From the NCBI RefSeq assembly GCF_044704955.1, contig NC_092010.1:38626001-38690000 (forward strand): a stretch of 64,000 nucleotides of DNA, read 5' to 3'. Both the position numbers and the translations under genes were made by a program. How positions within the stretch are numbered: position 1 is the stretch's first letter; every line of letters begins with the position of its first letter. The notes under the pieces are model-generated. The model was given only the letters and a program-made list of their open reading frames with translations, made no database searches and was not told where the DNA came from. Positions 1 through 64,000 of the stretch are shown here, piece by piece. The stretch comes from Pristiophorus japonicus (taxonomy: Eukaryota).

Positions 1-3000
1 CGGGGACTGTACATAGGCTGTGGGAGGGGATTAATTGGGTGGGTAGGGTCAGTGATAGGTGAGTGTATATGGGCTGTGGGAGGGGATTAAATGGGTGGGT
101 ACTGTCAGTGATAGGTGAGTGTACATGGGCTGTGGGAGGGGATTAATTGGGTGGGTAGGGTCAGTGATAGGTGAGTGTACATGGGCTGTGGGAGGGGATT
201 AATTGGGTGGGTAGGGTCAGTGATCGGGGAGTGTGTACATGGGCTGTGGGGGGGGATTAATTGGGTGGGTAGGGTCAGTGATAGGAGAGTGTAAATGGGC
301 TGTCGGAGGGGATTAAATGGGTGGGTAGAGTAAGTGATAGGGGAGTGCGTACATGTGCTGGGGGAGGGGATTAAATGCGTGTGTACAGTCAGTGATCGGG
401 GACTGTACATAGGCTGTGGGAGGGGATTAAATGGGTGGGTAGGGTCAGTGATACGGGATTGTGTACATGAGCTGGGGGGGGGGGGATTAAATGGCTGGGT
501 AGGGTCAGTGACATGGGAGTGTGTACATGTGCTGTGGGAGGTGATTAAATGGGTGGGTACCGTCAGTGATAGTGGAGTGTGTACATGGGCTGTGGGAGGG
601 GATTAAATGGGTGGGTAGGGTCAGTGATAGGGCAGTGTGTACATGGGCTGTGGGAGGGGATTAAATGGGTGGGTAGGGTCAGTGATAGGGGAGAGTGCAC
701 ATGGGCTGTGGGAGGGGATTAAATGGGTGGGTATAGTCAGTGATAGGGGAGTGTGCATGGGCTGTGGGAGGGGATTAAATGGGTGGGTAGAGTAAGTGAT
801 AGGGGAGAGTGTACATGGGCTGTGGGAGGCGATTAAATGGGTGGGTATAGTCAGTGATAGGGGAGTGTACATGGGCTGTGGGAGGGGATAAGTTGGGTGG
901 GTAGGGTCAGTGATAGGGGAGTGTAAATGGGCTGTGGGAGGGGATTAAATGGGTGGGTGGAGTCAGTGATCGGGGACTGTACATAGGCTGTGGGAGGGGA
1001 TTAAATGGGTGGGTAGTGTCAGTGATAGGGGAGTGTGTACATGGGCTGTGGGAGGGGATTAAATAGGTGGGTAGGGTCAGTGATAGGGGATTGTGTACAT
1101 GGGCTGTGGGAGGGGATTAAATGGGTGGGTAGGGTCAGTGATCGGGGAGTGTGTACATGGGCTGTGGGAGGTGATTAAATGGGTGGGTACTGTCAGTGAT
1201 AGGGGAGTGTGTACATGGGCTGTGGGAGGGGATTAAATGGGTGGGTAGGGTCAGTGATAGGGGAGTGTGTACATGGGCTGTGGGAGGGGATTAAATGGGT
1301 GGGTAGGGTCAGTGATAGGGGAGTGTGTACATGGGTTGTGGGAGGTGATTAAATGGGTGGGTATAGTCAGTGATAGGGGAGTGTATCTGGGCTGTGGGAG
1401 GCGATTAAATGGGTGGGTATAGACAGTGATGGGGGAGTGCACATGGGCTGTGGGAGGGGATTAAATGGGTGGGTAGGGTCAGTGATAGGTGAGTGTACAT
1501 GGGCTGTGCGAGGGGATTAAATGGGTGGGTATAGTCAGTGATAGGGGAGTGTACATGGGCTGTGGGAGGGGATTAAATGGGTGGGTAGGGTCAGTGATAG
1601 GGGAGAGTGCACATGGCCTGTGGGAGGGGATTAAATGGGTGGGTATCGTCAGTGATAGGGGAGTGTACATGGGCTGTGGGAGGGGATTAAATGGGTGGGT
1701 AGGGTCAGTGATAGGGGAGAGTGTGCATGGGCTGTGGGAGGCGATTAAATGGGTGGGTATAGTCAGTGATAGGGGAGTGTACATGGGCTGTGGGAGGGGA
1801 TTAATTGGGTGGGTAGGGTCAGTGATAGGAGAGTGTAAATGGGCTGTCGGAGGGGATTAAATGGGTGGGTAGAGTCAGTGATAGGGGAGTGTGTACATGT
1901 GCTGGGGGAGGGGATTAAATGGGTGGGTGCAGTCAGTGATCGGGGACTGTACATAGGCTGTGGGAGGGGATTAAATGGGTGGGTAGGGTCAGTGATAGGG
2001 GAGTGTGTACAGGGGCTGTGGGAGGTGATTAAATGGATGGGTACCGTCAGTGATAGGGGAGTGTGTACATGGGCTGTGGGAGGGGATTAAATGGGTGGGT
2101 AGGGTCAATGATAGGGGAGTGTGTACATGGGCTGTGGGAGGGGATTAAATGGGTGGGTAGGGTCAGTGATAGGGGAGTGTGTACATGGGCTGTGGGAGGT
2201 GATTAAATGGATGGGTAGGGTCAGTGATACGGGAGTGTGGACATGGGCTGTGGGAGGTGATTAAATGGGTGGGTATAGTCAGTGATGGGGGAGTGTACAT
2301 GGGCTGTGGGATGGGATTAAATGGGTGGGTAGGGTCAGTGATAGGTGAGTGTACATGGGCTGTGGGAGGGGATTAATTGGGTGGGTATAGTCAGTGATAG
2401 GGGAGTGTACATGGGCTGTGGGAGGCGATTAAATGGGTGGGTATAGTCAGTGATGGGGGAGTGTACATGGGCTGTGGGAGGGGATTAAATGGGTGGGTAG
2501 GGTCAGTGATAGGTGAGTGTACATGGGCTGTGCGAGGGGATTAAATGGGTGGGTATAGTCAGTGATAGGGGAGTGTACATGGGCTGTGGGAGGGGATTAA
2601 ATGGGTGGGTAGGGTCAGTGATAGGGGAGAGTGCACATGGGCTGTGGGAGAGGATTAAATGGGTGGGTATAGTCAGTGATAGGGGAGTGTACATGGGCTG
2701 TGGGAGGGGATTAAATGGGTGGGTAGGGTCAGTGATAGGGGAGAGTGTGCATGGGCTGTGGGAGGCGATTAAATGGGTGGGTATAGTCAGTGATAGGGGA
2801 GTGTACATGGGCTGTGGGAGGGGATTAATTGGGTGGGTAGGGTCAGTGATAGGAGAGTGTAAATGGGCTGTCGGAGGCGATTAAATGGGTGGGTAGAGTC
2901 AGTGATAGGGGAGTGTGTACATGTGCTGGGGGAGGGGATTAAATGGGTGGGTACAGTCAGTGATCGGGGACTGTACATAGGCTATGGGAGGGGATTAAAT

Positions 3001-6000
3001 GGGTGGGTAGGGTCAGTGATAGGGGATTGTGTACAGGGGCTGTGGGAGGGGATTAAATGGGTGGGTAGGGTCAGTGACAGGGGAGTGTGTACATGGGCTG
3101 TGGGAGGTGATTAAATGGGTGGGTACCGTCAGTGATAGGGGAGTGTGTACATGGGCTGTGGGAGGGGATTAAATGGGTGGGTAGGGTCAATGATAGGGGA
3201 GTGTGTACATGGGCTGTGGGAGGGGATTAAATGGGTGGATAGGGTCAGTGATAGGTGAGTGTGTACATGGGCTGTGGGAGGTGATTAAATGGATGGGCAG
3301 GGTCAGTGATACGGGAATGTAGACATGGGCTGTGGGAGGTGATTAAATGGGTGGGTATAGTCAGTGATGGGGGAGTGTACATGGGCTGTGGGACGGGATT
3401 AAATGGGTGGGTAGGGTCAGTGATAGGTGAGTGTACATGGGCTGTGGGAGGGGATTAATTGGGTGGGTATAGTCAGTGATAGGGGAGTGTACATTGGCTG
3501 TGGGAGGGGATTAATTGGGTGGGTAGGGTCAATGATAGGGGAGTGGAAATGGGCTGTGGGAGGGGATTAAATGGGTGGGTATAGTCAGTGATAGGGGAGT
3601 GTGTACATGTGCTGTGGGAGGGGATTAAATGGGTGGGTACAGTCAGTGATGGGGGAGTGTACATGGGCTGTGGGACGGGATTAAATGGGTGGGTAGGGTC
3701 AGTGATAGGTGAGTGTACATGGGCTGTGGGAGGGGATTAATTGGGTGGGTATAGTCAGTGATAGGGGAGTGTACATGGGCTGTGGGAGGGGATTAATTGG
3801 GTGGGTAGGGTCAATGATAGGGGAGTGGAAATGGGCTGTGGGAGGGGATTAAATGGGTGGGTATAGTCAGTGATAGGGGAGTGTGTACATGTGCTGTGGG
3901 AGGGGATTAAATGGGTGGGTACAGTCAGTGATCGGGGAGTGTACATAGGCTGTGGGAGGGGAAATAAATGGGTGAGTAGGGTCAGTGATAGGTGAGTGTA
4001 CATGGGCTGTGGGAGGGGATTAAATGGGTGGGTAGGGTCAGTGATACGGGAGTGTGTACATGGGATGTGGGAGGGGATTAAATGGGTGGGTAGGTTCAGT
4101 GATAGGGGAGAGTGTACATGGGCTGTGGGAGGGGATTAAATGGGTGGGTAGGGTCAGTGATAGGGGAGTGTGTACATGGGCTGTGGGAGGGGATTAAATG
4201 GTTGGGTCGGGTCAATGATAGTGGAGTGCACATGGGCTGTGGGAGGGGATTAAATAGGTGCGTAGGGTCAGTGATAGGGGAGAGTATACATGGGCTGTGG
4301 GAGGGGATTCAATGGGTGGTTAGGGTCAGTGATATGGAAGTGTACATTGTCTGTGGGAGGGGATTAAATGGGTGGGTAGGGTCAGTGATAGGGGAGAGTG
4401 CACATGGGCTGTGGGAGGGGATTAAATGGGTGGGTATAGTCAGTGATAGGGGAGTGTACATGGGCTGTGGGAGGGGATTAAATGGGTGGGTAGGGTCAGT
4501 GATAGGGGAGAGTGTACATGGGCTTTGGGAGGGGATTAAATAGGTGGGTAGGGTCAGTGATAGGAGATTGTGTACATGGGCTGTGGGAGGGGATTAAATG
4601 GGTGGGTAGGGTCAGTGATAGGGGAGAGTGTGTATGGGCTGTGGGAGGCGATTAAATGGGTGGGTATAGTCAGTGATAGGGGAGTGTACATGGGCTGTGG
4701 GAGGGGATTAATTGGGTGGGTAGGGTCAGTGATAGGAGAGTGTAAATGGGCTGTCGGAGGGGATTAAATGGGTGGGTAGAGTCAGTGATAGGGGAGTGTG
4801 TACATGTGCTGGGGGAGGGGATTAAATGGGTGGGTGCAGTCAGTGATCGGGGACTGTACATAGGCTGTGGGAGGGGATTAAATGGGTGGGTAGGGTCAGT
4901 GATAGGGGAGTGTGTACAGGGGCTGTGGGAGGTGATTAAATGGGTGGGTACCGTCAGTGATAGGGGAGTGTGTACATGGGCTGTGGGAGGGGATTAAATG
5001 GGTGGGTAGGGTCAATGATAGGGGAGTGTGTACATGGGCTGTGGGAGGGGATTAAATGGGTGGGTAGGGTCAGTGATAGGGGTGTGTGTACATGGGCTGT
5101 GGGAGGTGATTAAATGGATGGGTAGGGTCAGTGATACGGGAGTGTGGACATGGGCTGTGGGAGGTGATTAAATGGGTGGGTATAGTCAGTGATGGGGGAG
5201 TGTACATGGGCTGTGGGACGGGATTAAATGGGTGGGTAGGGTCAGTGATAGGTGAGTGTACATGGGCTGTGGGAGGGGATTAATTGGGTGGGTATAGTCA
5301 GTGATAGGGGAGTGTACATGGGCTGTGGGAGGGGATTAATTGGGTGGGTAGGGTCAATGATAGGGGACTGGAAATGGGCTGTGGGAGGGGATTAAATGGG
5401 TGGGTAGAGTCAGTGATAGGGGAGTGTGTACATGTGCTGGGGGAGGGGATTAAATGGGTGGGTGCAGTCAGTGATCGGGGACTGTACATAGGCTGTGGGA
5501 GGGGATTAAATGGGTGGGTAGGGTCAGTGATAGGGGAGTGTGTACAGGGGCTGTGGGAGGTGATTAAATGGATGGGTACCGTCAGTGATAGGGGAGTGTG
5601 TACATGGGCTGTGGGAGGGGATTAAATGGGTGGGTAGGGTCAATGATAGGGGAGTGTGTACATGGGCTGTGGGAGGGGATTAAATGGGTGGGTAGGGTCA
5701 GTGATAGGGGAGTGTGTACATGGGCTGTGGGAGGTGATTAAATGGATGGGTAGGGTCAGTGATACGGGAGTGTGGACATGGGCTGTGGGAGGTGATTAAA
5801 TGGGTGGGTATAGTCAGTGATGGGGGAGTGTACATGGGCTGTGGGATGGGATTAAATGGGTGGGTAGGGTCAGTGATAGGTGAGTGTACATGGGCTGTGG
5901 GAGGGGATTAATTGGGTGGGTATAGTCAGTGATAGGGGAGTGTACATGGGCTGTGGGAGGCGATTAAATGGGTGGGTATAGTCAGTGATGGGGGAGTGTA

Positions 6001-9000
6001 CATGGGCTGTGGGAGGGGATTAAATGGGTGGGTAGGGTCAGTGATAGGTGAGTGTACATGGGCTGTGCGAGGGGATTAAATGGGTGGGTATAGTCAGTGA
6101 TAGGGGAGTGTACATGGGCTGTGGGAGGGGATTAAATGGGTGGGTAGGGTCAGTGATAGGGGAGAGTGCACATGGGCTGTGGGAGAGGATTAAATGGGTG
6201 GGTATAGTCAGTGATAGGGGAGTGTACATGGGCTGTGGGAGGGGATTAAATGGGTGGGTAGGGTCAGTGATAGGGGAGAGTGTGCATGGGCTGTGGGAGG
6301 CGATTAAATGGGTGGGTATAGTCAGTGATAGGGGAGTGTACATGGGCTGTGGGAGGGGATTAATTGGGTGGGTAGGGTCAGTGATAGGAGAGTGTAAATG
6401 GGCTGTCGGAGGCGATTAAATGGGTGGGTAGAGTCAGTGATAGGGGAGTGTGTACATGTGCTGGGGGAGGGGATTAAATGGGTGGGTACAGTCAGTGATC
6501 GGGGACTGTACATAGGCTATGGGAGGGGATTAAATGGGTGGGTAGGGTCAGTGATAGGGGATTGTGTACAGGGGCTGTGGGAGGGGATTAAATGGGTGGG
6601 TAGGGTCAGTGACAGGGGAGTGTGTACATGGGCTGTGGGAGGTGATTAAATGGGTGGGTACCGTCAGTGATAGGGGAGTGTGTACATGGGCTGTGGGAGG
6701 GGATTAAATGGGTGGGTAGGGTCAATGATAGGGGAGTGTGTACATGGGCTGTGGGAGGGGATTAAATGGGTGGATAGGGTCAGTGATAGGTGAGTGTGTA
6801 CATGGGCTGTGGGAGGTGATTAAATGGATGGGCAGGGTCAGTGATACGGGAATGTAGACATGGGCTGTGGGAGGTGATTAAATGGGTGGGTATAGTCAGT
6901 GATGGGGGAGTGTACATGGGCTGTGGGACGGGATTAAATGGGTGGGTAGGGTCAGTGATAGGTGAGTGTACATGGGCTGTGGGAGGGGATTAATTGGGTG
7001 GGTATAGTCAGTGATAGGGGAGTGTACATTGGCTGTGGGAGGGGATTAATTGGGTGGGTAGGGTCAATGATAGGGGAGTGGAAATGGGCTGTGGGAGGGG
7101 ATTAAATGGGTGGGTATAGTCAGTGATAGGGGAGTGTGTACATGTGCTGTGGGAGGGGATTAAATGGGTGGGTACAGTCAGTGATGGGGGAGTGTACATG
7201 GGCTGTGGGACGGGATTAAATGGGTGGGTAGGGTCAGTGATAGGTGAGTGTACATGGGCTGTGGGAGGGGATTAATTGGGTGGGTATAGTCAGTGATAGG
7301 GGAGTGTACATGGACTGTGGGAGGGGATTAATTGGGTGGGTAGGGTCAATGATAGGGGAGTGGAAATGGGCTGTGGGAGGGGATTAAATGGGTGGGTATA
7401 GTCAGTGATAGGGGAGTGTGTACATGTGCTGTGGGAGGGGATTAAATGGGTGGGTACAGTCAGTGATCGGGGAGTGTACATAGGCTGTGGGAGGGGAAAT
7501 AAATGGGTGAGTAGGGTCAGTGATAGGTGAGTGTACATGGGCTGTGGGAGGGGATTAAATGGGTGGGTAGGGTCAGTGATACGGGAGTGTGTACATGGGA
7601 TGTGGGAGGGGATTAAATGGGTGGGTAGGTTCAGTGATAGGGGAGAGTGTACATGGGCTGTGGGAGGGGATTAAATGGGTGGGTAGGGTCAGTGATAGGG
7701 GAGTGTGTACATGGGCTGTGGGAGGGGATTAAATGGTTGGGTCGGGTCAATGATAGTGGAGTGCACATGGGCTGTGGGAGGGGATTAAATAGGTGCGTAG
7801 GGTCAGTGATAGGGGAGAGTATACATGGGCTGTGGGAGGGGATTCAATGGGTGGTTAGGGTCAGTGATATGGAAGTGTACATTGTCTGTGGGAGGGGATT
7901 AAATGGGTGGGTAGGGTCAGTGATAGGGGAGAGTGCACATGGGCTGTGGGAGGGGATTAAATGGGTGGGTATAGTCAGTGATAGGGGAGTGTACATGGGC
8001 TGTGGGAGGGGATTAAATGGGTGGGTAGGGTCAGTGATAGGGGAGAGTGTACATGGGCTTTGGGAGGGGATTAAATAGGTGGGTAGGGTCAGTGATAGGA
8101 GATTGTGTACATGGGCTGTGGGAGGGGATTAAATGGGTGGGTAGGGTCAGTGATAGGGGAGAGTGTGTATGGGCTGTGGGAGGCGATTAAATGGGTGGGT
8201 ATAGTCAGTGATAGGGGAGTGTACATGGGCTGTGGGAGGGGATTAATTGGGTGGGTAGGGTCAGTGATAGGAGAGTGTAAATGGGCTGTCGGAGGGGATT
8301 AAATGGGTGGGTAGAGTCAGTGATAGGGGAGTGTGTACATGTGCTGGGGGAGGGGATTAAATGGGTGGGTGCAGTCAGTGATCGGGGACTGTACATAGGC
8401 TGTGGGAGGGGATTAAATGGGTGGGTAGGGTCAGTGATAGGGGAGTGTGTACAGGGGCTGTGGGAGGTGATTAAATGGGTGGGTACCGTCAGTGATAGGG
8501 GAGTGTGTACATGGGCTGTGGGAGGGGATTAAATGGGTGGGTAGGGTCAATGATAGGGGAGTGTGTACATGGGCTGTGGGAGGGGATTAAATGGGTGGGT
8601 AGGGTCAGTGATAGGGGTGTGTGTACATGGGCTGTGGGAGGTGATTAAATGGGTGGGTATAGTCAGTGATGGGGGAGTGTACATGGGCTGTGGGACGGGA
8701 TTAAATGGGTGGGTAGGGTCAGTGATAGGTGAGTGTACATGGGCTGTGGGAGGGGATTAATTGGGTGGGTATAGTCAGTGATAGGGGAGTGTACATGGGC
8801 TGTGGGAGGGGATTAATTGGGTGGGTAGGGTCAATGATAGGGGACTGGAAATGGGCTGTGGGAGGGGATTAAATGGGTGGGTATAGTCAGTGATAGGGGA
8901 GTGTGTACATGTGCTGTGGGAGGGGATTAAATGGGTGGGTACAGTCAGTGATCGGGGAGTGTACATAGGCTGTGGGAGGGGAAATAAATGGGTGGGTCGG

Positions 9001-12000
9001 GTCAGTGATAGGTGAGTGTCCATGGGCTGTGGGAGGGGATTTAATGGGTGGGTAGGGTCAGTGATAGGGGAGTGTGTACATGGGATGTGGGAGGGGATTA
9101 AATGGGTGGGTAGGGTCAGTGATAGGGGAGAGTGTGCATGGGCTGTGGGAGGCAATTAAATGGGTGGGTACAGTCAGTGATCGGGGACTGTACATAGGCT
9201 ATGGGAGGGGATTAAATGGGTGGGTAGGGTCAGTGATAGGGGATTGTGTACAGGGGCTGTGGGAGGGGATTAAATGGGTGGGTAGGGTCAGTGACAGGGG
9301 AGTGTGTACATGGGCTGTGGGAGGTGATTAAATGGGTGGGTACCGTCAGTGATAGGGGAGTGTGTACATGGGCTGTGGGAGGGGATTAAATGGGTGGATA
9401 GGGTCAGTGATAGGTGAGTGTGTACATGGGCTGTGGGAGGTGATTAAATGGATGGGCAGGGTCAGTGATACGGGAATGTAGACATGGGCTGTGGGAGGTG
9501 ATTAAATGGGTGGGTATAGTCAGTGATGGGGGAGTGTACATGGGCTGTGGGACGGGATTAAATGGGTGGGTAGGGTCAGTGATAGGTGAGTGTACATGGG
9601 CTGTGGGAGGGGATTAATTGGGTGGGTATAGTCAGTGATAGGGGAGTGTACATGGGCTGTGGGAGGGGATTAATTGGGTTGGTAGGGTCAATGATAGGGG
9701 AGTGGAAATGGGCTGTGGGAGGGGATTAAATGGGTGGGTATAGTCAGTGATAGGGGAGTGTGTACATGTGCTGTGGGAGGGGATTAAATGGGTGGGTACA
9801 GTCAGTGATCGGGGAGTGTACATAGGCTGTGGGAGGGGAAATAAATGGGTGAGTAGGGTCAGTGATAGGTGAGTGTACATGGGCTGTGGGAGGGGATTAA
9901 ATGGGTGGGTAGGGTCAGTGATACGGGAGTGTGTACATGGGATGTGGGAGGGGATTAAATGGGTGGGTAGGGTCAGTGATAGGGGAGAGTGTACATGGGC
10001 TGTGGGAGGGGATTAAATGGGTGGGTAGGGTCAGTGATAGGGGAGTGTGTACATGGGCTGTGGGAGGGGATTAAATGGTTGGGTAGGGTCAGTGATAGTG
10101 GAGTGCACATGGGCTGTGGGAGGGGATTAAATAGGTGCGTAGGGTCAGTGATAGGGGAGAGTATACATGGGCTGTGGGAGGGGATTCAATGGGTGGTTAG
10201 GGTCAGTGATATGGAAGTGTACATTGTCTGTGGGAGGGGATTAAATGGGTGGGTAGGTTCAGTGATAGGGGAGAGTGCACATGGGCTGTGGGAGGGGATT
10301 AAATGGGTGGGTATAGTCAGTGATAGGGGAGTGTACATGGGCTGTGGGAGGGGATTAAATGGGTGGGTAGGGTCAGTGATAGGGGAGAGTGTACATGGGC
10401 TTTGGGAGGGGATTAAATAGGTGGGTAGGGTCAGTGATAGGGGATTGTGTACATGGGCTGTGGGAGGGGATTAAATGGGTGGGTAGGGTCAGTGATCGGG
10501 GAGTGTGTACATGGGCTGTGGGAGGGGATTAAATGGGTGGGTAGGGTCAGTGATATGTGAGTGTACATGGGCTGTGGGAGGGGATTAAATGGGTGGGTAT
10601 AGTCAGTGATAGGGAAATGTGCACGTGGGCTGTGGGAGGGGATTAAATGGGTGGGTAGGGTCAGTGATAGGTGAGTGTACATGGGCTGTGGGAGGAGAGT
10701 AAATGAGTGGGTAGGGTCAGTGATAGGGGAGTGTGTACATGGGCTGTGGGAGGGGATTAAATGGGTGGGTAGGGTCAGTGATAGGGGAGAGTGCACATGG
10801 GCTGTGGGAGGGGATTAAATGGGTGGGTATAGTCAGTGATAGGGGAGTGTGTACGTGGGCTGTGGGAGGGGATTAAATGGGTGGGTAGGGTCAGTGATGG
10901 GGAGTGTGTACATGGGCTGTGGGAGGGGATTAAATGGGTGGGTATAGTCAGTGATAGCGGAGAGTGTACATGGGCTGTGGGAGGGGAGTAAATGAGTGGG
11001 TAGGGTCAGTGATAGGGGAGTGTGTACATGGGCTGTGGGAGGGGATTAAATGGGTGGGTAGGGTCAGTGACAGGGGAGTGTGTACATGGGCTGTGGGAGG
11101 GGATTAAATGGGTGGGTAGGGTCAGTGATAGGGGAGTGTACATGGGCTGTGGGAGGGGATTAAATGGCTGGGTAGGGTCAGTGATCGGGGAGTGTGTACA
11201 TGGGCTGTGGGAGGGGATTAAATGGGTGGGTAGGGTCAGTGATATGTGAGTGTACATGGGCTGTGGGAGGGGATTAAATGGGTGGGTATAGTCAGTGATA
11301 GGGGAGTGTGCACGTGGGCTGTGGGAGGGGATTAAATGGGTGGGTAGGGTCAGTGATAGGTGAGTGTACATGGGCTGTGGGAGGAGAGTAAATGAGTGGG
11401 TAGGGTCAGTGATAGGGGAGTGTGTACATGGGCTGTGGGAGGTGATTAAATGGGTGGGTAGGGTCAGTGATAGGGGAGTGTGTACATGGGCTGTGGGAGG
11501 GGAATAAATGGGTGGGTAGGGTCAGTGATGGGGAGTGTGTACATGGGCTGTGGGAGGGGATTAAATGGGTGGGTATAGTCAGTGATAGCGGAGAGTGTAC
11601 ATGGGCTGTGGGAGGGGAGTAAATGAGTGGGTAGGGTCAGTGATAGGGGAGTGTGTACATGGGCTGTGGGAGGGGATTAAATGGGTGGGTAGGGTCAGTG
11701 ATAGTGGAGTGTACATGGGCTGTGGGAGGGGATTAAATGGGTGGGTAGGGTCAGTTATACGGGAGAGTGTACATGGGCTGTGGGAGGGGATTAAATGGGT
11801 GGGTAGGGTCAGTGATAGGGAAGTGTCCATTGGCAGTGGGAGGGGATTAAATGGGTGGGTAGGGTCAGTGATAGGGGAGAGTGCACATGGGCTGTGGGAG
11901 GGGATTAAATGGGTGGGTATAGTCAGTGATAGGGGAGTGTGTACATGTGCTGGGGGAGGGGATTAAATGGGTGGGTGCAGTCAGTGATCGGGGACTGTAC

Positions 12001-15000
12001 ATAGGCTGTGGGAGGGGATTAAATGGGTGGGTAGGGTCAGTGATAGGGGAGTGTGTACAGGGGCTGTGGGAGGTGATTAAATGGGTGGGTACCGTCAGTG
12101 ATAGGGGAGTGTGTACATGGGCTGTGGGAGGGGATTAAATGGGTGGGTAGGGTCAATGATAGGGGAGTGTGTACATGGGCTGTGGGAGGGGATTAAATGG
12201 GTGGGTAGGGTCAATGATAGGGGAGTGTGTACATGGGCTGTGGGAGGGGATTAAATGGGTGGGTAGGGTCAGTGATAGGGGTGTGTGTACATGGGCTGTG
12301 GGAGGTGATTAAATGGATGGGTAGGGTCAGTGATACGGGAGTGTGGACATGGGCTGTGGGAGGTGATTAAATGGGTGGGTATAGTCAGTGATGGGGGAGT
12401 GTACATGGGCTGTGGGACGGGATTAAATGGGTGGGTAGGGTCAGTGATAGGTGAGTGTACATGGGCTGTGGGAGGGGATTAATTGGGTGGGTATAGTCAG
12501 TGATAGGGGAGTGTACATGGGCTGTGGGAGGGGATTAATTGGGTGGGTAGGGTCAATGATAGGGGACTGGAAATGGGCTGTGGGAGGGGATTAAATGGGT
12601 GGGTATAGTCAGTGATAGGGGAGTGTGTACATGTGCTGTGGGAGGGGATTAAATGGGTGGGTACAGTCAGTGATCGGGGAGTGTACATAGGCTGTGGGAG
12701 GGGAAATAAATGGGTGGGTCGGGTCAGTGATAGGTGAGTGTCCATGGGCTGTGGGAGGGGATTTAATGGGTGGGTAGGGTCAGTGATAGGGGAGTGTGTA
12801 CATGGGATGTGGGAGGGGATTAAATGGGTGGGTAGGGTCAGTGATAGGGGAGAGTGTGCATGGGCTGTGGGAGGCAATTAAATGGGTGGGTACAGTCAGT
12901 GATCGGGGACTGTACATAGGCTATGGGAGGGGATTAAATGGGTGGGTAGGGTCAGTGATAGGGGATTGTGTACAGGGGCTGTGGGAGGGGATTAAATGGG
13001 TGGGTAGGGTCAGTGACAGGGGAGTGTGTACATGGGCTGTGGGAGGTGATTAAATGGGTGGGTACCGTCAGTGATAGGGGAGTGTGTACATGGGCTGTGG
13101 GAGGGGATTAAATGGGTGGATAGGGTCAGTGATAGGTGAGTGTGTACATGGGCTGTGGGAGGTGATTAAATGGATGGGCAGGGTCAGTGATACGGGAATG
13201 TAGACATGGGCTGTGGGAGGTGATTAAATGGGTGGGTATAGTCAGTGATGGGGGAGTGTACATGGGCTGTGGGACGGGATTAAATGGGTGGGTAGGGTCA
13301 GTGATAGGTGAGTGTACATGGGCTGTGGGAGGGGATTAATTGGGTGGGTATAGTCAGTGATAGGGGAGTGTACATGGGCTGTGGGAGGGGATTAATTGGG
13401 TTGGTAGGGTCAATGATAGGGGAGTGGAAATGGGCTGTGGGAGGGGATTAAATGGGTGGGTATAGTCAGTGATAGGGGAGTGTGTACATGTGCTGTGGGA
13501 GGGGATTAAATGGGTGGGTACAGTCAGTGATCGGGGAGTGTACATAGGCTGTGGGAGGGGAAATAAATGGGTGAGTAGGGTCAGTGATAGGTGAGTGTAC
13601 ATGGGCTGTGGGAGGGGATTAAATGGGTGGGTAGGGTCAGTGATACGGGAGTGTGTACATGGGATGTGGGAGGGGATTAAATGGGTGGGTAGGGTCAGTG
13701 ATAGGGGAGAGTGTACATGGGCTGTGGGAGGGGATTAAATGGGTGGGTAGGGTCAGTGATAGGGGAGTGTGTACATGGGCTGTGGGAGGGGATTAAATGG
13801 TTGGGTAGGGTCAGTGATAGTGGAGTGCACATGGGCTGTGGGAGGGGATTAAATAGGTGCGTAGGGTCAGTGATAGGGGAGAGTATACATGGGCTGTGGG
13901 AGGGGATTCAATGGGTGGTTAGGGTCAGTGATATGGAAGTGTACATTGTCTGTGGGAGGGGATTAAATGGGTGGGTAGGGTCAGTGATAGGGGAGAGTGC
14001 ACATGGGCTGTGGGAGGGGATTAAATGGGTGGGTATAGTCAGTGATAGGGGAGTGTACATGGGCTGTGGGAGGGGATTAAATGGGTGGGTAGGGTCAGTG
14101 ATAGGGGAGAGTGTACATGGGCTTTGGGAGGGGATTAAATAGGTGGGTAGGGTCAGTGATAGGGGATTGTGTACATGGGCTGTGGGAGGGGATTAAATGG
14201 GTGGGTAGGGTCAGTGATCGGGGAGTGTGTACATGGGCTGTGGGAGGGGATTAAATGGGTGGGTAGGGTCAGTGATATGTGAGTGTACATGGGCTGTGGG
14301 AGGGGATTAAATGGGTGGGTATAGTCAGTGATAGGGAAATGTGCACGTGGGCTGTGGGAGGGGATTAAATGGGTGGGTAGGGTCAGTGATAGGTGAGTGT
14401 ACATGGGCTGTGGGAGGAGAGTAAATGAGTGGGTAGGGTCAGTGATAGGGGAGTGTGTACATGGGCTGTGGGAGGGGATTAAATGGGTGGGTAGGGTCAG
14501 TGATAGGGGAGAGTGCACATGGGCTGTGGGAGGGGATTAAATGGGTGGGTATAGTCAGTGATAGGGGAGTGTGTACGTGGGCTGTGGGAGGGGATTAAAT
14601 GGGTGGGTAGGGTCAGTGATGGGGAGTGTGTACATGGGCTGTGGGAGGGGATTAAATGGGTGGGTATAGTCAGTGATAGCGGAGAGTGTACATGGGCTGT
14701 GGGAGGGGAGTAAATGAGTGGGTAGGGTCAGTGATAGGGGAGTGTGTACATGGGCTGTGGGAGGGGATTAAATGGGTGGGTAGGGTCAGTGACAGGGGAG
14801 TGTGTACATGGGCTGTGGGAGGGGATTAAATGGGTGGGTAGGGTCAGTGATAGGGGAGTGTACATGGGCTGTGGGAGGGGATTAAATGGCTGGGTAGGGT
14901 CAGTGATCGGGGAGTGTGTACATGGGCTGTGGGAGGGGATTAAATGGGTGGGTAGGGTCAGTGATATGTGAGTGTACATGGGCTGTGGGAGGGGATTAAA

Positions 15001-16255
15001 TGGGTGGGTATAGTCAGTGATAGGGGAGTGTGCACGTGGGCTGTGGGAGGGGATTAAATGGGTGGGTAGGGTCAGTGATAGGTGAGTGTACATGGGCTGT
15101 GGGAGGAGAGTAAATGAGTGGGTAGGGTCAGTGATAGGGGAGTGTGTACATGGGCTGTGGGAGGTGATTAAATGGGTGGGTAGGGTCAGTGATAGGGGAG
15201 TGTGTACATGGGCTGTGGGAGGGGAATAAATGGGTGGGTAGGGTCAGTGATGGGGAGTGTGTACATGGGCTGTGGGAGGGGATTAAATGGGTGGGTATAG
15301 TCAGTGATAGCGGAGAGTGTACATGGGCTGTGGGAGGGGAGTAAATGAGTGGGTAGGGTCAGTGATAGGGGAGTGTGTACATGGGCTGTGGGAGGGGATT
15401 AAATGGGTGGGTAGGGTCAGTGATAGTGGAGTGTACATGGGCTGTGGGAGGGGATTAAATGGGTGGGTAGGGTCAGTTATACGGGAGAGTGTACATGGGC
15501 TGTGGGAGGGGATTAAATGGGTGGGTAGGGTCAGTGATAGGGGAGAGTGCACATGGGCTGTGGGAGGGGATTAAATGGGTGGGTATAGTCAGTGATAGGG
15601 GAGTGTGCATGGGCTGTGGGAGGGGATTAATTGGGTGGGTAGGGTCAGTGATAGGGGAGTGTAAATGGGCTGTGGGAGGGGATTAAATGGGTGGGTATGG
15701 TCAGTGATAGGGGAGTGTGTACATGGGCTGTGGGAGGGGATTAAATGGGTGGGTAGGGTCAGTGATAGGTGAGTGTACATGGGCTGTGGGAGGGGATTAA
15801 ATGGGTGGGTATGGTCAGTGATAGGGGAGTGTGTACATGGGCTGTGGGAGGGGATTAAATGGGTGGGTAGGGTCAGTGATAGGTGAGTGTGCATGGGCTG
15901 TGGGAGGGGAGTAAATGAGTGGGTAGGGTCAGTGATAGGGGAGTATGTACATGGGCTGTGGGAGGGGATTAAATGGGTGGGTATAGTCAGTGATAGGGGA
16001 GTGTGTACATGGGCTGTGGGAGGGGATTAAATGGGTGGGTCGGGTCAGTAACAGGGGAGTGTGTACATGGGCTGTGGGAGGGGACTAAATGGGTGGGTAT
16101 GGTCAGTGATAGGGGAGTGTACATGGGCTGTGGGAGGGGATTAAAAGGGTGGGTAGGGTCAGTGACAGGGGAGTGTGTACATGGGCTGTGGGAGGGGATT
16201 AAATGGGTGGGTAGGATCAGTGATAGGGGAGTGTGTACATGGGCTGTGGGAGGGC
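1..16255. repeat. Large G-rich tandem satellite, 56/58-bp unit (GGGCTGTGGGAGGGGATTAAATGGGTGGGTAGGGTCAGTGATAGGGGAGTGT[GT]ACAT), roughly 285 units, open at window start
   Basis: Continuous tandem repetition is directly visible. Unit length varies by a GT dinucleotide. Identical ORF translations recur at fixed offsets (3535 and 3722 bp). Confidence 0.99.
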
Positions 16256-16302
16256 ATTACATGGGAGGATAGGGATGGTGATACGGTGTAGTGTAGATGG
16301 AG

Positions 16303-16972
16303 TGTCCCTCAGTACTGCCCATCCGACAGTGCGGCGCTCCCTCAGTACTGCCCCACCGACAGTGCGGCGCTCCCTCAGTACTGCCCCACCGACAGTGCGG
16401 CGCTCCCTCAGTACTGCCCCACCGACAGTGCGGCGCTCCCTCAGTACTGCCCCTCCGACAGCGCGGCACTCCCTCAGTACCACCCCTCCGACAGCACGGC
16501 ACTCCTTCAGTACCGCCCCTCCGACAGCACTGCTCCTTCGACAGTGCGGCGCTCCCTCAGTACTGCCCCTCCGACAGCGCGGCACTCCCTCAGTACCACC
16601 CCTCCGACAGCACTGCCCCTCCGACAGCGCGGCACTCCCTCAGTACCGCCCCTCCGACAGCACTGCTCCTTCGACAGTGCGGCGCTCCATCAGTAGTGCC
16701 CCTCCGACAGTGCGCACTCCCTCAAGTACTGCCCCTCCGACAGTGCGGCGCTCCCTCAGTGCTGCCCCTCCGACACTCCCTCAGTACTGCCCCTCCGACA
16801 GTGCGCACTCCCTCAAGTATTGCCCCTCCGACAGTGCAGCGCTCCCTCAGTGCGGCGCTCCCTCAGCACTGCGCTGGAGTGTCAGCCTCGATTTTTGTGC
16901 TCAGGTCCCTGGAGCGGGCCTTGAACCCACAACCTTCTGACTCAGAGGCAAGTGTGCTACCCACTGAGCCAC
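16303..16972 (-). mobile_element. tRNA-headed Deu-domain SINE (SacSINE1-like) 5' part, with internal 33-bp tandem expansion
   Basis: Minus strand begins GTGGCTCAGTGGGTAGCAC (A box) ... GGTTCAAGGCC (B box). The unit CAGTACTGCCCCTCCGACAGTGCGGCGCTCCCT is repeated over ~16303-16870. Confidence 0.85.
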
Positions 16973-17289
16973 GAATATATGATGTATCAGCGGCTTTACA
17001 TGAAAAACCTTTCACTTTATCAAGGCTGCTTGATTTGCTATAACATTTTGTTTTTAAAAATGCAGCTGTTTTTAAAAAACCGTGAATGAATCAAGAAAAA
17101 GAAAAGATCAGTAAAAGATGAGGAGGAGTTCAGGCTTTCTACTCTTTCAGTAGGCAGTGTGCGGTTTGTGTCTTCTCTGTTCAATAAAAGCCTTCCATTG
17201 TGCGTTGTGTCTGCCCTGTCTGTCTGCTGCCTCCTGCCGCCCTCTGATCGAGCGTCTCCCCGGGCGATGGAGGTTGTTATTCGGTCAGA

Positions 17290-17370
17290 TCTGGGCTCCT
17301 CGCCGCCCCCGTCTCCTCCCACGGACGGACACGCGTCATTCGGCAATCTTCTCCCCCGTGTGGGAGGCGC
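17290..17370 (+). promoter_or_regulatory. NAB2: CpG-rich putative NAB2 promoter with EGR-like GC boxes
   Basis: CGCCCCCGT 17304-17312, CTCCCACGG 17316-17324, CTCCCCCGT 17351-17359 and GTGTGGGAG 17358-17366 resemble the EGR consensus GCG(T/G)GG(C/A)G. Local CpG enrichment; lies upstream of a splice donor. Confidence 0.55.
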
Positions 17371-17628
17371 AAACCGAGCCGGGGATATCCAGAGCCCTTG
17401 TCCAACTAGACTTCGACACAAACAAAACACGTTCAACACTTCAACAGCAGAGCGAAAAGTAGCGGCGAGGAGGACGCGGCACAGGCAGGAGCTCGGGGTT
17501 CACCCATCGGGTGCTCCTCGGGGACTGCGATCCCACAGCAAGTGTGCAGCATCACAACAACCCCACAGCCGCCTGATCGCCAGAGTCCGCACGGCAACTT
17601 CAGCCAAGAAGCTCTGAGAAATACAAAG
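17370..17628 (+). other. NAB2: Putative NAB2 exon 1 (5' UTR); start position uncertain
   Basis: Donor AAG|GTAAAG after 17628 at the end of a CpG-rich block. In-frame TGA at 17615-17617 means it does not extend the NAB2 ORF. Confidence 0.55.
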
Positions 17629-18048
17629 GTAAAGGAGAAAGAGACTGGGGATAGCCCACACTGAACTAACTCATGGAGTTAGCCAGGTCCAGAGGGAATC
17701 TCCTCTCTATTTATCAACTGCTGCTTCATTCCAAGTGCTCCAGACTGTTCTGTCACCCAGAGTCTGGGTAAGGTAATAGATGGTTGACTGTGAGTTGCAA
17801 GGCTATAATCTATATCTCGTCGTTCCACTGAGACTGCAAACTGTGGAAAAAGCTTGAGTGTTCTTTTAAGACTCCACACAGAATCAACTGAGATTAAATT
17901 ACAGCCTATAAACAGCTGCATGGTATTTTCTATTTTATATAATACGTTCTGATAACTCAAAGTTGTCTTTGCACTAAAAAGTTGGAATACCCAATCATTT
18001 GAATTATGCAACGTAAATAACATAGGAAAGTGGGAGTTTAGAGCTAAA

Positions 18049-18803
18049 GGGGGAGAAATTTGGCTGATTTGCGCCTCCCATTGGAGTCTCCGAGGGGTGG
18101 TAATGGGACACTAAGGGGTTACCGATCGGGCGCGCGAATTCACTGGCACCCAAGAACTTCCCTGGTAGTTTTGCGCTGGCACTAACACTTGCCGCCTCGG
18201 TCTCTTGCGCCCCATAGATAGTGACATCATCTGGTGCACAGCGCCCCGGATGTGATATTCGCTCCCCCGGGCATTGCTGGGCATTAACAACAGCAGCTGC
18301 AGACGGCATTATCACCTTGGCTGGCCGCTTGGTGGGGCGGGGCGGGGGGGGGGGGGGGCGATAATTAAAGGTGAGCTAGGGTAAACTTTATTCTTCGCAC
18401 CAGTCTGGTGACTGCTGAAAGTTTGTGATGCCTCATTGCTGAGTGATGCCTCAGCCCGCCACTCCCTGAGAGTGATTGGGGCTGTAACGGCAGTGGCGCA
18501 GGTCCCCTGGTCACACAGAAGTAGAAGAATGATGCAAACCATCATTGACCCTTCCCTTTAAGCGAGGGAAGGAGCCTCTGATGCCAGCAGCGCTGCACTG
18601 CAGATTACTCAGCGCTCTGCCGCTCCCGCCCCTCTCACACACCTTAGTGCTCTAAGAGAAGTGGTTAGCGCTTGATTTACGCTCCACTCCCCTCTTGGAG
18701 TGCTAAAGCTGAAGTTTCCAGGATGAAAAAAAGATTTTGGCGATACTTTTCTCACTTTTCAAAAGTTATCGTCCCAAATGGGGTGCAATGGAATTTCTAG
18801 CCC
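18049..18803. mobile_element. Non-autonomous PIF/Harbinger-type MITE
   Basis: Termini GGGGGAGAAATT / revcomp GGGCTAGAAATT, similar to the TIR of the Harbinger at 50326-53263. Flanked by 3-bp AAA on both sides. CpG-rich interior. Confidence 0.6.
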
Positions 18804-20000
18804 AAAGAAAATTAATTATCGGTAAAGTGAATCAAGCAACTTTGAATTAAGACAAGGAGACTGTGTGCTGGCTGTGTACAGGAACATAAGAATGTACAGG
18901 ACTAGAAAAGACCATGTTGGTCCATCTAGTAAAATATACACTGACAGAGTATCATACACGCTGATTGTAATGAATATATACTGACTGCATGTAATATATA
19001 CTGATAGTATATAATATATAGGACTGTGTATAATATGATAGATATGGACTGTGTGTAATATAGACTGTAATACACTGATTCCATATAACATACTGATCGT
19101 AGTGGTGTAAGATGGTGGTGACTGTTCTTATATGGCATTATCACGTGACAGGTCTTTTAGTAATACGAGTTTATGCTTCAACTTAGTACTGGATAAACAA
19201 CTTCGTATGAATTATAAAATACAAGTTTTGATTTAGTGCTTAGTACGAGTGTTAAACAGATTTCCTGTTTGTTCTGTAATCATTACTCATTTCCTCTCTA
19301 TACAATCCAACTCCGTCCAAGATTTGATGCTGCTCCCATATCTGGGGAGGTTTTTCTAACACCTCTCCCACTCCTGGGCATGATGTTGGTCACCTGTTGG
19401 TGACCTCTCTCCCATCTGGGCCTTCCAACCTCCTTCTCCCATTGTAAGCTTTCTCTATGTTATCAATACTCTGGGCAGTGCTCCTCTGAACTTCACTGTC
19501 TTGTTCCTTCGAAGTTCCAAATATACCACCCTACACATTCTTCCTGCTCACTACATTCTCGCCATGTCGATATTAAGAATCATCAGCATCTTCTACTCAT
19601 CCTTTCCAAGGACTTTAAAACTGGAATTGCTCAGCCTTCCCTTCTATATTCTACAGACTTTTAAACTCCAGCCTTGATGTCACCTAGTCACTTCTACTTA
19701 ATTTATCTCTTCCCTTTATACTTTCCAACCTTATGAAGACACAATAGGAGTGAGAATCAGGTCCATCAATGCTCACCCTATCCAATTAATGGTGCAACCT
19801 CGTGCACCACTTTCTCCAATCACAAGAATTGCCAACTCCTGTGGTTCAGGGATCCAGCTGTTGTAAATGGATGGTTCAGCTGTTGCTTCTTCCCCCAACC
19901 TCCTGCTGCCCTGGTTACCGTTAAAGCTTTTTATTCAAAAGAAAGTTTTTAAATAAACCCTCTCTGGTGTAAAGTTTCACTTTTGAATGCAATGCTGAGT

Positions 20001-21048
20001 GGGCTGAATTTCCAGCCCTTCCGCTCGGTGGAAAGGGGGTGACATGGCAGTGCCCGGAAATAATGGACAATGACCTGCTGCCATCGTTGCCTCCTTCACC
20101 ATGGCCACAGCAATGTTTACTGGGGCTTATCGCTGGGTAGCCGGAGTGGTGCCCAGAGTCAGGCATCAGGACCATTTCAAATGTAAATCAGGCTCCTATG
20201 ATGTCAGTAAGACCCCGATTGGGTCGACTGGGCCTGTATTCACTGGAGTTTAGAAGAATGAGAGGGGATCTCATTGAAACGTATGAAATCCTGACTGGGT
20301 TGGGTAGACTGGATGCGGGGAGGATGTTTCCCCGGGGGCTGGGAAGTCTAGAACAAGGGGTCACAGCCTCAGGAGGAAATTTAGGACGGAGATGAGGAGA
20401 AATGTTTTCACTCCGAGGGTGGTGAACCTGTGGAATTCTCTACCACAGAAGGCTGTGGAGGCCAAGTCACTGAATATATTTAAGAGGGAGATAGATAGAT
20501 TTCTAGACACAAAAAGCATCAAGGGGTATGGGGAAAAAGCGGGAATATGGTGTTGAGATAAAGGATCAGCCATGATCATATTGAATGGTGGTGCAGACTC
20601 GAAGGGCCAAATGGCCTACTCCTGCTCCTATTTTCTATGTTTCTATTGCCGTTTTTGGACTGAGCTTGTGTTGTGCCCGCTCCGAGCAGTATCAGCTCGT
20701 GGCCCAGCTGCAGAGGACTCGTAAGGTGAATTACTTGTCATGTTTGTGGGGCTTGGAGGAGGAGCAGGAGTGGTGTTCCCAGCCCTACAACCCCAGCTTG
20801 GGCCTCTGCCACTCCAGCTCCCCTGCTATCCCCCTCGCCCCAGCAGATTGGAACCACCCCCACAGACCTACTTTCCAGCCAGGCCGCCTGATGTTGCATA
20901 ACTGGTGGGCTGCCCCGAGGCTCTCGAGTTTCTGACCACAACCTGCCAGCTTTATTCAAATGCGGCTTGGCCGTCAAAATGGACCAGGCTTCCCGGCAGG
21001 ACTACATGGAACAACCGGTGCGATCGGCTCTGGGAGTAAATCCACCCC
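20001..21048. mobile_element. Possible Harbinger-type MITE hosting a nested CR1
   Basis: Left GGGCTGAATTT, right revcomp GGGGTGGATTT. GC-rich interior interrupted by CR1 at 20219-20645. Confidence 0.4.
20219..20645 (+). mobile_element. CR1 LINE 3' fragment
   Basis: Translates LGLYSLEFRRMRGDLIETYEILTG (CR1 ORF2 C-terminus). 3' UTR ends in a TTTCTATG-type tail. Confidence 0.92.
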
Positions 21049-21558
21049 ATGTCTTAAAAATATCACTGAGAAAATAATTCTGTAGATAGTATAAAGGTCT
21101 GCACCCCATCTACCATCCCCTACCCCGCACCCCCCCCCCCCACCCCCACACAAAACACTTCAGACTTTGAGTTTGTAATGTCCCGACCACCACACAGGGT
21201 CGGTGCAGGATGATACAGTGACTTACGGGGCTGTAATACAATCCATTGCTTCCACCAGCACGATAAATTTTTGAATATCCCCAGTAGCAACAGAAATGAA
21301 ACAAAGTAACTGTTGTGTGGGTTGGATCAATTCTTTAAGCCTTACTTCCTGTCCAACAACAAGAGCCTTGAGCGCATTTGGGCATTGCAGGGCTTGCAAA
21401 ATGGTGACTTTTATCAGAATTCTGACTGATCTTTATTTAGATAGCAAAACATTCTACTGGTGATAGAATGTGTGAGAAAATATTCCCCGGTTTTGGTCTG
21501 AATCATGAGACTAAATATTGTGCTGTTTACTCACAGGTTCAGCGCCGATTCACCGACA

Positions 21559-22374
21559 ATGTCTTTGCCACGAACCCTTGGCGAGCTTCAGCTGTACCGT
21601 CTTCTCCAGAGGGCCAATCTCCTGGCATATTACGATACGTTCATTCAGCAGGGAGGGGATGACGTGAAGCAGCTCTGTGAGGCCGGAGAGGAGGAGTTCT
21701 TGGAAATCATGGCCTTGGTTGGCATGGCAACCAAACCTCTCCATGTCCGAAGGCTCCAAAAGGCCTTACGGGAGTGGATGGCCAACCCAGCCATTTTCAA
21801 CCAGCCTCTGGCCTCCGTTCCGGTCAGTAGCATCCCCCTATTTAAACTGTCAGGGGCATCTGCACAGGAGCCAAAGAGGAAGTCAGTCAGTAATGGCAGA
21901 GGCAATTCTCCTGAAATGCAAGCCAAACATCTGCAGAGTTTCGTCACAGCATCGGCAAGGAGCATCAGCCCGAACTCCTCATCTGATGGCGGGGAGAAGA
22001 ATTCCCCAGTGCAGATTTCCAGCGATGCCCCGGTTTGGCAAGGGTGGCACACGCCAGAGGCCGACACCAGCCTCACCGAGGAGGACCAAGTGCTCCCCCC
22101 ATCTCCCCGAGAGAACACGTGTAAACTGGACCTCGATACGGTCCGCACGATCGCAGAGAGTGTCAGGCACGTGATGAACACCTTCCCCAAAAGCGATCCC
22201 CAGGAAGCCAAGGAACTTTTGAGACTGAACAAGAAGCTAGCAAAATCCATTGGTCACATCTTCGAGATGGAGAAGCGTGATCCTGTAAAGGAGGAGGAAA
22301 TTCGGAAGTATAGTGCAATCTATGGGCGATCTGACTCCAAGCGCAGGGACAGCAAACAGCTGACACAGCACGAG
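21559..22374 (+). CDS. NAB2: NAB2 coding exon (exon 2; acceptor at 21537): NCD1 and most of NCD2
   Basis: MSLPRTLGELQLYRLLQRANLLAYYDTFIQQGGDDVKQLCEAGEEEFLEIMALVGMATKPLHVRRLQKALREW...LNKKLAKSIGHIFEM...EEEIRKYSAIYGRSDSKRR. Acceptor TCACAG|G, donor GAG|GTTGGG (phase 0). MATKP/REW residues favour NAB2 over NAB1. Confidence 0.97.
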
Positions 22375-23074
22375 GTTGGGAACTGATTGTATAATCCTTG
22401 TAATGTAAATAGAAGCAGCTCTGACGAAATGTGAGGGATGGAGGGTGGAGACAGTTTAATAAATATATAATTACAAGCAGGGGATTAAAGCAGCGCTGAT
22501 TGTTGACAAATCATTGTAAATACCCACTCCCCATGAACCTTGTATCATTGTGCATCAAGGCTGCTACTGTGAAATAAAGAGAAACATATTTATATCATCT
22601 TAGCTTTAAAACACTCTACTTGATCCATTTTCTTAATGTTAGCTATGAGCTCAAATGGGCATCTTTCGGTTCTCGTCCTCGATGGTTAGTCTTAATGCTT
22701 GGCTTTACCTTGTGTCATGGATGGTTGCCGGGATGCCAAGTCCCACAACGAATGCACGCTTTCTCGTGTATCATTACTCATGTATCCTTATCACTGATGT
22801 CTATTGCAAGTAGTCATTGGGTTCCTTGTTCATAGTAGAGAGGATCGAGAAGTAACTTGTGTCACAGAACTCTCAAGCATGTAGCGTTAAGGAGAGCACA
22901 CGCAGATGGGGCAGAGCCATAGATCTCCAGATCTTAAAGCTACACTGCCCCACCATTAAAATGCTTTCTGCCTTTGGAGCAGAATTTAAGCAGTTTGCAT
23001 TTTTATTGAGAAATCAAGAGGAAGAGCCAAGGCCCAGCGATCTGGGCCCCACCACAGTTGAATAGAATAAGGAA

Positions 23075-23216
23075 GAAGATAGATATTAAGAGAATTAATG
23101 GATGTGGGGATAGTGCAGGAAAATGGAATTGAGGTCGAAGATCAGCCATGATCTTATCGAATGGCGGAGCAGGCTCGAAAGGGCCGAATGGCCTACTCCT
23201 GCTCCTAATTCTTATG
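23075..23216 (+). mobile_element. CR1 LINE 3' UTR fragment
   Basis: GATCAGCCATGATC...GCAGGCTCGAAAGGGCCGAATGGCCTACTCCTGCTCCTAATTCTTATG, shared with the other CR1 copies in this window. Confidence 0.85.
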
Positions 23217-24936
23217 AGATAAATCAAGGGTAATGGTTGGGTGATGCCAAGCTAGGGTTTTTTCAAGCTGTAGATTGTAGGAGGGAGGGGGGGGACTAAA
23301 GGAGGTGAGGAGTTCCACAGTATTGAGGTTCTGGGAAGAGCGAGTTAGATTAGGAGACGGTGCGATGGGTTTCGCTTTCAGTGGTGAGGATTCAGAGAGG
23401 AGGAGGAGGTGCAAAACCTGCCATTTACCACAAGGAGCAGCTCCACCAAGATTCATCGGAAAGTCATTTGCATTTTGATAAGGCAGAATGAGAATTGGAA
23501 ATATGGGATTTATGTCATTCTGCGAACCCCCATTTCCCCAAATACCTGAACCTTTTGTGACTAATGGGGGAGAAGAAAAAGGAGAGGACGTCGTTTTAGG
23601 CGATAATACAAAACCGGCACTAGCGAATCGCCAGCCCGTTCTACACTCCGTCAATAGAAAAGAAAATTGAGCAGAGTATAGTCTGCTGATTCAATAGGGC
23701 CCCAGACCAATTTCTCCCCTAACGTGTATAGCAGTAAAACCAGTCACCTCTGCTCATCATCCCTCAGTATTAAAATGCAAATTTCTAAGAATGAATGCAT
23801 TGTGTTTCCGTAGCGCTGTAGATAAGACAAATATAGGATGTTGCAGCTTTAAGAGTTATCTAGACCCCTATAAAGTAGTATTTGCCATCCTGTTTGCGAG
23901 TGTGCATATTTCTTACTGATGGTAATTGCTGATGTACTTATAGCTGTTTGAATCAAGAAATGCGAGTTCAACAAGATTCTTCACACCTCCAGCACATTAA
24001 ACAAGGCATAATTTGTACACATGTAAGGTGCATGTGTGTTGGAGATTTATGTTCTTTGTACTGGTGATATCAGAGATGTATTGTACACCCCCTGAAATAT
24101 CAGATAGGCTGCTTTATCATCAAAACAGCCCCTCTTCTTGCAGAGCAACTCAGTCTGGTGTTTGAACCCAGTTTTTGAGTGAGTTGTCTTGGAAATTTTG
24201 AAATTGCCAACTGGAAACAATGCCTGCTTTTTTTAAACAGAAGGCTATTTTATCCCTATTTCCTTTATTAATCACAACAGGTTTTCATCATCAGCGAAAC
24301 AAATATCAGAACCTGAGCCATGACCCACTCCTTTCATGCTTGGTAACACGTGGTAACGCCACACACCCACCAGTTTACCACAGGCATGCTGCATCTACAA
24401 GGTGCCTACGGGAACTGCTGCGTCTAATTGATGCAGAACCAGGCCGGTAGCAACTTGTTTTAAAATCCAGTGGGACAGATATTTGGGAGATTCACCCATT
24501 TAAAAAAGACATTGAAAAAATGCCTCAGTTTGCCTGAACAAATGTAGCAAACCAATTACCTATACTTCCCCCCTGCCCCCCCACCCCCCCAGAAAATGTC
24601 AACATGAATTTTCCGTTCTGTTACGTTTAACACAGGGGCCTGGAAATTATTGTATGGAAAGTTTAATTGCGTAACACTTGTACAAAATACCTCTCTGTTC
24701 TTTTTATGGAGCTATACACGTTACAGTGGCTAAAATACCACGGAGAGGAATTTGATACAAGCACATCCAACGTTTGTACAACCCACAGTCATTTCTAGCC
24801 TGTGATCGCTTGGAATTGCTGAGAATAGGAGGACTGCTTTAAAACTCCATCTGCTCAATTAGCTGCGAATGTTAACACTCCATAGTACTCACAAGCTGGC
24901 GGCCCCAAGCAAAATGGGGATTTAAAAAAATTTGTT

Positions 24937-25292
24937 CCTGGGATGTGGGCGTCACTGGTAATTTATTGCCCCTTGAGAAGGTGGTGGTGAGCCGCCGCCT
25001 TGAACCGCTGCAGTCCGTGTGGTGAAGGAGCTCCCACAGTGCTGTTGGGGAGGGAGTTCCAGGATTGTGACCCAGCAACAATGAAGGAACGGCCGATATA
25101 TTTCCAAGTCAGGATGGTGTGTGACTCGGAGGGGAACTTGGAGGGGGTGGTGTTCCCATGCGCCTGCTGCCCTTGTCCTTCTATGCGGTAGAGGTCACGG
25201 GTTTGGGAGAAGCCTTGGCAAGTTGCTGCGGTGCATCTTGTAGACGGTACACACTGCAGCCACGGTGCGCCGGTGGTGGAGGGAGTGAATGT
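24937..25292 (-). mobile_element. Non-LTR LINE (CR1/L2-group) 3' fragment
   Basis: Minus frame ...WNSLPNSTVGAPSPHGLQRFKAAAHHHLLKGQ*, a typical RT C-terminal tail. Related short copy at 35125-35395. Confidence 0.75.
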
Positions 25293-25841
25293 TTCAGGTG
25301 TTCCAATTTTTCCTAGCGCCAAAACAGAGCCCTTACTTCTCGATCTTCGCTCAGCTCCAGCCTCAGTTACAGGCCTCTGTATTTATGGGCTAGTGAGGAG
25401 AAAGCGGCCAGGGGCCCTGCTTCCGCTCACTATCCAATGACTCCTGTTGGGAGACATTTGGATGTCAGGCGAGGACGTGATTGGGCTCAGCTGTGATGCT
25501 GCATACGGTCAAATAGCTGGCCAATGCTCACGATCTAGACTCAAAAACTAACACAGGACATGAGGAGAAGGTGACAAAGGGCACTTTGGCACTGTACCCC
25601 AGCAAGAGTCGTACAATCGGGGTGGGGGAATTCGATTTTTTTAAAAAAGGAATGCAGAGCAAATGGTTGCTCAAGGGTGCAGGATACCAGCAAGTATCAA
25701 AAGGCCTCCTCTCTCGCAGGGGAACAGCACTCTCTATTGGCTCGGACTGGCTGCCAGTTTCTAAAAGTACAATTCACTGCTCGTGCTGCCTCCTGTATGG
25801 GCTGGACTCTGAAGCACTCTCTGTTTCTAATCCTGTTTCAG

Positions 25842-25975
25842 CTGACGATCAATGAGGCGGCTGCTCAGTTTTGCATGGAAGATAACACCTTGCTGATGCG
25901 GAGAGTCGATCTCTTTTCACTGGCTAGACAGGTGGCTCGAGAGTGCGCTTACACTTGTACTTACAGGAAAACACG
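25842..25975 (+). CDS. NAB2: NAB2 exon 3 (end of NCD2)
   Basis: TTTCAG|CTG; [45 protein letters not shown]; CG|GTAAG; phase 0 to 2. Confidence 0.97.
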
Positions 25976-26284
25976 GTAAGATTCCAGGTACCCTGTTGTA
26001 CTATTGTGTACAGACCAGCTGGGTTTCTTCAATTCTAAATGCTGTGAGTTATTTCAATATCAAGTTCTTCTGTGACAGTCTGAGGGTTATTATAGGGTGC
26101 ACTGTGGTGGACTTAGTCTCTTGCCTCTCGTCCGATAGATCCCAGCTCTACTCCCTGTTCCGTGCCGATTCAGTTGAACTCAGCTATGGTGGAGGTTCGG
26201 ACACTACAATCTGCCTCAGTGCCCCTGGGCGAGGGAGAGGGGATCCCTGCTGGCAAGTATGCACACGTGGCTAGGATCAAGCAA

Positions 26285-26612
26285 GGGTTAGAGCAGATCT
26301 GACAGAGCTGTTCAAAATTATAAGGGGTTTTGATAAGACAACCAGGGAAAAACTATTTCCACTGGTTAATGAGTCTGTAAGTAGAGAGCATCATTTTAAG
26401 ATTATCACCAAAAGAATGATGGGAGAGGTTAGGAGACAAACATTTACACAGAGAGTTGTTCAGAGATGGCACTCAGAAACAGCAGAATCGATAATAACTT
26501 TTAAAAGGGATGTGGACAATGTTTTTTTAAATACAGGGATCGCTCTTTCAGAGAGCCGGCACAGGTACGATGGGTCGAACGGCCTCCTTCTGTACTGTAA
26601 AATTCTATGACT
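26285..26612 (+). mobile_element. Degenerate CR1 LINE 3' fragment
   Basis: RADLTELFKIIRGFDK...FTQRVV-like translation; AAATTCTATGA tail. Confidence 0.75.
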
Positions 26613-26864
26613 GAATAATTCTATGATCAGGCCTGGCCCCCATAGACACATACCCTGCCAACACTTGTGAAGTACTGGGGCACGGCGCGTGCCTGTGCAA
26701 TAAGTAACCAACATAACTCAGTGCCTTCAGGAGAGACGGGGAGAGAATTGTGGGGGGGGGGGGGGGCTGCTGGCTGGTGAAGAAATAAAAATAGCATATT
26801 CTATTCGAGCCTACATTTCATTGACATCTTCTAAAGCTGTTTTTCATCATTATTCTACCTTCAG

Positions 26865-26916
26865 ATTAAATTCTGATGAAGTCGATGGTCCTGCTGTGAA
26901 GAATATAATACTCGAG
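26865..26916 (+). CDS. NAB2: NAB2 exon 4 (52 bp)
   Basis: CTTCAG|A, (R)LNSDEVDGPAVKNIILE, GAG|GTAAGT. Phases 2 to 0 match the neighbouring exons; aligns to mammalian RLHPEELGGPPLKKLKQE. Confidence 0.9.
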
Positions 26917-26954
26917 GTAAGTCCAGTCTCCGGGTTTAAGGTCCCTGCAATGTG

Positions 26955-28658
26955 CTACAGTGTCGGGGTTTGGGGAAGTACAGTGTCAGGGTTTGGGGCG
27001 GTACAGTGTCAGGGTTTGGGGAAGTACAATGTCAGGGTTTGGGGAAGTACAGTGTCAGGGTTTGGGGCGGTACAGTGTCAGGGTTTGGGGAGGTACAGTG
27101 TCAGGGTTTGGGGCGGTACAGTGTCAGGGTTTGGGGAAGTACAATGTCAGGGTTTGGGGAAGTACAGTGTCAGGGTTTGGGGAAGTACAGTGTCAGGGTT
27201 TGGGGCGGTACAGTGTCAGGGTTTGGGGAGGTACAGTGTCAGGGTTTGGGGCGGTACAGTGTCAGGGTTTGGGGCGGTACAGTGTCAGGGTTTGGGGAGG
27301 TACAGTGTCAGGGTTTGGGGAGGTACAGTGTCAGGGTTTGGGGCGGTACAGTGTCAGGGTTTGGGGAAGTACAGTGTCAGGGTTTGGGGAAGTACAGTGT
27401 CAGGGTTTGGAGTGTCAGGGTTTGGGGAGGTACAGTGTCAGGGTTTGGGGAAGTACAGTGTCAGGGTTTGGGGAGGTACAGTGTCAGGGTTTGGGGAAGT
27501 ACAGTGTCAGGGTTTGTGGAAGTAGTGTCAGGGTTTGGGGTATCAGGGTTTGGAGAGGTACAGTGTCAGGGTTTGGGGAGGTACAGTGTCAGGGTTTGGG
27601 GAGGTACAGTGTCAGGGTTTGGGGAAGTACAGTGTCAGGGTTTGGGGTATCAGGGTTTGGGGAGGTACAGTGTCAGGGTTTGGGGTATCAGGGTTTGGGG
27701 AAGTACAGTGTCAGGGTTTGGGGAAGTACAGTGTCAGGGTTTGGGGAGGTACAGTGTCAGGGTTGGGAGTGTCAGGGTTTGGGGAGGTACAGTGTCAGGG
27801 TTTGGGGAGGTACAGTGTCAGGGTTTGGGGCGGTACAGTGTCAGGGTTTGGGGAAGTACAGTGTCAGGGTTTGGGGAAGTACAGTGTCAGGGTTTGGGGA
27901 GGTACAGTGTCAGGGTTTGGGGAAGTACAGTGTCAGGGTTTGGGGAGGTACAGTGTCAGGGTTTGGGGAAGTAGTGTCAGGGTTTGGGGTATCAGGGTTT
28001 GGGGAGGTACAATGTCAGGGTTTGGGGAAGTACAGTGTCAGGGTTTGGGGTATCAGGGTTTGGGGAGGTACAGTGTCAGGGTTTGGGGTATCAGGGTTTG
28101 GGGAAGTACAGTGTCAGGGTTTGGGGAAGTACAGTGTCAGGGTTTGGGGTATCAGGGTTTGGGGAAGTACAGTGTCAGGGTTTGGGGAGGTACAGTGTCA
28201 GGGTTTGGGGAGGTACAGTGTCAGGGTTTGGAGTGTCAGGGTTTGGGGAGGTACAGTGTCAGGGTTTGGGGAGGTACAGTGTCAGGGTTTGGGGAAGTAC
28301 AGTGTCAGGGTTTGGAGTGTCAGGGTTTGGGGAGGTACAGTGTCAGGGTTTGGGGAAGTACAGTGTCAGGGTTTGGAGTGTCAGGGTTTGGGGCAGTACA
28401 GTGTCAGGGTTTGGGGAGGTACAGTGTCAGGGTTTGGGGAGGTACAGTGTCAGGGTTTGGGGAAGTATAGTGTCAGGGTTTGGAGTGTCAGGGTTTGGGG
28501 AGGTACAGTGTCAGGGTTTGGGGAGGTACAGTGTCAGGGTTTGGGGAGGTACAGTGTCAGGTTTTGGAGTGTCAGGGTTTAGGGAGGTACAGTGTCAGGG
28601 TTTGGGGAAGTACAGTGTCAGGGTTTGGAGTGTCAGGGTTTGGGGCGGTACAGTGTCA
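26955..28658. repeat. 23-bp G-rich minisatellite (TACAGTGTCAGGGTTTGGGGA[A/G]G and variants) filling NAB2 intron 4
   Basis: Directly visible tandem units, with shorter variant units (GGAGTGTCAGGGTTT, GGGGTATCAGGGTTT) in the 3' half. Confidence 0.98.
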
Positions 28659-28701
28659 TTCACACGCTCGCTTATTCAGCCGTTCCTTTTTTTCCAATAA
28701 G

Positions 28702-28855
28702 AACCACTCAGAAGTAGGCTCTGGGCGCACAATGGTGGTGCCAAGTCAGACAGAATTCTTCGAACACCGAGGCATAGATTCAGCAGGGTCCAAATATAAC
28801 ACAGAGGAGGATAACAGCAGCCTGTCCAGCGACATCCTCTCTGGACGCCTGCAGG
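28702..28855 (+). CDS. NAB2: NAB2 exon 5
   Basis: Pyrimidine tract + AATAAG|AAC (phase 0); NHSEVGSG...YNTEEDNSSLSSDILSGRLQ, compare mammalian SLEEDSASLSGESLDGHLQ; donor G|GTATG (phase 1). Acceptor position less certain than donor. Confidence 0.85.
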
Positions 28856-29228
28856 GTATGTACAGCAACTGCCACCACTTTACATTTTCGCTGCTTTTTT
28901 TTTTGCGGGGGCGTGAGGGGGAAAGTTGTGTTGACAAAAAATTACTGATCCACAGCTTTATTTTAAAGTTTACAGAAACTGTATTCACCAGTCAGGATAA
29001 TAAATGAAAGTTGCTCACTGTAATTTAATTGACTGGTCTCTCCTGTCACAACATCAGTTCTGATGAAGAAGGCCCTTTGATCTCCCCATTACAGCACCCA
29101 GAGATCATAAATTGTTCCAGTTTCCAGGCCTCACCCACCTTTCTAGTTCCAGATTTACTCGACATACATTGCTTTGAACTGCAGCAACTGTTGTTATGCA
29201 GGCAAACAAACCGCAATGAATGAGCAGT

Positions 29229-29433
29229 GACTCTCTTCTTGGCGGTGTTGGTTTCAGGGATAAATATTGGACAGAACACCAGGATAACTCTCTGCTCTTC
29301 TTCAAATACAGCAAGGGGATCGAATATCCACCTGTTTAGAGTTGACAGTGCCCGGTGCACTCCCTCAGTACTGCACTGGGAGTGTCAGCTTCGCGTATTT
29401 GCTCAAGTCTCTGGAGTGGATCTTGAACCCACA
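29229..29433 (-). mobile_element. Deu-domain SINE fragment
   Basis: CTCCCTCAGTACTGCACTGGGAGTGTCAGC...CTGGAGTGGATCTTGAACCCAC, same family as 16303-16972 but without the tandem expansion. Confidence 0.8.
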
Positions 29434-29454
29434 AAAAGCAATAGATGCGAGCTC

Positions 29455-29616
29455 AATTAATAATTTTAAATCTGAGATTGATAAGATTTTTGCAAGCCAA
29501 GGATATTAAGAGATATGGGGCAAAGGCGGGTATATGGACTTAGTCACAGATCAGCCATGATCACATTGAATTGCGGAACAGGCTCGAGGGGCTGAATGGC
29601 CTCCTCCTGTTCCTAA
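29455..29616 (+). mobile_element. CR1 LINE 3' end, seeding the downstream tandem array
   Basis: TTTAAATCTGAGATTGATA...GATCAGCCATGATC...ACAGGCTCGAGGGGCTGAATGGCCTCCTCCTGTTCCT. Confidence 0.85.
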
Positions 29617-30697
29617 TGTAACAGGCTCGAGAGGCTGAATGGCCTCCTCCTGTTCCTAATGTAACAGGCTCGAGGGGCTGAATGGCCTCCTCCTGTTCCT
29701 AATGTAACAGGCTCGAGGGGCTGAATGGCCTCCTCCTGTTCCTAATGTAACAGGCTCGAGGGGCTGAATGGCCTCCTCCTGTTCCTAATGTAACAGATTC
29801 GAGGGGCTGAATGGCCTCCTCCTGTTCCTAATGTAACAGGCTCGAGGGGCTGAATGGCCTCCTTCTGTTCCTAATGTAACAGATTCGAGGGGCTGAATGG
29901 CCTCCTCCTGTTCCTAATGTAACAGATTCGAGGGGCTGAATGGCCTCCTCCTGTTCCTAATGTAACAGGCTCGAGGCGCTGAATGGCCTCCTCCTGTTCC
30001 TAATGTAACAGGCTCGAGGGGCTGAATGGCCTCCTCCTGTTCCTAATGTAACAGGCTCGAGGGGCTGAATGGCCTCCTTCTGTTCCTAATGTAACAGGCT
30101 CGAGGGGCTGAATGGCCTCCTCCTGTTCCTAATGTAACAGACTCGAGGGGCTGAATGGCCTCCTCCTGTTCCTAATGTAACAGGCTCGAGGGGCTGAATG
30201 GCCTCCTCCTGTTCCTAATGTAACAGATTCGAGAGGCTGAATGGCCTCCTCCTGTTCCTAATGTAACAGATTCGAGCGGCTGAATGGCCTCCTCCTGTTC
30301 CTAATGTAACAGGCTCGAGAGGCTGAATGGCCTCTTCATGTTCCTTATGTAACAGGCTCGAGGGGCTGAATGGCCTCCTCCTGTTCCTAATGTAACAGGC
30401 TCGAGGGGCTGAATGGCCTCCTTCTGTTCCTAATGTAACAGGCTCGAAGGGCTGAATGGCCTCCTCCTGTTCCTAATGTAACAGGCTCGAGGGGCTGAAT
30501 GGACTCCTCCTGTTCCCAATGTAACAGGCTCGAGGGGCTGAATGGCCTCCTCCTGTTCCTAATGTAACAGATTCGAGGAGCTGAATGGCCTCCTCCTGTT
30601 CCTAATGTAACAGGCTCGAGGGGCTGAATGGCCTCCTTCTGTTCCTAATGTAACAGGCTCGAGGGGCTGAATGGCCTCCATCTGTTCCTGTGTTCCT
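29577..30697 (+). repeat. 43-bp tandem array (~26 copies) of the CR1 3'-terminal sequence
   Basis: Unit TGTAACAGGCTCGAGGGGCTGAATGGCCTCCTCCTGTTCCTAA; highly homogeneous. Confidence 0.97.
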
Positions 30698-30831
30698 AAA
30701 CACCAAGGTTAACCAAGTTGAAAGGCAAGGCCCGGATTTACTCCATTTGACGTTTTGTTTTTTCTTTATTATGTGTGAACCACATTCCTCAATGACTGAT
30801 TTGTGTTTGCTCTTCTCCTCTTCATGCCCAG

Positions 30832-31026
30832 AATGTCATTGGAGGCTCAGCTCGCCACCGTGCACCTCGACAGACATGCCAAAGGTCACCAGCACCCAGG
30901 CCGCCTGGAACCGGCACCTCCTGCAGCACGCTCTGCTGGACGAGGGGCTCCGATTGGCTAAGCTGGCATCACATGGCTGGCGAGGCAGCCTGAGCCCCCG
31001 CAGGCGGGGGATTCCCCAGAGCGGAG
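30832..31026 (+). CDS. NAB2: NAB2 exon 6 (C-terminal CHD4-interacting region)
   Basis: GCCCAG|AA; ECHWRLSSPP...AWNRHLLQHALLDEGLRLAKLASH...LSP, compare mammalian WSRHILQQTLMDEGLRLARLVSH; donor G|GTGAGG; phase 1 to 1. Confidence 0.93.
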
Positions 31027-31419
31027 GTGAGGTGCCAGTCGACAATAAACTGAGAACTGAACGAGGTTTTGTGTGGGAGGCCTGCGGGGGTGAGATCAGA
31101 CCTCAAACTAAACGCACTCTAAATCATTCCAAAATCAGCAGTAGGTGGCGGAGGGCAGGGGGCGGGTGTGGAGGTAGGGCTGACCTTTTGTCTGAGCGTA
31201 TCACTTGAAGTGGCCAGATAAAAACCTAAAGGGAATCCCCAGAGTGATTCAAGCAAGAAGCCCCTCACCAGTTCTGCTCTTCAGCCACCTTTATAAACAT
31301 CTCAAATTTATTTGCTTTGTCTCCTGTGAAGCACCTTGGGATGTTTTACTGCATTAAAGGTACTATACAAATACATGTTGTTGTTGTTCTTACACTGATG
31401 TTACTTTGATTGGCAAATA

Positions 31420-31606
31420 AAGAAAGAGTTGTATTTCTATAGCACCTTTCATGACCTCAGGTCGTCCCAGAGCACTTTAGTGAATGAAGCACTTTTGAAA
31501 TGTACTCACTGTTGTAATGTGGGAAACGCAGCAGCCAATTTGCGCACAACAAGCTCCCACAAACAGCAATGTGATAATGACCAGATCATCTGTTTTAGTG
31601 ATGTTG
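31420..31606 (-). mobile_element. Deu-domain SINE 3' fragment
   Basis: TTGTATTTCTATAGCACCTTTCATGACCTCAGG...GCAGCCAATTTGCGCACAACAAGCTCCCACAAACAGCAATG, shared with 36438, 46685 and 48079. Confidence 0.85.
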
Positions 31607-32345
31607 GTTGCTCTTCTGGTCACTGACAGAGAGGTGCTGTCTGCGTCACGGCGCAGCTCCATTCATCTGAATAGGAGTCACAGATGAAAGCAGTCTTTTC
31701 ACCAGTCCAGAACAGCCCAACCCTAGGGAAACACAGCACAGTATGTCACGGTACCCAGTCCAGAGCATGTTTGCCAGGGCGAGATGGCCCCGTATCAGGT
31801 CTGGGCAACCTAAATGGAGCCACTCAGCAATGCAGGTGGCAGAAAGATTTGCAGGGCTGTGGGGGAAAGACAAGAGGTGGGCGCCGGAGGGACTGGAGTG
31901 CATCATCACCCCCGGCAACCAAATTTTAATTTGATTTTATATGTTTTAAAGTTTCATTTGTTTTAATTGCCGGGTTTTTAGTGTTCCCCTCCCCTTTTAT
32001 AGGGGGCACTTGTAAAATTTATGATTTTAATGCCCCCCAAAAAAAAATCACAAAAAAAGGGCAGTTGAAAAGTGTCTGGAGTGTCCCCCAGATCGGGGGG
32101 CACTTGAACTAATGTTTCTTTTGTCTCTTATTTAAAGAGTTGTGGGGGAAAGTGGGACTGATTGGATCGCTCGTTCAAAGAGCCGGCACAGGCACAATGG
32201 GCTGAATGACCTCCTTCTGTGCTGCATGATGCTATGACTCCTCCCTATACCATTGTATGGAGAGCACTGTTTATAATAAAGGGTTAACTTGTTACTAATA
32301 TGTTTTATCCTAATCGTCTTGCTTCCCTTTTTGTTCGAAAAGCAG

Positions 32346-32440
32346 AAAGCCGGGAGTGTCTGAAAGGCAGCTGTCAATCAGCCTCCAATAACATCGAGAA
32401 CGGACTAAAAGCAGTGAAAAGGGAGCAGGAGGATGGGTGA
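32346..32440 (+). CDS. NAB2: NAB2 terminal coding exon 7
   Basis: Long pyrimidine tract, then AAG CAG| (NAGNAG; alternative start 32343). (E)SRECLKGSCQSASNNIENGLKAVKREQEDG*; C-terminal VKxE as in mammalian NAB2 VKVE; phase 1 compatible. Confidence 0.8.
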
Positions 32441-33029
32441 AATAATGAAAGCAAATGGACGCAAGGAAACCAACAAAAAAAAACAGAGACTGAAGCTATT
32501 GGGACTGCATATGATGATCTCAGGGGATGAGTGGGATCTTCACTGCCAAGTTTGAAGTTAACCACCCCACACACACAATTAGATTAGGCAGTGATTTGTC
32601 TAATTGTAATCTCGGAAAATTATTTTGAGAGGCATGAGTTGGCACTATACTGTGGGATGGTCATTCTGGAGATAATTCAGATCAGACACTCACACAAATG
32701 AGATCTGGAACCATTCCACGTGAATCCTGCTCCATTCGGAGTTCAGATTTATCCACTGCTGCTCTTTAATACAAAGAGGGTACAGACTCGGATTCCATCT
32801 GCGCTACAGATCACCAGTGTAGACAGGTCTGAGATGGAACTGCACATTCTACATTGAAGCAGTGCCGGCCAGGAGGCAGGCCAGGGCTTCACGGTGTCGA
32901 CCTGTGCAGAGTTCGCCTCCATTAACAGTGAGCTGGAAGTGATTGGAAGGAGCTCCAGTTGCTCTTAGATTATAAAGTGCAGAGGTTGGCTGTAGGGTAT
33001 TGTAACATCCGAACAGAGACAATGTTATA

Positions 33030-33357
33030 CAGGTGCAGCATCGAAAACCCGGAGTTCAGGAATCCAGAATGTTCTGGAATCCGGACCGAACGGTGGCAGA
33101 GTCGTCCGGAATCCGTAAAATGTTCCGGAATCTGGACTCGCCAATCTCAGGCCTCGCCGCTGCTGCCCTTACCTCGGGGCCTCCACGGCGGCCCCCGCCC
33201 CTTGTCTTTTCTGACGTTCCTAAATCCGGAAATACCCGAACCTGGGCTCGGGTATTTCCGGATTCGTGACGTCAGAAAGACGATCGCGAGTCCGGGAAAG
33301 CCCGGAGTGCGGAACGGCCTCGGTCCTGAGGGTTCCGGATTCTCGACGCTGCACCTG
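33030..33357. mobile_element. Tc1/mariner (Tigger/pogo-type) MITE
   Basis: TIR CAGGTGCAGCATCGAAAACCCGGA vs revcomp CAGGTGCAGCGTCGAGAATCCGGA. TA TSD at 33028-29 and 33358-59. Multiple internal TCCGGA repeats. Confidence 0.93.
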
Positions 33358-35152
33358 TATTGCAGTACTTGCGCTGGAAGCTTGTACATGGGATATCTCA
33401 GAGTGTGTTACAAGATGTCCCCTTTTAGACAGGAGAGCCACGCTCGAAGGGTTTATCAACATCAATTGAGCTAAGTTACTAACTGGAACCACCTACACAC
33501 AGACCCTCCTCCCCCTCCATGCAATTCTTTCCCCCTTCTCCTGATGATTTTGCTCAAGTTCCCCCCAACCTCTTCTACGTTACTTGAGTGACACATTCTT
33601 TATGTGCGAACCTGGACAAGGTGTGTCAGTAGGTATCGGAGCCAGTTCCGATCCTGTCCTCACTTCCCGCACCTGCACCTTTTCAGTGAGATCTCTGTGG
33701 GAGTGGATACTTAGAGCGTCCTGGCCCCTATGGTTCAGTTCACACTTGGCTGTGCGCTTACCGATTGAATTGCCCATTGGTTACAGGAACATTAACTAAT
33801 ATTTTAGAGAGCAGGGCTAGTGATGCATAGCTTTGGCATACAGTGGAATATGATGATATATTGAGTTGTGCAAAGACAACTCTCAAGGTAGAAGTGACCC
33901 AGACGATGAAGTGAAACAAAATAATAATCGTCTGTCGATCTGGAGTCTCCTCGTTTACATCAGTGTGAATAGTCAATATCCCCGAACATCTATTTCAGTT
34001 TGTTTTACATCTGCAAATGTTCCAGATCCCATTTCAATTCGTTAATTTATTTAAGGAAACAAATTGAGATTTTTTCTTCACGGATATGATGCCAAGCTAA
34101 CAGTGGAGGCATTGTGTGAAATGAAAGGTCTGTGACTCAATGAGTAATAAACCAAAGAAACAAATGCTGTCAATTTCACCATCTGCCTCATTCAGTTTCA
34201 GCCTCTGCTTTATCTTGGTACAGAATAGGAGTTTGGATGCTTGTGTTTCTATTTTTTTTAATTGTTGTGGGGGAAGATGTAAATGTTTTAATCCCGCAAC
34301 CACATGTTGACTGAGAGATTGGCGTCATGTTTCTGTGATTCCTTTGTTTGTTCATGTGTTTCCACTGCAGGATGGATTCGGAGTGCCAATTGAGACATAA
34401 CTGAGCCTGCACAGTTGTTCGGAAGTTGCAATTGCAACTTTCTGTTACTGGCTGTAGACCTTCCCTAATGTTAGCCGGGGGGGGGGGGGGGGGGGGTGGC
34501 GGAAGAGGTCTGGACACACCAGCAGAATGTAAACTGCATTGCTGGATTGTGCAGGATCAGCTGAGGACTCAGCCCATATCGGATGGGCCCAGTGCTTGGC
34601 CTGTACCTAATGTATGGCTGAGTTGAGAGCTCAACTTGTCCACAAATTTTGCAGTCGAGTATCCCGCATTTGGGGACATCAGTACACCCGAAGTGCAATG
34701 GGCTAGCCTTGTCCTGGGAGAACCACTTTCTTGATCATGGTTACTCCCCTGTCAGGTATCCAGGCCAAAATGGTGGCAGGTGCCGTATGTTTGCTCCCAC
34801 AGGGATACACCATCTCTTGTGGTGGGGGTGGGGAGGTCTGTGCTGCCAGATGCTCTGGGACCACTAGTGTAGTGCTACCTCCAGAGGCAAGTTGTAATAT
34901 AAATGTGATGTTGGTCCCGCTCTCCAAGCTCCCAAAGCACAACCCCCTCTACCAGTTATATCTTAAACAGGCGCTGTCTTGATGAAAAAGTGCGTTGCAA
35001 AAGTAATTTTCTTGTACGAAGAGACGCGGGGCATCCAGCACATGATTTATGTCAACGGGTGGGATTTAAAAAAAACATATTTTCATGAAGACCGTTAAAG
35101 TGAGAGACAATCTGTGAGACCACATGGACGGTTCATGAAGGAGGCTCACCAC

Positions 35153-35317
35153 CAATATTCCCTCTAATCTGTCCCCGCGCAGCAATGGGAACGGTCCCGC
35201 GCAGGCCGCTCGCCAGCTTCTCCGCTGTAAATACCGCACATGCGCGGAAATTTAAAGGGGCCGCGCACTAAAAGAAACAGGCCGCGCATAACAAAGCGCA
35301 GCTTCCACGGAACATCG
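35153..35317. mobile_element. hAT-type MITE inserted in a LINE 3' fragment (35125-35395)
   Basis: 8-bp TSD CTCACCAC (35145-52 and 35318-25). Imperfect TIR CAATATTCCCTCTAA / CGATGTTCCGTGGAA. Confidence 0.8.
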
Positions 35318-36437
35318 CTCACCACCACCGTGTCAAGGGCAATTCGGGATGGGCAATAACTGCTGGCCTTGTCAGCTACGCCCACATCCCAGGAAATCCT
35401 AATCCTCACCTGCAAAGAACCAAGCCAGATTTCACACTGAGCTACTTCAGTTTTATAAAAATGATTATTGCTTCTGGTTTGGAACTAGTAAAGGGGACAG
35501 GAGTCTGCACAGGAATCATTGGATTTAATTCAGGGTTTGGTTTCACACAGGCAAAATGGAGGCGACTGAAATCCCATCTCCTTCCTGTTGGCAGAGTGTG
35601 GGTTACAATATAAAAACAAACTGTAATCACTGAGCACAGAAAACCCCAGGGTGGAGTGAATCCCCTTCGCACTGAGTCGCTGCTGTAGTCACGTGTGGTC
35701 GGAAGGGGAAGAGAGGACTGGCCAAATAGAGACAGATCTATTGCAGTCTGTAGTACTGGTTTAAGCCGCGGTTAATTATGTACTTCCTCATTGCCTCTTA
35801 AAATGCATTATATCGTTGGAGATGTTCACTGATTTTTTTTTTGTAACACAATGCTAAAGTTACCTTGTTTTTAACGGGTAGACATTCATTTTAAGCTCCA
35901 AAAGTGAACTGCAGCTGTACCAAAGTCCCCCGGAAAAGAGAAAGGTTGTATCAGTGCCATCGATAGCTTTTCATGAGTGATCTGTTCAAAACCTTATCTC
36001 ATTTTCCTTCTCAATGTAACTTGCTTACTGTGCTTGTAGTTAGAGGTTTAGGTGATAGTGAGTTGTGACGAAGACTGGCCAGCATAGATCAGCCGGGTGT
36101 CTCCAAAGCAGGCATGAAAATCATGGAGATAACTAAAGACGTTTGCCCTCAGTATTACAGTCTGTTACTGCGTCGTCGTGTGGTGCAGTGGAGTGGGGGA
36201 AGAATGAAGATTCACGCTTGCCATTCCCTACTCAGCAAGATTTCCATTGAGACTGGGCTGGAGAGTGAATCAGCAGGGAGCATTCTAATGCACACCCCTA
36301 GCAGCAGGTAGTCCACCCTCCTGACTGGGGAGTAAAGCGATGGATGGGGTAAACTCAAATAGCAGGCATTAAAATGAGGAATAAAAGATGAGCTAATCAC
36401 CCCTCTCATTCAATATCAGCACTGTAGCATTTAAAAA

Positions 36438-37667
36438 GAAAAGAAAGAGAACTTGCATTTCTACAGTGTCTTTCAGAACCTCAGGACGTCCCAACGCGCT
36501 TTACAGCCAATGAAGCACTTTTGAATTGTATCACTGTTGTAATGTGGGAAACACGGCAGCCAATTTGTGCATAGCAAGCGCCCACAAACAGCAATGAGAT
36601 AATGACCACATAATCTGTTTTAGTGATGGCTGAGGGATAAATATTGGCCAGGACACTGGGGAGAACTCCCCTGCTCTTCTTCAAAATAGTGCCATGGGAT
36701 CTTTTACATCCACCCGAGAGCGCAGACAGGGTCTCGGTTTAATATCTCATCCGAAAGATGGCAACTGACAGTGCGGCGCTCCCTCAGTACTGCCCCTCCG
36801 ACAGTGCGGCGCTCCCTCACTACCGCCCCTCCGACAGTGCGGCGCTCCCTCACTACCGCCCCTCCGACAGTGCAGCGCTGGCTCAGTACCGCCCCTCACT
36901 ACTGCCCTTCCGACAGTGCGGCGCTCCCTCAGTACTGCCCCTCCGACAGTGCAGTGCTCCCTCAGTACTGCCCCTCCGACAGTGCAGCGCTCCCTCACTA
37001 CCGCCCCTCCAACAGTGCGGCGCTCCCTCAGTACTGCCCCTCCAACAGTGCAGCGCTGGCTCAGTACCGCCCCTCCGACAGTGTGGCGCTCCCTCACTAC
37101 CGCCCCTCCGACAGTGCAGTGCTCCCTCAGTACTGCCCCTCCGACAGTGCAGCGCTCCCTCAGTACTGCCCCTCCGACAGTGCAGCGCTCCCTCACTACC
37201 GCCTCTCCAACAGTGCGGCGCTCAGTACTGCCCCTCCGACAGTGCAGCGCTCCCTCAGTACTGCCCCTCCGACAGTGCGGCGCTCCCTCACTACCGCCCC
37301 TCCAACAGTGCGGCGCTCCCTCAGTACTGCCCCTCCAACAGTGCAGCGCTGGCTCAGTACCGCCCCTCCGACAGTGTGGCGCTCCCTCACTACCGCCCCT
37401 CCGACAGTGCAGTGCTCCCTCAGTACTGCCCCACCGACAGTGCAGCGCTCCCTCAGTACTGCCCCTCCGACAGTGCAGCGCTCCCTCACTACCGCCTCTC
37501 CAACAGTGCGGCGCTCCCTCAGTACTGCCCCTCCGACAGTGCAGCGCTCCCTCAGTACTGCCCCCGACCGTGCGGCACTCCCTCAGTACTGCCCCCCGAC
37601 AGTGCGGCACTCCCTCAGTACTGCCCCTCCAACAATGTCAGTGCTGCACTGAGTGTCAGCCTAGATT
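36438..37667 (-). mobile_element. Deu-domain SINE with ~0.9-kb internal 33-bp tandem expansion (36765-37650)
   Basis: Tail AAAGAAAAGAAAGAGAACTTGCATTT; Deu body; tandem CAGTACTGCCCCTCCGACAGTGCGGCGCTCCCT units; ends GAGTGTCAGCCTAGATT (head missing). Confidence 0.92.
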
Positions 37668-37998
37668 AAAGGGGCACTCGAGCAAACTGGGCATCCAGCA
37701 TTATTCAAAGGAGCATCAGCCCAAGTCATAGATATAACTGTGGCTAAAGGAAAATACAATGTATTTGATAGAATTTAGCTTAATGTCTAAATGTAGAATT
37801 GGTTTTGGAATATAAAGGATAATAAGCAATGACTTATAACCTGGACTGTCACACCTGCAACCCCTGCATTAAAGGAACTCTTTTATCTGTGTCTTAGACT
37901 GTATGAGGTCATAGTCTTTGTATGTTTCTAGAAGATTAGGGACCATTCTGTTTTTATAGTGTGTACACTAATGTATAGTATTTATTTTGTTATGTGCA

Positions 37999-38004
37999 AA
38001 TAAA
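37999..38004 (+). terminator. NAB2: Candidate distal NAB2 poly(A) signal
   Basis: AATAAA at the end of a U-rich, TGTA-rich block, followed by GT-rich TTATTTGTGGTGGTCT. A proximal AATAAA also occurs near 34145. Confidence 0.45.
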
Positions 38005-38202
38005 GTATATTTTAGAATTTATTTGTGGTGGTCTCCTTGTATCTGGGCAAGGACAGTTCCATTAAAAATGTTCACTCTTATCAGAGGTCACAAGTTTAAA
38101 TCAATTATTAAAATATACAGAGACTAGAGCTCCCCTGAAGGCTCTGTGGTAAATGTACCCCTGTGTGTGGTGCTAAGTCACACAGAGCAGGAAGCTCCCT
38201 GG

Positions 38203-38612
38203 TCATTGGAATTCAGAAGAATGAGAGGTGATCTTATCGAAACGGATCAGATTATGAGGGGGCTTGACAAAGTGGATACAGAGAGGATGTTTCCACTGAT
38301 AGGGGAGACTAGAACTAGGGGGCATAATCTTAGAATAAGATTTAAAACTGAGATGAGGAATTTTTTCTCTCAGAGGGTTGTAAATCTGTGGAATTCGCTG
38401 CTTGAGAGAGCTGTGGAAGCTGGGTCATTGAATAAATTTAAGACAGAGATAGACAGTTTCTTAACCGATAAGGGATTAAGGGGTTATGGGGAGCGGGCAG
38501 GGAAGTGGAGCCGAGTCCATGATCGGATCAGCCATGATCGTATTAAATGGTGGAGCAGGCTCGAGGGGCCGTATGGCCTACTCCTGCTCCTTTCTTATCT
38601 TATGTTCTTATG
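38203..38612 (+). mobile_element. CR1 LINE 3' fragment
   Basis: SLEFRRMRGDLIETDQIMRGLDKVDTERMFPL...FFSQRVVNLWNSL; TTCTTATG tail. Confidence 0.93.
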
Positions 38613-39038
38613 TTGGTCCAAGTTAGCTGATCTCATGCAGTGTGGCAGTTGGGGTGTTCCAATTGAACTCTGCATGTTTAGGCTGGGAAGGGGGAGAACA
38701 ATTACAGTGCTGCCACCACTGGGACACGTTCGCCTGCACTGGGAGCCCAGCATAGAGCAGCACTGCTCCTAACTGCTAGTCAGGACATGATCAGCTTCAG
38801 TTTAAAAATAACCATGTGGTTGAGGTAGTGGAGGACTGCCACCCCCACCACCTGTCTATCTGCATCACAGCCCTGGGTGCCAATGTGTCTGAACGACTGG
38901 GGGAGCAGGACTGAAGTACGGTGTATGGTGGGTGGCTGGTGTGAGCTTCGTTGATCCCTCGCCTGATAACTGGGTCAAACAGATGAGAGAAAATAGTGAA
39001 CAGGGTGGAGGAGGGTCTGTACATTATACAGAGACACC

Positions 39039-39197
39039 TGTGTGTAGGTGTTTCCAGGCAGTGACTTAGCTCAGTTGATGTTGATAAACTATTCGAGCGT
39101 GGCTCTCCTGTCGAAAAGGTGACATCTTGTAACACACTCTTGAGATATCCCACATAAAGTCCCAGTGCCGGCGCTGCAATATAACATTGCCTCTGTT
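39039..39197 (-). repeat. Interspersed repeat; uninterrupted paralog of 33012-33500
   Basis: Reverse complement aligns to the sequence on both sides of the TcMar MITE at 33030-33357. Confidence 0.8.
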
Positions 39198-40494
39198 GAG
39201 AGGTCGTGATAACATGGCGGAGGTTGGCTGGAGTTAACAATCTAAAATCAACTCTCGCTCCTTCTAATCTGTCCCAAGTCACTGTTAATAGACCGCTGTC
39301 ATCATGGTAGCAGGACACTTGATCTGCATTATCACATAGCGAAGGGCCCGATGACACAATTGCATCTGGCGCTGTTAATTTGTTAAGCCGAATGGACCTT
39401 TATATTACAGAACTGCTTCTATTCGAAGGGCTCCAGCACTATATGCTGGGGGATCTGCCCCATTGGTAGTAGCACTGTCATGTAAAAAGGACAAGGGACA
39501 ATTTAAAGCAGACACAGTCCAAACCTCCCACACCAACACAATAATTAGCACTTGCACTGCCTTCAAATGCACTGGAACCAAAGCAGAGAGAAACACAGGG
39601 CCCCTTTCCACGGGAGGGATAGTTCCAGGGCGAAGCCTTAGAGCTGCTTCCCTATCCTCCATCTCAGGTGAAGCTATAACCAAGGCAGACTGGAGGGGAG
39701 AACAATTGGGGTGGGGTGGGGAACCAGATAGTAAAATACTTTTAGTAAACAAGGCATGGGTGTGCATGTACCACTTGCCCTATTAGACGTTTAGGTGCCT
39801 GCTTTACGCCTGTAATAAGGGCACTGTGCCAACAAGGCCCATGTATTTATGGGTAGAATGCTTCAGTGAATACTCATAGCTAAAACGAGATTTGTTTTTT
39901 TCCATTCACTAACCATGAACAGCGTCCTGTCAGATCTTGTGTGTACTGATCATTTGAATCAATGCGATTTATTTGAGGTGGGACGCAAGGTGTGATCTTT
40001 GCTCTGCCGAATTCCTGATCTTGGCCACTGGACAGGTCATTGCCAGGCTCCCTCCCTACCCACTTGGCAGGATTGAAAGGGGCAGCCATTGCAGGCCAAC
40101 TGTTGCACCCAGCTCCAGAGCAGCAGGAAGTGGGAGACAAGCAGCCTGGAAACAGCTGTAAAGGGAGAAAAAAATAAAGACGAGAAAAAGGATTTGAAAC
40201 CATACAAAATGTGATATGGAGATGTTTTTTTTTTAAAAGTCTGTTGCAGCTGTTAGAAAGAGAAGTTCTCTCACTTCAAATCAGCTTTTAATACGCTGAG
40301 CTATGACTCACATTTCAGAGATGAGCCACAGGCTGCAGGCATCAGCACTGCTGTCAGAGGACAGAGAGACCAACATCCATTAAATGTCAGATTCAAGACA
40401 GCTGTCTGCAATATGCCTGACCTTTAACCCCAACTAGAGATGTGGAGGCTGTGTATTATGCTTGTCCTGTTCCTCCTCAGTGTGGTAACAATGA

Positions 40495-40998
40495 AACACT
40501 GCACGGCCCTGCACCAAGCGCGAGCTGGTGCAGGAGGGCGACGGCAGCGAAGAGGGACGTCAGCAAGATCCAGGTCGGTGATTGGAGCGTGGGCAAGTAC
40601 AGCAGGAGCGGCGAGGTTGGGGCGAAGGAGCGGCGAGAGATTGTAGAGGGACGTGATCGGGGCCCAGGAGAGGCACGAGTTCAGGGCCAGGAGAGCCGAG
40701 GGCCCAGCCCACACTGCGATATGTGTGCACACTAGGTCCATGCAGCAGAGCAGGTCTCCAGTCGTCCTGGTTAACCCTTGCCACAGGACCAAGACCTCGC
40801 TCTGTCAAGCCCGTGTGGTGGCTGGTGTGCAACGGCCACCACACGTTAAAAAAATCCACCCACAGGCATCTTCCACCCTTCAGGATGTAGTTCGGGATCT
40901 GGAATATTAGGTCCTTCATTGAAACACCTGTGAACTCATCCCTTTTCAGCGTGGAAGCAAGTCATCCTCGCTTCGAGGGACTGCCTATGATGATGATG
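40495..40998 (+). mobile_element. Non-autonomous retroposon with RTE-like 3' end and (ATG)n tail
   Basis: Ends GGAAGCAAGTCATCCTCGCTTCGAGGGACTGCCTATGATGATGATG. Second close copy at ~61310-61745. Confidence 0.75.
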
Positions 40999-41315
40999 CA
41001 CGGCCCTGGGAGAATCCAGTTAACATGTAAAGCATTCCTTATTTGCAAGTGCAAATACACACAATTATTATTATATCAAGTCATTTGCATAAAGAAATTT
41101 CAGATAAAAAGTAGAATTTGCAGTAGCACATCACTTGATACATTAAAAGTAATTAATGTTTTAAAATGTATCGCCACAAGCACAGCTTGCTTACATCTGT
41201 TTTGGTGCCACTGCTCCCATTTATTTCCTATACTCTTTACTTTTCCATCATTCCCAATGTCAAGAGGGCAGGCAGCCTTTGCCAAAATACCTTTGAAAAT
41301 CTTTGGACCTGACCT

Positions 41316-41711
41316 GGGACAGTGTAGAGGGAGCTTTACTCTGTATCTAACCCCATGCTGTACCTGCCCTGGGAGTGTATGATGGGACAGTGTGGAGGGA
41401 GCTTTACTCTGTATCTAACCCCCTGTACCTGCCCTGGGAGTGTATGATGGGACAGTGTAGAGGGAGCTTTACTCTGTATCTAACCCCGTGCTGTACCTGC
41501 CCTGGGAGTGTTTGATGGGACAGTGTGGAGGGAGCTTTACTCTGTATCTAACCCCGTGCTGTACCTGCCCTGGGAGTGTATGATGGGACAGTGTGGAGGG
41601 AGCTTTACTCTGTATCTAACCCCGTGCTGTACCTGCCCTGGGAGTGTATGATGGGACAGTGTGGAGGGAGCTTTACTCTATATCTAACCCCCTGTACCTG
41701 CCCTGGGAGTG
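41316..41711. repeat. 68-bp minisatellite (~6 units)
   Basis: GGGACAGTGT(A/G)GAGGGAGCTTTACTCTGTATCTAACCCCGTGCTGTACCTGCCCTGGGAGTGT(A/T)TGAT tandem units. Confidence 0.95.
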
Positions 41712-42059
41712 CTTGAGGGCACACTGGGTGTTCAAAATAGGAATGTGTTCCAATTAGGTGCACTGAAATTCTGGATATTAATGGGAAAAAAAGGATCATG
41801 TGAACCTCTGATTCAACAAAGGGTAGAGGAATATGCATTGAGGGAGGAAAATAGTCAGACTGGGTCTTGGTAGATGATGGTGTCTGTTGGCAAACCAGAA
41901 TGAGCTTTTCCTGTCTCTGCATTCAGCAAAAGCTGGAGCTCTGTGGATAAGTGAAGAACTTAAAGTTAAAATGAGACTTTAAAAAGGGGCAGATGCAAAT
42001 CTAGGGCTAATAATAGAAAGAAAATATTGGAGGGAAGGAAAAAAAGTTTTAAAAAAGCC

Positions 42060-43792
42060 ACAGAGGTGGCATGTAGAAAGACTGTCAGGGAACGAAGAGA
42101 AATGGTAAAGGATGTTATAGAGATCTAAAACGTAAAAGAATAGTTAAAGAAAGGATAGGGCAGATGAGAGATGAAAAAGGAAATTTTCTTATGGAAGATG
42201 AAAGGATTGAGGAAATACTAAATGAGGACTTTGCAGAAGTGTGGTTGTGGCAATGAAATAGGAGCAGGTGGAGCAATTCGATAGGATAACTATGGGATAA
42301 ATATGGTAGTGCCGACACTGGGCCCTGCTGGCTACATCCAAGAATGCCCAGAGAAGTCGGAGAGGGAATAGCAGAGGTCTTTCTAACAGAGGAGAGTTAC
42401 CAAAATAATACCTCTGTTCAAAAAGGGATAAACCAGTTTACTGTACACTAACCATCCCAACACTGGTTTTCAAGACCCAGCTTTTGTTTCTTTCCTTGTC
42501 CCATTACCATCTCCCTTTGCCTTGCACCATCATTCCTTTTGTCATTCAATCTCTCCTGCTTTCCACTCTATCTCATAGAAACATGTAAAATTCTGACAGG
42601 ATTGGACAGATTAGATGCAGGAAGAATGTTCCCGATGTGGGGAAGTCCAGAACCAGGGGTCACAGTCTAAGGATAAGGGGTAAGCCATTTAGGACAGAGA
42701 TGAGGAGAAACTTCTTCACTCAGAATTGTGAACCTGTGGAATTCTCTACCACAGAAAGTTGTTGAGGCCAGTTCGTAAGATATATTTAAAAGGGAGTTAG
42801 ATGTGACCCTTATGGCTAAAGGGATCAAGGGGTATGGAAAGAAAACAGGAATGGGGTACTGAAGTTGCAATGATCATATTGAATGGTGGTGCCGGCTCGA
42901 AGGGCCTACTCCTGCACCTACTTTCTATGTTTCTATCACAGACCTTCCCTTTTGTTCTTTCCTCCCTCCCTTTCCCAGCCTCTGTACTTGCTTAAAACCT
43001 GCTACATCTCTAACTTTTTCCAGTTCTGACAGAGGGTCATCGACCTGAAACGTTAACTCTGTTTCTCTCTCCATAGATGATGCCTGACCTGCTGAGTATT
43101 TCAGATTTCCAGCATCCACAGTATTTTGCTTTTGTATCCCAACACTGGTGTTGGGTAAGCTTCTAAAGGCTATGACACAGGATAAAATACATACACACCA
43201 GCATGGTTTGGGGTCCCAGATTTTATTACTGGGGCATAGAGTACAAAATCAAGAGGTAATGCTAAACCTGTACAAATCACTATTTAGGCCATATTTAAAA
43301 TGATGTCCGGTTTTGAGTGTCTACTTTAGGAAGGATGCAGAAGAGATTCACTAAGATGATACCAGGGACAAGAGGCTTTAGTTATTAGGAAAGATCAGGG
43401 AAACTAGGACTCTTTTCATTAGAACAGAGAAGATTAATAGGGCACCTAATCAAGATGTTCAAAATTATAAGGGGTTTTGACAAGACAAATCTGGAGAAAG
43501 TACTTCCGCTGGTCAGTGATTTGGTAACTAGAGGTGTCAATTTAAAATCGTCACCAAAAGAAAAGGAGGCTAGGAGGTTTTTGTTTTTCAATAGAGGGTT
43601 TATTAGGACAAGAAATGCCCTACCAGAAACTGTAGTGGGAACAGAATCCGTCATAGCTTTGAAAAGGGAAGTGTGTATAAATACTTGAAAAAGCACAATT
43701 AAAAGGGAGAGGGATTAATTGGATAACTCTTTCAGAGACTCGGCACTGGGCCAAATAGCCTCCCTGTGTGCTGTAAAATTCTATAATTCTTT
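42060..43792 (+). mobile_element. Old degenerate CR1 LINE, interrupted by nested insertions at 42468-43135
   Basis: Purine-rich CR1 ORF2 remnants (KRIVKERIGQMRDEKG...; MFKIIRGFDK...RNALPETVV) and AAATTCTATAATTCT tail. Confidence 0.7.
42468..43135. mobile_element. Inserted retroelement fragment with 14-bp TSD, itself containing a young CR1 (42575-42935, +)
   Basis: TSD ATCCCAACACTGGT at 42454-67 and 43136-49. Inner CR1 ETCKILTGLDRLDAGRMFP... ends TTTCTATGTTTCTAT. Confidence 0.8.
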
Positions 43793-44617
43793 CTCTTCTC
43801 TATCCTCAGTGTTGAAATCCTCATTGGCAGCACAGTCTCCCATTGGCCCACTCTGTTCCTGCAGCGACTCAGGGCGCTTGCAGGAAATTCTGACACGTGC
43901 TCACTCACAGCAAGGCCTGTGTGCTGCCAGTGAAGCATCACAATTTTGGGGCTTGTATTTCTCGTCTCCTCAATCATTTTCTCTACCAAATATCCATCCA
44001 GTTCCCTCTTGAATTTGCTGCCACTAACTGCGTTTAAACTGCAAGAAATAGTGAATATGGGATTTTAAGGCAGCCCATGGCCTGGCTTGCTGTAACTGGA
44101 TTCTCAAAGCTGCCTTTCTGTTCAAAGACCATTGAAAAGTTGTGTTTGTTGTGGATACATGGATACTTAGCTGTGTTTTGTGCCCTGCATTATTATTTCA
44201 AGGTGGAAATGATCTTTTCTTTGTTGCATATCTCCTTGGTCTCTAGACCAGCCCTTCCTGCAGTACTGTTGGTTGCTGGACCTTTCTCCACTGCCTGTTT
44301 CCAAGGTGCTGAGAGCCTATTACAATTAGAGGACTCAGCTAGCCTCATGGTTTTCAGCCAGATCTCTGCTACCAATATAGCATTTTTCAAATTTTGGTAC
44401 CGACCAGATAAACCACTATGGTCTCTTCTGCTCCTGTACACTCCTGTGTTCTCAGCTTCTTTATTCTGTCACCGTCTAAACAACAATTAAAATAAAAAGA
44501 TAGCCACTTAGCCGAATGATATTAGCACATCCGAAGACATATTAGTGCTTAATCCCACCCCTAAAGATCTGCACTCAAATATAAAGTTCAATCTTTTAAC
44601 ACAGGTGCCTTTAAAAT

Positions 44618-45462
44618 GTGAGGATAATGTGAAGAATCTACAAAGGGATATAGGCAAAAGTTTGGCAAATGGACTATAATGTGGGAAAATGTGAGGTTAT
44701 CCACTTAGGTAGGAAAAATAAAAAAGCAAATTATGTAAATGGGGAGCGATTACAAAATACTGTAATACAGAGGGATCTGGGGGTCCTTGTGCATGAAACA
44801 CAAAAAGTTAGCATGCAGGTACAGCAAGTAATCAGGAAGACAAATGGAATGTTGGCCTTTATTGCAAAGGGGATGGAGTATAAAAGTAGGGAAGTCCTGT
44901 TCCAACTGTACAGGGCGTTGGTAAGACCACACCTGCAGTACTGCGTACAGTTTTGGTCTTCTTATTTAAGGAAGGCTATACTTGCATTGGAGGCAGTTTA
45001 GAGAAGGTTCATGAGGTTGATTCAGGAGGAAAGGTTGAGTAGGTTGGGCCTCTACTCATTGGAATTTGGAAGAATGAGAGGTGATCTTATTGAAACATAC
45101 AAGATTCTGAGGGAGCTTGACAGGGTAGATGCAAAGAGGATGTTTCCCCTCATGGGGGAATCTAGAACTAGGGGGCATAGTTTCAGAAAAAGGGGCCGCC
45201 CATTTAAAACAGAAATGAGGAGGAATTTCTTCTGAGGGTTGTAAATTTTTGGAATTCTCTGCCCCAGAGAGCCGAGGAGGCTGGGTCTTTGAATATATTT
45301 AAGGTGGAGATAGACAGATTTTTGAATGATTGGGGAGTCAAGGGTTATGGGAAGCAGACAGGGAAGTGGAGTTGAGGCCAAGATCAGATCAGCCATGATC
45401 TTATTGAATGGCAGAGCAGGCTCAAGGGGCCAAATGGCCTTCTCCTGCTCCTATTTCTTATG
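44618..45462 (+). mobile_element. CR1 LINE 3' portion (RT C-terminus + 3' UTR), internally deleted
   Basis: YNVGKCEVIHLGRKN...QRDLGVLV...LYRALVRPHLQYCVQFWS; EERLSRLGLYSLEFGRMRGDLIETYKIL. Flanked by a 38-bp direct repeat. Confidence 0.95.
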
Positions 45463-46684
45463 TATAAAGTTCAATCCCTCAACACAGGTGCCTTTAAAAT
45501 AAGAGAAGCCTTCACAGAGAGTGAGGAGTTCAGTCATCTGTTTCCAAAAATACATTCACATCTATAGTCACCGACATCCCAAGGGCTGTTGCTGTGTTGC
45601 CTGTGGAGGGGGATGGAGAAGCAGCAAATGAACAGGAGCGGATAGACACGGTACAGTGAATCTAACATCAATGGGGCATGACACAGAAGAGAATCCCTGG
45701 AGGGCAGCGTAGGCTCAGCTGCAACATCCTCCATAGGGCCACCTTGCGAGAGCAACAGCATGAATCTTGCATGCAACATGAAGCACGTCTAATAGGGATC
45801 AGAAGTTATCACAATGACTCTCCCTTACTCTCAACTGAAGACAACAGGATAGAAAGTGCCTTGAATGCTCAATGCACAAAAAATGTATTTGATCCTGTTG
45901 AGTTTAATATTACATTCCTGCTTCATGCTAGGCAACTTGGCTAGATATAACTACCCAAACAGGCTGGTGCTGCGGGCTAATGTCAATCTCCTGCTGGCAA
46001 GCCACCCTGTGCCTCCTTGGAGTCCTTTAATTGTCAGCATGGTGGGAATGTTGGGGCAGCTTTGAGTGTCTTCCTTGCAGAAGCTCAGAAGGATCCTTGT
46101 GGTGACACCTACTCCAAAATTTCTATTACAGGTAGTATTAGGAATCTTTCAACAAGACAATCAGTAATAAAGTTAGCTAATATTAATTTACCTTTTTATT
46201 GACCACTTGTTGAATTAAAATAAAACAAAAATGATCATTTACTCTGCCCCGATCACAATCCAGTGACCCGTGCTGGAAAGTACATGTGTGCGCGCACATG
46301 TCAGGTGAAGACAGATCAGGTTAGGCTGTGATGGCCCTCACTGTACAGAAGAATGTCCACTTGGGTGAGTTACTATGGTACCATGGCAAACATAGAAATG
46401 CCAGAAGAGAAGAAAATCAGAGGGCGAAACTGGAGGGAAAAGGGCAAAGGAAATACTGAACGATAGCCATAAGTATATACAATGGCCCCATAATTCCTGG
46501 GGTCGTGATCCTGGCGGTTACACCGAGATGGTGCCCTCTAGTGCTGACACTGCTGGAGATTGTGGAGTCAGTGGGAGGGACCTCATAAGCATGGGACAGG
46601 GAGACACAAGCACCATTTTGGGTGCACCTCTGATCCCCATCTTTCTGCACCCTCTCTGCTCTGACTATACCTCCATAGGCTCAT

Positions 46685-47001
46685 GTATCTTTTGGATGAG
46701 ACATTAAACCGAGGCCCCATCAGCCCTCTCAAATGGATGTAAAAGATTCCACGCCCACTATTTTGAAGAAGAGCAGGGGAGTTATCCCCGGTGTCCTGGC
46801 CAATATTTATCCCTCAATCAACATAACAAAAACAGATTATCTGGTCATTATCACATTGCTGTTTGTGGGAGCTTGCGCAAATTGGCTACATTACAACAGT
46901 GACTACACGTCAAAAAGTACTTCATTTTCTGTAAAGCGCTTTGGAATAACCGGAGGTTGTGAAAGGTGCTATAGAAATGCAAGTCTGTCTTTCTTTCTTT
47001 G
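46685..47001 (+). mobile_element. Deu-domain SINE 3' half
   Basis: GATGAGACATTAAACCGAGGCCCC...GAAGAAGAGCAGGGGAGTTATCCCCGGTGTCCTGGCCAATATTTATCCC...ATAGAAATGCAAGTCTGTCTTTCTTTC. Confidence 0.88.
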
Positions 47002-47344
47002 AATGCAAAACAATTTTCCATTTTTTTTTTTGAAGAGCATCAATACTGAGGAACTGACATCATAAAAAGATGCCTCGTATCATAAATAGCGAATAACCTT
47101 TCCAAGGTACACAGCTGGCATCTGGTGGCAGTAAATAGAACTGCAATCATTCTTTTCTTATATTTTGGGGATTACCCAAACTCAACTGCAAATAATTTCC
47201 AAGTAAATTTGCAATAATGATGTCCAGTTATTCTTTGTGTCGGAACACACATCCAGTATCAACACCAGCTTAATGGATAGTGGCGCCTACATTAACAACA
47301 GCTGGCAAACCTGAAACATACCCAACATAAAACAAAAACAACCC

Positions 47345-47480
47345 ATAATGGCTCAGTTGGTAAATGTATGCCCATTATGAAATAAACCACATAGACCAGG
47401 AAGGAGACAGGTTCCATCCCTGGTCTGTGCTGAGTCAGTCAGATCTCTGCCAGGACAGCAGTAACGCCTTAGGGTTGGGC
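47345..47480 (+). mobile_element. Degenerate tRNA-derived SINE head (host sequence of the snRNA-retroposon insertions)
   Basis: TGGCTCAGTTGG (A box) ... CAGGTTCCATCCCTGGTCTGTGCTGAGT (B-box-like). Similar degenerate pieces at ~38620, ~55230 and ~34550. Confidence 0.5.
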
Positions 47481-47494
47481 GTCAGTGTCAGAGT

Positions 47495-47725
47495 GGTGGG
47501 GTGGCTTGACCCATCCACCTCCACGGAGGTGTGTGGGGGACCTGACCCATCCACCTCCATGGCACGAACCTGGTATTGCAGTACTTCCAGGAACGGTGCA
47601 CTGGCTCTAGGCCTTTTGGCTAAGAGCATTGGCGCAGAGTGATCCTTGGCGTGTGCAAGGTGACCTCTGGCGTTTGTGATTTGACAAAGAATTGGAACGA
47701 TTGGCTACGAATTTCAAAAAAAAAA
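47495..47725 (+). mobile_element. 5'-truncated U2-derived poly(A) retroposon (copy 1)
   Basis: U2 3' stem-loop ACCTGGTATTGCAGTACTTCCAGGAACGGTGCAC, then a U2 5'-stem copy GGCCTTTTGGCTAAGA, unique 3' region and A10. Flanked by GTCAGTGTCAGAGT on both sides (47481-94, 47726-39). Confidence 0.88.
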
Positions 47726-47739
47726 GTCAGTGTCAGAGT

Positions 47740-48060
47740 CACTGTTCGGCCTTTTGGCTAAGATCATGCGTAACTGACCTGACAGGGGAGTAGCCACCAT
47801 AACCCCAAGGTGGTTCTCCCTGGATCAGGAAGGTATATGCTTGCTTTTTTGGAAATAGGAGGTGTGTGGGGGGCCTGACCCATCCACCTCCATGGCACGA
47901 ACCTGGTATTGCAGTACTTCCAGGAACGGTGCAGTGGCTCTAGGCCTTTTGGCTAAGAGCATTGGCGCAGAGTGATCCTTGAATGGGCCCAAGGTGACCT
48001 CTGGCGTTTGTGATTTGACAAAGAATTGGAACGATTGGCTACGAATTTCAAAAAAAAAAA
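47740..48060 (+). mobile_element. Apparently full-length chimeric U2/U1 snRNA-derived SINE-like retroposon (copy 2)
   Basis: TCGGCCTTTTGGCTAAGATCA (U2 nt ~9-29); then ACTGACCTGACAGGGGAG...AAGGTGGTTCTCCC (U1 5' domain-like); then TTTTTTGG Sm-like site + U2 stem-loops III/IV; then a second U2 stem I; then 3' region, A11 and GTCAGTGTCA. Confidence 0.88.
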
Positions 48061-48078
48061 GTCAGTGTCAAAGAGTAT

Positions 48079-48438
48079 GAAAGAAAGAAAAATACTTGGA
48101 TTTATATAGCGCCTTTCACAACCACTGGACGTCTCAAAGTGCTTTACAGCCAATGAAGTACTTTTTGGATTGTAGTCACTGTTGTAATGTGGAAAACGCA
48201 GCAGCCAATTTGCACACAGCAAGCTCCCATAAACAGCAATGTGATAATGACCAGATAATCTGTTTTTTGTTATCGGTTCATTATCACATTGCTGTGTGTG
48301 GGAGTTTGCTGTGCGCAAATTGGTGTTTCCCACATTACAACAGTGACTACACTCCAAAAAATGCTTCATTGGCTGTAAAGCACCATAGGACATCCTGATG
48401 TCGTGAACGGCGCTATAGAAATGCAAGTTCTTCCTTTC
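48079..48438. mobile_element. Two Deu-SINE 3' fragments in inverted orientation (48079-48268 minus; 48277-48438 plus)
   Basis: ...CAGCAATGTGATAATGACCAGATAATC on the left mirrors CATTATCACATTGCTG... on the right; both SINE tails point outward. Confidence 0.85.
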
Positions 48439-49184
48439 TACTGGCCATTTGGATATGTACCCCAGCAAAGGAGTCAGCACCTTCAAAAGAAGAATGAGGA
48501 GAAAAATTGAGGGGTGGGATTTTTCAGTAAATCAAATCTGGGGAAAGAATAAAATAAGACATGTTGTATTATCCACAATCTCAGACTGTTATTCTCAGCT
48601 TTTTTTACAAGCTGGAAAGGTTTTCAGCATTCACAATGTAAGAATAGGTTTTGTGCCTTAAACAGTAAGTGCAAATGGAAATATAAAATATTAGCTACGT
48701 CACCAATACAGAAAACAATCGACAGTCAGACAGCATTAATGACAGTGAACAAACACCCTGTTTATATGACTGTATAAGCCCCCAGAAAACCAACATATTT
48801 AGGATTATGATTTCATAATATGTACAGTGGATTACAAATACTGTGACACTACATTATGTAATTTGAGGCTAATCAAGAGTTACTTCCATGGAATCTATGG
48901 AGGGCATAATTTTAGGCAGCCATATTGAAGCATGTTAACTCCTATAAGCGTATGTAACAGCACAGGTTGAAACAGGCCATTTGTAGATCATGCTTTTGCA
49001 TCCAACTCAGAGTTGCTATGGATAAGTGTAGACTGAGATAATGGAGGAAAGAGGGGGAAGGGAATGTTGTCTGTGCAGGGCAGCAAGCCAAGGTTGAATA
49101 ATTGAAATATGAAGATGGATGTATATTCTGGATTGGATTACCTTTAGGGATCAGTGAGTATTTATACAGAACTTCCCCTCATGA

Positions 49185-49452
49185 GATTAACTGGGTGGGG
49201 AGAGTCCGTGATAGAGGAGTGTACATGGGCTGTGGGAGGAGATTAAATGGGTGGGTAGGGTCAGTGATAGGGGAGTGTACATGGGCTGTGGGTGGGGATT
49301 AAATAGGTGGGTAGAGTCAGTGATAGGGGAGTGTGTACATGGGCTGTGGGAGGGGATTAAATGGGTGGGTAGGGTCAGTGATAGGGGAGTGTACATGGGC
49401 TGTGGGAGGAGATTAAATGGGTGGGTAAAGTCCTTGATAGGGGTGAGTGTAC
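49185..49452. repeat. Orphan short array (~4.5 units) of the 56/58-bp satellite
   Basis: Same unit and orientation as 1-16255. Confidence 0.95.
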
Positions 49453-50325
49453 CTGCAAAGCAAAGGTACATTACATCGTAACCTCACAGCAAGTCCACTG
49501 AAAGATCAATTTAGTGCACTTGGATTTTAAATGGCTCCTTCACATCTGAAACAGCTCTCATGAAAAACCATTGGTTCTTGTATCCTGCAGACACCAAAAT
49601 CACAACTGTTGTAATTTTTAAAGGACTACTATTGTTTCCTCTATAGAACAGCAGCACATCTTCTATAAAAACAGTGTTCCCTAAAATGACCTGCCCCACC
49701 AAATGCATCAGTTTCCCACACTAGCTGCCCTGTGGGCTCCGAGTGAGACTGCCAAGTTACTACCAATTCCTGCCAAATCTGTAGACGATTAACTTTTAAA
49801 AAATATACAGGGAGATTTTAAACTTATAATGTGTGTTTAATTGCAAGGATACTACAATATTCTTTAAATAGTTAATTAGAAAATAAAGCTTCTTTGTTGT
49901 CAATAGATGGGTGACTAGGTTAGGAAATATTGATTTATTATGTAGTCTACTCCTTTTATTTCAAAGTCACTTAATTTGAATTGTCTTGATAATTTGAATG
50001 TTTTTAAAGCACCCTGTACTACATTCCCACTTTGTTGTGTTATTTACATTACTTAATTCAATTTTTTTTAAAGTGCAAAAACAAGAGAGTCATCAGGAGT
50101 AGACTGTCATGGCAGGTTTGATAGATGCTATTAAACAACACATCAGCTTGTCTTGGCTACCCGAATACAAATTTAACACATTTCGTTAAGCTCACAGCAA
50201 GGAAACCACAGCCTCTTCTCAGCACGTCAAGTCAACTCTCATTTTACAAACGTGTGGGGAACAGGGGTTCACTTTACTCTGGGCTAAATTCAGCCAATAT
50301 CTTTAACAGGATTCATGGAAATATA

Positions 50326-53263
50326 GGGCTGTAACCTCCACTTTTGTGCTTATTGCCCAAAAATGGGCGTTATTTCCGGCGTGGGCAGTAAAAAAGGGTT
50401 TTCAGATCACCGGCTTCTCGCCCATTCCCAAAGCACCTAGTCTCCATTTTTGAAAATGGGCATTACCAAGAGCGATATGAAATGGGCGGTAGCGTTAAAT
50501 TTTTTTGACCTTCTGCTGTAAAGTGTGGCCGCCCTTAGCAACGGCATGGCAACGCTTGATTCCTGCGATTCTGGAGGTCAAGGGTCACCATGACATGTGC
50601 AGAATAGGAGAGAGAGAGAGAGCGAGAGAGAGGGAGCTCAGAGGCACTGAAAGCGTGTGTGGCTGTGGTGTGTGCTTGTTTGGCTGTTGTGGGAGGCATG
50701 AGGGAGATTCACCAGCAGCGAAAAGCCTACTATGCACCAAGAACATAGATGGCACTGAGTTTTTGTCCAACAAATAAGATACAACATGGAAGCGATGGTG
50801 GAGGTCCTGGAGCTGGTAGCCAGGAACACTGGTGGCAGAGGGCTCCCAGTGGTCCCAGAGCGCTGCACTGCACCCCAAGATGCCGCACCCCCATTGCCAA
50901 CCACACGAGAGCCAGCAGCAACATCTTGCTTCTGGCTCAGAGCACGTTCCCACCTCGGGACTGTCCTCTCCTGTATCCGTCCAAGCAGCAGTTCAGCCGT
51001 CATTACCCCCACACCCCCCCGACACCAACCCCCCCCCCCCAACCACCCCCTCCACACCCCCCAATGAAGCATCGCCTGAGGAACTCCTCGGCCAGACGGC
51101 TTGGAGTCAGGAGGGGAAGGGGTAGAGATGGGGGGGGCGGGGGAAGGGCTGGTTTGTACAGAAATACTGATGATTTCAGACTAATGTTCGGTTTAAATGT
51201 TTTTTTATTTAACAAAACCTTGTTGCGCATTGGCTCAGAGAGGTGCACCGTTACACGCTGGTGATTTCTTTACATCAAAGCGTATAATGACACTTATCTT
51301 CAATCAACTTAAACTTTAACTGTCACCAAGGTGATGCCCACCATTGATGTATAACCTGCACACCCAGCAGTGTGTCAGCCTTGTAAATAACACCAACGTT
51401 CTTTCAGGCAAAGCGATCATTGATGAGCTCCTGACGCAAGGCTCTTGCAGCTATCATGCCACCATGGGCTCTTTCATGCGGTCTACAGGGGGCCGGGGGA
51501 TGGCTTCAGCATCAGCCTGATTGTCTGGGCCGATATCAGCGTCCACCTCCTCATTCTCCTCTTCCTCTCTCTGGTGAGGTGGACTATCAGACTCATCAAG
51601 CAATTCTTGCCCCCTCCTGATAGCCAAGTTGTGCAGTATGGAGCACACCACCACGAATTGAGCTACCTGCTCAGGGGGATATTGGAGCTCGCCTCCTGAG
51701 TGGTCCAGGCATTTAAAGCACTGCTTCAGCACTCCAATGGTTTTCTCCATAATATTATAAGTTGCTCTGTGGCTCTCTTTGTACCGCCTCTCGGCTTCGG
51801 TGTGGGTGTCACACAGGGGGGTCATCAGCCAGGTGGCGAGGCCATATCCTTTGTCATCAAGCATCCAGCATTGATCTTGTGGCTGATTGTTAAACAAGTC
51901 AGATACAGTGCTCTCACGCAGGATGTGAGCATCATGGATGCTGCCCAGAAATTGAGTATTCACTGCCAGTATAATTTGCTGGTGGTCGACGAGTTGGACA
52001 TTCAGGGAGTGGAATCCCTTGCGGTTCCTGAAAACCTCTACATCCTGAAAAGGTGCCCGCATCACGATGTGCGTACAGTCTATTGCTCCCTACACCTTGG
52101 GGAAGTTTGCAATTCTGGAGAATCCTAGAGCCCTCTCACTCTGTGCCTCCCTGGTCATAGGGAAGCTGATCAAGTCCCTCCTGCGTGTGTACAGGGCTTC
52201 AGTGACCTGTCCAATGCAGCGATGTGTGGCATGCTGAGAAAGTCCACAAATGTCTCCAACTGTGGCCTGAAAAGAACCCGAGGCATAGAACGACAGTGCT
52301 GCGGTGACTTTGACCTCGACGCACAGTGCAGTACTGATGGTGCTGGCAGGCTGCAGATCTGCCCTTATAAGCTGGCATACTTCAGTGATAACCTCTTTGT
52401 GGAAGCACATCTCCGAAGGCAGGTGTTGTCAGGCAAGTCGAGGTAAGAATACTTCTCCTTGTACTTGCAGGGGGTGTAACATCTGGTCCTCCTCATCAGT
52501 CTGTCACGTCTTACATTGGGCACATAATGCAGTGGAGCGTTCCTTCGGCGATGTCGAGTCTGCTGCATGTAATTGGTCACCAAGAGAGAGTGAGAAAAGA
52601 CAGGCCCCATTTGCAATAGCTCTCTGTTTTCCACCGATTGGTCACAAACAACGAATGTCCCTACGAAGACACCTATTCAATTCCAATTGGTCACTGTATG
52701 GTCAAGATGTTTGTAGAGATGTTCACATCAACTCCAACGACCTGCAGAGTACATCCGAACTCCGCCGAGGTTGAAGCACAGCAGCCTTTTAAAGGATGCG
52801 ACATGTGATCTAGAACATGGCATCCATAACGCTGTGATTAGTTCCGCTTAGTTGCACTTTTTCTGGGCGTTTTTTTGGGCGAGCGATATTGTGGGCGATG
52901 TGCGCGAGGTGGTGAAATTGACGCTGGGCGATCTCATGGCTGCTAGTTTCGGTAAATATGCTCTTTACGACAAAAAACAGTGGGCGGAGCGTTAAATCAG
53001 TGCGGAAAGTAACGCTGGGAGATATGGGCGTTGATTTCGCCCATTCTGATGATTCTGCCCCAAAGAATTGGGCGGGCGGTAATATTTTTTCCCTGCGTTA
53101 AGCACATGAGGAAAGTAACGCTCGGCAATAAGTTTCTGAAAAATGCCCGCCAGTTTCTATTTTGTGCCAAAATGGGCGATATATGGGTGTTATATGTCAT
53201 TTCAGTGGTAAAATGGGCGTTAAATGGGCGTTAAGCATGCAAAAAAAGTGGAGGTTCTAGCCC
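50326..53263 (-). mobile_element. PIF/Harbinger DNA transposon, defective (~2.94 kb)
   Basis: TIR GGGCTGTAACCTCCACTTTT vs revcomp GGGCTAGAACCTCCACTTTT (18/20). 3-bp ATA on both flanks. Subterminal TGGGCG repeats. Confidence 0.95.
51454..52634 (-). pseudogene. Disrupted Harbinger (HARBI1-like) DDE transposase
   Basis: ALSFYASGSFQATVGDICGLSQ...FPKV*GAIDCTHI...FRNRKGFHSLNVQ...GSIHDAHIL...LDDKGY...IMEKTIGVLKQCFKCL. Frameshift near 52400 and stop at 52090. Confidence 0.92.
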
Positions 53264-53708
53264 ATAGGATTTAAGCAGATTTTGACTGTATTGAGTTTCC
53301 CATTCTACGCAAGTTTATGTTCAATTTCCTTTCCAGTTTAAGTGCACAAGGTGCCCAAATTTGCCAATTGCTTTGCGCCAGCCATAGATTTGAACAAAAG
53401 TGCCTGCTCCCCTCTCAGCATCTCCCCACAGCAATGCTGTGACCTGAACTTCTATGGCACAAGGGGGATCAACAATCAGACGTAGACATCTCCCTCACAG
53501 GGAAAGAGAAGAAACTGGTCTATTAAATGTTGGTTTAAATTGGGTTTAACAGTGAATCTCTCTAATTTTGCACATGAATTGCATAATGGACTCAACAGGA
53601 ATCTTAATTCAAAGCTCAGCAATTGACTTAATGAGCCCTCTTTGCAACAAATAAGCCACCTGTACAACTTGGCACTTGAGAGTGCTCTTTCCTAAACACT
53701 CAGCCATC

Positions 53709-53799
53709 TCAAAACTCCGTTGAATTTACGAGATCCATTGGGTTCATGCTCAGGAGTTCGTTCAGCTCTGACTCTGAGGGTACAGTAAGGTTTTCCACA
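53709..53799 (-). CDS. STAT6: STAT6 terminal coding exon with LxxLL coactivator motif
   Basis: TCTTCTTAG|T; (G)VENLTVPSESELNELLSMNPMDLVNSTEF*. PSESELNELL aligns to mammalian PTEQDLTKLL; phase 2 compatible. Confidence 0.82.
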
Positions 53800-54849
53800 C
53801 TAAGAAGAGACAAAAAGAACAGAATGTGACACTACTGTTTCTAAAAGTGGGGTCATGTAGTAAGATTTTCAAAAGAAGAAAAAAAAACACATTCCAGTTA
53901 CAGGTTGTATTTACTATTGAAGTTAATAAATAGTCTTACTTTGGTTTTATTGAGCTGTGTAATGTTTGCTGAATCACAATTCATCATGCAGGACTCCAAG
54001 ACACACTGAGGCGCTCACACAGTTGTGTATATTTTAGTGGCACTATACAATAATTGGGTTAGGGCTGTACCTTGGCTGAAGATTTAGGTCGAAGTTGAGT
54101 GGGGATGCACTGCACGCCAGTGGGTTTTGAACAGCGTGGTTGATGGCAATGCTGTGGTGGATAACGGGCTCAGTGGATCTGTGGCGACTAGTTGGTGCTT
54201 GACTGCCTTCACTTGGGGGTGAGTGGGGGAGGAGGGATGGGTGGAATGGGCCCTCAGAAAGGGGGCCGCCCCATGGCGTGGTGCTTCTTCAGCTGCAGGT
54301 GGAACCCGTGCATTATCTTTCCATAAGCGTTTCCTCCACCTCGGTTGTGGGAGAGGCTGGTTGTGCCACAGCTATATCTTTTCACCCTAGCAGTGAGAAC
54401 TAGGCCGACCTCAACTGTATGAATTCCTTGTCCTTTTGGCCACAATAGACATGGAAGATTGGTGGCTGGCACCAGCCATTTTCTCTTTCCCTGTAAGGAA
54501 GATGGTCACCTGTGATTTGATGGTTCTCCTGGTGTCACAGACAAGTTCAGGCCACGTTCTCAATTTCAACAGCATTGCTGTGGGGAGTTGCTGAGTGGAG
54601 GGCAGCACTTCCTTATTAGGAGAGAGAAAGTCAGAGGGACAGTCACCCTGGGCTGTTCTTGTCCAACATTTAGCAGCTGGTTTTAGCACTGCATTGGCCC
54701 AAGGCCTGGGAGTAGGAAGTCCGTTTTCTTGACTAGGGATGGTATATGGCAGATGGAGACCCGTATGGGGGTTGGGGGGAGGTGGGGAAAAGATAAGAAA
54801 AATGGAATCTTACCCCCAGAAAGGGTCTAAACACGTTTATCTGGCTTAC

Positions 54850-54927
54850 CCTCTTACAAACTGATCACCTTCATAGTAGCTGTTCACCTCCATGTCATTC
54901 TCACTTTGAAATGGATCAATGAGATGG
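54850..54927 (-). CDS. STAT6: STAT6 transactivation-domain exon
   Basis: Pyrimidine tract + AAGCAG|C; HLIDPFQSENDMEVNSYYEGDQFVR; GG|GTAAGC; open frame, phase 2 to 2. Confidence 0.72.
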
Positions 54928-56452
54928 CTGCTTTGCCGAAGAAAGAAAAGTATTAGACAGGTAATGTAACGAGACAAGCTTATCACATGGATACAAACAC
55001 TAAGAACCTGGAGTATGAATGCAAAGCTTTGAGAATATAACCCCCTATTTAATGTTCAAAATACTGCAATCTGTTACAGCCCTGGCACTGTGCATCAGTT
55101 ACTCGCTTGTGCCTATGAATACCCACACAAGAGTTCATGATCTTGGGCATGGAAGTTAGATATGTCCAAGAGGGAGAGAGTTACTCTAGCTACCAGTGTA
55201 TCCCAATGAGCAGCGAAAGGGAGGCATTGGGTTCCCTTGATTGCTCAGTAGGTAATGATACCTTGTGCGATACTGAGGCATACAAACCAAGAGAGTTTCA
55301 GGATTGATGCCTGGTCTCGGTCTGTACTGTTAGTTGATCGCAAGCTTGCGAGTTAAGTCAGTATCCAGTGAGCCCTGCTGGAGAGCGTATATGCATGGAT
55401 GAGGGCAGGGTTGGGCTCAACGTGGTGTCCTTCACAGTCAGCGCTTTTGACGGCACGCACTGTCTAGGCTCTTGTATGAAAAATGGCCTTTATCAATATG
55501 GCGGGTGACGCACTTCTGGCGTGGAATGTGCGGGCACACATGCGGCCTGTAAAATGGGCGCGGTGTCGACTAATTTCTAGGCCCATTTTTCTATTAGAGT
55601 TACCGTTGGAGGCAACAAGATCTGGAGGTATCATGAGGTGAGTTTCCAATGAGCACTGCGAGACAACACTCTGCCGGCAGCAAACAAAAACAGGAGTCCT
55701 TGCAGATGAGCCGGGGTCTTGGCCTGTACTGTTAGTGCGGACATTTGGGAAGGTCTGTGGCCAGAAACAAATGCAACTTTTTAAGCAACAGTACCTGTGT
55801 GATCTTGCACAAGTGATGTTTCAACATTGCTGACAGAGCACTGAATCTGTGCTGTAATATCAGGGCAAATTCAAAAGGACCAACACTCCAGCAGCCTTTG
55901 ATAAATTGCAGAACTACACGAGAATATAGGCATGCTGCAAGTCAAAGACATGGGACTGGATTTCTCTCTTTGGGGCAGAGTGGACTTCTGCTGTGGCTCC
56001 AACCCATTTTCCTGGGTCAAGGGTCACTTATCATGCAGAGCAGGATTCCTGGCGCTGCTAACAAGGAAAATTGGGCAGTGCTGCTGGAGCACCCAAGAGA
56101 CGTTAAAGGAGCAGAAAAATCCCAAAGTAGTGAGCTACTAGTTTTGTATGCCAACAAAGGTACGTGCATGGGGCCAAGTTGGAGGGAGAGAAGATCCCCA
56201 ATTAAGCCATCTTCCTCCATCTACAGAAATCTGGCAGAGGTGCAGGGAGGGAAATGGAGCTGAGGGTGGGGAGGCATGGCTTCACTGCCCATTTCAGGAA
56301 GAATCACAGAGAAAAATCCAGCCCAATGTGTTGCATTAATATCAGAGCAAAGTTATAAACTCCATAAATTAGATTCAAGGTTCTTAACTGTGAAAAGAAC
56401 TAAATCCAATCAGGTCACAGACCAAAGCTATATCTTTAGAAACAGAACTGAC

Positions 56453-56545
56453 CTCTGAATTATATTTGTAAAGTCCTCATCTGGGTTCATGGCCATCATT
56501 GTATTAGGAGGCACTGAAATGGAAGAGGTGACTGTAGCATCTCCC
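56453..56545 (-). CDS. STAT6: STAT6 transactivation-domain exon (93 bp)
   Basis: CTCCTAACAG|G; GDATVTSSISVPPNTMMAMNPDEDFTNIIQ; AG|GTCAGT; phase 2 to 2. Confidence 0.75.
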
Positions 56546-56761
56546 CTGTTAGGAGAAGATAAGGAAATAATTATATTTGAACCTGGCAGTGATTTAATTA
56601 AACCGCAATAGGTGACAGTAGATAGCTTGTAAGCAAAGGTTTCTGTTCAATAGAAAATATCCTCTGCTGATGTCACACAAGACAGGACATACCTGCACAC
56701 TTACTAGTCACTTTCAAATACCATTTATAGCACTTCCACCAAAAGTGATATGACTGACTGC

Positions 56762-57417
56762 CAGGGGCGGATTAACCATGGGGCGGATGGGGCTGCAGTC
56801 TCAGGCCCACCAAATAAATGTAGGAAAAAAATATAAGGCCTCATAAATAATCTGAGTAGAATAGACAATGAGAGAGGAAAATATTGTTTATTGGCCTAAC
56901 ATGTACATACCTATTTTGCAGAGACAAGATCTTTAGTATTTACCTGTGTTATTATTTAACTATTATATAATATATTTAATATATAAAATATGTTAATATA
57001 TAATATATTATATTAATATATTATAGTACAAGTCCACCGTTATATACGTCATGTAATAGTAACATAGAAATTTACAGCGCAGAAGGAGGCCATTTCGGCC
57101 CATTGTGTCTGCGCCGGCCGACAAAGAGCTACACGGCCCTCGGTCAGCAGCCCTAAAAGTTACATATAAACCTATGAACAATGACGGAAAGGCAAAGAGC
57201 ACCCGGCCCAACCAGTCCGCCTCACACAACTGCGACACCCCTTATACTGAAACATTCTACACTCCACCCCAACCGGAGCCATGGGATCTCCTGGGAGAGG
57301 CAAAAACCAGATAAAAACCCAGGCCAATTTAGGAGGGTAATGAACAATGACAAACATAACTATAGGCCCATTTGGATCAGTTTGCCCCAGGCCCATCAGG
57401 CCCTGAATCCGGCCCTG
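56762..57417. mobile_element. hAT MITE with nested minus-strand LINE 3' end (~57055-57330)
   Basis: TIR CAGGGGCGGATT / revcomp CAGGGCCGGATT. Perfect 8-bp TSD CTGACTGC (56754-61, 57418-25). Confidence 0.9.
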
Positions 57418-57991
57418 CTGACTGCGATCTGTTCACACTTCATGCTAAATTTGGAGCACTAGCAGCAATGTTGGCAAAACCGCACACGCGTGCAATATTT
57501 CCACATGCAAATACAATTTTAAAACAACTACATATCTGTGACTTTATGTTTCTTGCTATGGACCTTCCCTGCGCTCTGCTATAATTGGCAGACCACCTGC
57601 TCACAGCCAGAAAAAAAAATGAGGTCTTAACATGTGGCACTGGCCGTTTATGCTGGTCACCATTGCTGCTTTTTTAAAAAATCATCTTACCCCCTTCCAC
57701 TCCTGAAGGTGCTGAATCATATAGAGGTACAGTTCCACAGGCTAACTGCCCTCCAGTGTCTCAAGTGGCCATGTGGAACCTAGATAGTGAGTGTCAGTAG
57801 GTTATTCCCCCACAGTGGGCGTCAGAGCTGAGTCCAATCATGCCTCCTTCAACATTCATGCACATATATTCTTTCCAGCTATGGTCACTGAACAGTGACC
57901 TAGCCCTGGGTCAATTTCTGGCACAGGTCACTGGGTAGCAATCAGGAGCAGGAACCCCAGCGGATTTGGGTCCAGAGGCCATTTGTAGCAT

Positions 57992-58392
57992 TAAGAACAT
58001 AAGAAACAGGAGCAGGAGTCGGCCATTCGGCCCCTCGAGCCTGCTCCGCCATTTAATACGATCATGGCTGATCTGATCATGGACTCAGCTCCACTTCCCT
58101 GCCTGCTCCCCATAACCCTTGACCCCCTTATCAGTGAAGAAACTGTCTTAAATATATTCAATGACCCAGCCTCCACAGCTCTCTGGGCAGAGAATTCCAC
58201 AGATTTACAACCCTGAGAAGAAATTCCTCCTCATCTCAGTTTTAAATGGACGGCCCCTTATTCTAAGACCATGCCCCCTAGTTCTAGTCTCCCCCATCAG
58301 TGGAAACATCCTCTCTACATCCACCTTGTCAAGCCCCCTCACAATCTTATACGTTTCGATAAGATCGCCTCTCATTCTTCTGAATTCCAATG
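57992..58392 (-). mobile_element. CR1 LINE 3' fragment
   Basis: EFRRMRGDLIETYKIVRGLDKVDVERMFPLMGETRTRGH; tail TAAGAACATAAGAA on +. Confidence 0.93.
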
Positions 58393-58774
58393 CCCTCAGT
58401 CATTCCTGCTCGAGTCAAACCCACAACTGTGAAGCACTTTTGAATACTGTCAATATTAAGGGACTGCAGGTCACCCACTTCTGTGGAACTGTACCCAGTA
58501 AGAGTAAACACCATCTGGAGAAGATTGTGAATTTGGAAAAAAAGATCCCCTCAGATTGTGGCTCCTAAAAATGATGGCAAGAAAGCAAACACCAGTGCGA
58601 GTGGGGGAGAGAATTAGTTTGGGGGGAGGAAGAGAACTAGTACAAGAGGGCGACGAGAGTTAGTTCGAAAGGAGGAAAAGAATTACTCATTTCAAAAAAT
58701 GCACGTGTGGTGAGAACAGAAATTTGAAACTAAATTTTGCAACATCAGTTACTAACAACAACCTCTACACTTAC

Positions 58775-58906
58775 TTATCGTAGTTGACAGTACTCGGGTT
58801 ACATGGGACCTGCGGCCATCCTGGGATTTCAGGCGCAGTAAACACACCGTAAGGCTGAGACACTGGCGAATCGACTACGGGCTGTGCACCCACTTGTGTT
58901 TGTTCA
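58775..58906 (-). CDS. STAT6: STAT6 exon (start of transactivation domain, 132 bp)
   Basis: TTTTATTTCAG|T; EQTQVGAQPVVDSPVSQPYGVFTAPEIPGWPQVPCNPSTVNYD; AA|GTAAGT; phase 2 to 2. Confidence 0.8.
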
Positions 58907-59199
58907 CTGAAATAAAATGCAAAAACAATGAGCGTTTTACACACTGTCTGCTAACCCCACCAAAGGAAACAGAAGGCACCTCCTAAATGGCAGTATGATA
59001 GTCAGCATCTATGCAAACAAGGCTCATGCCCAGCAAAGTCACAAGTGCATTCTTGTGAGACTCACGAGTGGAGATATTGATCACGTGAGATGGGGTAATG
59101 ACAGGAGTGTGGAAAGAGAGGGGGACACTATCTGAGCAGAAGGAACGATTTACAATATCAGCTAGCATAGGAGCCAGGAAGGGAAGTTAGGTGGCTGGC

Positions 59200-59995
59200 A
59201 GTTCAGTAGCAATTTAGGAAAAGGGAGCAGGGGATGAATTTCATGAATGAGATGAGCTTGGAGAGGGTATGGGGGGAGCTGAGAGAGATTCTAGAGAGGG
59301 GTGGCAGTTCAAGGCTAGGATGAGGAGGAGGCCTGCGATGAGGTTTGGCTTGGTGGACAAATGGAAGGGGGTAATCAGCAAAGGCAGTTGAATGGATGGC
59401 CTCTTTCCTGATGACAAAGTAAGCTCCTTGCACTTGTTGTTGAAGGTAAGGGTAGAGAGGGCAAGAGAGGGGAGTTTGAGGGGAGGGTTTGTAGCAGAGA
59501 AAAGAAGATGGGATTATCTTTGTTCTCTGGGATGATCCTAGAGTAGTGGACAGTTTTGGCAAAGGAGAGCGAGACCTGGTAGAGCTCGATATGGTCCAGC
59601 CAGATCTGGTGATGGATAGCTAAAATCAGTTGTGTGTGAGATAGCCTCAAGTCTGGAGTCCATACCAGGATGGACTACTGGGATGGCAGACACGTGAATA
59701 TCTTACCGAAGGTGAGGAAGTGGTTTAGCGAATCGACAGCTGCAACGGTACCGTGGCAAATGGAGGGCCAAAGGCTAGGCAGTTGTAACTGTTTGGGGGA
59801 AAGAGTTTATTCCAGGGGCAGAAACAAAAGGAAACGGAGTTGGAAGGGGGTGGGTGGTGAGGGATACAAGGAAGTGGTCAGAGATGGCCTTGTCAGTGAT
59901 TGAGGCCATGGGAGAACAGATACCATGGGAGATGGCAAGGTTGAGGGGGTGGCTGTAAGTATGGGTAAGAGAGTTTAGTCGGATGAGGTAGATGG
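59200..59995 (-). mobile_element. Old degenerate L2-like LINE fragment
   Basis: Strongly purine-rich + strand; Pro/Ser/Leu-rich broken minus frames typical of the L2 ORF2 linker. Confidence 0.5.
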
Positions 59996-60141
59996 TTGCT
60001 GGATGTCAGTTAAATTTAAGAGATAGAAAATCATGGGAAGTGTACCCACAATTTCCCAACATACCCTCCCAGCGGGTGAGGTGCCTTGCCATGAGTGCAC
60101 ATTCGGATAATCGGCCTTTTCGTCTGTTAGTGCTTTCTACC

Positions 60142-60409
60142 TGTCATGTATCTCACACTACTGTACATAATTGTATCTTACCATGCTGTACATGACTGTA
60201 ACTAGAGATGACCTGTAACCACAAGCTTACCTTACCACCAGGGGTGCACTTGTATGAAACACTGGATACCTGTCCCAGACAGGTATATAAGGACAGGTCT
60301 CAGGCAAGTGTGGCATTCGAGAGCTGTGTAATAAAGGTGCAGGTCCTGAGTGACCTTGACTTCAATATGTGCCTTGTGTGAGTCTGTACTGCAGGGACAG
60401 GACTTTACA
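60142..60409 (+). mobile_element. Solo LTR (Gypsy-like)
   Basis: TGTCATG...TTTACA termini; TATATAA ~60284; AATAAA ~60330; flanks CTACC/TTACC (4/5). Confidence 0.8.
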
Positions 60410-60483
60410 TTACCCAGGTATACTTTGTTCACTAAATTTAGCAAAGACAGAAAAATAGGCCCCATGTGTCTGTGCTCACTTAC

Positions 60484-60541
60484 TCATTCACCGTAGTCTT
60501 TACACCAGCATGGAGATACCCATCCTTTCCCTTCGCTTCCT
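60484..60541 (-). CDS. STAT6: STAT6 phosphotyrosine exon (58 bp)
   Basis: TTTCCACAG|AG; (K)EAKGKDGYLHAGVKTTVN; GA|GTAAGT. Aligns to mammalian GKDGRGYVPATIKMTVE; Tyr codon at 60516-60518. Confidence 0.92.
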
Positions 60542-60751
60542 CTGTGGAAAGAAAACAAACACGATTCTTTGCTTGATGCTCTCCTGAATATTTTTCAGTA
60601 ACAAAAACAAATGTCTTTCAAAGATGTTTCTTTAAATATCGATCATTGAAGTGTTGTAATAACACACCGTGGTTGGAGAGGAACAATATTCATACAGTCT
60701 TTGTATGACTGTAAATTGCACTCAAAGGGCAAAAGCTCTTCAAATTAATTT

Positions 60752-60895
60752 TGGAACATAGGAACAGGAGTAGCCCATTCAGCCCCTCGAGTCTGTTCTG
60801 CCATTCAGTTAGACCATGGCTGGTCTGCATCTCAACTCTATTTATCCACCTTAGCTCCATATCCCTTAATGCTCTTACCCAACAAGAAATCATTT
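60752..60895 (-). mobile_element. CR1 3' UTR fragment
   Basis: GGAACATAGGAACAGGAGTAGCCCATTCAGCCCCTCGAGTCTG is the reverse complement of the CR1 3' end (and of the 43-bp array unit). Confidence 0.8.
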
Positions 60896-61232
60896 CCATA
60901 ACAGTACTCATGACTCTGCCACCTCCCATTCCTGCTGGTTGCTATTATAAGCCACACCAGTGTGTGACCAGTACACGCAGAAGATTAATTTGTTTTTGGT
61001 CAGCAAAAGGGATAATTACTGAACAACAGGGTGAGAAATCAACCGTTTGTCACCAGGCACACAGGACCAACAAGAGCAGACATTTTCATTTATTTTCTAG
61101 TGCATTGTTTTTTTAACTAACGTTTGAGATTAGATCTATTTTTATGAGTTGGATGAGGTAGTTTCAGACTGACTTCAGCTTTAAACCCGCTGCATGGCAA
61201 GTTGAGATTGAACTGGCCGCTTGGGAATTTTA

Positions 61233-62191
61233 AGGGGCAATTTCCATGCGCTTACCGCATCATTTATGATGGAAAATGGGGCGGTAAGCAAAGAGATATT
61301 TAAATAGACCATCAGCAGGCCGGGGCCATTAGAGGGAGCAGTGTGGGGCGGCATGCTACTTCAGGGAGCAGTGCGAGCGGCTGCAGGAGGGCGACGGCTG
61401 ATTGCAATGCGGGCAGGTACAGCAGGAGAGGCGAGGGCCCAGGGGCAGCACGGGCCAGCCCACACTGCGATATGTGCGAGGACTAGGTCCGTGCAGCAGA
61501 GCTGGTCTCCAGTTGTTCTGGTTAACCCTTGCCACTGGACCAAGACCTCGCTCTGTCAAGCCCGTGTGGTGGCTGGTGTGCAACGGTCACCCCACGTTAA
61601 AAAAATCCATGCACAGGCATCTTCCACCCTTCAGGATGTAGTTCGGGATCTGGAATATTAGGTCCTGCATTGAAACACCTGTGAACTCATCCCTTTTCAG
61701 CGTGGAAGCAAGTCATCCTCGCTTCGAAGGACCACCTATGATGATTTAAATAGAAACAAGTCCCACCCATTGGTCCCCGATTTGATTTTCAAGCGGGCCT
61801 TGAAATGGGCAGGAGCCCTATTTCAATATTTAAATCAGGGTCCTAAGCCCTTTGCAAGACTCAAATGGACCAATACACACACACAGTGTGTGCGGTGTCT
61901 GCCCTGCCTATTGCTCCCAGGCATGTAGTGGCCTAACCAGTGGCCCGTAAAAGTTTTTTTGGCTTCCCCTTCCCCTCCTCTCCAAGGACCAGACTGTCAG
62001 ACGACTTAGCGCAGGATCTGTCTGTTTTCCCACCCACCTCGACCAGCGAGTTGCTTCAGAGTGCCTGTTTGGCACTTAGAGCTCACCGGCTACGTGCTAA
62101 TGAGGCCTTGGGCCTCTTGTGGATGCGATCGAGTTGGCGACTGCAACTCCTGCCACCCACCCAATTAGTGCATCGAACAAAAATCGCCCCC
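61233..62191. mobile_element. Probable Harbinger-type MITE with nested RTE-tailed retroposon (~61310-61745, +)
   Basis: Termini GGGGCAATTT / revcomp GGGGGCGATTTT. Nested copy nearly identical to 40700-40990. Confidence 0.55.
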
Positions 62192-62193
62192 GC

Positions 62194-62470
62194 TGTGGTG
62201 TCCCTGCACCGTACTACAAACTCACACGAGGCATGTACTGCAGACACAGTCACTACGTGACCTTAATCTTTATTCCCAGGACCAAGGAGTCTTGACCCTG
62301 GGTGGGACCTCCCCTTTTATACCTGGAAACCTAGGTGAGGAGTGTCTCCCACAAGTTCACCTCCTGTGGTCAGGGTGTGCATTTCTAGGGTACAGGTACA
62401 GTGTACATGAGTTGCATGAAGGTTACAGTTACATGAAGATTACCATTGCATGATGGTTACATACATGACA
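62194..62470 (-). mobile_element. Solo LTR (related to 60142-60409)
   Basis: Minus strand starts TGTCATGTAT and ends ...CCACA; TATAAAA and AATAAA on minus; perfect 5-bp TSD CCCGC. Confidence 0.88.
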
Positions 62471-62715
62471 CCCGCAAAATTTAATAATAGCAAAGAAGTA
62501 ATTTAACGCAGCAGATCTTTGCTAACCAGCACTGTGATACTCGTGAGCACTTTGCCTGACTGGAGAACAATGCGGAGCGTGCAGCAAAACTCAGCACTGA
62601 CAGTTCTACATCATTCAAAGCAGCCCTTATAACCCTCAGTGTAACAATACCATAAATTAGTTAGCAGTTTGCAGTCCATCAGTGCCTGGTTTAACACAAG
62701 CTTCTTGGTACTTAC

Positions 62716-62862
62716 TTGTGTAGTACTTTTTGAATGCTTCATCTTTGGGTTTGTTGGGATACAGGTAAAGCAGGCGCTCAATATCTCGGACACGATCTCC
62801 CAATGATCGAATGGTTAAATCCTTTGTGGTGAAAGGCTGAACATTGTATACCTGTCTGCCAC
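62716..62862 (-). CDS. STAT6: STAT6 exon encoding the C-terminal half of the SH2 domain (gene continues beyond window end)
   Basis: GCTGCAG|G; [48 protein letters not shown]; A|GTAAGT. KDLxIRSLGDRxRD and YPxKPKDEAF are STAT6-type; adjacency to NAB2 supports STAT6 over STAT5. Confidence 0.93.
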
Positions 62863-63369
62863 CTGCAGCATGAAACAGAAACAATTAGACCGAAACAATG
62901 CATAAAGAGGAGGGGAAGAATGTTCCCGCCGTTGTCAGTACAGTTCAACACTTGGCGAAACATCGTAGTCAGCAAACACAGCCAAAAAAAAGACAAAAGA
63001 TTTTGATTGAAACATTTCAATAATCCAGACTATGCAATGCTATTCTTCTGCTTATGTTTTTCTTTCAGAATTACACTGATCAGCAACAAAATTCAAAATC
63101 AAAACAAAAACAGAAAAGAACTTGAAGTTAAACAAAAAAAACCCAGGAAAGTTCATCACTTTCTGCAATCTTTGGTTCAAAAATATTTTTTGCATGCATG
63201 TTCACATCCTAACACTGCGTGGATGCAGGAGTCTGAATCCCATCTCAAGATAAACAGGCTGGGCTCAATACCCTAACTCTCCCACTATAGCACACAGCTA
63301 TATTTTGAACATCCATAAATACCTATATCATTAGTTTAGACTAGAAATAACAGGAACGTTCATTTACAT

Positions 63370-63690
63370 AACAGAGGAGGCATGAGGTTAAGGGAAATGA
63401 CTGAAAGCACTGTTGAAAAGGTAGGTTTTAAGAAGTATTCGAAAGATTGAGAGAGATGTAGCAATGGGTTTATAGAGTGCAGGGATTAAATGGTTGAAAG
63501 CTCGGTCACCAATAGTAGAGCAGAGCGGGGGGGATACACAGCAGAGAGTTGGACAAGCAGGAATGTAGGGCTGGAAGAGGTTGAAGAGGTGCTGGTGGGG
63601 GATGAGGCCATGGAGAATTTGAAGACAAAGATTTTGACATTGATGCACTGAGAGATGGAGCCAAATTGAGGATGGGGTGACTCGGGATTC
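63370..63690 (-). mobile_element. L2 LINE 3' fragment
   Basis: STIGDRAFNHLIPAL...SLSIFRILLKTYLFNSAF matches the L2 ORF2 C-terminal motif (GxRAF...W/L...FKxxLKTxLF). Confidence 0.75.
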
Positions 63691-64000
63691 CATTCAATAC
63701 TGCCCCGAGTTTGATATTACACCTCTCATGAGGACTCTGTACCTTATTTTTTAACCAATTTGTTATTGAGGTCCATGTTCTCTCCTAGATTCTTGAGGCT
63801 TTTAATTTAATTAGAAGTGTGGATTTCAGGATGTCCAAGTAAACTAATTCATAAGGAGTTCCATTATGTACTTTGTACTTATTTTTATTTTACTTCTGTA
63901 TATTAAATGGAGGACCCAATATTATAATGCACTTAACAATCTGTTGGGTAAAGATATCTAAAGTTCCCCAATAGATACACCTTCTTGAAAAAAATCATTA

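Follow-up and report, generated by a model that had tools for sequence, protein, structure and literature searches.

A 64-kb stretch of shark DNA (the whole stretch analysed, called the window below) contains a poly(A)-tailed mosaic of small nuclear RNA pieces. The element consists of U2 nt 1-35, a 5' part of U1, the 3' half of U2, a second U2 5' piece, and an 88-nt tail. It is present twice, with a short target-site repeat before, between, and after the two copies (Table 1), and three sequence variants of it are present at the locus. We are confident that the two copies arose by independent, RNA-mediated insertions. Our best overall reading, which we think is probably correct for this one locus, is that two SINEU-like elements were inserted here one after the other, with sequence-directed re-cutting of the same site by a Tx1-type endonuclease.

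Table 1. Features of the locus, with positions in the window.
Feature	Position	Strand	Remarks
Left flank: head of an old SINE-like repeat (tRNA type)	47342..47480	+	Target site at the repeat's end
Target-site repeat 1	47481..47494	+	14 nt, GTCAGTGTCAGAGT
Copy 1, 5' extension: U2 stem-loop III region, third variant	47495..47524	+	About 30 nt, by alignment
Copy 1, body, 5'-truncated	47525..47715	+	U2 3' part to 47601; second U2 5' piece 47606-47625; hairpin loop 47649-47655
Copy 1, A10 tail	47716..47725	+	
Target-site repeat 2	47726..47739	+	14 nt, GTCAGTGTCAGAGT, identical to repeat 1
Copy 2, head: U2 snRNA nt 1-35	47738..47772	+	Rfam U2; 29/35 identical to human U2 by eye
Copy 2, U1 snRNA 5' piece, about nt 3-57	47773..47829	+	Stem-loop I retained; by eye, matches human U1 nt 3-20 at 16/18
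Copy 2, U2 3' half, about nt 83-186	47830..47934	+	47830-45 degenerate; region of the Sm site begins at 47846; stem-loops III (remodelled) and IV
Copy 2, second U2 5' piece: nt 7-26 in Rfam; by eye, extending to about nt 29	47939..47961	+	Rfam 15.1 bits, E 0.27
Copy 2, 88-nt tail with hairpin	47962..48049	+	Variable loop 47982-47989
Copy 2, A11 tail	48050..48060	+	
Target-site repeat 3	48061..48076	+	10-mer GTCAGTGTCA at 48061-70, then AA, then GAGT
Right flank: 3' tail, ending in (TTTC)n, of an old interspersed repeat, opposite orientation	48080..48200	-	4 further copies in the window, 78-84%

The element and its surroundings

Copy 2 is the full copy, with 312 nt (47738-48049) plus its A11. 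The Rfam model for U2 matches 47738-47939 (53 bits, with a cut-off of 46; E 1.1e-7), with model position 1 at 47738. This is the only Rfam match at gathering score in the 64 kb. Comparisons to human snRNAs were made by eye, using reference strings from an excerpt of a preprint (bioRxiv 10.1101/2021.08.01.454689). Within the U2 3' half of copy 2, 47846-47861 is a 16-nt exact run with human U2; in copy 1, 47568-47601 is identical to 34 nt of human U2. The second U2 5' piece of copy 2 is identical to the first U2 head at 19 of 20 positions, and the corresponding piece of copy 1 matches Rfam U2 positions 7-26. The U1 piece is weak in Rfam alone (E 0.65). When it was aligned to a U1-like copy elsewhere in the window (34616-34763), the score was 62, versus 21.8±3.7 for shuffled sequences, and none of 2000 shuffles was as good. 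By eye, the U1-U2 junction lies near a pentamer common to both RNAs (nt 53-57 in U1, nt 78-82 in U2), as expected after a template switch.

Parts of the element still fold. Stem-loop I of U1 has a z of -3.56, the remodelled stem-loop III of U2 has a z of -2.33, and the whole copy has a z of -4.52. The element is non-coding: its reading frames have stops, and the longest open stretch (78 aa) is on the minus strand. Copy 2 contains T runs at 47752 (T4), 47845 (T6), and 47947 (T4). We found no match in copy 2 to consensus patterns for the pol III A and B boxes, and a tRNA scan reported 0 genes. A functional U2 snRNA gene, which would have an uninterrupted U2 with stem-loop II and the branch-point recognition region and would lack poly(A), is ruled out: nt 36 to about 78 are replaced by the U1 piece, and there is an A-tail and target-site duplications (TSDs).

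The U1-like copy at 34616-34763 is on the minus strand, 13 kb from the element. (Its Rfam score is 63.9 bits, with a cut-off of 69.5.) Its likeness to U1 ends after the Sm site, and no A-tail or TSD was found for it. It has variant bases in common with the element's U1 piece.

The 88-nt tail contains exact matches to other snRNAs: 12 nt to U6 (48024-35), 11 nt to antisense U4 (48034-44), and 10 nt to human U12 (47990-99). Among 300,000 random targets of 1260 nt, a 12-mer was found in 2645, a 12-mer plus an 11-mer in 92, and all three in 10, in a test with a uniform null that was set up after the matches had been noticed. In the tail region, Rfam called only the short U2 piece, with no call for U6, U4, or U12. 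We treat these likenesses as a lead only. The region 48024-48044 can also be described as a degenerate tandem of 9-10 nt, so a chance match is possible there. By eye, 47958-47974 resembles the 5' end of U4. The tail's hairpin (47965-48008) has a 4x4 internal loop whose tandem G-A oppositions are conserved between the copies, unlike the apical loop; overall, the tail folds no better than shuffles (z of -0.02 and 0.05). We rejected the tail as a further piece of U1 (1172 and 1381 of 2000 shuffles were equally good), and we set aside Rfam matches to a prion pseudoknot and to miRNAs, which were below the cut-off.

The target adjoins two old repeats (Table 1). Either one might be a source of many targets. 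The left-flank repeat aligns with 55200-55560 (score 69.9) and with 38090-38260 (score 60.2), and none of 500 shuffles was as good in either case. For two other paralogs, 1 and 23 of 500 shuffles were as good. By nhmmer, the left-flank repeat gave E values of 0.009-0.015. The left flank also contains, at 47349, an A-box-like motif, going by a consensus pattern. On the right, the old repeat's 3' part occurs twice in inverted orientation (48080-48440), which forms a long palindrome with arms that are 85-89% identical. Further copies of this repeat are at 46828-47000, 36440, and 31415.

The rest of the window contains a 57-58-bp satellite (8-16274; about 285 units; GC skew of about 0.77), with a short copy at 49183-49452, and a 23-bp minisatellite (26956-28628). 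A broken relic of a DDE_Tnp_4 transposase is at 51457-52428 on the minus strand (Pfam E 1.3e-29); we take this relic to be of the Harbinger type. There are also two plus-strand exons of NAB2 (21559-22371 and 25827-25976), which encode the NCD1 and NCD2 domains. The first of these is 100% identical over 271 aa to NAB2 from Pristiophorus japonicus, and the next five matches are from other sharks (71-80%); a search among longer proteins reached no more than 67%. We take the window to be sawshark DNA.

Two probable insertions at one site

The first-pass annotation described three repeats, two copies, and two A-tails, and when we re-read the junction repeats, the A10, and the A11, all of them were at those positions. 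The third repeat is longer than it had been drawn. Its 10-mer at 48061-70 stands, but the repeat continues with AA-GAGT to 48076, so that it is the 14-mer of the other two repeats with two additional A's. The 10-mer has three exact matches on both strands of the 64 kb, and all three are at these junctions; if up to one mismatch is allowed, there are 13 matches, including these three. At any one position, the 10-mer would match by chance with a probability of 9.7e-7, and the 14-mer with a probability of 4.3e-9. The end of repeat 2 overlaps the U2 head by 2 nt (U2 positions 1-2), so the length of the TSD is uncertain (10-16 nt).

The copies themselves are very similar. By blastn, they are 95.4% identical over 216 nt. 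The shared bodies (47525-47715 and 47858-48049) differ at 8 of 193 columns, and six of these eight differences are within one hairpin loop (47649-55 versus 47982-89). Such clustering was matched by just 1 of 1,000,000 random placements. Elsewhere, only 2 of 185 columns differ, which is 99% identity. With its intact repeats and A-tails as well, the element looks young. We considered a microinversion of the loop, and rejected it because the two loops are not reverse complements.

Copy 1 had been described as truncated. This holds for its body, but the body is preceded by an additional, diverged copy of U2 stem-loop III (47495-47524). This extension differs from copy 2 at 4 of 35 columns and from the body of copy 1 at 5 of 35 (binomial P of 5.5e-4, given the background of 2/185). 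By eye, it also has U2-like bases at two positions where neither body has them. Given these bases, and a divergence that exceeds the one between the two copies, the extension is not from a recent local duplication. Thus, the proposal of two separate retro-insertions is supported by several features: the clustered change in the loop, the different 5' ends, the extension from a third variant, the pure A-tails, and the three junction repeats.

We then considered the target site. The bases immediately to the left of repeat 1 are GGGTTGGGC, without an A-tract, so the left site is not TT/AAAA. This agrees, for the left site, with the earlier claim that the target is not of the L1 type. The A-rich start of the TSD that an L1-type nick gives is absent there as well.

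We propose two successive insertions, from different source copies, both by target-primed reverse transcription and both starting from the same nick in the bottom strand. The first insertion would most likely have been the full-length copy 2. The left-hand site, regenerated and without an A-tract, would then have been cut again by the same endonuclease, and the 5'-truncated copy 1 would have gone in upstream, copying repeat 2 into repeat 1. It is simplest for copy 2 to be first because repeat 1 is the same as repeat 2 while repeat 3 differs. (We have modest confidence in this order, whose basis is one 2-nt indel.) If copy 1 was second, at a left site without an A-tract, then the re-cutting would have been directed by sequence.

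The start of copy 2 has some oddities. Its first 8 nt (47738-47745) match the start of the target repeat at 7 of 8 positions, and 47728-47744 folds into a small hairpin. This likeness may reflect target sequence that was brought along from the source locus, or repair of the junction.

A poly(A) tail together with a long TSD is typical of the L1/Tx1 group, and the enzyme would most likely be the ORF2 of a Tx1-clade LINE with a sequence preference. An endonuclease with such a preference is plausible by analogy, as it fits the precedent of SINEU-3 from crocodilians and a report on the whale shark, an excerpt of which (PMC8455134) describes Tx1 as present and full L1 as absent. No RT or APE domain from Pfam was found in the 123 of 162 window ORFs that we scanned (at least 75 aa and outside of arrays); the only matches in these ORFs were the NAB2 domains, the DDE_Tnp_4 relic, and one match to Dam below the cut-off.

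Most of the near-matches to the 14-mer (64 of 70) are in the two satellite arrays, with 57 in 26956-28628 and 7 in 1-16274, and there is no insertion in either array. (The unit of the 23-bp minisatellite matches the target core at 11 of 12 positions.) This suggests that the core motif is not sufficient by itself, or else that copies are few. No further copies of the element were found elsewhere in the 64-kb window by blastn or nhmmer, so within the window, a single locus accounts for both copies and the third variant. As a proxy for genome-wide searches, we compared translations of the copies to proteins. The minus-strand frame of 78 aa gave 9 matches in protein sets (37-56% identity; 8 of the 9 were in several short stretches), which we judged to be due to chance. 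For a 40-aa frame, proteins of 71-2000 aa included no candidate. A caveat is that this proxy covered 2 of 6 frames and is a weak test. A plasmid collection had no match to the element. From this one locus (n=1), we infer that cutting is sequence-directed, that the enzyme is of the Tx1 clade, and that there is a wider family in the genome.

Alternative explanations

First, there could have been two independent insertions with no sequence preference. Copy 1 would have been inserted first, and copy 2 would have been primed at a nick in copy 1's A-tail. Such a nick would be at a T-rich, L1-like site, and the TSD would take in some of the A's plus the 12-14 nt behind them. A nick within A10 is compatible with an L1-type site and would yield the identical final sequence, and L1-mobilised SINEs are known to re-insert at the A-tail and TSD. 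But the two top-strand cuts would need to lie only 0-2 nt apart, with the AA in repeat 3 arising later. Also, copy 1 would still have gone into a site without an A-tract, and the whale shark is described as lacking full L1 (PMC8455134, in excerpt). We consider this scenario unlikely.

Second, a single insertion might have been followed by duplication of the DNA, via unequal exchange between the TSDs. The head of copy 1 would then have been deleted, and the sequence remodelled by gene conversion or template switching. Exchange between TSDs does yield the arrangement of repeat, copy, repeat, copy, repeat. The 99% identity of the copies outside of the loop would be expected, and there is a GAG microhomology at the 5' junction of copy 1. 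However, at least three further events would have to fit within the time of 2 substitutions per 185 nt: loss of the head exactly at the TSD, a diverged internal duplicate with U2-like bases, and replacement of the loop. This makes a duplication quite improbable.

Third, both copies might derive from a single retrotransposition, either of read-through RNA from a tandem source or by a template jump between two RNAs, so that the middle repeat was carried by RNA. Transcription of SINEU from upstream flanks, and 5' extensions that include target sequence, have been described (PMC4494074, in the excerpted text). But the middle repeat equals the local left repeat at 14 of 14 nt. An imported repeat would match only if the source and the new site share a target, which again implies a target preference. 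We give this explanation little credence.

Finally, it is very doubtful that these are one-off chimeric retrocopies of snRNAs with no SINE family behind them. In favour of one-off copies, no further copy was seen in the window or by the proxy protein searches, and the window has another U1-like retrocopy at a distance of 13 kb. But both copies have the same chimeric junctions, the same tail, and the same remodelled stem-loop III, which, along with the three variants, requires a replicating master.

Two SINEU-like insertions, with re-cutting of one site, remain our preferred reading.

Relationship to SINEU families and to U2-linked retrotransposons

SINEU elements have heads derived from U1 or U2 and a poly(A) tail, and in the excerpted text of Kojima 2015 (PMC4494074), none were detected outside of crocodilians. 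The same excerpts describe SINEU as lacking the pol III A and B boxes and as having internal oligo-T, and leave open how they are transcribed without an internal promoter. The four features of the class that we tested are all found in the shark element: a head derived from U1 and U2, poly(A), a non-coding sequence of less than 500 bp, and oligo-T without A or B boxes. On the basis of sequence, it probably works like the crocodilian SINEU.

One of the most similar families is SINEU-3. It has a U2 5' piece of about 32 nt, a later U2 piece, an unrelated 3' part, and poly(A), and its tandems sandwich a TSD. In the excerpts of PMC4494074, these tandems are read as sequential insertions that were mobilised by Tx1-Mar. 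Unlike SINEU-3, the shark element has a U1 piece in the gap in U2, a second U2 5' piece, an 88-nt tail, and 312 nt in all, and its target repeat does not resemble the SINEU-3 TSD. SINEU-3 itself (an internally deleted U2 without U1, a 3' part of about 40 nt, and a TSD in Mariner-N4_AMi) is thus ruled out by the U1 piece and the different TSD. SINEU-2 joins a 5' U1 to a 3' U2 at positions 53-58, and the shark U1-U2 junction is near U1 nt 53-57 (by eye). Extensions at the 5' end that come from another subfamily are known for SINEU-2 (PMC4494074, in excerpt). As SINEU-2 contains only those two parts, it is ruled out by the extra U2 head, the second U2 piece, and the 88-nt tail. In SINEU-1C/H, U2 is stacked on U1, which is stacked on a unit of short U2 plus a unique 3' part, comparable to the shark modules. 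Going by the text descriptions in these excerpts, no described SINEU family combines all of the shark modules.

We also compared the locus to Keno and Tx1-Mar (from the Tx1 clade) and to Utopia, which are site-preferring non-LTR elements with ties to U2. Keno and Utopia cut U2 at nt 38/39 (PMC4640811, PMC6136364; excerpts), and both of the shark U2 heads stop just short of this site, at nt 29-35. But the target repeat does not resemble the Keno 3' flank in register (by eye), and the locus is not a U2 gene. A Keno-type insertion into U2, with a 3' flank of U2 from nt 39, is ruled out by this comparison of the flanks by eye. The target repeat is not a mimic of the Keno site either: the part of U2 that it resembles (nt ~25-38) lies upstream of the nick, and a 3' flank would be expected to start at nt 39.

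We offer a broader interpretation tentatively, as a possibility that we consider rather unlikely. Sharks would have a young, possibly active family of the SINEU class, with an origin apart from the crocodilian ones (or else with a shared Tx1 partner that moved horizontally). It would be aimed by Tx1 at a new target that is not A-rich. It would have borrowed the pol II promoter of U2 by insertion at the Keno site in U2 genes, since neither head quite reaches nt 38/39 and copy 2 begins with U2 nt 1. And its tail would include pieces like U6, U12, and antisense U4. If there is a young shark family, then snRNA-headed SINEs arose at least twice, or they moved between aquatic vertebrates. The transcription start, the type of cap, and the partner endonuclease could then be tested on elements that might still be active. 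A new Tx1 target would also extend the short list of retrotransposon endonucleases with sequence preferences.

Our literature search turned up no title on an snRNA-derived SINE from a shark; Repbase, Dfam, or SINEBase may have an entry. There is no shark case in the excerpted portions of PMC5786205, PMC7245038, PMC3747384, PMC4758252, or PMC5381603. Within this literature, a SINEU-like element from a shark, with its own module order and its own target, appears to be undescribed. In a study of dimers of transposable elements (McGurk and Barbash, 10.1101/158386; excerpt), double insertion is recognised from 5' truncations that differ between the units and from a TSD where they join. The dimers described there are of autonomous elements from Drosophila, without an snRNA origin. 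The mechanism of tandem re-insertion, as put forward in the first-pass annotation, is already published for SINEU, and the origin of the shark element from snRNAs, which that annotation does not name, is the more interesting fact.

Follow-up and report, generated by a model that had tools for sequence, protein, structure and literature searches.

Short interspersed elements with heads derived from spliceosomal snRNAs (SINEU) have been described in crocodilians, and according to the accessible text of the original report the families SINEU-1, -2, and -3 are found only there (Kojima, 2015; PMC4494074). The same text names Mariner-N4 as the preferred target, leaves the transcription of the elements as a question, and proposes Pol II read-through from flanking DNA for SINEU-2. 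A review of 2017, in its available part, restates that SINEU is crocodilian and that its transcription is unsettled (PMC5381603). A second group of related systems consists of LINEs that insert into U2 genes. Keno is a U2-specific LINE of the Tx1 clade that encodes an APE and has U2 from nucleotide (nt) 39 onward as its 3' flank, so far as the accessible text tells, and the junction of Keno and Utopia is U2 nt 38/39 (PMC4640811). A matching flank motif for the Keno site is given in the available part of PMC6136364, and Keno is only listed in that of PMC3706591. A search of the literature, covering largely open-access papers, found no snRNA-headed SINEs outside of crocodilians and no mention of copies of such elements in U2 genes. 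The family described here may already be a catalogued one.

The window, a stretch of 64,000 nucleotides from the genome of Pristiophorus japonicus, contains a poly(A)-tailed mosaic at positions 47746-48060. Alignment to the U2 and U1 genes of the same genome, which served as references for the module borders, yields the plan U2 nt 1-35, U1 nt 3-57, U2 nt 100-186, U2 nt 7-29, and tail, with all modules on the plus strand. An earlier note, made from the letters of the window, had described a chimeric U2/U1 mosaic with poly(A) and had placed its modules correctly, with small border shifts compared to the genome's own genes. It had overlooked that the copy is 5'-truncated, that a second copy is present at 47495-47725, and that the first six bases of its range (47740-47745), at the 5' junction, are outside of the element, as the alignment of other copies begins at 47746 unless they have U2 nt 1-8 instead.

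The U2 head comprises nt 9-35 with stem-loop I (47746-47772) and matches U2 at 25 of 27 positions, nt 9-29 being exact. U2 nt 1 is the start of full copies, and nt 1-8 are missing here through truncation. The U1-derived piece, nt 3-57 (47773-47829), occupies the place of the branch-point pairing region and stem II of U2, and the replacement of the branch-point region as well as the alteration of the 5' splice-site pairing bases had both been recognized before. The piece is 77% identical to the genome's U1 over 57 nt (E 2e-8), and its local score of 29 compares with a maximum of 17 among 2,000 shuffles. An Rfam score for U1 had been recommended as the test of its identity. This score was not significant (13.8 bits, E 0.72 for the window copy; 11.6 bits, E 1 for a full-length copy), and it was replaced by the direct alignment to the genome's own U1, which was significant. 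The U1 stem I is kept and folds, but most positions of its 10-base loop are different in the U1 of the genome, and the loop varies further among other subfamilies. The next module, U2 nt 100-186 with an Sm-site U-run (T6) and stem-loops III and IV (47846-47934), has 76% identity to U2. The recommended Rfam check of the U2 part was positive, with 53 bits (E 1.8e-9) compared to a gathering threshold of 46. Of the two types of U2 gene in this genome, the closer one differs from 47901-47933 by two mismatches, and not by one as counted before. The A preceding the Sm-like U-run is absent in the window's subfamily, and U2 loop IV does not vary among the subfamilies. Proteins expected to bind such elements are U1-70K, U2B'', and Sm, and the assumption that the protein-binding hairpins have been kept holds for U2 loop IV, but only for the stem of the U1-70K-type hairpin.

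A second U2 stem-loop I, nt 7-29 (47939-47961), with 21 of 23 positions matching, is followed by a tail of 88 bases with hairpins (47962-48049) and by an A11 tract (48050-48060). The tail had been called unique, but a sister family that lacks the U1 piece has a homologous one. No Rfam family was assigned to the tail of the mosaic in scans of the window copy and a full-length copy. Rfam matches to a prion pseudoknot, miRNAs, and PVT1 were below gathering and were judged to be due to chance. Judged by its sequence, transcription of the element by Pol III is unlikely because it contains no B box and has T4-T6 runs in its interior; A-box matches are only loose and are confined to the 3' part. Classical SINEs have a head of the tRNA, 5S, or 7SL type that contains a Pol III promoter; no such promoter was found in the head of this element, and ARAGORN detected no tRNA in the 64-kb window.

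The element is one of two family copies in tandem, the common 14-bp target of which is present three times on the plus strand. The first target copy (47481-47494) precedes a 5'-truncated copy of the long variant with a duplicated U2 stem-loop III (47495-47715), which is 96% identical to the downstream copy and has its own poly(A) (47716-47725). The second target copy (47726-47739) separates the two elements, and the third, with two extra bases (48061-48076), follows the downstream poly(A). The DNA around the copy pair includes a region that resembles an old tRNA-headed SINE remnant (47340-47480) and, in the repeat right after the element, a long imperfect hairpin with Rfam miRNA matches below gathering (48214-48314). 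Elsewhere the window contains a 16-kb G-rich satellite with a 58-bp period, about 285 copies, and a GC skew of about 0.77 (8-16274), the unit of which is found again at 49183-49452, and a DNA-transposon remnant with a stop-free frame of 211 aa on the minus strand (51454-52089; Pfam DDE_Tnp_4, E 1.3e-29).

The mosaic is a real and young multi-copy family. A 23-mer from the tail of the window's subfamily occurs 2,441 times in the genome (control 0), and a search of the own genome yielded 1,803 candidates, the 40 scored ones being full-length matches with 97-100% identity. Together with the target duplications, this confirms the multi-copy retroposon of the SINEU type that the earlier note had proposed, and the copy number excludes a mosaic that exists at one locus. 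The element is non-coding and about 303-348 bases long, plus poly(A). Among the first 30 tail matches 16 have a target duplication, with a median of 16 bp, and 7 have a tandem family neighbor; the respective numbers are 17 and 9 for 30 dispersed copies of the subfamily that also resides in U2 genes. The duplication finder made no assignment in 14, 13, and 19 of 30 cases for the window set, the resident-type set, and the partner LINE, respectively, and three of the resident-type lengths are inflated by tandem neighbors. The subfamilies differ in the U1 part, the duplication of stem-loop III, and the tail. Among 78 5' ends from 89 loci, 27 are at the very start of U2 (16 at nt 1, 11 at nt 2). 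Some copies have extra U2 5' pieces (L023, L161, L163, L226), as would be expected if snRNA chimeras were generated independently and one at a time by template switching of a LINE, similar to the U6-L1 chimeras. Such an origin is exceedingly improbable, and it was rejected for the family, as the internal junctions and the tail are common to thousands of copies at 97-100% identity.

The sister family without U1 consists of the whole U2 minus 10 bases, U2 nt 7-35, and the homologous tail (loci L003, L006, L027, L028, L030, L067-L072, L143, and L144). A pattern for its tail has 522 matches. Its copies insert in U2 genes and are themselves targets at U2 nt 38/39. Most simply, the mosaic would have arisen from the sister family by an exchange of U2 nt 36-99 for the 5' domain of U1, because the tails are homologous and one copy has an intermediate tail. 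This copy, an older and truncated one, is found at L087 (C14, about 76.77 Mb), an orphan piece of a U2 array that consists of a LINE end, U2 from nt 39 to its end, a whole spacer, and a LINE head. Upstream of L006 (C3, 312,191,316-312,191,458), directly before two tandem copies, an array of U2 nt about 12-53 with a 41-bp period is present.

The target preference of the family became apparent among the first 30 loci, in three of which the poly(A) of the element adjoins U2 nt 38/39 within a copy of the sister family. The U1 piece removed the mosaic family's own U2 target site, whereas the sister family retains the site and gets invaded. A genome-wide pattern search for poly(A) at U2 nt 38/39 before an intact U2 body revealed 59 places, 57 of them within U2 gene clusters. 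The mosaic family accounts for 21 of these junctions, a Keno-like APE-RT LINE for 32, and the sister family for 6, and 283 intact U2 genes remain beside them. Real insertions at U2 nt 38/39 make the link to Keno and Utopia stronger than had been guessed. Outside of the clusters, 14 further copies end at U2 nt 38/39 in U2-derived repeats, compared to about 0.005 expected from a hand calculation with 2,441 copies, about 800 targets, and a tolerance of 30 bases; 13 of them read on into U2-derived sequence, and the fourteenth is L027. One family copy is inserted at U2 nt 38/39 of the U2 head of the LINE itself. About 99% of the family copies are located elsewhere than U2 nt 38/39. A second hotspot is one site, in antisense orientation, between the RNase H and integrase coding parts of the pol gene of an LTR retroelement, presumably Ty3/Gypsy. 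It is occupied by 7 of 30 resident-type copies, by 1 of 30 copies of the window set, and by none of 30 LINE 3' ends (loci L232, L236, L239, L240, L245, L246, L256, and L119), and it may point to another motor.

Full-length intact copies of the partner LINE with an own U2 nt 1-44 head are present in the U2 arrays (L152:1776-7910 on the minus strand, L142, and L155). ORF1 (581 aa) contains ZCCHC3-type RNA-binding domains and a zinc knuckle, and ORF2 (1,147 aa) contains an N-terminal APE, an RT, and zf-RVT. The best relative of solved structure for ORF2 is the L1 ORF2. The nearest named full-length protein match is a pufferfish RT (Q76B34/BAD04856.1; 39%), to which no element name is attached, and the best identities of short pieces, 71-81% over 6-9% of the protein, are to gene models of the horn shark, in keeping with a cartilaginous fish. 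A search of a protein atlas retrieved only generic RT/APE clusters. The LINE is Keno-like because of its APE and its U2 nt 38/39 junction. Its 3' end has 487 matches genome-wide, the first 30 of which are dispersed. The dispersed copies, 29 of 30 ends being alignable, are 83-97% identical to the array copy, so that several LINE subfamilies appear to exist. Target duplications of the LINE have a median of 13 bp in 11 of 30 cases, compared to 16 bp for the element. Twenty 5' junctions of the LINE could be compared. In 12 of them a single head starts at +1, and because 11 of these have LINE-specific head variants, the LINE head replaced the head of the gene. Two further junctions are double-headed, with the LINE head starting from nt 1, and six are headless junctions of tandem LINEs. 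Where LINE copies follow one another in tandem, the joint between them is the target site.

Family copies also occur in tandem with LINE pieces (L002, L020, and L028, 3 of 60; L256, 1 of 60), and a family or sister copy is found within 1.5 kb of 2 of 30 LINE ends, compared to about 0.05 expected by density in a hand calculation. The tail of the element and the LINE have no common sequence beyond short chance matches. A derivation of the tail from the partner LINE was ruled out, as no alignment was better than chance. One might assume that the family is transcribed from U2 genes and that the main motor of the dispersed copies is a different LINE of the Tx1/L1 type, as the LTR-pol hotspot is absent among 30 LINE 3' ends, the dispersed LINE copies, at 83-97% to the array copy, represent several subfamilies, and the element and the LINE have no tail in common. 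The identical junction base in U2, the similar duplication lengths, and the tandem co-insertions with LINE pieces, including the one at L143, make this very improbable.

The copies inside of U2 genes are arranged in a characteristic way. Of the 21 copies, 17 start exactly at +1 behind array-type U2 upstream DNA, and one (L066) starts at +1 behind the second U2 gene type. The remaining three are a copy at a contig end, a copy that is 5'-truncated behind a LINE, and a copy of another variant that has lost its upstream DNA (L065). An occupied gene thus begins with its U2 upstream DNA, which leads at +1 into the element and its poly(A); U2 from nt 39 to its end and the downstream DNA follow. The resident copies are single-headed, and nt 29-38 of the host gene are missing and not duplicated. 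Family copies at U2 nt 38/39 and at U2 +1 behind U2 upstream DNA are new.

Only two U2 gene types were seen, and a family copy is found behind the upstream DNA of each. For this reason the U2 upstream DNA is presumed to have promoter function for the elements as well. The upstream DNAs of the two types are unrelated (L040, L061, and neighbors). The array type is compact, with a period of about 770 bp and GTT/GAT microsatellites, and the second type forms the C9 cluster with a spacing of 18-20 kb. No octamer was found in the scanned DNA of either U2 type, only the U1 genes having one, and a shuffle test of the four snRNA upstream types detected no significant shared proximal element in any of six pairs, including U1 versus U1. 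Insertions of LINEs and SINEs almost saturate one end of the C19 array (69.62-69.72 Mb).

The 17 full resident units represent three haplotypes (14, 2, and 1 units). The 17 copies in the array might go back to only one or two insertions. The amplification of resident units in arrays, the preserved stems of U1 and U2 origin, and the constancy of U2 loop IV across subfamilies would also be compatible with a separate variant gene of the snRNA kind that possesses a promoter and a 3' box, the RNA of which has a function for the host and the copies of which are processed pseudogenes. We regard this as quite improbable, as every resident unit bears the marks of retroposition (poly(A), then U2 from nt 39 to the end), as the U1 loop, the Sm site, and the splice-site pairing bases decay and differ by subfamily, and as the subfamilies turn over fast.

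The resident subfamily has close relatives elsewhere in the genome. Its tail has 197 matches. Each of the first 30 dispersed copies has 98.5-100% identity to one of the residents, and 25 of them start at nt 1-12. Compared to the resident haplotypes, 24 near-full dispersed copies are identical in two cases (L249 and L247) and differ by one base in 16, by two bases in five, and by three bases in one case; L258 also has an array-type variant. The window's subfamily is larger, with 2,441 tail matches versus 197. A search with its exact head and upstream ends like those of the two known U2 types found none residing in a U2 gene next to U2 upstream DNA; 33 matches for its heads include none in U2 clusters, and 29 upstream stretches resemble no snRNA upstream DNA. 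A LINE-mobilized family might therefore be transcribed from dispersed masters, by read-through from flanking Pol II promoters or from an unrecognized internal promoter, and the U2-gene copies would be sinks. The residents may be sinks that go back to no more than three or four insertions and became numerous through array turnover. This alternative can draw on the main subfamily having no resident copy, on the distance of 1-3 bases that separates 22 of 24 dispersed copies from the residents, and on the failure of the shuffle test to find a shared proximal element. Nevertheless, it is rather unlikely. The 16 copies that reach nt 1 share no 5' extension, neither common upstream bases nor U2 upstream bases, and the same is true for the other upstream DNA that was read. 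Furthermore, three dispersed copies that have a long poly(A) (L247, L249, and L258) display derived variants specific to the arrays.

Transcription of resident units is also indicated by a 3' transduction of U2 by the LINE. At L143 (C36, about 17,132,400-17,138,500) a dispersed, 5'-inverted LINE copy has a U2 head, poly(A), array-type U2 nt 39-171, and a second poly(A), all inside one 12-bp duplication, and a full sister-family copy is present in tandem. Therefore, a read-through RNA from an array-type U2 gene was retroposed, and L143 is the fossil trace of a transcript with its 5' end at the start of U2 that extended through a resident element. A genome-wide search for the junction pattern found no dispersed family copy with a transduced intact U2 sequence from nt 39 to the end.

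Taken together, it is probable that the family is a SINEU-type retroposon that is mobilized by a LINE and transcribed from hijacked U2 genes. The element is copied by target-primed reverse transcription, as its poly(A), its 5' truncation, its piling up in tandem, and the duplication of its targets show. The U2 nt 38/39 site is common to the element and the intact Keno-like APE-RT LINE, which is the likely motor, and because the specificity of both is relaxed, most copies land elsewhere. In the rare hits in U2 genes, the U2 head of the element would anneal to the 5' end of the gene and then replace it, and the DNA structure of the residents shows that it stands in for the first 38 bases. RNA polymerase II might then initiate at U2 +1 and transcribe the element and the U2 remnant, and priming by the LINE protein at the internal A tract would produce offspring that starts from U2 nt 1 and ends in poly(A). 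Array turnover would multiply or delete the residents, so that masters would be transient, and the resident source of the window's subfamily might be lost, unassembled, or absent in the sequenced individual. We also favor, a little more guardedly, a general view of this cycle, namely, that a SINE without a promoter has hijacked U2 genes as its masters, that the U2 head is a homology handle by which it inherits the transcription start of the gene, that relaxed targeting scatters thousands of dead copies, and that new masters arise only when U2 genes are hit again, array turnover then spreading or purging them.

Close relatives inside of U2 genes at the start of the gene suggest how promoter-less snRNA SINEs get transcribed. 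If this is true, one cycle may explain all snRNA-headed SINEs as well as the U1/U2 heads of Tx1 elements. Besides very young copies, the genome offers candidate source loci and a partner LINE that is intact; it represents a second vertebrate lineage with snRNA-headed SINEs, and two related families show the assembly of the mosaic. The 59 occupied junctions beside 283 intact genes also illustrate the parasite load of U2 genes, and promoter capture in target-specific gene insertion has a model in the arrival of a small RNA at +1 of an snRNA gene with many copies.

The family agrees with SINEU in its head derived from U1 and U2, a length of less than 500 bp, the 3' poly(A), the marks of non-LTR retroposition, amplification from masters, the absence of an internal Pol III promoter together with oligo-T inside, and a target preference in common with a Tx1-type LINE. 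The crocodilian elements, so far as the accessible descriptions go, are likewise short with poly(A), U1/U2 heads, and oligo-T inside, and have added snRNA pieces repeatedly. They also insert in tandem around one duplication and have a Tx1-type partner with a U1/U2 head and a tail that is not in common. SINEU-3 is paralleled by the sister family, with its internally deleted U2 and tail, and SINEU-2 by the U1-then-U2 core of the mosaic. However, the described crocodilian target is Mariner-N4 and no copy in an snRNA gene is reported there, while the copies found here are at +1 of U2 genes and at the Keno site. The families were compared by description only, and an independent origin is likely.

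The array LINE resembles Keno, as described in the available texts, in its APE and RT, two ORFs, the U2 nt 38/39 junction, and the flank motif. In contrast to Keno, which is described as U2-specific, only 32 junctions at intact U2 accompany its 487 3'-end matches. A non-autonomous passenger of Keno is not described in the accessible parts of PMC4640811, PMC6136364, PMC3706591, or PMC4494074. Utopia shares the U2 site, and the specificity of some Utopia families is weak according to the available text (PMC4640811), but Utopia has a restriction-like endonuclease and the array LINE an APE instead. A further parallel is R2 in the 28S rRNA genes, which, according to the accessible text, has no promoter of its own, is co-transcribed from its target gene, and is helped to integrate precisely by target-derived 5' sequence (PMC4494074). 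The difference, as far as described there, is that R2 depends on Pol I and rRNA. R2 has short, internally deleted passengers, the R2 deletion derivatives. In contrast, the passenger found here is built from snRNA pieces, has no sequence relationship to its LINE, and is for the most part dispersed.
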